Shown: positions 1-62,465, counted from the first letter of the whole stretch. The stretch is DNA of 62,465 nt, filler included, from Collodictyon triciliatum (GCA_043381765.1; 5 parts of 5 records of this genome joined end to end with filler, not necessarily neighbours in it), one strand, 5' to 3'. Program-made: numbers and translations. Notes: generated by a model from the sequence alone, not told the origin.

Positions 1-1554
1 ATTCTCTCTTTTTTTTTTTCTCTCTTTTTTTTTTTCTCTCTTTTTTTTTTTCTCTTTTTTTTTATTCTCTCTTTTTTTTATTCTCTTTTTATTTTGTTCT
101 TGTGATCTGCTCTTTTGCTTCTTGTTCAGACATAAGAACAGCCATTTTGAAGGGATGCGGAGGAATAGAACAAAAGAGAAGGGCGAAGAAGGTCAACTCG
201 GCGTCACAACAACCCGAGGCTGGAGATAAGCCTGCGGACAGTAGGGCTGTGCTTGAAGATAACGTGCTTCAGTTCGTTGCTCTCGCATCTGAGCCGCTTT
301 TCTTTTGGCTGTCTTTAAAGTGTCTCGCCTTTTGACGCCACGCTTGATTCATTTGTCCTGACTTTGATTAAATGGTTTGTTGTGCGGAAAGGCGAGAATA
401 GGTTGACAGAAAAACGCGTTTAAGTAATGCATTTTGTCCAAGTCTTCTTCCGAATGTGGCGATAGATTAAATTGCATATTTGGGTGTAATTCCAAAAATG
501 TCAGATTTGATGTATATGTCCCAAACAGATGGGGAATGGAATGGCATATCCATCAAAATAACCCGTTACTAGTAGCAATCTATATAATATCATTGTAGAA
601 ATATATTATATAATTATATTATAATATATAACATACTTTTGGTAATGTATTAAATACAATAAAAAATATGATAAATTCCATATTTGATACATTATGAATG
701 GTATGAATGCCTTGTCTTTTCAGCGCTCCCAAAAACCGGCGAGGGCACAAGACGCATCCAAAGAGCGACAAGGCGCAGACGGCTTTCAGGGTGGAGATGT
801 TCTGTTGGTTGGTGCGTTGATTCATTTATTTCTTAATATTCTCAACATCATCTAGTGATATGTTTTTGTTTATCACGTGGGCGTGTGGTGGCCTATTAAG
901 ATGTGCTGGTCTAAATTCCTTGGTGCGCCAGTAGTTTGGAGGACAATAGTATGGTAGATATGATAGGGGAATCAAAGCTAGTTGGCATGAAGGTGTTCTT
1001 AACGCAATCAAATATACAACTACTTTCGAGCATTCCATTCGCGTCTGCATGGGTATATATGTAGCGGTGGCGCAAAGGTCAACCAACAAGCGACACACTT
1101 CCCTCTCGATTCGCCCGCTGCCCATGACGAGCATGTTCCGAATACCTGTTTGAAGCTTTCTTGTTATCGCGCATGGATTAATAAATGCCCAAAGGTTCAC
1201 GCACGCTTTTGTGTCTCATTAAGATCATAAGTACCTTCGTAAGATTGGTATACTCCTTCTGGTCTTGTAAATTTCAAGTGTAGTCAAATGAAAAAGAAGA
1301 GCCTTCACAATCAAATTACCAACGTAAAATCATCCAAAGTCATTCCTCGGAGGTAAGTTTCGTGAATGAATGAAAGAAAGAAAGAAAGAATGAATGAATG
1401 AAAGAAAGAAAGAAAAATGAACTACAAGGAAAAAAACAAGCCGCAAAGTTGCAGCCAACTCATTTTCAGAACACCAACCGTACCATCTTTAGGGCGTTTT
1501 TTTTTCTTCAAGCCAAAAGAAAAGAAAAAAAAAGAAAAGAAAAGAAAAGAAAAG

Positions 1555-4147
1555 ATGTCTCTGCGTGGACGGAGTGGATCAGCCCCGAAAGTACTCGGCT
1601 CAAATCGCCCTGGATCACCGCGACTCGGCGGGAAACGTCCGGGGCAGACAGGAGGGGACAAGGCCACCCGCCCGAAGCCTGCTTGGGATGTTTGTCTTCT
1701 TTAACTTCCACTTAATCTGATGATTTGACAAAGCAATATGTCGAATCGGACTGATATTCCAAATAATATCCCGGTGGCTCTTTTGAATACTATGTTGTGC
1801 ATATGTTTGCAATATTTCCTCGGTCTCTTCATGTAAGCATCTTGATTTGATTATGGCCCCATCACTTTGCTGATGCGATAGCCTATATATATTTATTAAT
1901 GTGGTATGGACACGCAGAGCACCAATCACGATCTGACCGTGCATCGTTTAACAGAGGCAGAGATTGTGAGTTGCATCCATCCACATGCAATTTCATATTA
2001 TTTTAATTATCTATTCATTTATCTATTCATTTATCTAGTCATTTATCTAGTCATTTATCTATTCATTTATCTATTCATTTATCTATTTATTAATTATCTA
2101 TTTATTTATTCATTAATTAATTAATCATTATTTTTATTTATTTATTGTTTAGTTGTTTGTAGCCTTGGTATCGATTTAGACCGGAGTTGCATCATGCCAT
2201 GTGCTAATGACTTTTTCCATCCTTTTAAAAGTCGCGATAATGATTTCTTTCTTTTAATTAATGCAGAGAAAGAGGAAGGAAACGTTGGTTTCGAAACATA
2301 TTGATGAAGCAAGAATAGAAATAAGTCGAGTTGGTTCAGGTATGCACTATCCAAATGAAAAATGGAACATGAGTGATTGTTGCTTTTATTGTCATATTTG
2401 TTTTGTTCAAATATTGGACTCATATATGCCATTCAGAGCAAAGCGAAGCTGAGTGCGGTTCGCATAGAGATAAATCGGTATAAATAAGTTAATAGAAATA
2501 GTAAATGCATTACAAAGTGGTATTTGAAATGGTCCAATTATGAGTGATAATATCTTTCCTTCGCCCATCAAATACGAAAAGCCGTCACAATCGGCAGAGG
2601 CATATAACCCTGTACGAAAGACGAAACAGGAGATTTGTGGCGCAATATCTGCGCCAATGACTGTCTATGGAGAGGTTTGATGATTTTGACAAGGCTTTCG
2701 ACACAATCATGTTTTTTTTTATTGGATTATTTTATATGAAATGTCTTATCAATCGCGAAAGTAATTAATACCCACGACATGCACGGGTCGTTTATCTGAC
2801 AAAATTGAATCATAATCCAACTATTGTGGTCCATCTGTGGTTTAGTTCGACATCAACACTTATCAAAAGCAGGTCCAGTTCGATATTCAGAGGGCATATG
2901 AAGGTGAAACTGAATCACAATCCATAGTTTGCCCCTTATTTTTTTAATTGACAGAGAAACGTTATTTATTTTTCATTACTGATTCAAAATATATAAATCA
3001 AGGGACTGAGACAGATACTAATGGAGAAGAATATGTCGTTGACTTTGATCAAGAAATAGCGGGATTTGAGCAATATAAATCCGAATGTTCCTCAGAGGAC
3101 CACAGCAAAGGCTCTAGTAAATCACAGCAGAGCAAACAATACAAAGGTAAAGTTTTCTTACTTCTTTTTATTCGTTATTACTTTGCAAAGAATATATTTA
3201 GAGCTACTCCCATATGGCGTAATACTACATGTCAAGTGAGCTAAAATACTACCTTTTCATTTCACTTTAGTTGCGATTCCTCATAAGGACTTTCGAAAGC
3301 CACAACCGACTAGGCCTGTCAGTTCCGGTGGTGTTGCAAACATAAAGAAAAGTGTTAATCCTGACCGAATTAATCTGGACGACTTTGAAGGGAAAATGAC
3401 TCAGCTGGAAATGCGTATGAGGTCACTCGAAACCGCACCGAAGCAGACTGCCCAACTGCCAGAGGTCTGACCGGATAGAATTGCTTTAAGACAATTATTC
3501 CGTGATAGCTTTTCAAAATGCCTTGATTAATATCTAGTTAGACTCTCATTTTGACCAAAAGAAAAAACTGTATGTTTATACTGCTTTGTGTTACCTTTTT
3601 TTTTTTTTTTTTACTATTATTATGATAAATGATCCATTCCATAAAATTTTGCACAACAGACCAACCAACAATCAACTCTCAGCACCGACAGATTTAATAT
3701 CATCGAGACAACCATTTCAGAGGTTCATAGTTTTTACATTAATATTGGTTGAGAAATCCAGCACTGCTAAGATTGAACTAAATGGTATTTTGTATGAATT
3801 TAATTCAGAACACCAAATATACTCGCATGTCAATACTAACTTGAATCGTGACAACTTTCTTTTAGTTGGATAGAAAGCTGAAGCAAGAATCAGCTCAAAG
3901 GCTGACTTTTAGCAACTCATTGGTTCTGTGCAATCGCAGAATCGACGACCTCACAAAGGAGCTTTCAGTCTCCCGGCAAGAAACAGAGACTCTCCGGCAA
4001 GAGTTGGCCCGTGTTGTTTTGCACTATGAACAGCAGCTCGCATTTATCAAACAAGACACAATCACGACGCAACAGCAGATAACCTCCTATAATCTAGATT
4101 TGGTATACAATATGCAAATCATGTTCATGCGCGCTCAGCTCCAATAA
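1555..4147 (+). CDS. SPICE1: SPICE1-like (spindle and centriole-associated) coiled-coil protein, multi-exon; 3' end approximate
   Basis: GT-AG exons 1555-1689, 1918-1965 and 2267-~2339 join to give ...KPAWD|STNHDLTVHRLTEAEI|RKRKETLVSKH. This resembles the SPICE1 N-terminal motif ([30 protein letters not shown], from memory). Later exons (~3003-3146, 3271-3463, 3660-3722, 3866-) encode coiled coil. Confidence 0.7.
2005..2125. repeat. 12-bp tandem repeat (TATCTATTCATT)n in an intron
   Basis: Directly visible. Confidence 0.85.
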
Positions 4148-4625
4148 AGGACTCTCGGATTATATTCATTTTCCCTCTCTCTTTCTAATTTTCTTATTTG
4201 CGCATTAGGTTATTGATAAATTAAACGCGGTGCACGATGTATCCTCCTTTCTGGAAACACCACAAGTAACTTACATAAGAACTCTTGTACCTGTCCTTTG
4301 CTTCCTCTCTATCAGAACATATCTCACCCTTGCTATTCGAAATATTGCTACACACTGCACCATATAACGTCATTCTTTACATGGTTTGTTCATCCGCGGC
4401 ATGTATTTTTTTAACCGCTTGCGAACCACAACCATTACACAAAAGCAGGGATATTCGGACGAAATGATTTTCTACGAGGCCCGCGAAAAGAAAGACTTTA
4501 TTTCCGATGCGCAGGTCGAAGATAATTTGTGCTTACAGATAACCACTTGGCCGCATAAAACTATCATAAGAATGAATTGGAGATTTTTTTTTCTTCTGTA
4601 ACATTTTCTTATTCCTTTTAAGAAA

Positions 4626-4719
<94 letters not shown>
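4626..4719. repeat. (ATT)n microsatellite
   Basis: Directly visible. Confidence 0.95.
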
Positions 4720-4721
<2 letters not shown>

Positions 4722-5950
4722 GCGCGGTTATTTTCACTGCTGAACGTGCTATTTACATTCAGATATGTAAATCTATAAAGTAAATAAAAAAAAGTATGTG
4801 ATGCCCAGGCAGCCCAGAGAAATCCGAATACAGCCCCGAAGGGACGGGAAAGCGACGCCCAATCACAGCACACTCAAGTTTGCTTACCAAAAGGGTTTCG
4901 ATATCTTTGTTCTCTGTCAAAAAAAAAAAAAAAAGCCACATCCGAATACATGAAACAGAATGAGCAACACTAAATCATCCGACACATTCTGTAGATAGAG
5001 ACTTAATATTTCTACAGAGCACTGAATACTAAAATAATCATGCGTTTAAACTTTTTAATCAAACTCAGCACCCACGAAGCGCGAGTCCAGGGCGAATCGT
5101 GTTCCGCAATCCGCAGGTAGCGTGCCTATTGTCAGTTTGTTTGCCAAGAAACGACACAGGCGAAAACAGCACCAAAACAGTCTTTGTTGCATGCAAACCC
5201 GTGCACAGCGGCAGTCTCTTGCTGAGATTGGCATTGTCGAGTTAAATCCATCTCACATATCTGCCAAACACAAACCTCACTGCAGGCAGGGAATATGCGT
5301 GCCGGACACAACCCCGCCCAGGGCTTCAGCAAGCTGTCGTAGCAAGGCGTCGAGGCTTCCAAGTCTTCTTCTTTCAACTATCCATATTTTCTTGTGCGTG
5401 CTTTGGCATCAAATCCATTATTGATAAACCCCACTGTTGTGTTTCCGATTGTTCTTTTCTTATTACGATGCTGTATGCGATAAAAACAATTTGCAAAAAA
5501 AAAAAAAAAAAGAATGATGGACAAGTCTCTTCGTTTCTTTTCAACCCAACGCACCACTGATGACTGAAATGCGTACGTTAGCGAGACAGCAGATATTGAT
5601 AAGCAATCAGATAAATGGGGACTCTTCACCCAGGACAAGTTATCCAACAAGTCGGAAGCAATTCATTTCCCTTTTTTTTTTCTTTAAAGATGGACGAACG
5701 GTGGTTTTGGTGAATGGAATCCCAATATCGGCCACGGAGAAGGGGCTGCTGGCACAGAGTGAATCGCACCATTTGGCTGCACGAAGAATATATATATATA
5801 AAGAGCAAGAATTCAATGGCTAAATCAAGGCGTAAATACTCGCAGACAAATAACCAAGTCTCATACAGTGGGAAGTGGGCTGAATCCCAGTCCCTGTTAT
5901 ATAGCGCAATTATGTACCGTGGGAAACAGTTGCTCCAGACAAGACAGGAG

Positions 5951-8272
5951 TTAGTTTCGGCGGCGGTCTCGGTCGTGGGCAGGTTGTCTGTCGCGATTTC
6001 TGTCTGGATCATAATCCTGGGGCGGAGATCCGCCGCGGTAGCGTTCGCGGGGATCAAATCGCTCGGGTGAGATTGGACGGCGTCCGGGTGGGGGAGGATA
6101 GCTTCGTGCTGCTGGAGGTGTTCAAGAGTTAGTGATTTTAACACGTTTTTGGGGCTTTCTACCGTTTGGACGGGAATGTATGAGAAGAGAGTAAGAGAAA
6201 GGAGAATCGGAAGAATTATCCTAAACATACGACTGCCTCCAGTCCTTCGCTCACGCCCATTGCCACGGTCTTGGTCGTAGCCTCGGTCGTATCCACGGTC
6301 ATAGTCCCGGTCGTTGGCAGGATATCCACGGTCTCGTCTCTCATCTCGACCACGGTAGTCAAAGTCCCGGTCACGTCTATCATCCCTGTCGCGCCTCTCA
6401 TCTCGGCCTCGGTAGTCTAAATCACGGTCTCGTCTTTCATCTCTGTCATCAAAGTCTCTGTTGCGACGGTCAAAATTCCTGTCCCTATCTCTATCTCTGT
6501 CCCTATCCCTGTCTCTGTCTCTATCCCTGTCTCTATGGTCGTGATAGCGGTCTCGGACGTAGTGGTGGCTTTTGTTTTGTCCAAGATATTCGCCAGGAGT
6601 TGGTGTTCTAGCACGGCCACGCTTGGCCTTTTGGTGGAAAAGTGGATTTTGGGTGGTAATTATTTTCGATGACTTGAATGATGGACGATGATTTGGATGA
6701 TGAGTAAATTGGTTGTGAGGAAAACAAGAATTGTTCTGGAAATAGACAACCTTGGGTTGAACTAAATGTTGATATAAGAATGGGTGTTGAGGTTGGATGT
6801 TGTGGATGGTGTGGATGGTGTGGATGTTGGTTGGATGTTGGTTGGTTTGGGTCTGGTATATTTGTTGGTTATGGGACGTAATTGATCTGGATTATAATCC
6901 CAGATACGTTACATTCCTAGCCAATCAGTTTGCCATTGAATTTCTCCATACTTTTTTAAAAGAAAAACAACATAAGATTGACCGACACATAATGCTGCGG
7001 TTCATGTTGGGAGACGACCAGCGACTAAGTCGAGGACTTCGTTGGTTTTAGAAGGTTGCTCGGCCATTTGATATAGAAAAGCTGATTTTTTCTTTTGATG
7101 TTCATATTGAAATAGCGATTTGGTTTGTAAGAGAATTTTGTAAAAAGATCGCATCGTTTGGTTGATATTTTGATATGATTGTGGTTGAAGAATTCATTTT
7201 GAAATGCCCAACTAGTTAACTTCAGAATATGGAGAAGGAAAAGAAAAATAAATTACTTCATCGATTGTTGATATCGCATGAGCAAAAATATCAGAGTTGT
7301 GGTGTCAATCAGAACTCAATAAAAAAAAAAATCGAATTGTTGCAACGAAAAGGCAGGACATTAAGGATGATAGAATCGTATTGTTGCAAGACAAAAGAAC
7401 AGAGCAACGCCAGGATAACATTATATAAGGGAGAGTAAAAACATCATTCCCCGATAGGAGCGAAGTGTGTAAAGGAAGCTTAGGTTCTAAGAGGTCAATT
7501 TTTGATATCTTGTAGGCATACCTTTTGAACGTTGATTTTTCTTCCGTCTACTTGGGTCTGATCGAACTTTGCTATCGCCTCCGCAGCCGCGTCGTCTGTT
7601 GACATTGTCACAAAGCCAAAGTAGCGCGAAAGGCCAGTCTTCGGGTCGATGATCAGTTTGCAGGACTCCACCTACACACAATGGGGATTCTATTTAGAAC
7701 CAGTGTTACCCACACGATTTGATGAGTTTCCTGGAAAGAAACAGCGGCGAAAATGAAAGGACAGATAAAAGGTTGGCAGAAGAAATATACAAGCCGTAGA
7801 TACCTTGCCACAGGTGGCGAACATTCTTCTCACGTCGTCTTCTGTAGTGCGACCGGACAACTGGGAAACATGGATAGTGCGTCCGTCATTGCTACGAATG
7901 GTGGTTCATGCTTAGACATGACTGGAAAATGAGTCCACCAAGGCGACATTAAGCCTGGAGCATTCCCTTGACTTTTTTTTTTTTTTTTTTTTTGGTATTT
8001 TAAAATATTCACACGTGAAAGTAGCGAGCAAGGCGGGTAATACTTACTGGGGCTCCTCTGCTTCGGACTAGTTTTTTTTTTTTTTTAATTCGGTGGATTC
8101 ACGAGGATGGGGTTGGGATGAGAAAGAAAAAAACAGGGAATATGCGACAGAATGGAATGATCGGGTAAAAAAGTCGTTAGTGGAGTGGAAAGGATAAGAA
8201 GTTATTATTGGGGTGCGCTTGAGGATTTTGCTATGACCAGACAATCTCATTATTTGGAAAAGTTCATACCAT
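5951..8272 (-). CDS. TRA2: Tra2/SR45a-like SR-related splicing factor (single RRM plus RD/RS-rich tail)
   Basis: Exons 8272-8270 (ATG only), 8067-8048, 7891-7804, 7671-7522, 6627-~6231 and ~6112-5951. Translation: MSEAEEPHNDGRTIHVSQLSGRTTEDDVRRMFATCGK|VESCKLIIDPKTGLSRYFGFVTM...GRKINVQK|AKRGRARTPTPGEYLG...RDRDRD...RRRN*. It has RNP2/RNP1 and the Tra2/SR45a linker R-TPTPG-YLG. Confidence 0.85.
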
Positions 8273-9649
8273 GTCGCCTTCCTTGTGCCGCCCTGTGATA
8301 TGGAAATGAGGTCAGTGTGTTTATCGGATGCGCGGCTTTGATCGCTCTCTCAGAGGTTGCTTATTTGTTGGGAGTCTTGAAGAGTTCTTAGTCTGGCTGT
8401 CGGACGATCGTGGAGCCGCGCGGCTTAAGATTTGTGCTATCGATACCACAGAAATATGTTTTAATGTCTGTATTCATTACACGCCCCTCGAGTGTGGGAG
8501 AATGCCGGAACGCCATACCAGATTGCAATGCAGCAACTATGACTACATATTTGGGTATAATTGAAGCTGTGTTAGCTTTTTCATAAACAAATGATTGCTT
8601 AATACAGATATTACGGCCTAAAATTAACATATACCATATATTCCACATTAAATATCAGTTGCGGTACTTATATGTACCTTTTCAAGGAATTTGCATTCTT
8701 GGTCATATTCTAAGGAAAACACCAAGAGCGGCGCCCTTGTGCGCGAGTGAGTTTGGAGGAGAGAAAAAGCTCGATGAAGCCTCGGCGATCAATGCTCCAC
8801 AGCGATAAAGCAGAAGTTCCTTGCGTGGGCGGCAGCTGCGGAAATATCGAATGGGGTCATTCTGGGACGAGAAAAGCGATCACAGTTGCGACTCGGACTG
8901 TGGTTGTCTGCCTCGTCCTTCAGAGCCTTCGGTCGATGGCCTATTTTTGGTTTTTTTTTTGTTTCTTTTTTGTTTTTTTTTGTCTGTTTTTGTTTTGTTA
9001 TTATACGAATATACAACATGAAGTTTGTAACAGAGCTGAAACATGCAATCACACCAGGGTGTAATATTGGAAGTAACACTGACCCATTCATAACTAATCC
9101 GATCGGCCTGGTGTCGTGACTTATTACCAGACAAGAGAGTTGTTGTCTGCCTCTTCAAGGACGCGTACACCAAAGCTACCAAAAGAATAAGAAAAGAAAA
9201 GTAAAGCAAAACCTTTGGTCTGTGAGACTTTGGAAACAGCCCGAAACAAGTTGCATACTTTGCTCGTTATTGAGTAAACGTCTACGGTAAATTTGCCCTA
9301 CTCTGTTAATTTCCTACGGGGTATTCTATCCTCCAGTCAATTGTTCCATTTATGATACCCTTTCAGTTTTCGTATTCTCCATGTAAACGTATGAATCAAC
9401 TATTTTATCATGGTTCCATCTGCAACATCAAATATCCAGCACTGCATCGGATGGATTCTACAAAAAATCGATACATCCGTAAATTCTGATTCTTTTTCTA
9501 CAGACCCAAAAATCCCTTACTTGATAATAGCGCCTGGTAGTTGCCAGGTTAAAGTAATATGACCTATTTCTTTCTTTTGAAACCAACAAAACCAAATCTA
9601 AGCCACAGGAGCAGTAATTTTTGTCATCGTTTTCTGCATCTGCGGGATA

Positions 9650-12600
9650 GAGCGAACCAGGGCGAATACATGTGATTGCAGTGATGGTAGCATTTCTTTT
9701 CATCTTATCTTGCAGTGCTGTATCGTATTGTAATGCGGTGAAGCAGTTGATGTTTTGCTCTCTCTCTCTGTGTTCTCTAATTTTATTTATTTTTACCCTT
9801 TCTTTCAATTGTACAAAATGGGGATGTCTTGGTTTTGTTTTACTTTCTCTGTTAACTAAATAAACATGATAAAAACATCAAGAAACACGATTCCAACATT
9901 TCAAATAATTCTAGGAAAATTTTATTCTAAAGAAACGGGAGCATGCATTTCGTGCCCAATCGGATACTAGTAAGTATATTGTGTATGTGGAATGATGGTT
10001 CCAAATTTCAAGCATTCTTCTCACTTGTGCTAAAAAAATAATGAACCGAGCATTTTTTCATCTTAAAATTTCCTTAGTTGTCCTTCATCATCAGACGACC
10101 CAATTCCTTGCCCAGCCGGGTACTACTCAACTGAGCCACTAATAACATCCCAATCAAATTGCAAAGTACGACGGCTTTAAATCATATCCAATCACGAATT
10201 CGTATTGTATGCCATTTGTACACACCCCTATAGTATGAATAGAGGAACAGTATCCATATGTAGTCATTTGATCTTAACAGTTAATTACATAACTCATCAT
10301 CATCATATTACCACAGCAATGCCCCGAAGGAAGCATATCACCTCTTGGTTCGTCTGGTTGCTTGGTGTGTCCACCAGGGACATATTCGAATGCAAACAAG
10401 ACAAGTTGCGAATCTTGCCCAAGAGGATTCAGTTGTGATGCAGGAGTCTCTACTCCGTGCGCAAGTGGTCAGTGGTCTCTGGATGGATTTGATTCATGCC
10501 AAACTTGCCCGATTGGACACTATTGCCCATCTAGAGACTCTCCCCCTCTAAAATGCTCTCCTATCAATGGTAGCAATCTAGTTTGGTTTCCATAAATATG
10601 CCAATCATTAATACATATTACCCGGGAGGGATTTCGTAAATCCGAGTCTATAGCAAAAAATAAAAAAATACTAATGTAATTCGCTTTCACCAGGAGCCAC
10701 AACTGAAATGGGTTCTATTGAATGTTCCTTCAGTCCTGGGAGAGTTTATTTCGGTGGTGGGTTGAGCTCTGTGTGCTTTCCTGGTTACTATGCAAACGGA
10801 ACTGGTATTGCAATTAAAAAAATCGTGAAATTTTGATTGGTATCCAATCATTGATTACATTTTATGCATTTATCTGTGGGGATTAAAAAAAATGAAGAAA
10901 CGGCCGCGAAATCTAGGCGACCACATTTTTTTATTTATCTGTTAGTAATCATGAGACTAATTGGTCATTGAACAATAAAGTCTGCTCCAAGTGCCCTCGT
11001 GGTTATTCTTGCCCTGATGGTGTAAACCTCCAGCAGTGTTTGAAAGGAGAATTCTCAAATCTCCAAGGGTCAGTCTCTTGCTACCCTTGTCCCAGAGGAT
11101 TTTCATGCTCTTCGACTATGACAGCTCCGTCAATGTGTCCTTTAGGGACATTTTCAGCAGCAAAATCAGGTAAGAATTCTCGCATTCCTTACTACAATTA
11201 ATTATGTAGTTCGCATATGTTACCCTTCCTCAATCGAAGCACGCGATAATACTTATCCAGCTACCATAGTTGAGACCCTAATCAATAATTTTCCCAATTC
11301 AAATAGTTTCCTGTACAGAATGTCCTGAGGGCTCTTATTGCCCTTCACCCACGACGGTTGTGCCTTGCCCCATAGGAAGTTACAGCATACCAGGTCAAAC
11401 ACAGTGCACGAAATGTCCAAATGGGTACTCATGTCCAGACATTGATTTTCCTGTAAGATGTCCGGCCGGCACTTATAGACTTCCTGGAGAAAAATCCTGC
11501 AAAACATGCCCTGCAGGTGATTATAATAGTATCTTATTTTGTTCATTTTCTTCATATAATTTTAATTAGACCATTTTTCCATGCTGGATCCTATCCGAAT
11601 CACGACGCAATTTTTTCATATTCGATTGATCAGATAAATCTTTTAGGTCATTATTGTCCTGAGTCATCCAATTTTCAGATTTCAGCCTGCCCATATGGAA
11701 CTTACTCCACTGGAGGAGCAGTCGCCTGCACACCATGCCCCCCAGGACAATCATGTTCAGACCAAAAATCCACACCAGTTAGCTGCCAGAATGGATATTA
11801 CTCCTTGGCTGGGGAGGTACCACTCACTAATTTGTATTATACCATTTCATATATGAAGATTAGTTTACTGGTTACATTTGACGACTTGTCTATTTTATCT
11901 CTTGTTTTCTTAATCTAGTTACCTTTTCAACATTACTATTACCATTACTTCATAGCAAACATGCAAGCCATGTCCGCCTGGGTATGAATGTTCTGATAAG
12001 GTCTCGCTCGTTCCCTGTTCAGCCGGAAAGTACTCACAGGGGTAATCTCAATTTAATGACCAAACACCTTTATATAACTGGCTACCAAATGGGAACATCA
12101 NNNNNNNNNNNNNNNNNNNNNNNNNNNNNNNNNNNNNNNNNNNNNNNNNNNNNNNNNNNNNNNNNNNNNNNNNNNNNNNNNNNNNNNNNNNNNNNNNNNN
12201 NNNNNNNNNNNNNNNNNNNNNNNNNNNNNNNNNNNNNNNNNNNNNNNNNNNNNNNNNNNNNNNNNNNNNNNNNNNNNNNNNNNNNNNNNNNNNNNNNNNN
12301 NNNNNNNNNNNNNNNNNNNNNNNNNNNNNNNNNNNNNNNNNNNNNNNNNNNNNNNNNNNNNNNNNNNNNNNNNNNNNNNNNNNNNNNNNNNNNNNNNNNN
12401 NNNNNNNNNNNNNNNNNNNNNNNNNNNNNNNNNNNNNNNNNNNNNNNNNNNNNNNNNNNNNNNNNNNNNNNNNNNNNNNNNNNNNNNNNNNNNNNNNNNN
12501 NNNNNNNNNNNNNNNNNNNNNNNNNNNNNNNNNNNNNNNNNNNNNNNNNNNNNNNNCAACAAGTTGTCCTGCAGGGTCATACTCCAAAAGCGGGTCTCTC

Positions 12601-12695
12601 TTTTGCACTCAATGCGAAGCAGGCTTCATGTGTCCATCTCCATCAAGTTCGGAAATGATTCCATGTGCCCCAGGATATTTTTCATTAAAGGGCCA
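9650..12695 (+). CDS. Cysteine-rich GCC2/GCC3 (ephrin-receptor-like) repeat surface protein, multi-exon, partial
   Basis: Many short exons encode C-P-x-G-x-[YF]-[SC] repeats (GACISCPIGYY, CPPGTYSNANKTSCESCPRGFSC, CPYGTYSTGGAVACTPCPPGQSC). The gene is interrupted by the N gap and cut by the contig end; the start was not resolved. Confidence 0.85.
12101..12556. other. Scaffold gap (456 N)
   Basis: N run. Confidence 1.
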
Positions 12696-12834
12696 GGTAA
12701 AAGTGAATGATCATAAACTAATGCTGTTATAATTATAAGTACTTGATTGTTCACCCTGTTTACATACCAAATATCGCCTCATTTTAATAAACAACAAACA
12801 AAAACAGCCAATTAGACATCTAAAAACGAAAGAA

Positions 12835-13024
12835 TCCAAAAGAATCCAAAAGAATGCAAAAGTATGCAAAAGTATGCAAAAGTATGCAAAAGTATGCAAA
12901 AGTATGCAAAAGTATGCAAAAGTATGCAAAAGAATGCAAAAGAATGCAAAAGAATGCAAAAGAATGCAAAAGAATGCAAAAGAATGCAAAAGAATGCAAA
13001 AGAATGCAAAAGAATGCAAAAGAA
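12835..13024. repeat. 10-bp tandem repeat (AAAGTATGCA/AAAGAATGCA)n at a contig end
   Basis: Directly visible; two unit variants in blocks. Confidence 0.95.
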
Positions 13025-13124
13025 NNNNNNNNNNNNNNNNNNNNNNNNNNNNNNNNNNNNNNNNNNNNTTAATTAATTAANNNNNNNNNNNNNNNNNNNN
13101 NNNNNNNNNNNNNNNNNNNNNNNN
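13025..13124. other. Artificial contig-joining spacer
   Basis: 44N-TTAATTAATTAA-44N, giving stops in all six frames. Confidence 0.98.
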
Positions 13125-13228
13125 ACAAGAGACAAGAGACAAGAGACAAGAGACAAGAGACAAGAGACAAGAGACAAGAGACAAGAGACAAGAGACAAGA
13201 GACAAGAGACAAGAGACAAGAGACAAGA
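13125..13228. repeat. (ACAAGAG)n 7-bp repeat at a contig start
   Basis: Directly visible. Confidence 0.95.
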
Positions 13229-13241
13229 GAGAAAAGGAACC

Positions 13242-14028
13242 GAAGGCAATCTCTTATGTTTTTAGAGAATTTGCAAAAAGATTTCAGCAGACTTTTTGGT
13301 TTAGAGGCAAGTGCAAGCGTGGCTCTTCTCTGTTGGCGCCTGCTCTCCATAGCCTTGAGGATGTCTTCCAACCGCGCCTGCGTGTCTTTCTCTCTGTCTG
13401 TGTCCTACAAAAAAAGCACGGCGTCAGCACAGACCTGCGTGTGCATGCAATAAAAAGCCGGAGAGGCGGAGACCCCCACTTCCTTTGATGCCCGCTCCGT
13501 CTCGGACGACGACGCTGCTGTTTGCGCTGCAGCTGCGGTGGCGATCTGCTTTGGAGGCTGAGCGGGCTCGATCGGGGCTTTCTTGTCGGGCTGCGCGTTT
13601 GGAGACGCTGAAGCTGCAGACGGCGCTTTGTGTGCGGTTGTCGGTGTTGGCGGGGTCGAGTGCGCTGCGGCTGCAGAGGCGGGCGTTGTCTTTGCCACGG
13701 ACGGGGAAACCGGCACAGAGGCCGATCCGCCCGCGGGTTTGGGCTGCAGAGGTAAGCGTTTTGTGTGAGTGGCTGCGATCAGGGCAGGCGGATTCCTTCT
13801 TGCTTGCGTTTGTGTGTTTGTGTGTTTGTGTGTTTGTGCGTTTGTGTGTTTGTGTGTTTGCGCGTTTGTGTGTTTGGGTGTTTGGGTGTTTGGGTGTTTG
13901 GGTGTTTGGGTGTTTGGGTGCTTGGGTGTTTGTATGTTTGTGTGTTTGGGTGTTTGGGTGTTGCTTACTTTGCTGCGCAGCTGCGACGGGACGGGTGCGC
14001 GGCTCGACATGGGCTCTGTGTGCTGCAA
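13242..14028 (-). CDS. Hypothetical low-complexity Pro/Ala/Ser-rich protein, multi-exon, 3'-partial
   Basis: ATG at 14028 (MQHTEPMSSRAPVPSQLRSK|gtaagc), then an intron filled with 8-bp CACCCAAA repeats, a Pro/Ala-rich exon, and DTQARLEDILKAMESRRQQRR. GC-rich and coding-like. Confidence 0.5.
13805..13960. repeat. 8-bp (TGTTTGTG/TGTTTGGG)n intronic repeat
   Basis: Directly visible. Confidence 0.9.
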
Positions 14029-14287
14029 TGTGTTTCGTTACGCTCTCTTTTGTTTTGTCGGGCGCCTTCAGAGAAGGATGGTTGGGGCGCAGCGTGTTTT
14101 CAACCGCGCCGTGTGTGGGTGTATTTGTGGTGGAAGGAGCGAGCTATGCTGCGGTGTTTGATTCCTGCAATTTCACTCACGGCCAATCAGGCTGTTTGTC
14201 TGTTTGTTTATTTGTGTTTGTGTGGTTGGAAGAGTGACTCGGGTTTATGGGAGGGCGGGCGGGCGAGATGGCCGGATGAAGGGGCCG

Positions 14288-15243
14288 CTACTTTGTCTTT
14301 GCGGGGTCTGTGCGGGTGGACTTTGCGATTTCGTTGATGGAGTGGTAGATGAGCGCGCTGGGCAGGAAAGTCCAGAGCATGTTTGCGAGGACAAAAAAGA
14401 TGTAGAAGAAAAAGATCTTTTCGGGGGTGAAGCTGAAGTCTCCTGCGGTGGGATGGGACAAGGTGAGAGTTGGGTTGAGGCAGTTGGAGCGAGTCAGAAT
14501 ACAGGACAGAGGGCGAGTCAGGCAGGCAAGGGAGAGGTCGGAGAGAACGCACCGTCGCGGACAACGTGTTTGAAGCCCGTCAGAACCTCCCCGAAGGTGA
14601 AGATGATGCAGCCCATCAGCTGGAGCGCAGAGACGAGGATCTGCAGCGGGTGGAAGTGCGGCTTGCGCTGCAGCAGGGCGTGGAAAGTGGCCAGGCATAG
14701 CGGCTGCATGATCAGCAGCTCCACGGCCGAGACGGCCATCACGTACGGGTCCTTGTCCGGGTATCTATGCGAGAAGCAAAGGGCAGTGCTCAGTACCACA
14801 TGTGCCGCTCGTGCCCGGGTCGGCGCTCATACCGCGAGTCCAGTATGCCGTACAGCTCGTAGAGCGGCGGAAAGAGCCCGAGCAGCCCAACCATCCCGTC
14901 AAGCCAGCAGTGGATCACGAGCCCATTGAAGACATACCTACAGCACACAAACATGAACATAGACATATTCGCACACATGCTGAGCCTTTGCTCGTTCTTC
15001 TCATGTCTTCTTTCGTCTGGTGGTCGGAAACATTCGCTCTCCTCACCAAAGGAAAACCTCGTCTCACCTCAACAGCGCGGTTCTGTTAAGGGGCAAGGAA
15101 GAGACTCACCAGAAGGCGAGAAGCTTTTGGCGGAAGGTCAGACGCTCTCTGGCCGGGAATGACGTCCTCCACACAAACAGCCACACCACCAGCATGAACA
15201 GCACACAGTAGCCTTCCTTCTCCATCTTTCTGGCCCCCTTCAT
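14288..15243 (-). CDS. EBP: EBP-family (EXPERA domain) sterol delta8-delta7 isomerase / EBP-like protein, 4 exons
   Basis: Spliced reading: MKGPEK...QKLLAFW|YVFNGLVIHCWLDGMVG...ELYGILDSR|YPDKDPYVMAVSAVELLIMQPLCL...HPLQILVSALQLMGCIIF...|FFYIFFVLANMLWTFLPSALI...KTK*. It matches EBP motifs W..IH...[ED]G, D.RY, E, LQ..VS..QL.G and N..W..[LI]P. Confidence 0.85.
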
Positions 15244-15411
15244 GAATGCGCAGTCAGTCAGTCTCCGTACTCGAACTTGCCAGCTTCGTATTCGTGACCC
15301 TCTCCCTCTCTCCCGTCAACGCAACAGCAACAGAGTCCGCCGCGCTATTATATGCCGCCGCTCTGATCAAGTAAACAAACACTACGCGAAATAGACACCC
15401 ACAGAATCTAC

Positions 15412-15620
15412 ATTTAAATGCTGTCGATTTATTCCATAACCACAACGTCTCTGTGATTCGTGATTCATTTTTTGATTTATTTGTGTGTTTATTTATTCTG
15501 CTAAAAGGAGTATACCATCTTTCGATTGGTAAACCTGGTCCCCTAGCATCCAAGGTCTCACCACTTTATTCACAAACATCATATAGTGGTGAAGGCTGCC
15601 AGGAAAGACCCAACAGCCTG
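15412..15620 (-). ncRNA. Candidate Fanzor omega-RNA scaffold
   Basis: Lies directly 3' of RuvC-III. Consecutive minus-strand stems: AGGCTG..CAGCCT (15619-15593), TCACCACT..AGTGGTGA (15592-15558), CCTTGG-ATG-CTAGGG, TACCAATC-GAAA-GATGGTA (GNRA loop, 15531-15513), AATCACA..TGTGGTT, and a terminal palindrome CATTTAAATG. Confidence 0.6.
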
Positions 15621-17514
15621 ATTTTTTAAAGCAAGGTGTATGCTTTTTTTGAAGGATTAAAACAACTTGCTTGATTATATTATTAGCGCTGTTAAAGTCC
15701 CTTGTCAAGGATACACTTTGTTTGCTTTCTGAGCAATTGCATTCTTTACATATGAGACATCGATACAACTTTTTTTGTATTTCCTTACGGAATCATACAT
15801 TCCAGTTCTTCGCAGTTACAACACATCTTGGATGTTCTAAATTCATCTACGCTAACTGTTTCAAAACGTTTGGATATTATTTTTCGTAACCCTCTTCCGA
15901 TTGCCGGCTTAAAATGTTTCATCTGACATTTTCTACTCCAGTCTCCATACGCCAGTACAACATCATCTCCAAATGTCTTTTCGATTCGATCCATAAACAA
16001 CTGTTCACTTCTTTTTGTATTAACATACTGTCTCCATCTCATCTTTCGAAAAGTTACTTGTTCATAAAATCTGAATAATTCTATCTGGAATCTTGATTTC
16101 ATATACATGTTTTCGAAATTGTCCATAATCAACCGTGCATGAATTTTGAACACTCAGTTCTATCTCTAAATCGATTAAAGATACTCTTGATGTCTCAAAC
16201 TGCTGATTCTCTTCAAAAGTTCTGTGACAAAAAGAAACAGCACTTTGTAAATCTGTTGTCATGCATATCCCTGAAGCTTTGTGCTTTTTTTTCTCGCGCA
16301 AGAGTATTTTGTGATTTTTAAGAGATTTGCTATCACGTCTTCTTTGGTGTGCCGTGTAACGTATTTCTTACCTGCCTCATCCACCATGTAAACAAAATTA
16401 AACTTGCCTGCATCCATCCCAACTATATTTTATTTTCCCTAATAAAGATAAATGCTCTTCGGAAAGTTCATCTATATAAACATTTTTTTGGGTTTTTTGA
16501 TTACATTCGGATTTTTGAATTTGAAATGCCTTTCTTTTCAAACAATAATGACACCCCCAAGCTGTCTGTCTGTATCATGTATATAAAATTTTAGTCTCTT
16601 TGATGAAAGACCCTCTTCTTCATTTCAAAGAAATTATCCCATACTTTCTTTTTGCATTCTGATATATTCTTCAGTAATATTGTTTTCCAGTTAATGCTAA
16701 TGGATCTATCAAACATGCAGTATCTAGAGTAATATGACATGGTATATTGTTAGTTCTTATAGACTGGTTGTAACTGTTTGGTTCCAATGTCCTCGCATAT
16801 GTGATTCATGTAAATGAGACATGGAACGTACTTATTTGGATTAACTTTGACATCATATTCGATACCTTTTACAATATCGCTGGGAATGATATGATTCAAA
16901 TGCATTCTAGCCCATCTTTATATTGTTACTGTATTACGAGATTCTTGAATATGGCGCTTTTTTCAACTTTCGTAACTCTGCCTTTTTAATAGCTTCCATC
17001 ATATTCTCATCTTTATGATCTGTTTGGTTTACAAAGCGCAGTAACCTCTTTACAAAATGTTCCTTAATGTTATTATGATAAGCTGCTAACATTTGCTTCG
17101 CCAAGTACGGTAATACATGAGACAGTCCAACCAACGGAAAGCATTCTTCTCGGGACAAAAGGAATCGAAAATCATTGAGATAAAAAGTCATCATGTCGTC
17201 TCTCAAACCTGGATTTTTTTTATTATTAATCTCGCGGGTCTATCTTGTGAAACTATTCCGATTGACTTTAAAGCGTACAAAAAAAAAAAAAAAACATTTT
17301 CATCGATTGTTGGGAGTTGTTGAGATTTCAATATGTAACATCTTGCAAACAGATAAGTGTCGGTAACCAAATTATGACACAATAAAACCATATCGTTGAT
17401 TTCGTCATAGTCATCCGGATTCTTTACAATCGACTTTAGGGATGTTTTCACATTTCGATAGTCTGGTTTTACAAACTTTAGATTCTCAGACTCAAGACAT
17501 TTTCTTTTCTTCAT
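15620..17514 (-). pseudogene. Fanzor1: Fanzor1 (eukaryotic TnpB-like RNA-guided endonuclease), multiply frameshifted
   Basis: Collinear fragments: VKTSLKSIVK..YLF..LPTIDE; YLAKQM..NNIKEHF.KRL.RF; EYDVKVNPNKY..IYMN; RTNNIPCHITLDT; YMIQTDSLGVSLLF; RuvC-I IVGMDAGK (Asp at 16412-16414); RYTAHQRR; FYEQVTFRKMRW; AYGDWS; VDEFRTSKMCCNC; CKEC...RDFNSANNI (zinc finger plus RuvC-III). About 8 or more frameshifts/stops. Confidence 0.92.
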
Positions 17515-18199
17515 CTGAAAGGCTTTGTTTTACTTTTTCCTTTAGAAAACTACCGGGTTTTCAATTTTAATAAACCTTTAGCCAATCAGTCAATTTAATA
17601 TTAAAAAAACGCACAAACTCAACTTAAGTAAAATTAAGCATCTACCAAGACTCAAAATGTGCACATTGTGGCAATCAGACACACAAAGTTTTTTTTATAA
17701 GTGATTTGAGACAAAACCTTGAGGGCCGATTCGGCGAGTTCGAAAGGACGGCTGCATAGCCATTGCGATTAAAAGTCAACTTATCGGCCCCAAACAACAT
17801 GATTACCGCCACAAGCATGGATAGTATGCTTTTTTGAAATGCATATTTGGTGGCAGGTTTATAGGGTGGGTTCTGTCTGAGCCAACGCAAGGGCTTGTTT
17901 GTCATTTTTTAAATTTTAATGATAATATTACATAAATGAAAAATAAAATATAAATTAATTACAGGAATAGAATAAGTTATTAAGTATTTTTTTAACCTTA
18001 TTATATATACTAATAATACTATTATATTATTCAGGTTGTTTCTTGGATTCATCAATGCTCATGCTTTCGTCAATCCAGATTTAATTCGATGGTTGTCTGT
18101 GCAATAAAATGGTATAAATGGGTACACTCTCGTTTTATAAAAGGTGCTGTGTTTGAAAGGGATAAAACCAAGTTCGTCACAACCTTTGGGATGAAGTTT

Positions 18200-19000
18200 A
18201 TCCATTTACAGGCTGAATGAGAAAAGAACGGAAAAGAAAAAGAAAAGAAAAGAAAAGAAAAGAAAAGAAAAGGAAAAAGGAAAGAAAAGAAAAGGAAAAG
18301 AAGAAAAAGAAGAAAAGAAGAAAAGAAGAAAAAAGAAAATAGAAACGGATGAATGAATCAGAGCAACTAATGCTGAGCATTGTAGTCATACTTATATTGC
18401 TGCCCGTGTTTCGGTGGCTTGAGCTCGCTCCATCTTTTTTTCTTTCCTTTTATCGTTCGTTTTAAATAGCTCGATCCGCCTTATTAGTGGATTGCTGTAC
18501 TCACGGGTCGGTGGTAGCTGGTGCCATGATCGTTGGTGTGTCTCGGTGCATAACCTGTGTAGCAAGGGATGAGGTAAAGTGACCTTTTTGCTCTCTGCGT
18601 CGGCTGCGTCGGCCTTCTCGTTTTGCGTACGATCGGTAGGCATTTCGTGACGCTGGTCTCCTGGTAGGCGTTCTCGTCCTTCTCGGGTTCCCTCTTTCCC
18701 ATCACTTGCTTTTTTTCCGGCTTCAGAAGGTGGCGGGTTGGGAGAAGAAGGAAAGATGGCCAACGCGATAATATTATTTCTGGAGAATGCCTCCTCTCTC
18801 AGTTTTTATTGTTTCTCAGTAAAGACTTTTCTTGATTATTGCGATTTCTTTTGTTGTTCCTATCAACCGCCTCTCTCAGTTCGACCACTACATATATTCA
18901 CATTGTGTGAATAATAATAGATTAACTTTTTGGATACCTCTCTATTCACGCAAATAAACAAACAATTCCTGAAAATTTGATTATAGATTCCACAATAGAA
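18200..19000 (-). repeat. Dispersed duplicated segment, copy A (copy B at 38450-39285 +); contains an exon with an IPCYTGYAPR motif
   Basis: Aligns by eye to copy B across ~800 bp, e.g. CATCCCTTGCTACACAGGTTATGCACCGAGACAC vs CATCCCTTGCAACACAGGTTATGCACCTAGACAC, and TTAGTTGCTCTGATTCA in both. Confidence 0.85.
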
Positions 19001-19298
19001 TATGCTACGCTTTGTGACGTTTTTTCGCGCTCCTCTTTGCATCATTTCCGTTCAGAGTTTCCCTTCCGCTCTGTTCTACGAAAATTATTTTGATCACGTG
19101 CCAGAACCAAGTGCTTGTCAAAACAATAAAGAGTCAGACGCCAGAACCCCGAAAAACTCATCAAGCAACTACGAATCCTGGTCGATTAACCTTTACAACT
19201 CTCCCCATAAACGCCTAGAGCTCGTAGTTCAGATCAAACCACCATATACATCAAACCAAAGCGAAGGAAAAAAAAAAAAAACACAGCAAAACCAGGAT

Positions 19299-21245
19299 AT
19301 GGTAATGAAGATTAGCACAGTTGAAAATGACATAAGAATTGACGACATTGAGCGAAGTGAAGGATGGACCAGTGAAGAGATGACGGATAGTGCTGCTCCA
19401 ACCCCCAACACTTGCGAGCAGAGGCAGAATATCCCTGAAAATGTTAAGATAGCAGGCAGCCAACAACACCCTCGAGACTCTGACGAGGTTATAATTAACT
19501 TGGTTTTGAATAAGAGAACAATACTCATCGACAAGAGAAAAGTTGTTATGTCCTCTTTCATTAAAGATGAGAAGGTTTTCAGAATAGTATCCAAGCTATG
19601 CAGGAGCTATTACATGGCTTACGCGAATGCGTTTCTTTGGGCTGTTTGCAACACGAATTTCATCTCGGTTTCCTTCCATTCCCCTATTTTAAAGGGTTGG
19701 GTATGCCTCCTCGTTCAGTTGGCAAGTTCAGTGGTATTATGCGTTCAGTTTTCGTCTCTTTACAGAACAGATATTATCAAGCACATGACTAGTTCATTCA
19801 ACTTTTGGTTTTCTCTGTTGAACATCGGGATATTCGTAGGCTGCTTTGTGTTTCTCTGGGGATTCAACACTGAAAATATCTGCGCAGCGTTGCATATTTT
19901 TATCGGAATGGTAATAATGACATTTTACGATGCACACATCCGAAAAGATCATAATTTGATGAAAGCAACCAGTTTCATTGCAATATGTAGTTTGATCCCC
20001 ATTGGAGTTAACTTGATTTTCAAAGTGAATGATTTCGAGATAGAAAATGTTAATCCTGGTCAATTGGATTTCGAGTTAATCAACCTGCGGCTTCAAGCTT
20101 TGGATAGTTTGAGTACAGTATTTGTGTACTTACTTCGAATTTTTTACAACCAGATTATTCTAAAAAATGTTAACGTGATTTCGTTTCTATCAGATTATTA
20201 TGAAATATCTTTTCTCGAAAATCAACTTAATGTAAAAAATGATCCGAATATCGCAAAAAATATTCAAGAAGTTTCTCATGCAAATTTTAATAGTCAACCC
20301 GGTACAGTGATGAAAAAAATACCACCAGGAGATGACCGAAATGTGTTTGACTCCAGAAAGCTAGATTCAATATTTTTGGCAGAAAGTCAAAATTACAGCA
20401 TTAAAGAGAATGGAAATAACTCAAAGACTAACGGAGTTGAAAAAATCACAAAGGAAAACCGTACACCTTCCACAGTGCCAAAATTAAATGAAGAAATTCA
20501 CAGTCAATCTAAAAATCTCTTGGCAATTGGAATACCAGAAAGTAAGATTATACAATACAGTTTGCATAAAAATTTATTTCATATCACAATCCGCAAAAAT
20601 TATCCTCATTTAGCGATTATGTTACGTTCCAAAATCTATCATTTGCACGGGATTATCATAATTCTTTTTTCATCGATATTTTGTTTTATGGTGTTTTCTG
20701 GATTCAAAATATCAAATTATGTTCAATTTATTGGAATCGGCACTACTGCTTCAAGTATTATCATAATCATATCCCAGATAGTGACGACATCGAACTTTAC
20801 AATAATTACCTATATGGTCAAATCTTTCGATTTCTGGTACTTTTTCTTCCTTGTAAGCAAGATACTTATTTCCTCCGGGTTTCTATGTCATTGGGATTAT
20901 CGTGTCATTTTCTGTGTATTTTCTGTTTTGTTGCTTTACTGGTACATTTTGATTGATGCATTTAGCATTAAAATCAGAAAGCTATCCTATTTTTCCATCA
21001 TGGGCATAGTTTGGACATTTTGTACAGCAATAATATGTAAATTGAATATAGGTGATATATTTTCACAAGACAACTACATATATCTTGGGAAAACCCAAAT
21101 ATTCTCCCCAAGAATCACCCTTTCTACGTCTTTGTTTTCTGTTTCCATATTTCTGGTTCGATTTCTCTTGAGCTACAGGAAAAATCAGAATCGAATGCTT
21201 TTCATCACAGAAAATTTTCTGGTACAAAGCGTTAGTCATTCTTGA
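19299..21245 (+). CDS. Uncharacterised intronless multi-pass membrane protein with internal duplication, paralog 1
   Basis: Long ORF, open from 19002 with the likely start at ATG 19299. Two hydrophobic halves each carry SF[ND]FW. Shares blocks with 23591-25558 (NLRLQALDSLST, SPRITLS, NRMLFITEN). Confidence 0.9.
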   Translation: MVMKISTVENDIRIDDIERSEGWTSEEMTDSAAPTPNTCEQRQNIPENVKIAGSQQHPRDSDEVIINLVLNKRTILIDKRKVVMSSFIKDEKVFRIVSKLCRSYYMAYANAFLWAVCNTNFISVSFHSPILKGWVCLLVQLASSVVLCVQFSSLYRTDIIKHMTSSFNFWFSLLNIGIFVGCFVFLWGFNTENICAALHIFIGMVIMTFYDAHIRKDHNLMKATSFIAICSLIPIGVNLIFKVNDFEIENVNPGQLDFELINLRLQALDSLSTVFVYLLRIFYNQIILKNVNVISFLSDYYEISFLENQLNVKNDPNIAKNIQEVSHANFNSQPGTVMKKIPPGDDRNVFDSRKLDSIFLAESQNYSIKENGNNSKTNGVEKITKENRTPSTVPKLNEEIHSQSKNLLAIGIPESKIIQYSLHKNLFHITIRKNYPHLAIMLRSKIYHLHGIIIILFSSIFCFMVFSGFKISNYVQFIGIGTTASSIIIIISQIVTTSNFTIITYMVKSFDFWYFFFLVSKILISSGFLCHWDYRVIFCVFSVLLLYWYILIDAFSIKIRKLSYFSIMGIVWTFCTAIICKLNIGDIFSQDNYIYLGKTQIFSPRITLSTSLFSVSIFLVRFLLSYRKNQNRMLFITENFLVQSVSHS

Positions 21246-21302
21246 TTCCTGTGTTATAAAAATATTGTTTTCAAAAAACAAACTTGAAAATATAATAAAT
21301 CT

Positions 21303-21364
21303 TAAGCCAACTTTATTCCTTTTTTTTCCTTTATTCGATTCAAAGTAAGCCAACTTTATTCCTT
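21303..21364 (-). mobile_element. Extremely 5'-truncated non-LTR retroinsertion (24 bp) with a 19-bp TSD
   Basis: TAAGCCAACTTTATTCCTT at 21303-21321 and 21346-21364 flanks the reverse complement of CTTTGAATCGAATAAAGGAAAAAA. Confidence 0.8.
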
Positions 21365-23590
21365 AATGTCTTTCGTCAACTGCATCATGCTTTCGAATGA
21401 ATTTATAAAGAACCTCACAACACAATAAAAAATTTTTACAGCAGCGACAAAAACTTAATTTGGCTTTGAGATTCAGACCAAAAATATTCGAAAAGTGAAT
21501 TTTTTATGAGACTTCCATTCAAAAGAATTTACATTTTTTAATTTATGGTTCATTTAGGCAAAATCTATTACTTTGGGACACATAAATATCCCTTCCAAAC
21601 ACGATGCGATTTAAATTTTGAAAATATCATCATCTACTCTTTCAGGTCTATGCAATATCACCGTGTTGTTTTTTCCGGTCTTTCGATTTTACAATATTTT
21701 GACATTTCTTGGTCGATTTTAATCTGATATGATAAGAACATGAGTGTCATCATATATTGTGGGTGTAATCTACTCATTTAATAGATAATTGACTAAGAGG
21801 ACAACAAGTACAAATGACATGTTTATTTCATCGTATGAATTTTCAATTATCCTCGGAATGTAAATAGCTTCTCCCATTAACTCTGAAAGGAGAACCTAAT
21901 GTAAATGTCGCTTAATTTTAATATTTAGTACTTTTTCGTATCATTCTTAGCAACTTAACTCTCGCCTTCTTGGTGGTGTCAGTATCACAAATTTTTTGAT
22001 CATTTTCATCCGTCATTTATTCCAAGTTGAACTTCCTTATGTCTACCTCAATTGGAGTTCCTAGGTATCTCGAAAAGACTCTTTTTTATCTTATTTAATT
22101 TTTTATAAATAAATAAATAAAGCGACAATAGTCAGACCCTTCGATGGAGCGAAGTTAAAAAGCGGTAATCCTCGGTATTTTCATATATTTTTCTCAGATA
22201 CCTTAAAGGCTTATGAGCTCATAAATTTTTACTATCATTTTTTATCCCAGCAATTATACATCGATACTTTGTTTCATCAAATAAAATGATTTGGATTGTA
22301 ATTCTTTTAATGAACCCTCCTTTTACAAGAAAAACACCATTTTATGCACCCCAGCATTTTACTTCGATGAATATCTTAAAAAAATTGGCTTTTCATTTTC
22401 TGGCCTCACAGTAAATTTACATTTAAAATTAACATTATGAGTAAAATACGTGTAAATTGAAAAGTTTTAGAATACCTTAAATTCTTTCTCTCTAATAATT
22501 ATGTGTAAAAAATTAAATGTTGCGGTCATATTTTTTTTTTCTGGTCGAGCTATTAAATTTTACGGAATATCAGTTTCGCCACGGCCACATTATTTCCGAA
22601 ATCACAATCCTAGACGGTATCAGTATTCCAGGTGATTTTTTTTTACCCTTTATTCGATCCAAGCTTTTATTATTCCATAGGGATTGCTTTACAAATAATA
22701 CTTCGTTTCACAGTCCTCTCCTTACATATTTGAGTGTTTTTTTTTTTTTTGTTCTTCCATTCAATTTTTTGCCGGATGATAGGGATATCGACTTTGGTTC
22801 GCAAGCCTTTGTTTACGTGGGCTTTACTTGATGGCCTGGAGGCAGAAGTAGTCGGTAATCAGAAATTGAATGATTTATAATTTTTTATAACCATTTGCTA
22901 ATTCGAGATCATCCATTTCATAATCGCATGCTGCCTTGGTTGGTAATCAATTATAATTAGTTGTTAATATATCTCATTCCTTGACTCAAATCAAGACATT
23001 ATCAAATATATAATCTATGGTTCTTGATGCATGTCCAGCCTATATTCAAAGCTGTCATAAATAAATTTTCATCATATGAAGGCAGCCACACCTGTTACAT
23101 GATTTAAGTATTGTGTAATTGGACGGGATTGGCTTCAGTAATTTTTTCATCTGATGGCAGACTATTTAGAAAAGTGTTACTAAACGAAGAGCAACTGGAA
23201 TTCTATAATTTTTACATATTTCTCAATCTGCAACTAACTTTGAATGATACGCTATGTATAATCTAGCTGAATTGACGTTTAAATCTTGAATAATTTAATT
23301 TCCACATATATACAAAGAATTCCACATATATATTGATTTCAAAGGATTGGGAGTCTGCCACAACGGGATGCAAAAAAACATAAAAACTACTTTCAAAAAA
23401 AACCAAACTCGGTGGGCGGTTGCTTCCGGCTGGGCTATCCTTTCTCCCTGCGTAACCATCACTATTTTTTTTCATCGTGACATACCAAGCACTTTTTGTG
23501 CCCTGGCACATAGGCAACTTCTTTTTATCTCGGTTGATAATCGTGTTGAAAGCGTATTTCTGAATCCGAAAAAAAATGTCATAAGCAAGT

Positions 23591-25558
23591 ATGGAAGTTG
23601 TGCCTCTGGAAGTCGAACAGAATGCTTCTGCAGGAAAAGTGTATGAAGTTTGGAGGGACGAGGATAACGAGCCTAGTAGCAGCAAGGATTCTAAAGTCAG
23701 ACAAGAGAACTTCTCATGCGAAAACAATATTCCCGATTATGGTTCCCCTCCGCCGCAACCAAAGGAAGTCCAAAAATCTATTGTTACGCTTACTTTGCAT
23801 AGGAAGGTCAAGCTCATTGACCGTAGGAAGTTCGTACTGTCTCTGTTTGTAAAGAATGATCAAACCTGCAAAAAACTTATGGCATTCCTTCGTGGCCTAT
23901 GGTTTGTGCAACTTGTCATATTTTTGTGGGTCACGTGTAGTGTTAACTTTCTATCCATATGTGTTGGAGCGCCAATTTTGCCCTCTGTAGCTTATCTTCC
24001 CTTACAAGCTGCCAGTATGGTTTTACTGACTATTCATTTGTCTAGTTTACTAAGAGTTGATGTTATCAAACAGCTTTTGACATCCTTTAATTTTTGGTTC
24101 TCACTGCTCAATGTTATTATTTACAATTCGTGCTTTGTTCTGTTGTATGGACAGACCCTGAATAACTTTTGCGCAACAACATACTGTTTAGTTTGTATGG
24201 GACTTATTCTACTACACGATTCACATTCGAGGAAAAATAACAACCTTATAATGTTACCAAGCGTAATAGCTTTTCTTGGATTTCTTTTAATGCTAGTATG
24301 TCTATTTTTTCGCCTTGTGCAGATTCAAAAAGAGGTGTTCCGCCTAAATTCAGGGCTAGAGCTAGTCAACATCAGACTCCAAGCTTTGGATAGCCTAAGC
24401 ACTCTAATCATATATCTACTTCGTATTTTCTATACACAGATGATTCTCAAGAAACCAAATACAATTGCGCAATTATCTGAGTACTATGAAATATCGCCTC
24501 CAGAAATCAAACAAGAGGACAATCGAAACCTAAAATCATGCCCGAAAAAATTTAAACATCACTCGATAAGTAATCAAAAAAGCCCTTCTACATTAGAAAG
24601 AAAAATGGGCTCAATTGTCCCGCAAGTAAACAATATGGAAGAATCGAATGATAAACATTTACAACCTGATAATAGATTTGAGTATAGCCAAAGCCTTTGT
24701 GAGCTTCAAAGTATTCGTAATCCTGCGCCACCAATTGAATCAACATCAGTTATCAGATCGGAACTGGTGAGCAGTCAAAATAATATGCAAACTTTTTCGG
24801 ATGTGGATAGCAAAAAATTCCTTGTTATGGGGATTGTGGAGAGCAAGACGATTGAGTATAACCTTCACGATACATGGTTTCACACTATTATTAAGCCAAA
24901 CTACCCCTTGGTAGCTGGAGTAATGAAGACAAAATTTTACACTGTGTTTGGAATTATTTTGAGTGTAACATCTCTTCTCGTTTCGTTTCCTATAACTGTC
25001 GGGGTCGATCTTGCAGACCCGTTCGCATATTTTTCTATGACTGTTTCTGTTGTTTGTAGCATCAACTTGTTTTTTCAAATCACAGTATTGTCCAACTTTT
25101 TAATTCGAAAACATATGCTGCGGTCATTTGATTTTTGGTACGTTGTCTCTTTAGTTTCAAAAATACTGTTATCATCAAGTATACTTTGCCAATGGGACTT
25201 TCGAGTTTTATTCTGGGTGTATTTGGCCCTGCAATTTCTTTGGTTCGTAGCTGTAGATGGTTACGATTTGAAGGGTCGAAGGTTGTCATACTTTTCGATT
25301 ATTGGTATCATCTGGTGCTTGTCTGCTGGGGTCTTCTGTAAACTCGGTATAGGTGAGACTTATATCGAAGACAGGTATATTTATTTCCACGGAAGACAAG
25401 TCCTTTCCCCTAGAATAACCCTATCTTCATCGCTTTTTTCCATCTCCCTGTTCCTTTGCCGTTTTTTGTGGAGCTACCATAGAAACCCAAACCGAATGCT
25501 GTTCATTACGGAAAACGTTCAACTTCAGGAAATCCGAAAGCCGCAGCCGGCAGAATAA
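23591..25558 (+). CDS. Uncharacterised intronless multi-pass membrane protein with internal duplication, paralog 2
   Basis: 655-aa ORF with halves containing LLTSFNFW and MLRSFDFW; collinear with 19299-21245. Confidence 0.92.
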   Translation: MEVVPLEVEQNASAGKVYEVWRDEDNEPSSSKDSKVRQENFSCENNIPDYGSPPPQPKEVQKSIVTLTLHRKVKLIDRRKFVLSLFVKNDQTCKKLMAFLRGLWFVQLVIFLWVTCSVNFLSICVGAPILPSVAYLPLQAASMVLLTIHLSSLLRVDVIKQLLTSFNFWFSLLNVIIYNSCFVLLYGQTLNNFCATTYCLVCMGLILLHDSHSRKNNNLIMLPSVIAFLGFLLMLVCLFFRLVQIQKEVFRLNSGLELVNIRLQALDSLSTLIIYLLRIFYTQMILKKPNTIAQLSEYYEISPPEIKQEDNRNLKSCPKKFKHHSISNQKSPSTLERKMGSIVPQVNNMEESNDKHLQPDNRFEYSQSLCELQSIRNPAPPIESTSVIRSELVSSQNNMQTFSDVDSKKFLVMGIVESKTIEYNLHDTWFHTIIKPNYPLVAGVMKTKFYTVFGIILSVTSLLVSFPITVGVDLADPFAYFSMTVSVVCSINLFFQITVLSNFLIRKHMLRSFDFWYVVSLVSKILLSSSILCQWDFRVLFWVYLALQFLWFVAVDGYDLKGRRLSYFSIIGIIWCLSAGVFCKLGIGETYIEDRYIYFHGRQVLSPRITLSSSLFSISLFLCRFLWSYHRNPNRMLFITENVQLQEIRKPQPAE

Positions 25559-26075
25559 ATATGGCGTGAACCATGGGAGCAACCCGGGGATACATAAATG
25601 CCTGGCATTTTTTGCCCCTGCTTTGCATATATATTAGTGTCATTTTTATTCTGGCGAGTTGGCCTCTGATTACCTATGCTCCTGCAAATACTTGCCAGAA
25701 TTTTTTTTAACTTAACAATCAGAAAAGAGTTACAAATTCAACGAGTAACTTCAGAAATAAGCTGGCCAAACAACCCCATCATTGCGAAGAGCAAAGACCT
25801 ATCAATCCGGGCTTTAAAGCATGGCTAGGAAGAAAGTGGTGCGCTTTGATAAAACAGAAGTATGACAAAATAGGGTGAGGGAATAATAAGAACAGCCGCC
25901 TTGGGATTTATATGAGTCCTTTATTAGCGGGTCATATAGCGCGCATTTAAAAGAAGCTGCAAGCAACGCAAGAGTGTCAGAAGGCAGAGAGCAGAAGCAC
26001 ACGTGATGACTGAGTAACAAGGATATTCGCCTGGACCGAATAAAAGAGCTGCAAACTCCTGAGACGTAAATGTTG

Positions 26076-26156
26076 TCAGCAGCACCCAGAACCGGAGCTA
26101 ACAGGTTTTCCAGCACCCGGCTGGACAACTGAAGTTCTTCGTTGAGTTTGCGAGCT
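26076..26156 (-). CDS. C-terminal fragment of a probable Rab GTPase
   Basis: From the contig edge it reads SSQTQRRTSVVQPGAGKPVSSGSGCC*, a hypervariable tail with a CC geranylgeranylation motif. The G-domain is not in the window. Confidence 0.55.
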   Translation of the reverse strand, partial: SSQTQRRTSVVQPGAGKPVSSGSGCC

Positions 26157-26256
26157 NNNNNNNNNNNNNNNNNNNNNNNNNNNNNNNNNNNNNNNNNNNN
26201 TTAATTAATTAANNNNNNNNNNNNNNNNNNNNNNNNNNNNNNNNNNNNNNNNNNNN
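26157..26256. other. Artificial contig-joining spacer
   Basis: 44N-TTAATTAATTAA-44N. Confidence 0.98.
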
Positions 26257-27012
26257 TTTTTTTTTGTTTTTTTTTTTTTTTTTTTTTGTTGTTGATGTTG
26301 TTGTTGATGTTGATGATGATGTTGATGATGATGTTGTTGTTGTTATTGCTGCTGCTGGAAAGATAAGCTTGATAATATACCTTACCACTAATCTTGGGAA
26401 ATTGTAGGGGTGCCGTACGTATCTGTTGCCAAAGGTATTCTCGTGTTATTGAAGTTAGGTTGTTTCCCTCAAAATCTACAATAAATTAAATTATAAGGAT
26501 GCAAAATAGTCTTGCATGAGAATATGAGATGAAAATAATACGTCTTTTTTTCTTCCTTTCAATTTTTGTAAGACAGGGGTTCTAAAATTGTTAAAAATTC
26601 ATCTACGAAAGATATGCAGGATATTCAAAAGTTTTATATTTAGGCGATGCATCAAATATTTATTTGATTAAAGGAAGATTAACATCCAATCAACCACAAA
26701 TTTAAGCAGCCCTCATGTCAACAAATGCAATCGCCACATTAGAAAGTTTAGAATAAAAAAATTATGCCATATAGCAATCTAATACAGTTAAGGTAAATGT
26801 AGTGAAACAAAATCGATAAATGTTTGAGAAAATAAGAATAGAATGAAAATTCTCGAATTTACCTTTTGAATAATGACTTTTTAAATTGAATATATAGAGT
26901 ATATCAATATGTTTTATAAAAAAATTAGATAAAATTATTTGTCTCGGTAAAATAAGGTATGTGTTCAATATCTATTAAATCCACAATCGATGATTAAGGC
27001 TGCGAAACTAAT

Positions 27013-27170
27013 ATGATATACCTTGTGTTCCAGTGCTACCCTCTCCACGGTAGTGTCTTCTCCTACTCACGTTTGCTCTCTACCATGCGCTCCCATCCCG
27101 CCCCTTTGTATGGCATAACCTCGCTACACTTTGAATCGAATAAAGGAAAAAAAATGATATACCTTGTGTT
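27013..27170 (+). mobile_element. 5'-truncated non-LTR retroinsertion/SINE (124 bp) with a 17-bp TSD
   Basis: ATGATATACCTTGTGTT at 27013-27029 and 27154-27170 flanks a GC-richer insert ending CTTTGAATCGAATAAAGGAAAAAAA. Confidence 0.85.
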
Positions 27171-28967
27171 AGTATTTTATCTTAATATTGTTAATATTTC
27201 CTCCAGGTTTAATTTTTAAATAACTCTTTACGAGGCATACCACATCAATCAACCAACCCCAAGATCTACGGCATTCATTTTTTTCGACGTATGTTATTTA
27301 AAAAGTGCTACTCCTTGAAGTCAGTGAGATTCAAATCATTTACAATTTATTTAAATATTGAAGAAAATGTTAAAATAACTCTATTAGATAAAAATTCATT
27401 TGTGTGACCAAAAAAAGAAAATTTACCAACGATTTGTGTGTTTTTATACAAGGCACACGTATAAGATGGGGGCCTTTAACATTATATTACAACATCTCTT
27501 AGGAAAAGAATGTCTGTGTGATTCAGCGATGTGCAGTATACACTCGACATTTTGACATGAAGGAAGTAAAATTCTTTATGTGTTCTAAATGCGATTTATA
27601 TTCTTGGATGTCAACGCTATATTATGAAAATATGACCCAACATAGGCTAAAGAAAGCATACCTAGTAGAATTAATACTTCTGAAATCGATCAGTTCGATA
27701 TTTATCTAACTTCAAAATTTTAAATGAAGTAGCTTTACCTTTATACACATATTATACTTCAAATTGAAATGAATAGTAAAAAAAAGTAACGTAATTGCGA
27801 TTTCTCTGCACTTATATTTATTCCTCAAATTAAAATGGTCTTTCTGAATCCGATAGTGAAAAACATTTAGAGAATGGCGGAGCTGGGAAGTAGAAAGTGC
27901 CTAGAAAATTTGAAAGCTAATCTTATTAATATGAAAATCATATCCATACGTTATTTCAAATCAAATTATAGCATGAAAACAATAGGTAGAGACGTAAAAT
28001 TTCGTTTTTCTTTAAAGAAAGGCTGTATAAAGTACATGATATTCCTTTCTAACATGATTTATGTAAATAATTTAGATCGCCGATTTTTTTATTTATTGAA
28101 GACCTAGCGTGAAAAATATCTTTGATCATATTGTGCTTGATTTATTGCATAGCATCTGAAGAGTGATTACATATATAACGATTCATTCAAAAATCATAAT
28201 TTTCCAATATGTATCCAAATCGTAAACCTTAAGCTTTTTTATTAATTGTTTTAAAAAATTGTACAAAAAAGCTCAAAGGGGACTTTCATCGACTAAATAA
28301 TAGACACTTTTACCATTATTTAGAATTTCGAATACTATAGAGACGCTTTGATACACATTCTGAATGAAACATATTCTTTTTATTTCTTTATATTGCTCCA
28401 ATGATGCAATATTTTAATTACTCATCGGGTCATGAGAATGATGTAATCTATGTCTAGTTAATATATAAATAATTCTCTCATATCTACAGTTTCTTTACAT
28501 TCTTCCGCCAAGTAACTGATTAGTCCAAAATAATTGACTTATTTAAATAAGTTCAAATATATTTTTCACTTGCTTTATTATAAATCTAGCTATCTGAATG
28601 TCTGTTTATTTAAATATTTCTGTATTCAATATCCATGCATTACGGTTATATATATGTGAATTCTTTAAAATAAATACAAAATTATGAAAAGATGGGAGCA
28701 TGTCGTAAATTTTGAAATAATTATACCTTTCTGTACAGAAAACCCGTGCTTTTTTTCTTGTAATAAATAACGCCATCTTGGCATCTAAAATATTTTATTA
28801 AATATTTTCTATTATCAGAATGATTGCCCTTAAGATGCAAGTATCTGTAATTATCTTATTAGGTATGCTTTATAATTTTATTGTATACATTTCAATTATC
28901 CTGATCTGTTTTCTGCGCAGGGATAGTACTGTATGCGCAAGTTGTTGAATCAGATGCGGACGATTAC

Positions 28968-29832
28968 TTGGTTCGCACATTGACTGGTCATGACTCGAGT
29001 GTCACCAGCGTTGTTGTTACCCCTAATGATTCAAAAATCGTATCTGGAAGTGATGATACCACAATTAAAATATGGAATTATTCTGATGGGGAATTGATTC
29101 GCACAATTACCGGGCATACCTCAAGTGTGAAAAGTGTTGCACTAACTCCAGATGGTTCAAATATTATTTCTGGAAGTGCCGATTGGAGTGTTAAAATCTG
29201 GACTATTTCTGACGGAATTTTGATTCGCACAATGACCGGGCATAAGTTAAATGTCAATAGTGTTGCAGTTACTCCGGATGGCTCACAAATTGTTTCTGGA
29301 AGTGCTGATGCTACAATTAAAATCTGGAATCTTTCAGATGGAATTTTGAATCGCACAATAAGTGGGCATGACTCAGGTGTCAGTAGTGTGGCACTTACTC
29401 CAGATGGATCAAAAATTATATCGGGAAGTTTGGACAAAACTGTTAGATTATGGAGCCTTTCTGACGGAACACTAATTCGCACGTTGAGAGGTCATACCCA
29501 AAGTGTTTTTGACGTTGCAGTTACCCCAGATGGCTCAAGAATCGTCTCAGGAAGTTTTGATAGATCAGTCAAAATTTGGGATATTTCTGGTGGATATGTC
29601 ATTCGCACATTAAATGGACACATGAATGCGGTAAGAGGTATTACAGTCACCCCAGATGGCTCAACAATCGTCTCTGGAAGTTCTGATAACACTGTAAAAC
29701 TGTGGAATCTCTCTGACGGGAATTTGACTCGTTCATTGATTGGCCATAAATCAGGAGTTTTCAGTGTTGCTCTTAGTTATGGTGGCTCAAATATTATCTC
29801 TGGAAGTAACGACAATACAATTAAAATATGGG
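28968..29832 (+). repeat. Seven 126-bp (42-aa) WD40 coding repeats
   Basis: Consensus LIRTLxGHxxxVxSVAVTPDGSxIVSGSxDxTxKIW, seven times. Confidence 0.95.
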
Positions 29833-29976
29833 GAACTTGCGATGATGGCCGTTTTTATAATAAAACTTCAAAAACATGCGAGCTATGTTCGGCTGGAAGT
29901 TACAGTGTCTCAGGCAGTGATGTTTGCACATTGTGTTCTCATGGAACCTATAATCCATCGGAAGGAAAGTCCTTTT

Positions 29977-30305
29977 GTCTGTCATGCCCAAAAGGAACCT
30001 ACAATCCGTCAAATGGTTCTATAAGCAAAGATTCGTGTACTTTGTGCGATTCAGGAACTTACAATCCCTCAGAGGGCTCAAAAAGTCGAGATGCATGCAT
30101 TTTTTGCGAAGTTGGAACATACAATCCCGAAAAAGGTCAGTCTTCATGTCTGTCATGCCCAAAAGGAACCTACAATCCATCAAATGGTTCTATAAGCAAA
30201 GATTCGTGTATTTTGTGCGATTCAGGAACTTACAATCCCTCAGAGGGCTCAAAAAGTCGAGATGCATGCATTTTTTGCGAAGTTGGAACATACAATCCCG
30301 AAAGT
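29977..30305 (+). repeat. 171-bp (57-aa) near-identical tandem duplication
   Basis: GTCTGTCATGCCCAAAAGGAACCTACAATCC at 29977 and 30148. Confidence 0.9.
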
Positions 30306-30794
30306 GGCCAAATAACATGTCAATATTGTTTGGAAGGAACTTACAATGGCATTGTTGGACAATCGCTTTGCAAAAGCTGTGAGCCAGGGACATACAATAA
30401 CTTGAGAGGACAGACATCCTGTTTTGATTGTCCATCAGGATTCTACAACACAGAATCTGGAAAATCATTTTGTACTCCTTGTAGCCCAGGAACATAATCT
30501 AATTCTACAATGTCAAAATCTTGTGAGAAGTGTCCAGCTGGAACATATAATCCAAATCCTGCATCATATAACAAAACAGATTGTAAGAAATGTGATGTAG
30601 GAACATATGCATCTGAATCAGCTTCAATAATGTGCTTTATGTGCGTTTCAGGGACTTACAACGATGTAGAAGGACAAATTAACTGCAAGAGTTGCGCTGA
30701 TGGAACACAAAATCCCAGGTTTGGTGCAAAAAGTAATGCTTCATGCATATCTTGTGCACAAGGAACTTATGGAAGTAAAGAAAAAAGTGAATGC

Positions 30795-32860
30795 TTATCA
30801 TGTCCAGCCGGTACATTCAACAATAAAACTGGCTCACACAATCAATCATCATGTATTTCATGTCCAAATGGAAGCTACAGCTCATAAAGAAGCGCATCAT
30901 GCAGCTTATGCTCACCAGGATTCTATCAAAAAGAAGGAACCACAAAAGATTCAAAATCATGCTACGCTTGTCCAATAGGCACATTCAACTCGAACTCTGG
31001 CTCATATGGAAACTCGTCATGCATTGAATGTGCACAAGGTACTTGGAATGACAGAGATGGTCAAGCATCATGCACATCATGCCCAGCTGGGACATTCAAC
31101 AATAAAACTGGTTCATTCAATCAATCGTCGTGTATTTCATGTCCAAACGGAAGTTACAGCTCTGAAAGAAGCGCATCATGCAGCTTATGCTCACCAGGAT
31201 TCTATCAAAAAGAAGGAATCACAAAAGATTCAAAATCATGCTACGCTTGTCCAAAAGGCACATTCAACTCAAACTCCGGCTCATATGGAAACAAATCATG
31301 TATTGAATGCCCACAAGGTACTTGGAATGATAGAGAGGGTCAAGCATCATGTACATCATGCCCAGCTGGTACATTCAACAACAAAACTGGCTCATTCGAT
31401 GTATCATCATGCATTTCATGTCCAAACGGAAGCTACAGCTCAGAGAGAAGCTCATCATGTAGTTTATGCTTATCAGGATTCTATCAAAAAGAGGGAATCA
31501 CAAAAGATTCTCAATCATGCTATGCATGTCCAATAGGCACATTCAACTCAAACTCCGGTTCATATGGAAACACGTCATGCATACAATGTCCACAAGGGAC
31601 TTGGAATGATAAGGATGGTCAAGTGTCATGCACATCATGTACAGCCGGTACATTCAACAATAAAACTGGCTCACTCAATCAATCATCATGCACATCATGT
31701 CCAAATGGAAGCTACAGCTCAGCTGGAAGCGCATCATGCAGCTTATGCTCATCAGGATTCTATCAAAAAGAAGAAATCACAAAAGATTCAAAATCATGCT
31801 ACGCTTGTCCAAAAGGAACATTCAACTCAAACTCCGGCTCATATGGAAACGCGTCATGCATACAATGTCCACAAGGGACTTGGAACGATAAAGATGGTCT
31901 AGCATCGTGCACATCATGTCCAGCTGGGACATTCAACAAAAAAACTGGCTCATTCGATGTATCATCGTGCATTCCATGTCCAAACGGAAGCTACAGCTCA
32001 GCTGGAAGCGCATCATGCAGCTTATGCTCATCAGGTTACTACCAAAAAGAAGATATCACAAAAGATTCAAAATCATGCTACGCTTGTCCAAAAGGCACAT
32101 TCAACTCAAACTCCGGCTCATATGGAAACACGTCATGCATACAATGTCCACAAGGTACTTGGAATGATAAGGATGGTCAAGCATCATGCACATCATGTCC
32201 AGCTGGGTCATTCAACAATAAAACTGGCTCACTCAATCAATCATCGTGTATTTCATGTCTTAATGGGAGCTATAGCTCAGCTGGAAGCGCATCATGCAGC
32301 TTATGTCCTCCAGGATTCTATCAAAAAGAGGGAATATTAAAAGACTCAAGCTCATGCTATGAGTGTCCAAAAGGCACTTTCAACTCGAACTCCGGCTCAT
32401 ATGGAAACGCGTCATGCATACAATGTCCACAAGGGACTTGGAACGATAAAGATGGTCAAGCATCGTGCACATCATGTCCAGCTGGGTCATTCAACAACAA
32501 AACTGGCTCATTCGATGTATCATCGTGCATTCCATGTCCAAATGGAAGCTACAGCTCAGCTGGAAGCGCATCATGCAGCTTATGCTCATCAGGTTACTAC
32601 CAAAAAGATGGAGTCACAAAAGACTCACAATCATGCTACGCTTGTCCAAAAGGCACATTCAACTCGAACTCCGGCTCGTATACAAACACATCATGTATTG
32701 AATGTGCACAAGGCACTTGGAATGATAGAGAGGGTCAAGCATCATGCACATCATGTCCAGCTGGTACATTTAACAATAAAACTGGCTCATTCAATCAATC
32801 ATCTTGTATCTCATGTCCAAATGGATGCTACAGCTCAGAAAGAAGCACGTCATGCAGTTT
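30795..32860 (+). repeat. 279-bp (93-aa) Cys-rich tandem repeat, ~7.3 copies
   Basis: The G(T/S)FNNKTGS anchor recurs at 30813, 31092, 31371, 31650, 31929, 32208, 32487 and 32766. Confidence 0.92.
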
Positions 32861-34817
32861 ATGTCCCACACGCTCAACTACAATCTCAAAAGGTTCTAAA
32901 TCAATCGATGAGTGTAAATGCATAGATTCATATATATCATTCAATGGTGATTGCACGTGTCCTCCAGGACAATATGAAGATGGTAAAAAATGTGCTCCAT
33001 GCAGAATAGGCTCATACAAATCTACAAACGACACAAACTTCTGTTTCTCGTGTGAAGATAAATTTACCACAAAAAATCATGGCTCGATTACTTCAACCGA
33101 TTGTGTTTGCAGTACAGGATTTGAATTAAGAAATTCTACTTGTGAATGTAAGCCTGGATGGTATGAAAAGCAAAAGAACTGCTATGAATGCCCACCAAGC
33201 ACATACAGTGAATATTTTGGGCAAAGTTATTGTAAAGAATGCCCAATAAACTCATATACGAATATGACTGCATCAATATCAATTATAGAGTGCAAGTGTC
33301 TCCCATTTACATATCTAGATGTAAAGACCAAGCAGTGCAAAGACTGCCCAACAGGATTTGTCTGCGACGGTAGTAGTAAGCTCGACGTTGCACCTGGATA
33401 TTGGCAAGCACCGACATCCAACGGGCAATACATAGCTTATAAATGTCTGAATGAAGATGCTTGCAATGGAGGGAATAATACATGTGCTGAAGGGTATACA
33501 GGAGCTTTATGTAGTGTTTGTGATGGAGGATATGGAAGAGCGGGTTCTTATTGCATTAAATGCTCATCTCAAAGAACAAACGGATTTTTAATTTTTCTCA
33601 GTATCTCTATCCCGCTGGCGTTTGTTTTCTTTATGATTGAACAATCAAGAGAGCCACAAACAGATGATATCTTAATACTGAAAAATCTGTCCACACATTT
33701 TCAGATTTTATCATATTTGGCCAACTTTGATGTAAATTGGAGCTCTACTATCATTTCAGTAATGAAGATTCCGGCACTCTTCTCATTTTCTCTTTCTGCA
33801 GACACATATCCTATGGAATGCAGATTCGACACTACAATATATGAGAGAGTATTTTACTCAATGATAACTCCATTATTCTTGATGGTGATTGTCACTTTTC
33901 TGGTAATTTTAAAAACAATTATAAGACTCTTAAGAAATAGAGCAGAAATGAATCATGTTAGCTTGTCTAATATTAGAAGAGAATTTGTATTTTCGATGTT
34001 AGTGATGTTATTTTTTGTCCACCCAACAATCACATCATCGATATCAAATATCTTTCGATGTGAAAAATTGGGGGATGAAAGTTACTTGAAGGCCGACATG
34101 TCAATTATGTGTGGTGATACAAAATATCTCTTTTGGAAAAATACTTCGTTGGTATATGTGATTATGTATTGCTTTGGTGGCCCGTTTATTCTTGCTGCAT
34201 ATATGTTCTACAAAAGGTACTCATTAAGAAATCCAAGCTCTCATTCATATGACCTGCTCAGATTTTTGGTTGATGGCTACACCGAAAAATGTTATTATTG
34301 GGAAATTATCATCATGATTCAAAAACTGGTTGTGGTTATTATCAGTGTGTTCTTTTCTTCTTCATTGCAGATTTACTTTGGACTATGGTTACTTTTAGTA
34401 ACAATTATATCATCGATATATTTTGAACCTTTTGTGTCAACGCTATTAAGGAAATTACAGATTTGGTCAAATGCTGTCCTCTACTTTACCTTGATGATGA
34501 GCCTTCTTTTCAGATATTCAAATCTGAGTAGTTTAACCGAAACTGTTTTAATTTTCTTGGTCGTTTCGTTTAATCTAATTATTGCGATGGTCTTTTTATC
34601 GAAAGCAGGACCCATATTCTTGGCTTCAGTCATTAATGGAGTATATGATTTCATTGGGTCATTAATTGATAAAGGGTTACATACATCACTGATACAGAAC
34701 ATCAGTCAAGCATTCTATCACCGAAGCAATGAAAAAGAAATGAAGGACTTTAATGACGGTGCTGCCACTTCACTGTGATGAACATCTAGCGTCACCCGCG
34801 CTCATTATTATACTCTG

Positions 34818-34933
34818 ATTCACTCACTCACTCATTCACTCACTCACTCACTCACTCACTCACTCACTCACTCACTCACTCACTCACTCACTCACTCACT
34901 CACTCACTCACTCACTCACTCACTCACTCACTC
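34818..34933. repeat. (CACT)n microsatellite
   Basis: Directly visible. Confidence 0.95.
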
Positions 34934-35429
34934 GCTGTCTCACTCTAAGAAACTATCGCTGTCATTTACACGTCTTAGTAAATGCGTATGTGAGTGTGAT
35001 TAGATTGCATGAAGTGACATGAGGAGATTTATCAATTGAATAAAAAAAAAAGGAAAAAACCGTCGAGATGCCCATTTCATACAATTTTCGAGAATGTAAT
35101 TGAGAAAACAGCTTCGCCTCGAGGACAAAAATGATATTCAGAAGAGACAAAAGAAAGCCCTTGAATTGTGTGGTTGGAGGTTTTGTGTTTTTGGGTGGAA
35201 AGAAAAAGAAAAGGAAAAAAGAAAGGAGAAAGGAGAGAAAGTGTTCTCACATGCAGTCTATTCTACCCGAAGCGAATCAGCTTCAACGCGATTTCTGGTT
35301 GTGTTCGAGACTGAAAGAAGAGCGGATAAAGTTGTCGGGTCGATGAAAGTACGCACATGGTAGTTACTTCTCAAATCGATTCCGACGAGACCTTTCAACC
35401 ATCTATCTCAGACAAGGTTTACAACCATT

Positions 35430-36780
35430 TCATTCCACAGGATGAGTTTTTTGAGGGGACAACGGGTCACTTTCCTTGCGTTTCTTGCTGGGCGACTCTG
35501 ACAAAAAGCGGTACATCGTTCTTAGTCTGGTATTAGCGGAAGTGGCGCTTGACCGTCCCCTGGTTTCGGAACCATGCGTAGCTGGCAGTGGACTTCACCT
35601 AACCAGAATATGGATACGCGTTTGTGGTTTTAGAAACATACGCTCCTGCTTGTTCGGACTGTCTTTAGTGTATGATGTTCCAAGCTTGGATTCGACTTGT
35701 GCTGTTTGCTCTTGCTCCTTGGTTCTCGGCGCGACGGGCTGGGGCGGGGTAAACGGAATATCTTTGGTGGGCGCTGGTTCTTGTGTTGCCTTCGCTTTAG
35801 AGTATCCTTTCGGATATGTAACGAAGACTGCCTTGAGGCCTCCTATGTTAACCATATTCACGTCAGTCTGAATGGGTAGTTTAAGGAGGGATTCCTTTCG
35901 GGGTTTGTAGATGCGCTGCTCTTGGGTCTTGCGATGTGTGAGCTTGTCCAATGTTGGCGGAGGAGGGCTCGAGTGCGAGGATTCTGAAGAGGAACCGAGA
36001 TTTCCTTCCATGTCATCGCCGCTGTTGCTGTATGCGCGTATCTGCTGTGAGTCTTGCGGACTCTGTTGTTGCCTGGCCTTGGCTTCCTTGACCCGTTGCT
36101 GCTTGTCTGCTTGTCAGGTATATTCTTTTGCGGAGGTTTTACTTGTCGTTTGTTGCTCGCGGCTGGCGGACGCTCTTTGAGGATGCGCTTTGGACACTTT
36201 TTGCCATGACCGTAAACTTTGCAGGAGTTGGTTCTTGTGACAAAGAAGCTTCACCACGGCCGTGTCTGTGAAGAAGCCTTTGTCCTTTTTGATGTACACA
36301 TGCGTCGGTCTGAACGGCTTCAGCTCCTCACGAAGGAGTTGCGGCCACACGTCCAGCGGTAGTTGGTAGACACCACCGAGGTCTCTGTTCGTTTACTTCT
36401 GCTGAAACTGTTCGTAATATCAAACTTACCTGCTTCGGCTCCAGAAGCTTTCGGGCGTTTTCTGCAGTGCGGAAGGCAACCAGGCAAAGGCCTTCACTGT
36501 CCGGTAAGTGCAATTGGATGGACTCTTCCCAAAGTTTGTTCGCTTTCAAGAAGGAGGCGAGCGCATACGTGAGCCTGTGGGCCTTGTTCTTGTTGTAAAA
36601 TACCTGCTCGACCCCGTGCAAAAATACTCCGTTCATACAGACTTGCTGGTAGCTTCCTTGCACGGGTCTTCCTGGACTTACGTGCAACTCAGGTTTTTCT
36701 GCACCAATGTTGGAACCAGAAGAACCAGTCTGCTCATGAGGCCTTTGATGAGCATTGAGCCGAATTTACCCACCATGAAT
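35430..36780 (-). pseudogene. Degraded intronless ORF, possibly a LINE ORF1/gag-like relic
   Basis: Collinear ORF pieces 36687-36328, 36350-36114 and 36011-35595 are linked by a frameshift and in-frame TGAs. Includes RRM-like GLCLVAFRTAENARKLLE and a basic, low-complexity tail. GC-richer than its flanks. Confidence 0.4.
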
Positions 36781-36867
36781 CATTTAATTATTTCCATCAG
36801 AATTTCACCGTCCATTCCATAAAGTGATTTCCCTTTCCCTTTCCATTTCCCTTTTCTCTTCTCTTCT

Positions 36868-37078
36868 GTTTTTGTTTTTGTTTTTGTTTTTGTTTTTGTT
36901 TTTGTTTTTGTTTTTGTTTTTGTTTTTGTTTTTGTTTTTGTTTTTGTTTTTGTTTTTGTTTTTGTTTTTGTTTTTGTTTTTGTTTTTGTTTTTGTTTTTG
37001 TTTTTGTTTTTGTTTTTGTTTTTGTTTTTGTTTTTGTTTTTGTTTTTGTTTTTGTTTTTGTTTTTGTTCTTGCTTTTT
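36868..37078. repeat. (TTTTTG)n microsatellite
   Basis: Directly visible. Confidence 0.95.
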
Positions 37079-37244
37079 GTAATACAAAATTCGAATAAAG
37101 GGGGGAAATGAGTAAATTGTCTCGGGTACATCTTTTATGGTTCTACAAATTCATCGAATACAATCTGGAGTTAGAGGTATATGGTTTTTTTAAAAGGAAA
37201 ATGGATAAACTTTTTTTTAAGAAAATGGTAACTACAAGAAAAGA

Positions 37245-38108
37245 TCAGCTTTCAGTTACTTCTGGAGAGATATGAGTAAGTTTCTTGTCATCTCTATTAA
37301 AATTTTTCTGTAGTGGTGGTAGTTTGTTCTGCGGTCTAGAATACCTCTTTTGTGAGACCAGCTCTTTTGCATCCTTTTGTTGAAGTGGATTGAGTGGAAT
37401 TGAGTTTGTCTGGCAATCTTGAGAGTCCCTCTTCATAACTTCGTCATCTTGGATAGCTTGGCTAGTATCTGGTGATGATACATTCACAACATCAGGCGGG
37501 TGACTGTCAATGGCTGATGCGGATGAGACGTCCAAACCATGTTTCTGAGTCACCAGGGTACGATGTTGTTGTGTTTTCTGTGTTTGTACAGCAGAGACTA
37601 GGTCATTCAGACGCAAATTCATCAACTCGTCAACTTGTTTCTCAACCTCTGACCTGATGATTCCTGGTAACTGTTGGACTAAGACCTTTTCAATTTGGGA
37701 GTCTATAATCTTTCGCATGTCAGAATGGTTCATGGTAGAAAATTGCACATTGTCACTCGGGGCGACACAACACCGCTCACTCTCTTTCGCTATCTCATCA
37801 TGATTTTGCTCCAAATTATTAGTATTTGCTGGGAGGTCTTTCCCATTGGTAGCCAGTTGATTGCCATCTAAGCTCCCTGAGCGCTTCATTTCTTTACTAG
37901 TTTCACCATCCTTTGTCTGTATCCCACTAAGCTCTGCGGTGTCTCCAATCCTGGAGGTCGCCTTCTTTTGTCTTCGCCTCCACAGCAAGTACACAATTAA
38001 GCCCAAGAACACAGTCACGGCGACGGTAATTCCTACCCAAGCCACCAAACTTGTGAAAGAAATACTGCCATTGTTGTCTGCCTTCAACGTATCCCTCTGG
38101 ATTCCCAT
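37245..38108 (-). CDS. Single-pass membrane protein of unknown function; 5' end uncertain
   Basis: 287-aa ORF with a TM helix (VAWVGITVAVTVFLGLIVYLLW), a basic stop-transfer RRRQKK and a disordered tail. Confidence 0.7.
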   Translation of the reverse strand: MGIQRDTLKADNNGSISFTSLVAWVGITVAVTVFLGLIVYLLWRRRQKKATSRIGDTAELSGIQTKDGETSKEMKRSGSLDGNQLATNGKDLPANTNNLEQNHDEIAKESERCCVAPSDNVQFSTMNHSDMRKIIDSQIEKVLVQQLPGIIRSEVEKQVDELMNLRLNDLVSAVQTQKTQQHRTLVTQKHGLDVSSASAIDSHPPDVVNVSSPDTSQAIQDDEVMKRDSQDCQTNSIPLNPLQQKDAKELVSQKRYSRPQNKLPPLQKNFNRDDKKLTHISPEVTES

Positions 38109-38449
38109 TTGTTGCGCCTCTTCTGTTCGTGTCCGCCTACGTGAATACGATCAGGTCAAAGGCACGTGTGTAGAAGAAGAAAAATGACTCCCGGTATGTG
38201 AATGCTTCGCTTTCGATGCACGCTTGCCACTTCCCCGTCCTTTTCCACCTGAGCAAGAGCTTTTCTGTATCGCTCATACATGGTCATCACCACTTACTCT
38301 TATTATTTTTTCAAGTTGGTTTATACAAGCTTTACCTTGTTTTTCTGTTGATTGTTGAGACGGGCTCAACAGCTAAGACTATTAGAATAAAAAAAAGTTT
38401 TCGTTTGTGAGCGTTCGGGTCGCAGGTGAAAAAGGAACCATGTGCTATA

Positions 38450-39035
38450 GGCAATAACATATGTTTTCTGTAATTATTATGTAGAAGATGAATTTGAACT
38501 GTTTGTTTGTTTGTTTGTTTGTTTGTTTGTTTGTTTGTTTGTTTGTTTGTTTGTTTGTTTGTTTGTTTGTTTGTTTGTTTGTTTGTTTGTTTGTTTATGT
38601 ATATTTGAATAAAAATCCCATAGATCGATCTATTCTATACCTCATATAATAATGTGAATGAATGTAGTGATCGCGCAGAGACAGAGTTGAGAGGAACAAG
38701 AAGTCACATTGAATAAGAAAATACCTCCTTTACTGGGGAATAAACACACTGAGAGAAAAGAAGAGCACATTCTCTGAAAAATAATCTTATTCCACTCGGG
38801 TTCTTTCCTTCTTCTCCCAACCCACCACATTCTAAAGCCGAAAAAAAAAAGCAAGCAAGCGATCGGAAAGAGGGATCCCGAGAAGGACGACAAAGCCAAC
38901 CCAGAGAGCGAAAAAGTCACTTGACCACATCCCTTGCAACACAGGTTATGCACCTAGACACGCCGACGATCAAAACGCCAGCTGCCACCAACCAGTGAGT
39001 ACAAAAATAATAAGATGGAGCGAGCTCTTTGAAAC

Positions 39036-39079
<44 letters not shown>

Positions 39080-39285
39080 TGAAGGTGAATAAAAAGACGG
39101 ATCAAGCTCTAACCATCGACCCACAGGTAGCAAGATAGGTATGATTATATTCCTCAGTATTAGTTGCTCTGATTCAATCATGCATTTCTTTTTCTTTATC
39201 TTTTTCTTTATCTTTTTCTTTTTCTTTTTCTTTTTCTTTTTCTTTTTCTTTTTCTTTTTCTTTTTCTTTTTCTTTTTCTTTTTCT
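38450..39285 (+). repeat. Dispersed duplicated segment, copy B, with (GTTT)n, (AAT)n and (CTTTTT)n expansions
   Basis: Homologous to the reverse complement of 18200-19000; encodes IPCNTGYAPR; lacks the ATG and ~63 bp present in copy A. Confidence 0.85.
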
Positions 39286-39385
39286 NNNNNNNNNNNNNNN
39301 NNNNNNNNNNNNNNNNNNNNNNNNNNNNNTTAATTAATTAANNNNNNNNNNNNNNNNNNNNNNNNNNNNNNNNNNNNNNNNNNNN
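39286..39385. other. Artificial contig-joining spacer
   Basis: 44N-TTAATTAATTAA-44N. Confidence 0.98.
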
Positions 39386-40486
39386 CGTGGTGAGGCCGAG
39401 GGTATCGTTGAGGGTGGGAGCCAGGGTTTCCTCAACTATTGGAATTTTCACTGTTGTTACTCTGGATGCCAATTAGGTATTTTTCAGGTGCTCCATAGAC
39501 GACAGCCAAGTCTTGGATTGCACCTTTCCTCGCGACATGTCTTTCGAGGATATTTGGGCCCGGTTAACATCTCTTTATGGGACAGATATTAAAGTTTACG
39601 CCATTCTTAAGCTGGTAAACTCCGGATATCTAACTTTTAGTATTTATATTTTCCATCGTCTATCCTATTCTTGTTGATCCACAGGCTAGTACTTAATTTG
39701 ATTTGATGTGATTGCATTGTATTTGGTATAGGAAAAGGTCTTGATAACTGGGAATGAAAAGTTTAAGGAAATTGTAGATTCCTATGCAATTGGTATGGAT
39801 CGATATCTCAACGTTGAAATTGTACGACATTTTGACGAAGGTAACACGGAATCTATATACTTTCGCTGATTATTTTTCGTTAAAAAAAAAAAAACAATTG
39901 AACAGAAGATTGCTCATGATGGCAACAAAATTTTATCTAGGAGAAGAAAGCATATTGCAAGAGGAGGAAAACTTTGTGATTCTTATTTTCATGAACATTC
40001 ATAATTTACATATATTTATATCATGTATATGCTCATCTTGGATGTCGATTTCCCACAAAATATTAATTATACTGTATCAGATCCCTGTCACGTGTATTAT
40101 CAATGGGGACCAAACACGCATGCTTTTACCACCCAACTGCGCCTTTCTGGATTTATCAAATCGTATCTTCATGCTTACCATGCAAGAGTTTCAGGTTTTC
40201 CTTAACTGTACTTTGTATTTCTATTAAATTATTATTATTTTTACCCGAAAAAAATTCACAATTACTTTACAACTCCTCGTCTCTGTGATTGCTTTCCCTG
40301 CAACCTCAACTCGCCCATATCCAGGTGGATGGCTCGCTCGGTGATAATCTCAATCTTTATCCCATCTCTGATGATGACTCTCTCCAAAGACTCTTGGAAC
40401 ACTACCACAAAAACCCAAAGATTAAACTTAAGTTCTTTGTCCAGTTGGAAGGTTTTCCTCAAACCCGTTCAAACATGAGCCTATAA
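39386..40486 (+). CDS. Hypothetical multi-exon protein, 5'-partial, possibly with PB1/ubiquitin-like folds
   Basis: GT-AG bounded exons read CTFPRDMSFEDIWARLTSLYGTDIKVYAILKL, EKVLITGNEKFKEIVD, and finally LYPISDDDSLQRLLEHY..KLKFFVQ...*. Confidence 0.5.
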
Positions 40487-41119
40487 GCTCGATCATCATA
40501 TCCTTAAAATATTCTCCATCCGATTCTTCAAATGACTTTAACAACCTGCTTATTTATGTCAGGGTAGCTTCTTTTTTTTTTTTTTTTCTTCCTTAGAGTC
40601 TTTTCTATTTACCCTTTGTGTTTTCTTCTAAAACTCCACTAATTAATAAATCACCAAAAGATACCTAGGCACGCCCGAAAGCGCCACTGGTGATTTATGA
40701 ATACTGCTATCCTGCTAGCATATAAAAATTGTGTCATTCTCAGCAAATCACCGAAAGCCTTAATATTCTATCTGTGTTTTATCCCAACTACCGTGGGAGC
40801 GAAGAAAAAAATAAACATGCCTTTCAGGACTCCTCAATGATTGTCATGTTCATCATGGACACTATTATGATTATGATCATGATTATTCCAAACAAAGACA
40901 GGAGAAACTAGGTACATTAACGCATATTTCGAGCGCAGAAGTATGTTCCTGCCAATTTATGCCTTTTTTGAATAGATTTGATTGTCAACATGAATATGGG
41001 CAACACAACCCGAGCAACAAGAAAAACACTCTTCATGCAAAAAATGAAAAAAAAAATTAATAAAATGAAATGCTGCAAAAAGATATTGCTGAGAATTGCT
41101 GCCAGTCTTGCGCGGCACC

Positions 41120-43311
<2,192 letters not shown>

Positions 43312-43910
43312 GGTGATAAGGCCTCTTCCTGCGTTCCTTCTGCTCTATTTCTCCCTTTTTTTCTTCTTTTTTTCTTCTTTTTCTTCTTTTTCTTCTTTTT
43401 CTTCTTTTTCTTCTTTTTCTTCTTTTTCTTCTTTTTTTTTCTTCTCCTCCTCTGAGCTGGCAATACTCCTAAAAGAAAAGGGGATCGTCAAGAATGGTTC
43501 TCTTTCGCCATGTCCTTTTCAATATTATGTACAGAGGGCTTCTGTGGGCGGTAGAGAACACATGAAGCAGCCCAGCCAGTAGATCCACGCGGCTCTCTGC
43601 GCAGACAACCCATCAGCCTGTCTTTGGACGTGAAGAAGGGAAGAAAATAGCAAGAATACAGAAGAGTAACTTAAAATCGACTCTTTCTTCGAAATTTGAT
43701 TGTGAAACAAAAAAAAATATTAGCAGCATTGGCAATAATTGAAACTCATAAAACAAAGAAAAAAGCGTAAGAACCCACAAAAAAAAAAAAAAAAAAAGAG
43801 AAAACCAACAGGAGGATGAAAAATAAAGACATAAAGATTGAATACTACCACACAAAAAACCTGCGCAGGAAAAACACAGCACAAATAAGAAGACACCCTT
43901 TTCTCTGCAG

Positions 43911-51026
<7,116 letters not shown>

Positions 51027-51482
51027 CTCATTGCGTGCGATATGGACGATTGATGCTCGTGGTCCAATCTTCTTGATTATATGTTCTTGTAATAAGACAA
51101 GAAAACCACCCAAAGAAACTGTTCTTGTCCTCTGTCACTTTCTATTCACGGCCGGCTGCTTCCAACTCTGGCCCTTATCTACAGTACCAACTATCCTTTG
51201 GCTATTTCATTTCTTGAATAAAAACTATTGTCGCGCTGTTTTGCTCACAAACAACTCTGGTACTTTTTCTTTTTTTTTTAAAAAAAAACATACGAATATA
51301 TGGTGTTTTACAATATTTTGTCATTTTTTCGGCGTTCTTGTTCAGTTCTTGGTGAGTTCTTGGTGGGTTCTTGGTTTTTTGTGGCTTTTTTTCTGGGGGT
51401 TTTTAAAGGTCTTTATGGGGATTTTATGGGGGGGTTTTTTTTTATACTTTGATTCCGTTTATAAATAAAAGCCCAAGTTGTG

Positions 51483-52181
51483 ATGGAGCTTCTCATTGGG
51501 TGCGTGGGAAAACCTTCCGCTGGTAAAAGCACGTTTCTGAATGCAGCAACTGATGCAAACGCCAAAGTTGGTTAGTAACAAAGTCTATTCTTTCGTGTAA
51601 CGATAGCTTTTCATTGTTGACATATTTATCTTCGTATATTGTATTCGTCTATTATAACTATATTTTTTTTTTTATTCTTCCTTTCAATTTTGTGCAGGAT
51701 GGTGAAGATGTTGGCATTATAACTATATTTTAATTACTACACTCAAGCTCATTTTACTTTCACTTCTTTGTAAACCATTGTATAAATCAACATTATTATT
51801 ATTATTTTTATCGAACGAGACAGGGAGCTACCCTTTCACAACTATCGATCCAAATCATGGGGTTACGTATTATCCTATTGACTGCCCTTGCAAAAAGTAT
51901 CGCATGAGTCATCAAATTATAATAAACTTTATTTTGAACTATATCTGTTATTCATATATTTATATTATTGCTATTATTTCAAAGGTTTGGAAAGGTAGCT
52001 TACTGCAGTCCCCGCTATGGTATTTATTCATTCGAGATAAAGCATCATAGCCATCAAAGGGGAGTCTCAATAGGTTAAGTTTCATGTGTTCACCAAATGG
52101 AGTCAATTTGAATAGGTTGGTGCGATGAAGGAACACGCTATGTACCAGTGAAAATGATAGACGTGGCAGGTTTAATCCCGG
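51483..52181 (+). CDS. Obg-family GTPase, YGR210 (archaeal YchF-like) subfamily, 3'-partial
   Basis: MELLIGCVGKPSAGKSTFLNAATDANAKVG|SYPFTTIDPNHGV..CPCKK|..CSPRYG|..RYVPVKMIDVAGLIPG: G1, G2 and G3 motifs plus the Cys insert. Confidence 0.9.
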
Positions 52182-52239
52182 GTGAGAAATTACATAGTTT
52201 TGAACAAAATATCCATCACCCCTATAATTTTTCTTACGA

Positions 52240-52427
52240 TTATTATTATTGTTATTATTGGTATCGTCATTGTTTTTGTTTTTGTTATTGTTTTTGTTAT
52301 TGTTATTGTTATTGTTTTTGTTTTTGTTATTGTTTTTGTTATTGTTTTTGTTATTGTTTTTGTTATTGTTTTTGTTATTGTTTTTGTTATTGTTTTTGTT
52401 ATTGTTTTTGTTATTATTATTATTATT
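52240..52427. repeat. (TTGTTA/TTGTTT)n repeat at a contig end
   Basis: Directly visible. Confidence 0.9.
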
Positions 52428-52527
52428 NNNNNNNNNNNNNNNNNNNNNNNNNNNNNNNNNNNNNNNNNNNNTTAATTAATTAANNNNNNNNNNNNNNNNN
52501 NNNNNNNNNNNNNNNNNNNNNNNNNNN
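52428..52527. other. Artificial contig-joining spacer
   Basis: 44N-TTAATTAATTAA-44N. Confidence 0.98.
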
Positions 52528-52670
52528 ATTAAAAAACACTCTAGAGTTGTTTTTTTTTTATTTTAAAAAAAAAAGAGGTTTTCTTTTTTTTTTTTTTTTT
52601 ATCCCCCCCCCCCCCCCCCCCCCCCCCTCCTTTTTCTCTCTTCCCCAATGATATTTATATGCTGTATCTA

Positions 52671-55600
52671 GGGAATATTGTGTACAAGGCATCTTCGAGT
52701 GACGAGGAAGCCTTAGTTCAAGCTGCATGTGAAGCTGGGTACAAGCTGGCTTCGGTAAGATTTCAGTGCCCTAGTGTTTGATGGATAGAGATATTCGAGT
52801 AAACGTTTAACATTGCCTACCTTCGAATAAAATATCAGAGGTCACCCCAAAAAATCGAGGTTGATATTCATGGTATTGTGTACGAGTTTAAAATTTTGGA
52901 GATTTGCTACTTCGATTCCATGCGGAAAATGATGACAATAATCGTTCAAAACCCACGCAACCAAATTATTGCGTATACCAAAGGAGCGGACTCATCGATT
53001 TTTAACACCATAAAGGTGATTTGTGCTACACATTTTCTGGAAATCGTTTCCCTTTTGTGCAAAATATTGTATGAAACATTTACTTAATTTCGTTCATGTC
53101 TAATTAGGAGGACGAAGTGAATGACCAAATGAAGCTACGATGCAAGGAACAAGTCTCTGTATTTGCATCTGAAGGTTCCTTTCTTTCATCATATAATTTT
53201 TCTTATCTCCACCATCCTGCACAAAATTGAAAGGAAGAATAAAAAAAAAATCATATAATTTTTCTTCTCGCACTATTTTTTATTTTGATTGAATATATTT
53301 GTGTATAATTATGTCATTACTGGATTTATTTTCGCTATTCTTTTTCACTACATTCATCATCACACCACAAGATTCTTTTGCAGCTGTTCGTTTATTTTAC
53401 AGATTGCCAACATGTTACTATTTTTGAAAATAGGATTTCGAACTCTTTGTATTTCCTACAAAACTCTTTCGGAAGAGGATTTTCAATCATGGAAAGATTA
53501 CATGATGAAAGCCAAAGCTTCCATCGTTAACAGAGAACAGAAGGTAACTAGTTCATCAAATTCAATACTTTAGCCACCACCAACTATACCATAGTTAATA
53601 CTCGATTCTCATGAATTAATTCGTGGGTGAAATAATTTCAAGCTGGCAGCAGGATACCAAAGAATAGAGAAAGAGATGAATATATTAGGTTGGATTCAAT
53701 TTTAAAGAAATGTGTAGAAAATTCATCGAAACAGATTTTGTCTGTTCACTCTTTTTTTTCAGTTGTTTCGGTGTTGACATATATTCTTTTTCAACCAACA
53801 GGAGTTACAGCCATTGAAGACAGATTACAACAAAATGTTCCTGAAACCTTAGCAAGTCTTTTTGAGGTAGTTTGCAAGATTTTGCTTGGTTCTTTTCAAA
53901 TCGACCTTTGCCAAAAAAAAATAAAATAAAATAAAATAAAATAAAATAAAATAAAATAAAATAAAATAAAATAAAATAAAATAAAATAAAATAAAATAAA
54001 ATAAAACAAATACATTTCGTGCCTGGATTTACATTTAGAAAAAACAAACAGAAATACCTAGTTAATTGTTTTCTTTTTCATGGTCATATAGAACTATATA
54101 TTTTCAGGCTTGATGATTACTGCGTACAATTATAATTAAACAAAATCTAATTAAATCACTTCATGACTAGGCCAATATCAAAGTCTGGATGCTTACAGGT
54201 GACAAACTAGAGACGGCTATCAATATAGGGAATTTTAGTCGATTCATCTCTTCCGGCACACAAACGCATATAAGTAGGCCTACGAATTTTCATTTTTTAA
54301 TCTAGTTTCTCAATTCGCTCATTTTTATTTAATTTACATAGGTTTTCTGAAATTTTGATATTAAAATTATTAATGTCTGATTATTTTTTTTTTTTAAAAA
54401 AAAACTCCAACTTAGTATCCGGAACGAGCCAAGATGAGGTTGAAATGTCTTTGGTCTCGTTGGAAGAAATATTTAACTTGCGCAATGAGAACGAAAGTGC
54501 CCATGAAGGGAGAATAAGCAAGGCATCAAATTTCTCCGATATTCTTCAAGGACAAGACCCAGGCTCGAAGAAGCTCAGCATTGGCACAACATACGCAGAA
54601 ACACCGAGAATGAGCATGGAAGATGGCACACTCAATATCGAGGATAATGGTGTGAATATATGCCTTTCCCTCCCCCTTTATTCGATTCAAAGGGTGTGAA
54701 TAAATGACTTAATTCATACATCTCTTTTCAATATTGCCTTTATCATCAAATCTAATCATTTCACTAGTATGTGTCATCCAAATCATCATATTATTCGGCT
54801 TAAAAGAATTTTAAAATGAACTTTTAATTCATCTCTATAAAACTTTTTCCTTTACTCGATTCGAAGAAATGAGTCTCAATACTATTTTCTAATAGGTGCT
54901 GTATTTGGTCCAAGAAATGTTCAAAAACCTGATGGGCAATACAGACTTAGCTTAGACTTGTTTGTATCACACTATTTTTTCTCTTAATCCTATTTATGAT
55001 TGTTCAGTCATATATTATGTCATATTTTGTTTACTTTATGAAATGACTTTAGTGGACCCCAACAAGACGGTGACTCACTTGCGGTAATCCCCTTTTGATA
55101 CATATAAAAATGGCAACATCGGGATACTAAAATAGCCTTCTTGGTTTAAAGAAGTCAAAACTCATTTGATATATCACTTAGGAAACGGTCATAGTTATCA
55201 GCGGTGAATCTCTTGTGCATATATTAAGTAGATTTAAGGTATCTGCTTTTTGGTCCATTTTCTTTTTTCTGTCCTGCATATGTCTCCTTCTGGATGGTAA
55301 ATATATAACCATTATCTAGAAATCTTAATCATGATTAAAACCTTATGCTTTAAAAAAATGAAGGCCAGATTTTTTGATGTCTCAAAAAGATGCAAAGGGG
55401 TGATTTGCTGCCGTATGTCACCCTTACAAAAGGTTGAATTTACTTTTATATTGTATTTTTCAATGGTGCGACCCTGGTTACAGTTTATTCCTGCGGCAAT
55501 ATAGGCTTTAGTAGTCCGCCTGGTACGCGAAAGTCACGGTTACCCAGTCTGCCTTTCTATTGGAGATGGAGGAAACGATGTCAGGTTGTGGACATCTAAA

Positions 55601-57377
55601 ACATGTGGCAATCTATGTGACCAAATATTAAATTTTAAAATAACAGGTATTCATAAATACCCGGTTTAGTTACTTAAAAAAAATAATCATACACTAGCAT
55701 GATTCAAGAAGCTGACGTGGGTGTAGGTGTGGTTGGAAATGAGGGAAGACAGGCAGTAAGGGCAGCAGATTATGGAATAGCTCAATTTCGGTGGTTTTTT
55801 TTTTACAACATCACGCTACAAAATTTCATTTCGTACTATCTGGTTTAGAAGAATTCAACTGCCTTCAAAAAAAAAAAGAAAGAATTTTAATGTCATAGAT
55901 TCAGTTTGGTTCTTAATTTTCCTTGTAAACCTATAATCTCGTGTTCTTGGGCAGATTTTTATCGAAATTAATTTTGGTGCATGGGAGATGGTCCTATCGT
56001 CGCATGATTTTTCTTATCCAATATTCATACTACAAAAATTGCACATTTGTTATACCTACGATTTGTTTTGCATTTCAGTCCGCATTTGCAGGACAGGTAT
56101 TTTTCTTCTCTTGGTTTTGCATATTGTGTATGTATGTATGTATGTATGTATGTATGTATGTATGTATGTATGTATGTATGTATGTATGTATGTATGTATG
56201 TATGTATGTATGTATGTATGTATGTATGTGCAAGAATATAAATGCCATTTTTTTTTAAAATAAAAACGAACAGCTATGTGGCATATTGCACATAATGTTA
56301 ACTTTTTATAGACCCTCATTGATCCGTTCGTGATGATGTTTTATAACATATGCTACACATCACTGCCTATATTTCTAGCTTCTGTTCTCGAAAAAGACTT
56401 GGTGCGGTACTCCCAATGCATTATAAGTTTAATAGCTTACATTGTTTAGATACCATTATTCTTAGTTTTTATCCAGCATGTCTGTTCTTATCAAATCAAA
56501 TTCGCATACTAGTCTAAAGAAATTTTGCTGGAGAAGCCTCGTCTATATAGCTGGATACAAGAAGGAAATGAGTTTAGTCGAAAAGTTTGCCTTGATTCAG
56601 TCTTGACTGAAATATGCATATATTTTTTTCATAACTACAATCATAGTCATAACAGTGATGTTAATAAGCTCTCTCACTCTTATCCTTTCAATAAAATCGA
56701 GATAGACTCTATCTTACTGGCTTGGATGCTCACTCTGGCATGGAATAGTGATATATATGGGGACTTTATATATATTTCAGAATGACTTGTACCTACCAGA
56801 AGGAAAAGTTTGACAAAAATATCTTGACAAAAAAAAATTCCTTGATGTACATGTCATATATAAATCTATCGCTTATATATATATATATATCCTAGAATCC
56901 AAATCTTTGGGTATTTGGAACAATCATAGCGAGCTTTTCGGTAATCACAGTAACCATGAAGTTTGTTTTGGAAAGTCTGTGAGTATTCAAAATTTCCCCC
57001 ATTTTCTCTTTTTTTTTAACCCCCCCCCCCCAGCAGAATTTAAATAGTACAATATTTCATTTTAAATCAACACTATTGTTTATCAAGTAGCTGCTATTCA
57101 GAATGATTGATCGCATTTGTTCATGACTACCTAGATATTGGACAAAATATAACATGCTGGCTATTATTGTGTCCGTCTCGTCATTTTTTATTTTGGTTAC
57201 GATTCAATGCTCTATTTCATTTATTGAGCCATCCGATATGTATGGCGTTGTCTGTATCCAATTTTAACATAAAATATATCATAGTTCGCATTAGTATATC
57301 AGCTTCCACAGGATGAATATTAATCGTCCTGAATAATTTTATTTGCTTTATTTTATATCATTATTATGTTATTATTG

Positions 57378-57409
<32 letters not shown>

Positions 57410-58069
57410 GTTATAATTATAATTATCATTTAAGAACATAAATATGTTCCTTCACTAGATATTTACAACACCTTTTGATGTTAACTCTATAAAATATAAT
57501 AATTGCTAATGCAAAGTTCTCCTTTTCCGCTCTTGGACTTATTGGGTGGCTCTTTTGCTAGTCCCGTGCATGGCACTGACACCAGATGTTTGTATGAAAT
57601 GGTATGCATCTTACTATTAGTTTTTATTCATATTATCGCTTCATGTCACTTTAGTTGTCGGTTTGTAATTATCCGTATTTTTTCTTTTATATCTCTTTCT
57701 CTTTCTCTTTCTCTTTCTCTTTCTCTTTCTCTTTCTCTTTCTCTTTCTCTTTCTCTTTCTCTTTCTCTTTCTCTTTCTCTTTCTCTTTTGTATTTGGTTT
57801 TGGTTTTGGTTTTGGAATTGGTTTTGGTTTTGGTTTTGGTTTTGGTTTTGGTTTTGGTTTTGGTTTTGGTTTTGGTTTTGGTTTTGGTTTCTCTATTCTT
57901 CACCGCGTAAATTTTGTCCTATGCCGGACAAAATGGGCCCGCAAACGTGAGAGGAGAGTGCAAAATCCATAAGTCACTTGACAAAAAAATTATATGTAGC
58001 CTGCAAATGAATTACTACCCAAACGAGTGGCAGATCGACAGGGAAAAATCTGTTCCCATGACAATATAA
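52671..58069 (+). CDS. P4-ATPase phospholipid flippase (Drs2/ATP8-like), 5'-partial, >20 exons
   Basis: [126 protein letters not shown]. Confidence 0.96.
53188..53266 (+). mobile_element. 45-bp poly(A)-tailed insertion with a 17-bp TSD, intronic
   Basis: ATCATATAATTTTTCTT at 53188-53204 and 53250-53266 flanks ATCTCCACCATCCTGCACAAAATTGAAAGGAAGAATAAAAAAAAA. Confidence 0.75.
53917..54005. repeat. (AAAAT)n
   Basis: Directly visible. Confidence 0.95.
54650..54710 (-). mobile_element. 27-bp retroinsertion of the CTTTGAATCGAATAAAGG family with a 17-bp TSD (2 mismatches)
   Basis: GTGTGAATATATGCCTT (54650-54666) and GTGTGAATAAATGACTT (54694-54710) flank CCTTTATTCGATTCAAAG. Confidence 0.75.
56127..56229. 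repeat. (GTAT)n microsatellite
   Basis: Directly visible. Confidence 0.95.
57692..57890. repeat. Compound (CTTTCT)n + (TTTTGG)n intronic microsatellite
   Basis: Directly visible. Confidence 0.95.
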
Positions 58070-58609
58070 TAAATAATCGGTTCTGAGCCAGAGTTAAAAC
58101 CCTTAATGATAATAATAATAACAAAACAAAACAAAAAAAGGGATCTACTATCGTGACCCAGATACTGCGCCAGACTCTTACAATCATTTGCGCTGCGCAC
58201 GATGTGGCATCCTGAAGAAAAACCGTTGTCTGCGCGATAAAAAAGCGAGGTGTGATATCTTCGAAAAACAAGCTATGGGCGGAGTCTATTTCATTTTGTG
58301 AGCTCTTGACTTGTTTGCTTAATGTGACTATGAACGATTAGATTTTTCAAGCTTAGTTTATGATAGATGAAAACTTCCAAAAAGAAAGGAATTGGATTTG
58401 TCTTATGAGATTTGGCTAGGCAAAAAACAATTCCCAACATTAGAGAACAATGCGCGGTGATTAGGAGAAACAGAAGCAGATGATTAGTGGGTATGCTTTA
58501 TTCGTTGGTTGATTGGATGAACGAATAGGACAGAGAATGGCTACCAAAGACATAATCGCGACCCATCAAACAATCTCTCGTTCGGTAAAGAAGGGCGTTT
58601 ATTTCTACC

Positions 58610-58792
58610 TCTTCTCTTCTCTTCTCTTCTCTTCTCTTCTCTTCTCTTCTCTTCTCTTCTCTTCTCTTCTCTTCTCTTCTCTTCTCTTCTCTTCACTTCT
58701 CTTCTCTTCTCTTCTCTTCTCTTCTCTTCTCTTCTCTTCTCTTCTCTTCTCTTCTCTTCTCTTCTCTTCTCTTCTCTTCTCTTCTCTTCTCT
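58610..58792. repeat. (CTCTT)n microsatellite
   Basis: Directly visible. Confidence 0.95.
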
Positions 58793-59450
58793 CCTTTTAT
58801 CTTTTGCTGTCACACACACACACACCATTTGCCGCTTCGGTTGTGCAGATGCGCATTTACAGAGTCTCTGGATTCTCTTCGAGTTTGTGGTGTGAGTCGA
58901 CACAAAGAAAACCAGCAATCTGGTAATAGTGACTTGACAACTATATGCCAGAAGAAGACGGAGAGAAAAACACCCCAACCGATCTAATTTCTTTTTGTGG
59001 CACAGCATTCATTTCAGTGAATTTATCCGGAATAAAGCTAAATTCGAAAATGTACCGTACATTGATGTGCATGTGGTGCATTCCTTATATAGCTCGTTGC
59101 TTTATTCTGTTACTTGTTTTTTTTTTTTAACTGGCTTTCCAAAGGGAATAAACTTTTTTCTTTTTCTTTTTCTTTTTTTTCTTTGGTTGCTATCATTTCT
59201 ATTTATTTTTTTTGATTTGATTTGTTCTGTTAAATTCTTGCTTGACTACCAACAGTGAAATCAGCCATTCTGTTATGTTATTGTGCTCTTTGGCTGGTGT
59301 GTTTTTGTTTGTGCATGAAATGCCTCGGATTGCCGGATATTCGCGGACTCGCTGGCAGATTGTGTGACATTTCTTTCTCATTTAGCTATATTATTATCAT
59401 TATTTATCACCTTCGTTTTTTTATTTTTATTTTTTTTACCATGTTATCAA

Positions 59451-59482
<32 letters not shown>

Positions 59483-59766
59483 CATTTTGGAAGCTGAACA
59501 AGCGACTCTCTTTTGTCTCGAAAGCATGTTCTGTTTTTCCTTCATAAACGAGTTGTTGATGACATTTGATCCGCCACACATGATTGCTCCACGGGGGACG
59601 AGAAAAGAAAGAAAAAGAAAGAAAAAATATGAATAAAATAAAATAAAATAAAAAAGAAAAGAAAAGAAAAGGAAACTAAATGAAAATAAGGACACTAAAG
59701 ATCCTGTGTCATCTGTGCTGACACCAGCAACAATAACAATAACACCACCAACATGTCACACAAGCA

Positions 59767-62055
59767 ATGCGACAAAAGTCCAAGCCGACAGCTAGCCTCC
59801 CAAACTTCGAGGAGGACGCGATGGTGATCAACGGGTTGGTCTGCTCGATGGCACCCGCATGGTTGCGACGCCCTCGGCCCACTTCAAAGCCTCGCCCAGC
59901 AACCCGACGAACACAAACACAAGCGCAAATACAATCGCAAACACAGACTCCGAGCCAACCAATTCCCTCCAACGAAGCAGCAGAGGATTCACACATGGCT
60001 TCCCCACCGGTCTTTGATGCTGCAAGCAACAGCGACGCTCCATGCGAGAATGTCCCCAGGTTCAGCCCGCCAGCTTCCTCCGAACAATCGACGCGACCGG
60101 TCCGGCCCAACCGGGCGACACGCTATCAGACATATGTAAAGTCATGCGAAGACCGCAGCCGTAAAAACACTCGCGTGGATGCAGACGAATCTGCTGAAAA
60201 TGACGGGGAACAAACTGCGGCCAGGGACAGGGCGCATAATATTGTTACAGCAACGAATGTGGTAAGGGTGTAGTAAAGTTATGGTTTTTTTTCTGTGCCA
60301 TTCTTTTATACCTGTGAATTTGATTATAATACGCCTTTGGTGGGATTGGTGCTATTTTGTAATACAGGAAATACAGAAGGAAAGGTGTAAAGATAAGGAG
60401 AAAGAAAAAGAAAATGAAAAAGATTCGGAGGAGATGCCGCAAGATATCTCTGAATGGATACACAGCCTAACCAAGGTTGTGCACCCCCTGTCACATTGTG
60501 ATGTACCCCCGATGTCCGACCTTCAAGGTAGTTTTTATTTTAACATAAAAAGAAAAGAAACAATTGAACAATTGAACAGATGGCGTTCACTAATTTTGCT
60601 CTCCTTTCTTCTTTTTTTATAAGAGCTATTATATACCTCCCAGAACTTTATTAAAGTCAATTGATTTTAAATGCGTTTACTAATTGAGATTCAATGATTT
60701 TCTTTCATCCAACTATAGCTTGTCTCGTACAGACAATACAAATCCATGGAGAGCCATGTCCAGCTGAGTATCTTTACGATCAAGCATCGAAGGTGATCAA
60801 AGCTCATAGCTCAATCGAAGTATTATTGTAGTGCAAATACACAAATGCCTGAGATTGTTATTCGCTAGATATTTCGATACTTGAGAAAACGAGACGGCAA
60901 GTTGTACTCATCGGATTGTAGGTGTGTATTTATTTTTTCCTCATTTTCTTCTATGTCTTTACAGTTCCTAGCAACATTTCTACTCTTGAATCTACTTCTT
61001 TCCCAGTGTAAAGTCTTACAGAATTGTGCAAATAGGAAAGCTATAGGGAACCTCTTACGCCCAACATCTATATTTTTTGAGGTATGTATCGATGTTATCT
61101 ATAAAAGGATGTGTATATTTCTGTGTTTCTTGTTTTAAAAAAAAATCGATTACCTCAAACAGTAGAAATTGAAAAAGCTATCGAATATATTAATTTCAGA
61201 AATTCCTCATTAAGCAAGTATGATGATATGAAAAGTATATCACTATTTTATTTACATTTTTTTTTTAAAAAAAAAAAAGAGGTACAAGGACACAGATGAC
61301 CTTTGGACTCTGAGAAGAACACTTCAAGCCGGAAATCTGAGAGAAAAATTAGAGGATGGAGAACAAACAGATGGATATGTGTGTCCGTTATTGAAGAACA
61401 AAACCAGAACGATTATCCATAGCAAATATTAATATTATGAAATCAGCATGCTATTTCGACTATTCTTATTTATATGTATTCAAGGATTCTGAAAAGGATG
61501 GAGATGAATCCGATGAGTCAATGGAAAAGTCTGTCGGTGAAATGAACGGTTCTGACTCTGATATGGACATGTCTGACTTGCAACGTTCGTTTCCCTTTAA
61601 AAAAATGTCCTTTTATTTCAACAATTGGAATATATATAACCAGGCAAAACTGACACATCGCCCTTCATACATCACATGTCACTTCGATTTGTGTGCGGTG
61701 CATTTTTTTTAAAAAAAAATGCAAATTATTCTTTTCAGTGTTGATTACCAAAGTTTTGATCGGATACGGAGGAGTTTGCAGTATAGAAACCATATATGAG
61801 GAGGTGTCAAAGGTGAAGTAGTAAATTGAAATTTTATTAATGCAATTGAGAAATTCATAAAATAATCATTTTAAATATAAATTTGATTGAATACTTTGAT
61901 GTTTCGCTTCTTTTCACCCTTTTTATTTTTTTATCTTTACCCCCAGGAATGGAAGTTTCTCAAGAAACGAAATGGCTCATCATACACCTTGGATATTAGA
62001 CGCGGTGTAAATGCTGCGTTGATGAACAGCTCACCATCAAACCCGCTTTTTTCTG
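59767..62055 (+). CDS. Protein with tandem winged-helix (HARE-HTH-like) repeats, multi-exon, 3'-partial
   Basis: Repeat 1: CLVQTIQIHGEPCPAEYLYDQASK|YFDTLRKRDGKLYSSDC..KAIGNLL..IFFE|RYKDTDDLWTL. Repeat 2: LITKVLIGYGGVCSIETIYEEVSK|EWKFLKKRNGSSYTLDIRRGVNAAL..NPLF. Confidence 0.7.
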
Positions 62056-62129
62056 TATACTTTAATTTAGCTCGTCGAACCCAATTTTTTAAAATATTTT
62101 TTGTAGATGCATTGAAAACGAATGATTTT

Positions 62130-62465
62130 ACTCTTTTTTTTCTTTTTTTCTTTTTTTTCTTTTTTTCTTTTTTTTCTTTTTTTCTTTTTTTCTTTTTTTC
62201 TTTTTTTCTTTTCTTCTTTTTTTCTTTTTTTTCTTTTTTTCTTTTTCTTTTTTTCTTTTCTTTTTTTTCTTTTTCTTTTTTTTTTTTTTTTTTTTTTTCT
62301 TTTTTTCTTTTCTTCTTTTTTTCTTTTTTTTCTTTTTTTCTTTTTCTTTTTTTCTTTTCTTTTTTTTCTTTTTCTTTTTTTCTTTTTTTTCTTTTTTCTT
62401 TTTTCTTTTTTCTTTTTTCTTTTTTCTTTTTTCTTTTTTCTTTTTTCTTTTTCTTTTTCTTTTTT
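62130..62465. repeat. T-rich (CTTTTTT)n low-complexity tract
   Basis: Directly visible. Confidence 0.95.

What the first reader, a model, noticed from the sequence alone, without database searches (positions are those of the whole stretch)
15620..17514. Full-length but shattered Fanzor1 RNA-guided nuclease gene
Seen: a ~600-codon gene recoverable only by frame-hopping. It keeps RuvC-I D (VGMDAGK), the GDWS motif, the DEFRTS glutamate, a CxxC/CxxC zinc finger and RuvC-III D (RDFNSANNI). Knowledge: this rearranged RuvC-II layout and the long N-terminus (NNI..HF, IP..IT.DT, IQTD..VS) characterise Fanzor1 from protists, fungi and giant viruses. Inference: the lineage hosts, or hosted, an OMEGA-type programmable nuclease family. 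Intact siblings or a consensus could be a new editing tool.
Basis: partly seen in the sequence, partly recalled or inferred. Interest (0 to 1): 0.82.

Follow-up and report, generated by a model that had tools for sequence, protein, structure and literature searches.

The report
Dead Fanzor1 nuclease gene copy
This stretch is a decayed, non-functional copy of a Fanzor1 gene (a eukaryotic RNA-guided DNA cutter carried by mobile DNA); the identification is right, but broken copies of this known family are ordinary.

Summary
Window 15579-17514 (minus strand) reads colinearly over residues 1-640 of an intact 648-aa metagenomic protein, P0002. Identity is 391 of 631 codons (62%), and the reading is broken by 11 frameshifts and 3 TAA stops. 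P0002 and a 14-sequence family profile match the three solved Fanzor1 nucleases along their whole length (E 2e-28; profile E 3e-80 to 2e-63). The next PDB hits are at E 0.006 or worse.

The copy keeps the three RuvC acidic residues, GDWS, DEFRTS and the zinc finger. It has lost 5 of 37 family-invariant residues, including the Pro of the DPG motif. Host ORFs of up to 1296 codons in the same window are unbroken, and an independent 366-nt metagenome contig lies gaplessly across three frameshift sites and one stop. The lesions are therefore real.

About 400 contigs in each of two sequencing runs match 15.5 to 18.0 kb at 80-99%, so this is a multicopy repeat. No transposase, terminal inverted repeat or guide RNA could be shown in the window.

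The nearest relatives (at most 47% identical to P0002) are intact genes in mariner-like elements on giant-virus contigs. Verdict: a new, dead member of a known family, of low to moderate interest.

The parts
15579..17514 (-). Fanzor1 pseudogene, from the ATG at 17512-17514 to the TGA at 15579-15581 in the last frame. It has 11 frameshifts and 3 TAA stops.
16409..16429 (-). RuvC-I segment NIVGMDAGK. The catalytic Asp is kept, but the Pro of the family-invariant DPG is replaced by Ala.
   Evidence: P365 is invariant in 55 of 55 relatives
15785..16153 (-). Longest open piece (122 aa stop to stop). It holds AYGDWS (where canonical TnpB has its RuvC-II Glu), the shifted Glu in VDEFRTS, and the first CxxC of the zinc finger.
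   Evidence: phmmer of this piece found 1773 library proteins at E<=1e-3
15640..15766 (-). Second CxxC (YRCLICKEC) and RuvC-III (LTRDFNSANNI). A stop (15785) and a frameshift (15766) separate them from the first half of the finger.
16934..17514 (-). N-terminal (REC-type) part, with a basic MKKRK start and AYHNNIKEHFVKRL, in two frames. It is colinear with the N-terminal halves of solved Fanzor1 proteins.
15559..15618 (-). Two predicted hairpins at the gene's 3' end: 15594-15618 and 15559-15591, the second spanning the stop codon. This is where a guide (omega) RNA scaffold would be expected. It is inferred only.
   Evidence: (z -3.01; 2 of 200 shuffles fold as well); not confirmed
17515..18000 (-). 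Upstream non-coding part of the same repeat family. Sibling contigs cover it to the end of the stretch laid, so the right edge is not determined. Some siblings lack about 170 nt (17550-17720).
   Evidence: tables 2, 5 and 8

Best explanation
This is a pseudogene: one dead copy of a Fanzor1 gene inside a dispersed, multicopy DNA repeat of an unidentified eukaryote.

When intact, the roughly 645-residue protein would be a TnpB-type RuvC nuclease. It would bind a guide (omega) RNA transcribed from the 3' end of its own element and cut DNA matching the guide. That is the activity shown for SpuFz1, GtFz1 and others.

This copy cannot make that protein, because its longest unbroken run is 113 codons. 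It carries no transposase of its own. It therefore depended on a transposase supplied in trans, or it is a truncated remnant.

Its nearest relatives sit next to a Tc1/mariner-type DDE transposase inside TIR-bounded elements on giant-virus contigs.

What is shown: homology, lesions, multicopy status and the architecture of the relatives. What is inferred: the former RNA-guided activity, the omega RNA and the mode of mobility.
For: 1. Colinear frame-hopping match to P0002 over residues 1-640, 391 of 631 codons identical.
2. P0002 and profile A1 hit only Fanzor1 among solved structures at significant E-values, and over the full length.
3. Catalytic Asp, shifted Glu, Asp, GDWS and four Cys are all present in the reading. 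The Bao and Jurka motif D-X(125,275)-[TS][TS]-X-X-C4-X(5,50)-RD is satisfied (section 6 of PMC3627910).
4. Decay: 14 disabling lesions. 5 of 37 columns invariant in 14 relatives are substituted: T140A, F243L, G314S, P365A, E391D. By contrast, 145 ORFs of at least 520 aa are intact among the 158 related loci.
5. The lesions are not assembly noise. ORFs of 1296, 748 and 657 codons are unbroken in the same window. Contig record 19 of run X3 (366 nt, 3 differences, 0 gaps) spans 16476-16841, which covers three frameshift sites and one stop (table 8).
6. Multicopy: 418 (X1) and 396 (X2) contigs match at 80% or better from about 15.5 kb to 18.0 kb, and none match 15200-15481. Near 4 of the 11 frameshift sites, some sibling contigs carry an indel of the size that keeps the frame open (tables 1, 2, 4).
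7. Relatives: L001 and L002 have a DDE_3 plus HTH transposase divergent from Fanzor1, inside perfect or near-perfect 32-33-nt TIRs. They lie beside ribonucleotide reductase and mRNA-capping genes. 44 of 158 loci have such a transposase in their flanks.
Against: No terminal inverted repeat, target-site duplication or transposase remnant was found in the window. The element type and its right edge are therefore undefined.

No omega RNA could be shown:
- A covariance model of the relatives' conserved 3' RNA does not hit the window's 3' end.
- Direct alignment of the 3' ends is no better than shuffles.
- Rfam gives nothing.

Pfam and NCBIfam do not name the protein above threshold.

Run X3 may not be independent of the assembly's source. 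Only 4 runs were laid, all as contigs. The whole genome was not available.
Confidence: 0.9

Rival explanations
1. The gene is alive, and the breaks are artefacts or are bypassed: assembly indel errors, tiny introns, programmed frameshifts, or TAA read as a sense codon.
For: Five of the 11 frameshifts lie next to T runs of 5-9 bases (17225, 16980, 16509, 15766, 15621). All three stops are TAA, and one aligns with a Tyr of P0002.
Against: - Six frameshifts are not at homopolymers.
- Neighbouring ORFs of 1296, 748 and 657 codons are unbroken under the standard code.
- The extra DNA at each break is only a few bases, too short for introns.
- A 366-nt contig from another run lies gaplessly across three frameshift sites and one stop, with 3 single-base differences.
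- 5 of 37 invariant residues are replaced, including the DPG proline.
Confidence: 0.03
2. The stretch is a relic of an integrated giant virus, not of a cellular transposon.
For: After P0002, the closest relatives are genes on giant-virus contigs (GVMAG and IMG/VR; 44-47% identical to P0002). Bao and Jurka proposed a viral origin for the Hydra element HMa-1 (sections 7 and 16 of PMC3627910).
Against: - Only the element itself is repeated. Cover by sibling contigs stops at about 15.5 kb.
- The flanks hold cellular-type genes (WD40, ephrin-receptor-like repeats). None of the 11 large ORFs scanned hits a giant-virus hallmark family.
- Hundreds of diverged copies fit transposition, not one integration.
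Confidence: 0.05
3. It belongs to Fanzor2, TnpB or Cas12 and not to Fanzor1.
For: A weak Cas12f1-like_TNB Pfam match (E 0.056 and 0.11, below the cut-off). The zinc-ribbon region also touches LaTranC and Cas12f chains at E 0.006 to 0.09.
Against: The full-length match is to Fanzor1 chains only (E 3e-80 to 2e-63), including the long N-terminal half. No NCBIfam TnpB model hits. No serine recombinase was seen next to the relatives examined (only L001 and L002 were scanned by Pfam).
Confidence: 0.01

Closest known systems
P0002, an unnamed intact 648-aa protein from an ENA metagenome assembly (2610-nt contig)
   Same: Sister of the window copy in the tree (support 100). 62% identical over 631 codons, with the same length, start (MKKRK) and motifs.
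   Different: It is intact and comes from a different, unknown organism. Its DNA could not be fetched, so element ends and 3' RNA could not be compared.
Mariner-type Fanzor1 elements of giant viruses (PGv-1 type of Bao and Jurka 2013; here L001/L082 and L002/L083 on GVMAG and IMG/VR contigs)
   Same: The nearest relatives after P0002 (44-47% identical to P0002). The protein architecture is the same.
   Different: They are intact. They are paired with a DDE_3 plus HTH transposase and bounded by 32-33-nt TIRs. They carry a conserved, covarying RNA structure over the ORF's 3' end. The window has no transposase, no TIR and no detectable match to that RNA.
SpuFz1 / SPu-1 of Spizellomyces punctatus (PDB 8gkh), GtFz1 (9cer), PpFz1 (9cf0)
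   Same: Full-length colinearity and the same catalytic layout. SpuFz1 residues D383, E541 and D606 coordinate the metal ions (passage of PMC10432273). SPu-1 is also a roughly 2.1-kb element with a single Fanzor gene, and only 9 of its 17 full-length copies have intact ORFs (PMC3627910 section 5).
   Different: The relationship is remote in sequence (E 1e-23 to 1e-28 for P0002). SPu-1 has 33-bp TIRs and putative TA duplications, and its omega RNA and cleavage are shown experimentally. None of this is shown here.
Decayed CMe-1A Fanzor1 copies of Cyanidioschyzon merolae
   Same: The same kind of object: frameshifted, stop-ridden Fanzor1 copies judged to be ordinary pseudogenes.
   Different: Another genome and another subfamily. 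I did not check those notes.

Membership tests
Fanzor1 | TnpB/Fanzor long motif D-X(125,275)-[TS][TS]-X-X-C4 zinc finger-X(5,50)-RD (Bao and Jurka 2013) | tested here: met
   In the frame-hopped reading: D of GMDAGK, then TS-KM-CCNC, CLICKEC, TRD. The spacing is as in P0002 (D364, T558, C562/565/587/590, R603 D604) (motif). The finger is interrupted by a stop and a frameshift.
Fanzor1 | C-terminally shifted RuvC-II glutamate, with no Glu at the canonical position | tested here: met
   The window has AYGDWS and VDEFRTS. E555 is invariant in 14 of 14 and 55 of 55 relatives. The feature is as described in passages of bioRxiv 10.1101/2023.08.09.552727.
Fanzor1 | DPG motif at RuvC-I | tested here: not met
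   This copy reads DAG. P0002 and all 55 aligned relatives read DPG. The change is private to the dead copy and is not a property of its family.
Fanzor1 | Full-length colinearity with solved Fanzor1 proteins, including the long N-terminal (REC) half | tested here: met
   Profile A1 positions 3-606 of 617 align to SpuFz1 chain residues 398-1029 at E 5e-79. PpFz1 scores 3e-80 and GtFz1 2e-63. P0002 alone scores 2e-28 to 4e-23. This is a sequence comparison only; no fold was predicted.
Fanzor1 | Closer to Fanzor1 than to Fanzor2, TnpB or Cas12 | tested here: met
   The next PDB hits are LaTranC at 0.006 and Cas12f at 0.045. There is no NCBIfam hit. I saw no solved Fanzor2 chain among the hits and did not check that one is in the library.
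Fanzor1 | Omega RNA encoded at the 3' end of the element | tested here: inconclusive
   The 3' 251 nt fold with z -3.01 and two hairpins. Model R1 from the relatives gives no hit there: 18 hits at E<=10 lie elsewhere, the best at 0.29. Alignment to the relatives' 3' ends is no better than shuffles. No RNA data were available.
Fanzor1 | Carried by a eukaryotic transposable element (repeat family with ends, TIR and/or TSD) | tested here: inconclusive
   The multicopy repeat is shown. No TIR was found: 55 of 200 shuffles score as well. There is no transposase remnant (best E 3.2), no second copy in the window, and the right edge is not reached.
Fanzor1 | RNA-guided DNA cleavage | not testable with these tools
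   It needs biochemistry, and this copy could not encode the enzyme.
Functional gene (any family) | Uninterrupted reading frame | tested here: not met
   11 frameshifts and 3 stops; the longest run is 113 codons.
Fanzor2 / IS607-type TnpB | Serine-recombinase TnpA neighbour and TnpB-like short N-terminus | tested here: not met
   The protein is about 645 aa with a long N-terminal half. The neighbours in L001 and L002 are DDE_3 transposases, not serine recombinases. No ORF of that kind lies beside the window copy.

The most novel reading that the evidence does not exclude
The window copy is a dead member of a still-active, high-copy Fanzor1 family in a poorly sampled freshwater eukaryote.
- A host ORF has no relative above 27% identity in 5.8 billion clusters.
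- Some sibling fragments are 99% or more alike (30 and 40 contigs in X1 and X2) and carry indels near some of the window's frameshift sites.
- The subfamily is at most 46% identical to anything else on record except P0002 and P0001.
- Its nearest kin sit in mariner-like elements of giant viruses.

The lineage may therefore hold intact, compact Fanzor1 nucleases acquired by exchange with its giant viruses. Their guide RNA would be embedded in the end of the ORF.
Probability: 0.3. Interest if true: 0.5.

Novelty: new member of a known kind. Interest (0 to 1): 0.3.

Why it matters
The copy adds one more decayed Fanzor1 to a family already described in protists, fungi, some animals and giant viruses. 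That alone matters little.

Three things are modestly useful:
1. It marks a distinct Fanzor1 subfamily (window copy, P0002, P0001). Its only intact representative is an unnamed metagenomic protein.
2. The family is amplified to hundreds of fragments in two sequenced relatives. Intact copies may exist there and could be tested as compact RNA-guided nucleases.
3. Its nearest kin lie in TIR-bounded mariner-like elements on giant-virus contigs. This fits the old proposal that large viruses ferry Fanzor elements between eukaryotes.

Tried and rejected
- **Whole-genome search:** no genome is held for this window.
- **First metagenome scan:** scanning with P0002 alone found nothing, because its patterns were private to P0002. 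The allowed second scan, with an alignment, worked.
- **Pfam and NCBIfam:** Pfam on 8 window pieces and on P0002 gave only sub-threshold Cas12f1-like_TNB matches. NCBIfam gave none.
- **Second copy or TIR:** I looked for either in the window and found none.
- **Transposase remnant:** searching with the relatives' transposases gave nothing.
- **Rfam:** 0 matches at gathering threshold over the whole window. One chance match at E 0.91 over 15300-18300.
- **By-eye resemblance at the 3' end:** I thought the window's 3' end (CTTCACC, hairpin, AGACC) resembled the relatives' conserved RNA module. Covariance model R1 gives no hit there. Local alignments to L001, L004, L003 and L027 were matched or beaten by 96, 57, 171 and 207 of 300 shuffles. 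I dropped the idea.
- **RNA evidence:** no RNA holder was listed among the sequencing runs. X1 and X2 are only guessed to be RNA.
- **Host identity:** two Atlas look-ups and one protein search gave no usable taxon.
- **Earlier notes of this scan:** none for this genome or for this sequence.
- **Structure prediction:** No fold comparison was made.
- **N runs as evidence of assembly type:** four pairs of 44-nt N runs recur about every 13.1 kb. They may be masks, so I did not use them.

Full report
**What is there**

They are NIVGMDAGK, AYGDWS, VDEFRTSKMCCNC, YRCLICKEC, LTRDFNSANNI, AYHNNIKEHF, NNIPCHITLDT and MIQTDSLGVS.

A word-indexed search with the longest piece (122 aa, 15785-16153) returned 2 proteins among 39 candidates. 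One is an intact 648-aa protein, P0002, 72% identical over that piece. The other is a 223-aa fragment, P0001 (75%).

tblastn of P0002 against the window gives 7 segments in three frames covering residues 1-631, at E about 1e-92.

My own frameshift-aware alignment gives the following:
- P0002 residues 1-640 run from 17514 down to 15588.
- 391 of 631 codons are identical.
- There are 11 frameshifts and 3 in-frame TAA stops.
- There are 9 unmatched residues and 6 extra codons.
- The longest unbroken run is 113 codons.

The final frame stops at a TGA at 15579-15581.

**What family**

Pfam and NCBIfam do not name it. The only matches are sub-threshold Cas12f1-like_TNB hits, and NCBIfam gives nothing.

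Against the sequences of solved structures, P0002 hits exactly three significant proteins, all Fanzor1:
- Guillardia theta Fanzor1 (9cer), E 2e-28.
- Parasitella parasitica Fanzor1 (9cf0), E 3e-24.
- Spizellomyces punctatus Fanzor1 (8gkh), E 4e-23.

A profile of P0002 plus 13 full-length relatives (A1) raises these to 3e-80, 5e-79 and 2e-63. It aligns positions 3-606 of 617 to the whole SpuFz1 moiety. The next chains (LaTranC, Cas12f, a transposase) score E 0.006 to 0.12 on the zinc-ribbon region only.

The family alignment has these invariant residues: the Asp of DPGK, G and W of YG(D/N)WS, the Glu of DE(F/Y)xTS, three Cys, and RDxNxxxN. In 55 sequences, D364, P365, G521, E555, D604 and N610 stay invariant.

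This layout has no Glu at the canonical RuvC-II place and a Glu just before the TS-xx-CxxC. Together with DPG, it is what passages of Yoon et al. (bioRxiv 10.1101/2023.08.09.552727) give as the signature of Fanzors and pro-Fanzors. It also fits the motif of Bao and Jurka (PMC3627910 section 6). A passage of Saito et al. (PMC10432273) names D383, E541 and D606 as metal-coordinating residues of SpuFz1.

**Dead or alive**

The copy keeps the three acidic residues and the four Cys. It has replaced 5 of the 37 columns that are invariant in the 14-sequence alignment: T140A, F243L, G314S, P365A and E391D. P365 is the Pro of DPG.

Five frameshifts lie beside T runs and six do not. The extra or missing DNA at each break is a few bases, too little for introns.

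Three ORFs in the same window are unbroken, at 1296, 748 and 657 codons. The assembly is therefore not riddled with indels.

A 366-nt contig of run X3 matches 16476-16841 with 3 differences and no gap. That span covers three frameshift sites and one stop (table 8). X3 may or may not be independent of the source sample.

By contrast, the 158 related loci from metagenomes and IMG/VR hold 145 ORFs of at least 520 aa that hit P0002, 125 of them distinct. I conclude that this is a true pseudogene.

**A repeat family**

Four runs were laid on 15200-18000 at 80% likeness or better. Runs X1 and X2 (two coded organisms of one study) gave 418 and 396 contigs. These are spread over all identity classes: 30/116/144/128 and 40/85/138/133 for 99+, 95-99, 90-95 and under 90%.

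The contigs cover from about 15.5 kb to the end of the stretch. They give zero depth over 15200-15481. The left edge of the repeat therefore lies between 15482 and about 15590, close to the stop codon. The right edge lies beyond 18000.

Many positions differ from the window in all sibling contigs. Near 4 of the 11 frameshift sites (around 16365, 16675, 16761 and 15766), a share of the siblings carry an indel of the size that keeps the frame open (table 4). Some siblings also lack about 170 nt at 17550-17720 (table 5).

Two freshwater metagenome runs hold a few pieces, some nearly identical.

Within the window there is:
- no second copy;
- no inverted repeat joining the two ends, since 55 of 200 shuffles score as well;
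- no trace of a transposase.

**Relatives and likely mobility**

A library-wide phmmer of the 122-aa piece found 1773 proteins at E<=1e-3. A full-length search with P0002 found 104 proteins at E<=1e-20 among 8000 scored candidates. None lies between 46% and 100% identity, and one carries the UniRef name "Transposase, viral metagenome".

The scans of sequence collections gave:
- JGI metagenomes: 358 relatives among 593 pattern matches, of which 80 loci were kept.
- IMG/VR: 526 of 578, of which 78 loci were kept, many labelled giant-virus MAGs.

Identity to P0002 is 37-47%.

In a FastTree of 181 rows, the window reading and P0002 are sisters (support 100). The next nearest rows by path are L004, L002, L001 and L003. 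The rows were the window reading with X at its breaks, 55 library proteins and 125 distinct locus ORFs. The tree is unrooted and has many long branches, so I draw no direction of transfer from it.

P0003 is the best library representative for the window piece. It is 88% identical to the L001 ORF.

In L001 and L002 the Fanzor1 gene lies about 320 nt from a divergent DDE_3 plus HTH transposase. Both genes sit inside 32-33-nt TIRs (100% and 97% complementary). The 3' TIR starts 16 nt after the Fanzor stop in L001. The neighbours include a ribonucleotide reductase small chain and an mRNA capping enzyme.

44 of the 158 loci, which include duplicates between the two collections, have such a transposase in their flanks. 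This is the mariner-type Fanzor1 arrangement that Bao and Jurka described for PGv-1 and related elements (section 7).

The window copy has only the Fanzor part. Its mobility, in trans or as a truncated remnant, is inferred.

**Guide RNA**

The last 251 nt of the gene region fold better than shuffles, with z -3.01 and 2 of 200 shuffles as good. There are hairpins at 15594-15618 and 15559-15591.

In the relatives, the 3' ends of L001 and L002 fold with z -4.6 and -5.2.

I then aligned a module that overlaps the end of the ORF. Of 119 3' regions, 37 were non-redundant. I kept 31 of those and dropped 6 because my pattern did not find the terminal GATTTTAC. On these 31:
- A 9-pair structure has 99.6% of cells paired.
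- 6 pairs have compensatory changes.
- 0 of 500 shuffles reach it.
- At most 47% of cells pair when the partners are slid.

This is very likely the omega RNA scaffold of that clade.

The covariance model built from it (R1) does not find the window's 3' end. It gives 18 hits at E<=10, the best at 0.29 and none in 15300-15900. Direct alignments are no better than shuffles, and Rfam has nothing. The omega RNA of the window's subfamily therefore remains a prediction.

**Host**

The flanking ORFs are cellular in type:
- a WD40 protein fused to ephrin-receptor-like repeats;
- a 1296-aa ephrin-receptor-like repeat membrane protein;
- two paralogous membrane proteins, 38% identical.

None of the 11 ORFs scanned is a giant-virus hallmark. 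The best database relative of one host ORF is 27% identical. Atlas look-ups gave no usable taxon. I can say only that the host is a eukaryote that reads the standard code, whose sequences turn up in freshwater metagenomes.

**Verdict**

The object is an ordinary decayed member of a known family. [quoted passage not shown]

The modest points of interest are the distinctness of the subfamily, its amplification in two sequenced relatives, and its kinship with giant-virus mariner-like elements.

**Papers and what I saw of them**
- PMC3627910: outline and sections 5, 6, 7 and 16.
- PMC10432273 and bioRxiv 10.1101/2023.08.09.552727: passages found by term search only.
- PMC10530073 and PMC13565253: the search listing and the start of the abstract only.
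- Supplements were not opened. The sequence files of Bao and Jurka might allow a direct comparison with PGv-1 and HMa-1.

Noticed in passing
L001:5824-5880, L027:5767-5855 and 29 further loci (alignment A6): The giant-virus and metagenome relatives share a conserved RNA module that overlaps the last codons of the Fanzor1 ORF. It has a 9-pair structure with 99.6% of cells paired, 6 pairs with compensatory changes, and 0 of 500 shuffles as good. It is probably the omega RNA scaffold of that clade.
   Followed up: yes
L001:2637-5952 and L002:2627-5949: A 3.3-kb element bounded by 32-33-nt terminal inverted repeats holds a DDE_3 plus HTH (Tc1/mariner-type) transposase and, divergently, an intact Fanzor1 gene. 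It lies on contigs with ribonucleotide reductase and mRNA-capping genes. 44 of 158 related loci have such a transposase nearby.
   Followed up: partly
window 17550-17720: A segment of about 170 nt just upstream of the Fanzor start is skipped in some sibling contigs of runs X1 and X2. It is either an insertion in this copy or a deletion in others.
   Followed up: no
window 17738-17925: Summed contig depth in X1 and X2 is higher here (350-480) than over most of the gene (about 100-450, typically about 200). This part may be shared with a more abundant repeat. Depth from contigs is a poor measure.
   Followed up: no
window 18999-21245 and 23585-25558 (+): Two neighbouring intronless ORFs (748 and 657 aa) encode paralogous multi-pass membrane proteins (38% identical, E 4e-132). 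They have no Pfam family and no Atlas look-alike.
   Followed up: partly
window 28905-30497 and 30888-34778 (+): One ORF fuses seven WD40 repeats to ephrin-receptor-like Cys repeats. It is followed by a 1296-aa ORF with 17 ephrin-receptor-like repeats and a multi-pass membrane tail (DUF7630 match). The best database relative of the tail is only 27% identical.
   Followed up: partly
window 18235-18600 and 38899-39285: An inverted pair of a 0.4-kb repeat (71% identical), unrelated to the Fanzor element. The second copy abuts a run of N.
   Followed up: no
window 13025-13124, 26157-26256, 39286-39385, 52428-52527; also 12101-12556: Four pairs of 44-nt N runs, 12 nt apart within a pair, recur about every 13.1 kb. 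There is also one 456-nt N run. The regular spacing looks like masking, not assembly gaps.
   Followed up: no
window 13300-15300: A block of GC about 0.50, with GT-rich repeats, abuts the AT-rich Fanzor element (GC 0.33 over 16001-18000). The shift lies near 15360, left of the repeat's edge.
   Followed up: no
window 18216-18345, 43339-43451, 48917-49017, 62126-62465: Purine-rich (GAA/GAAA-type) microsatellite tracts recur across the window.
   Followed up: no
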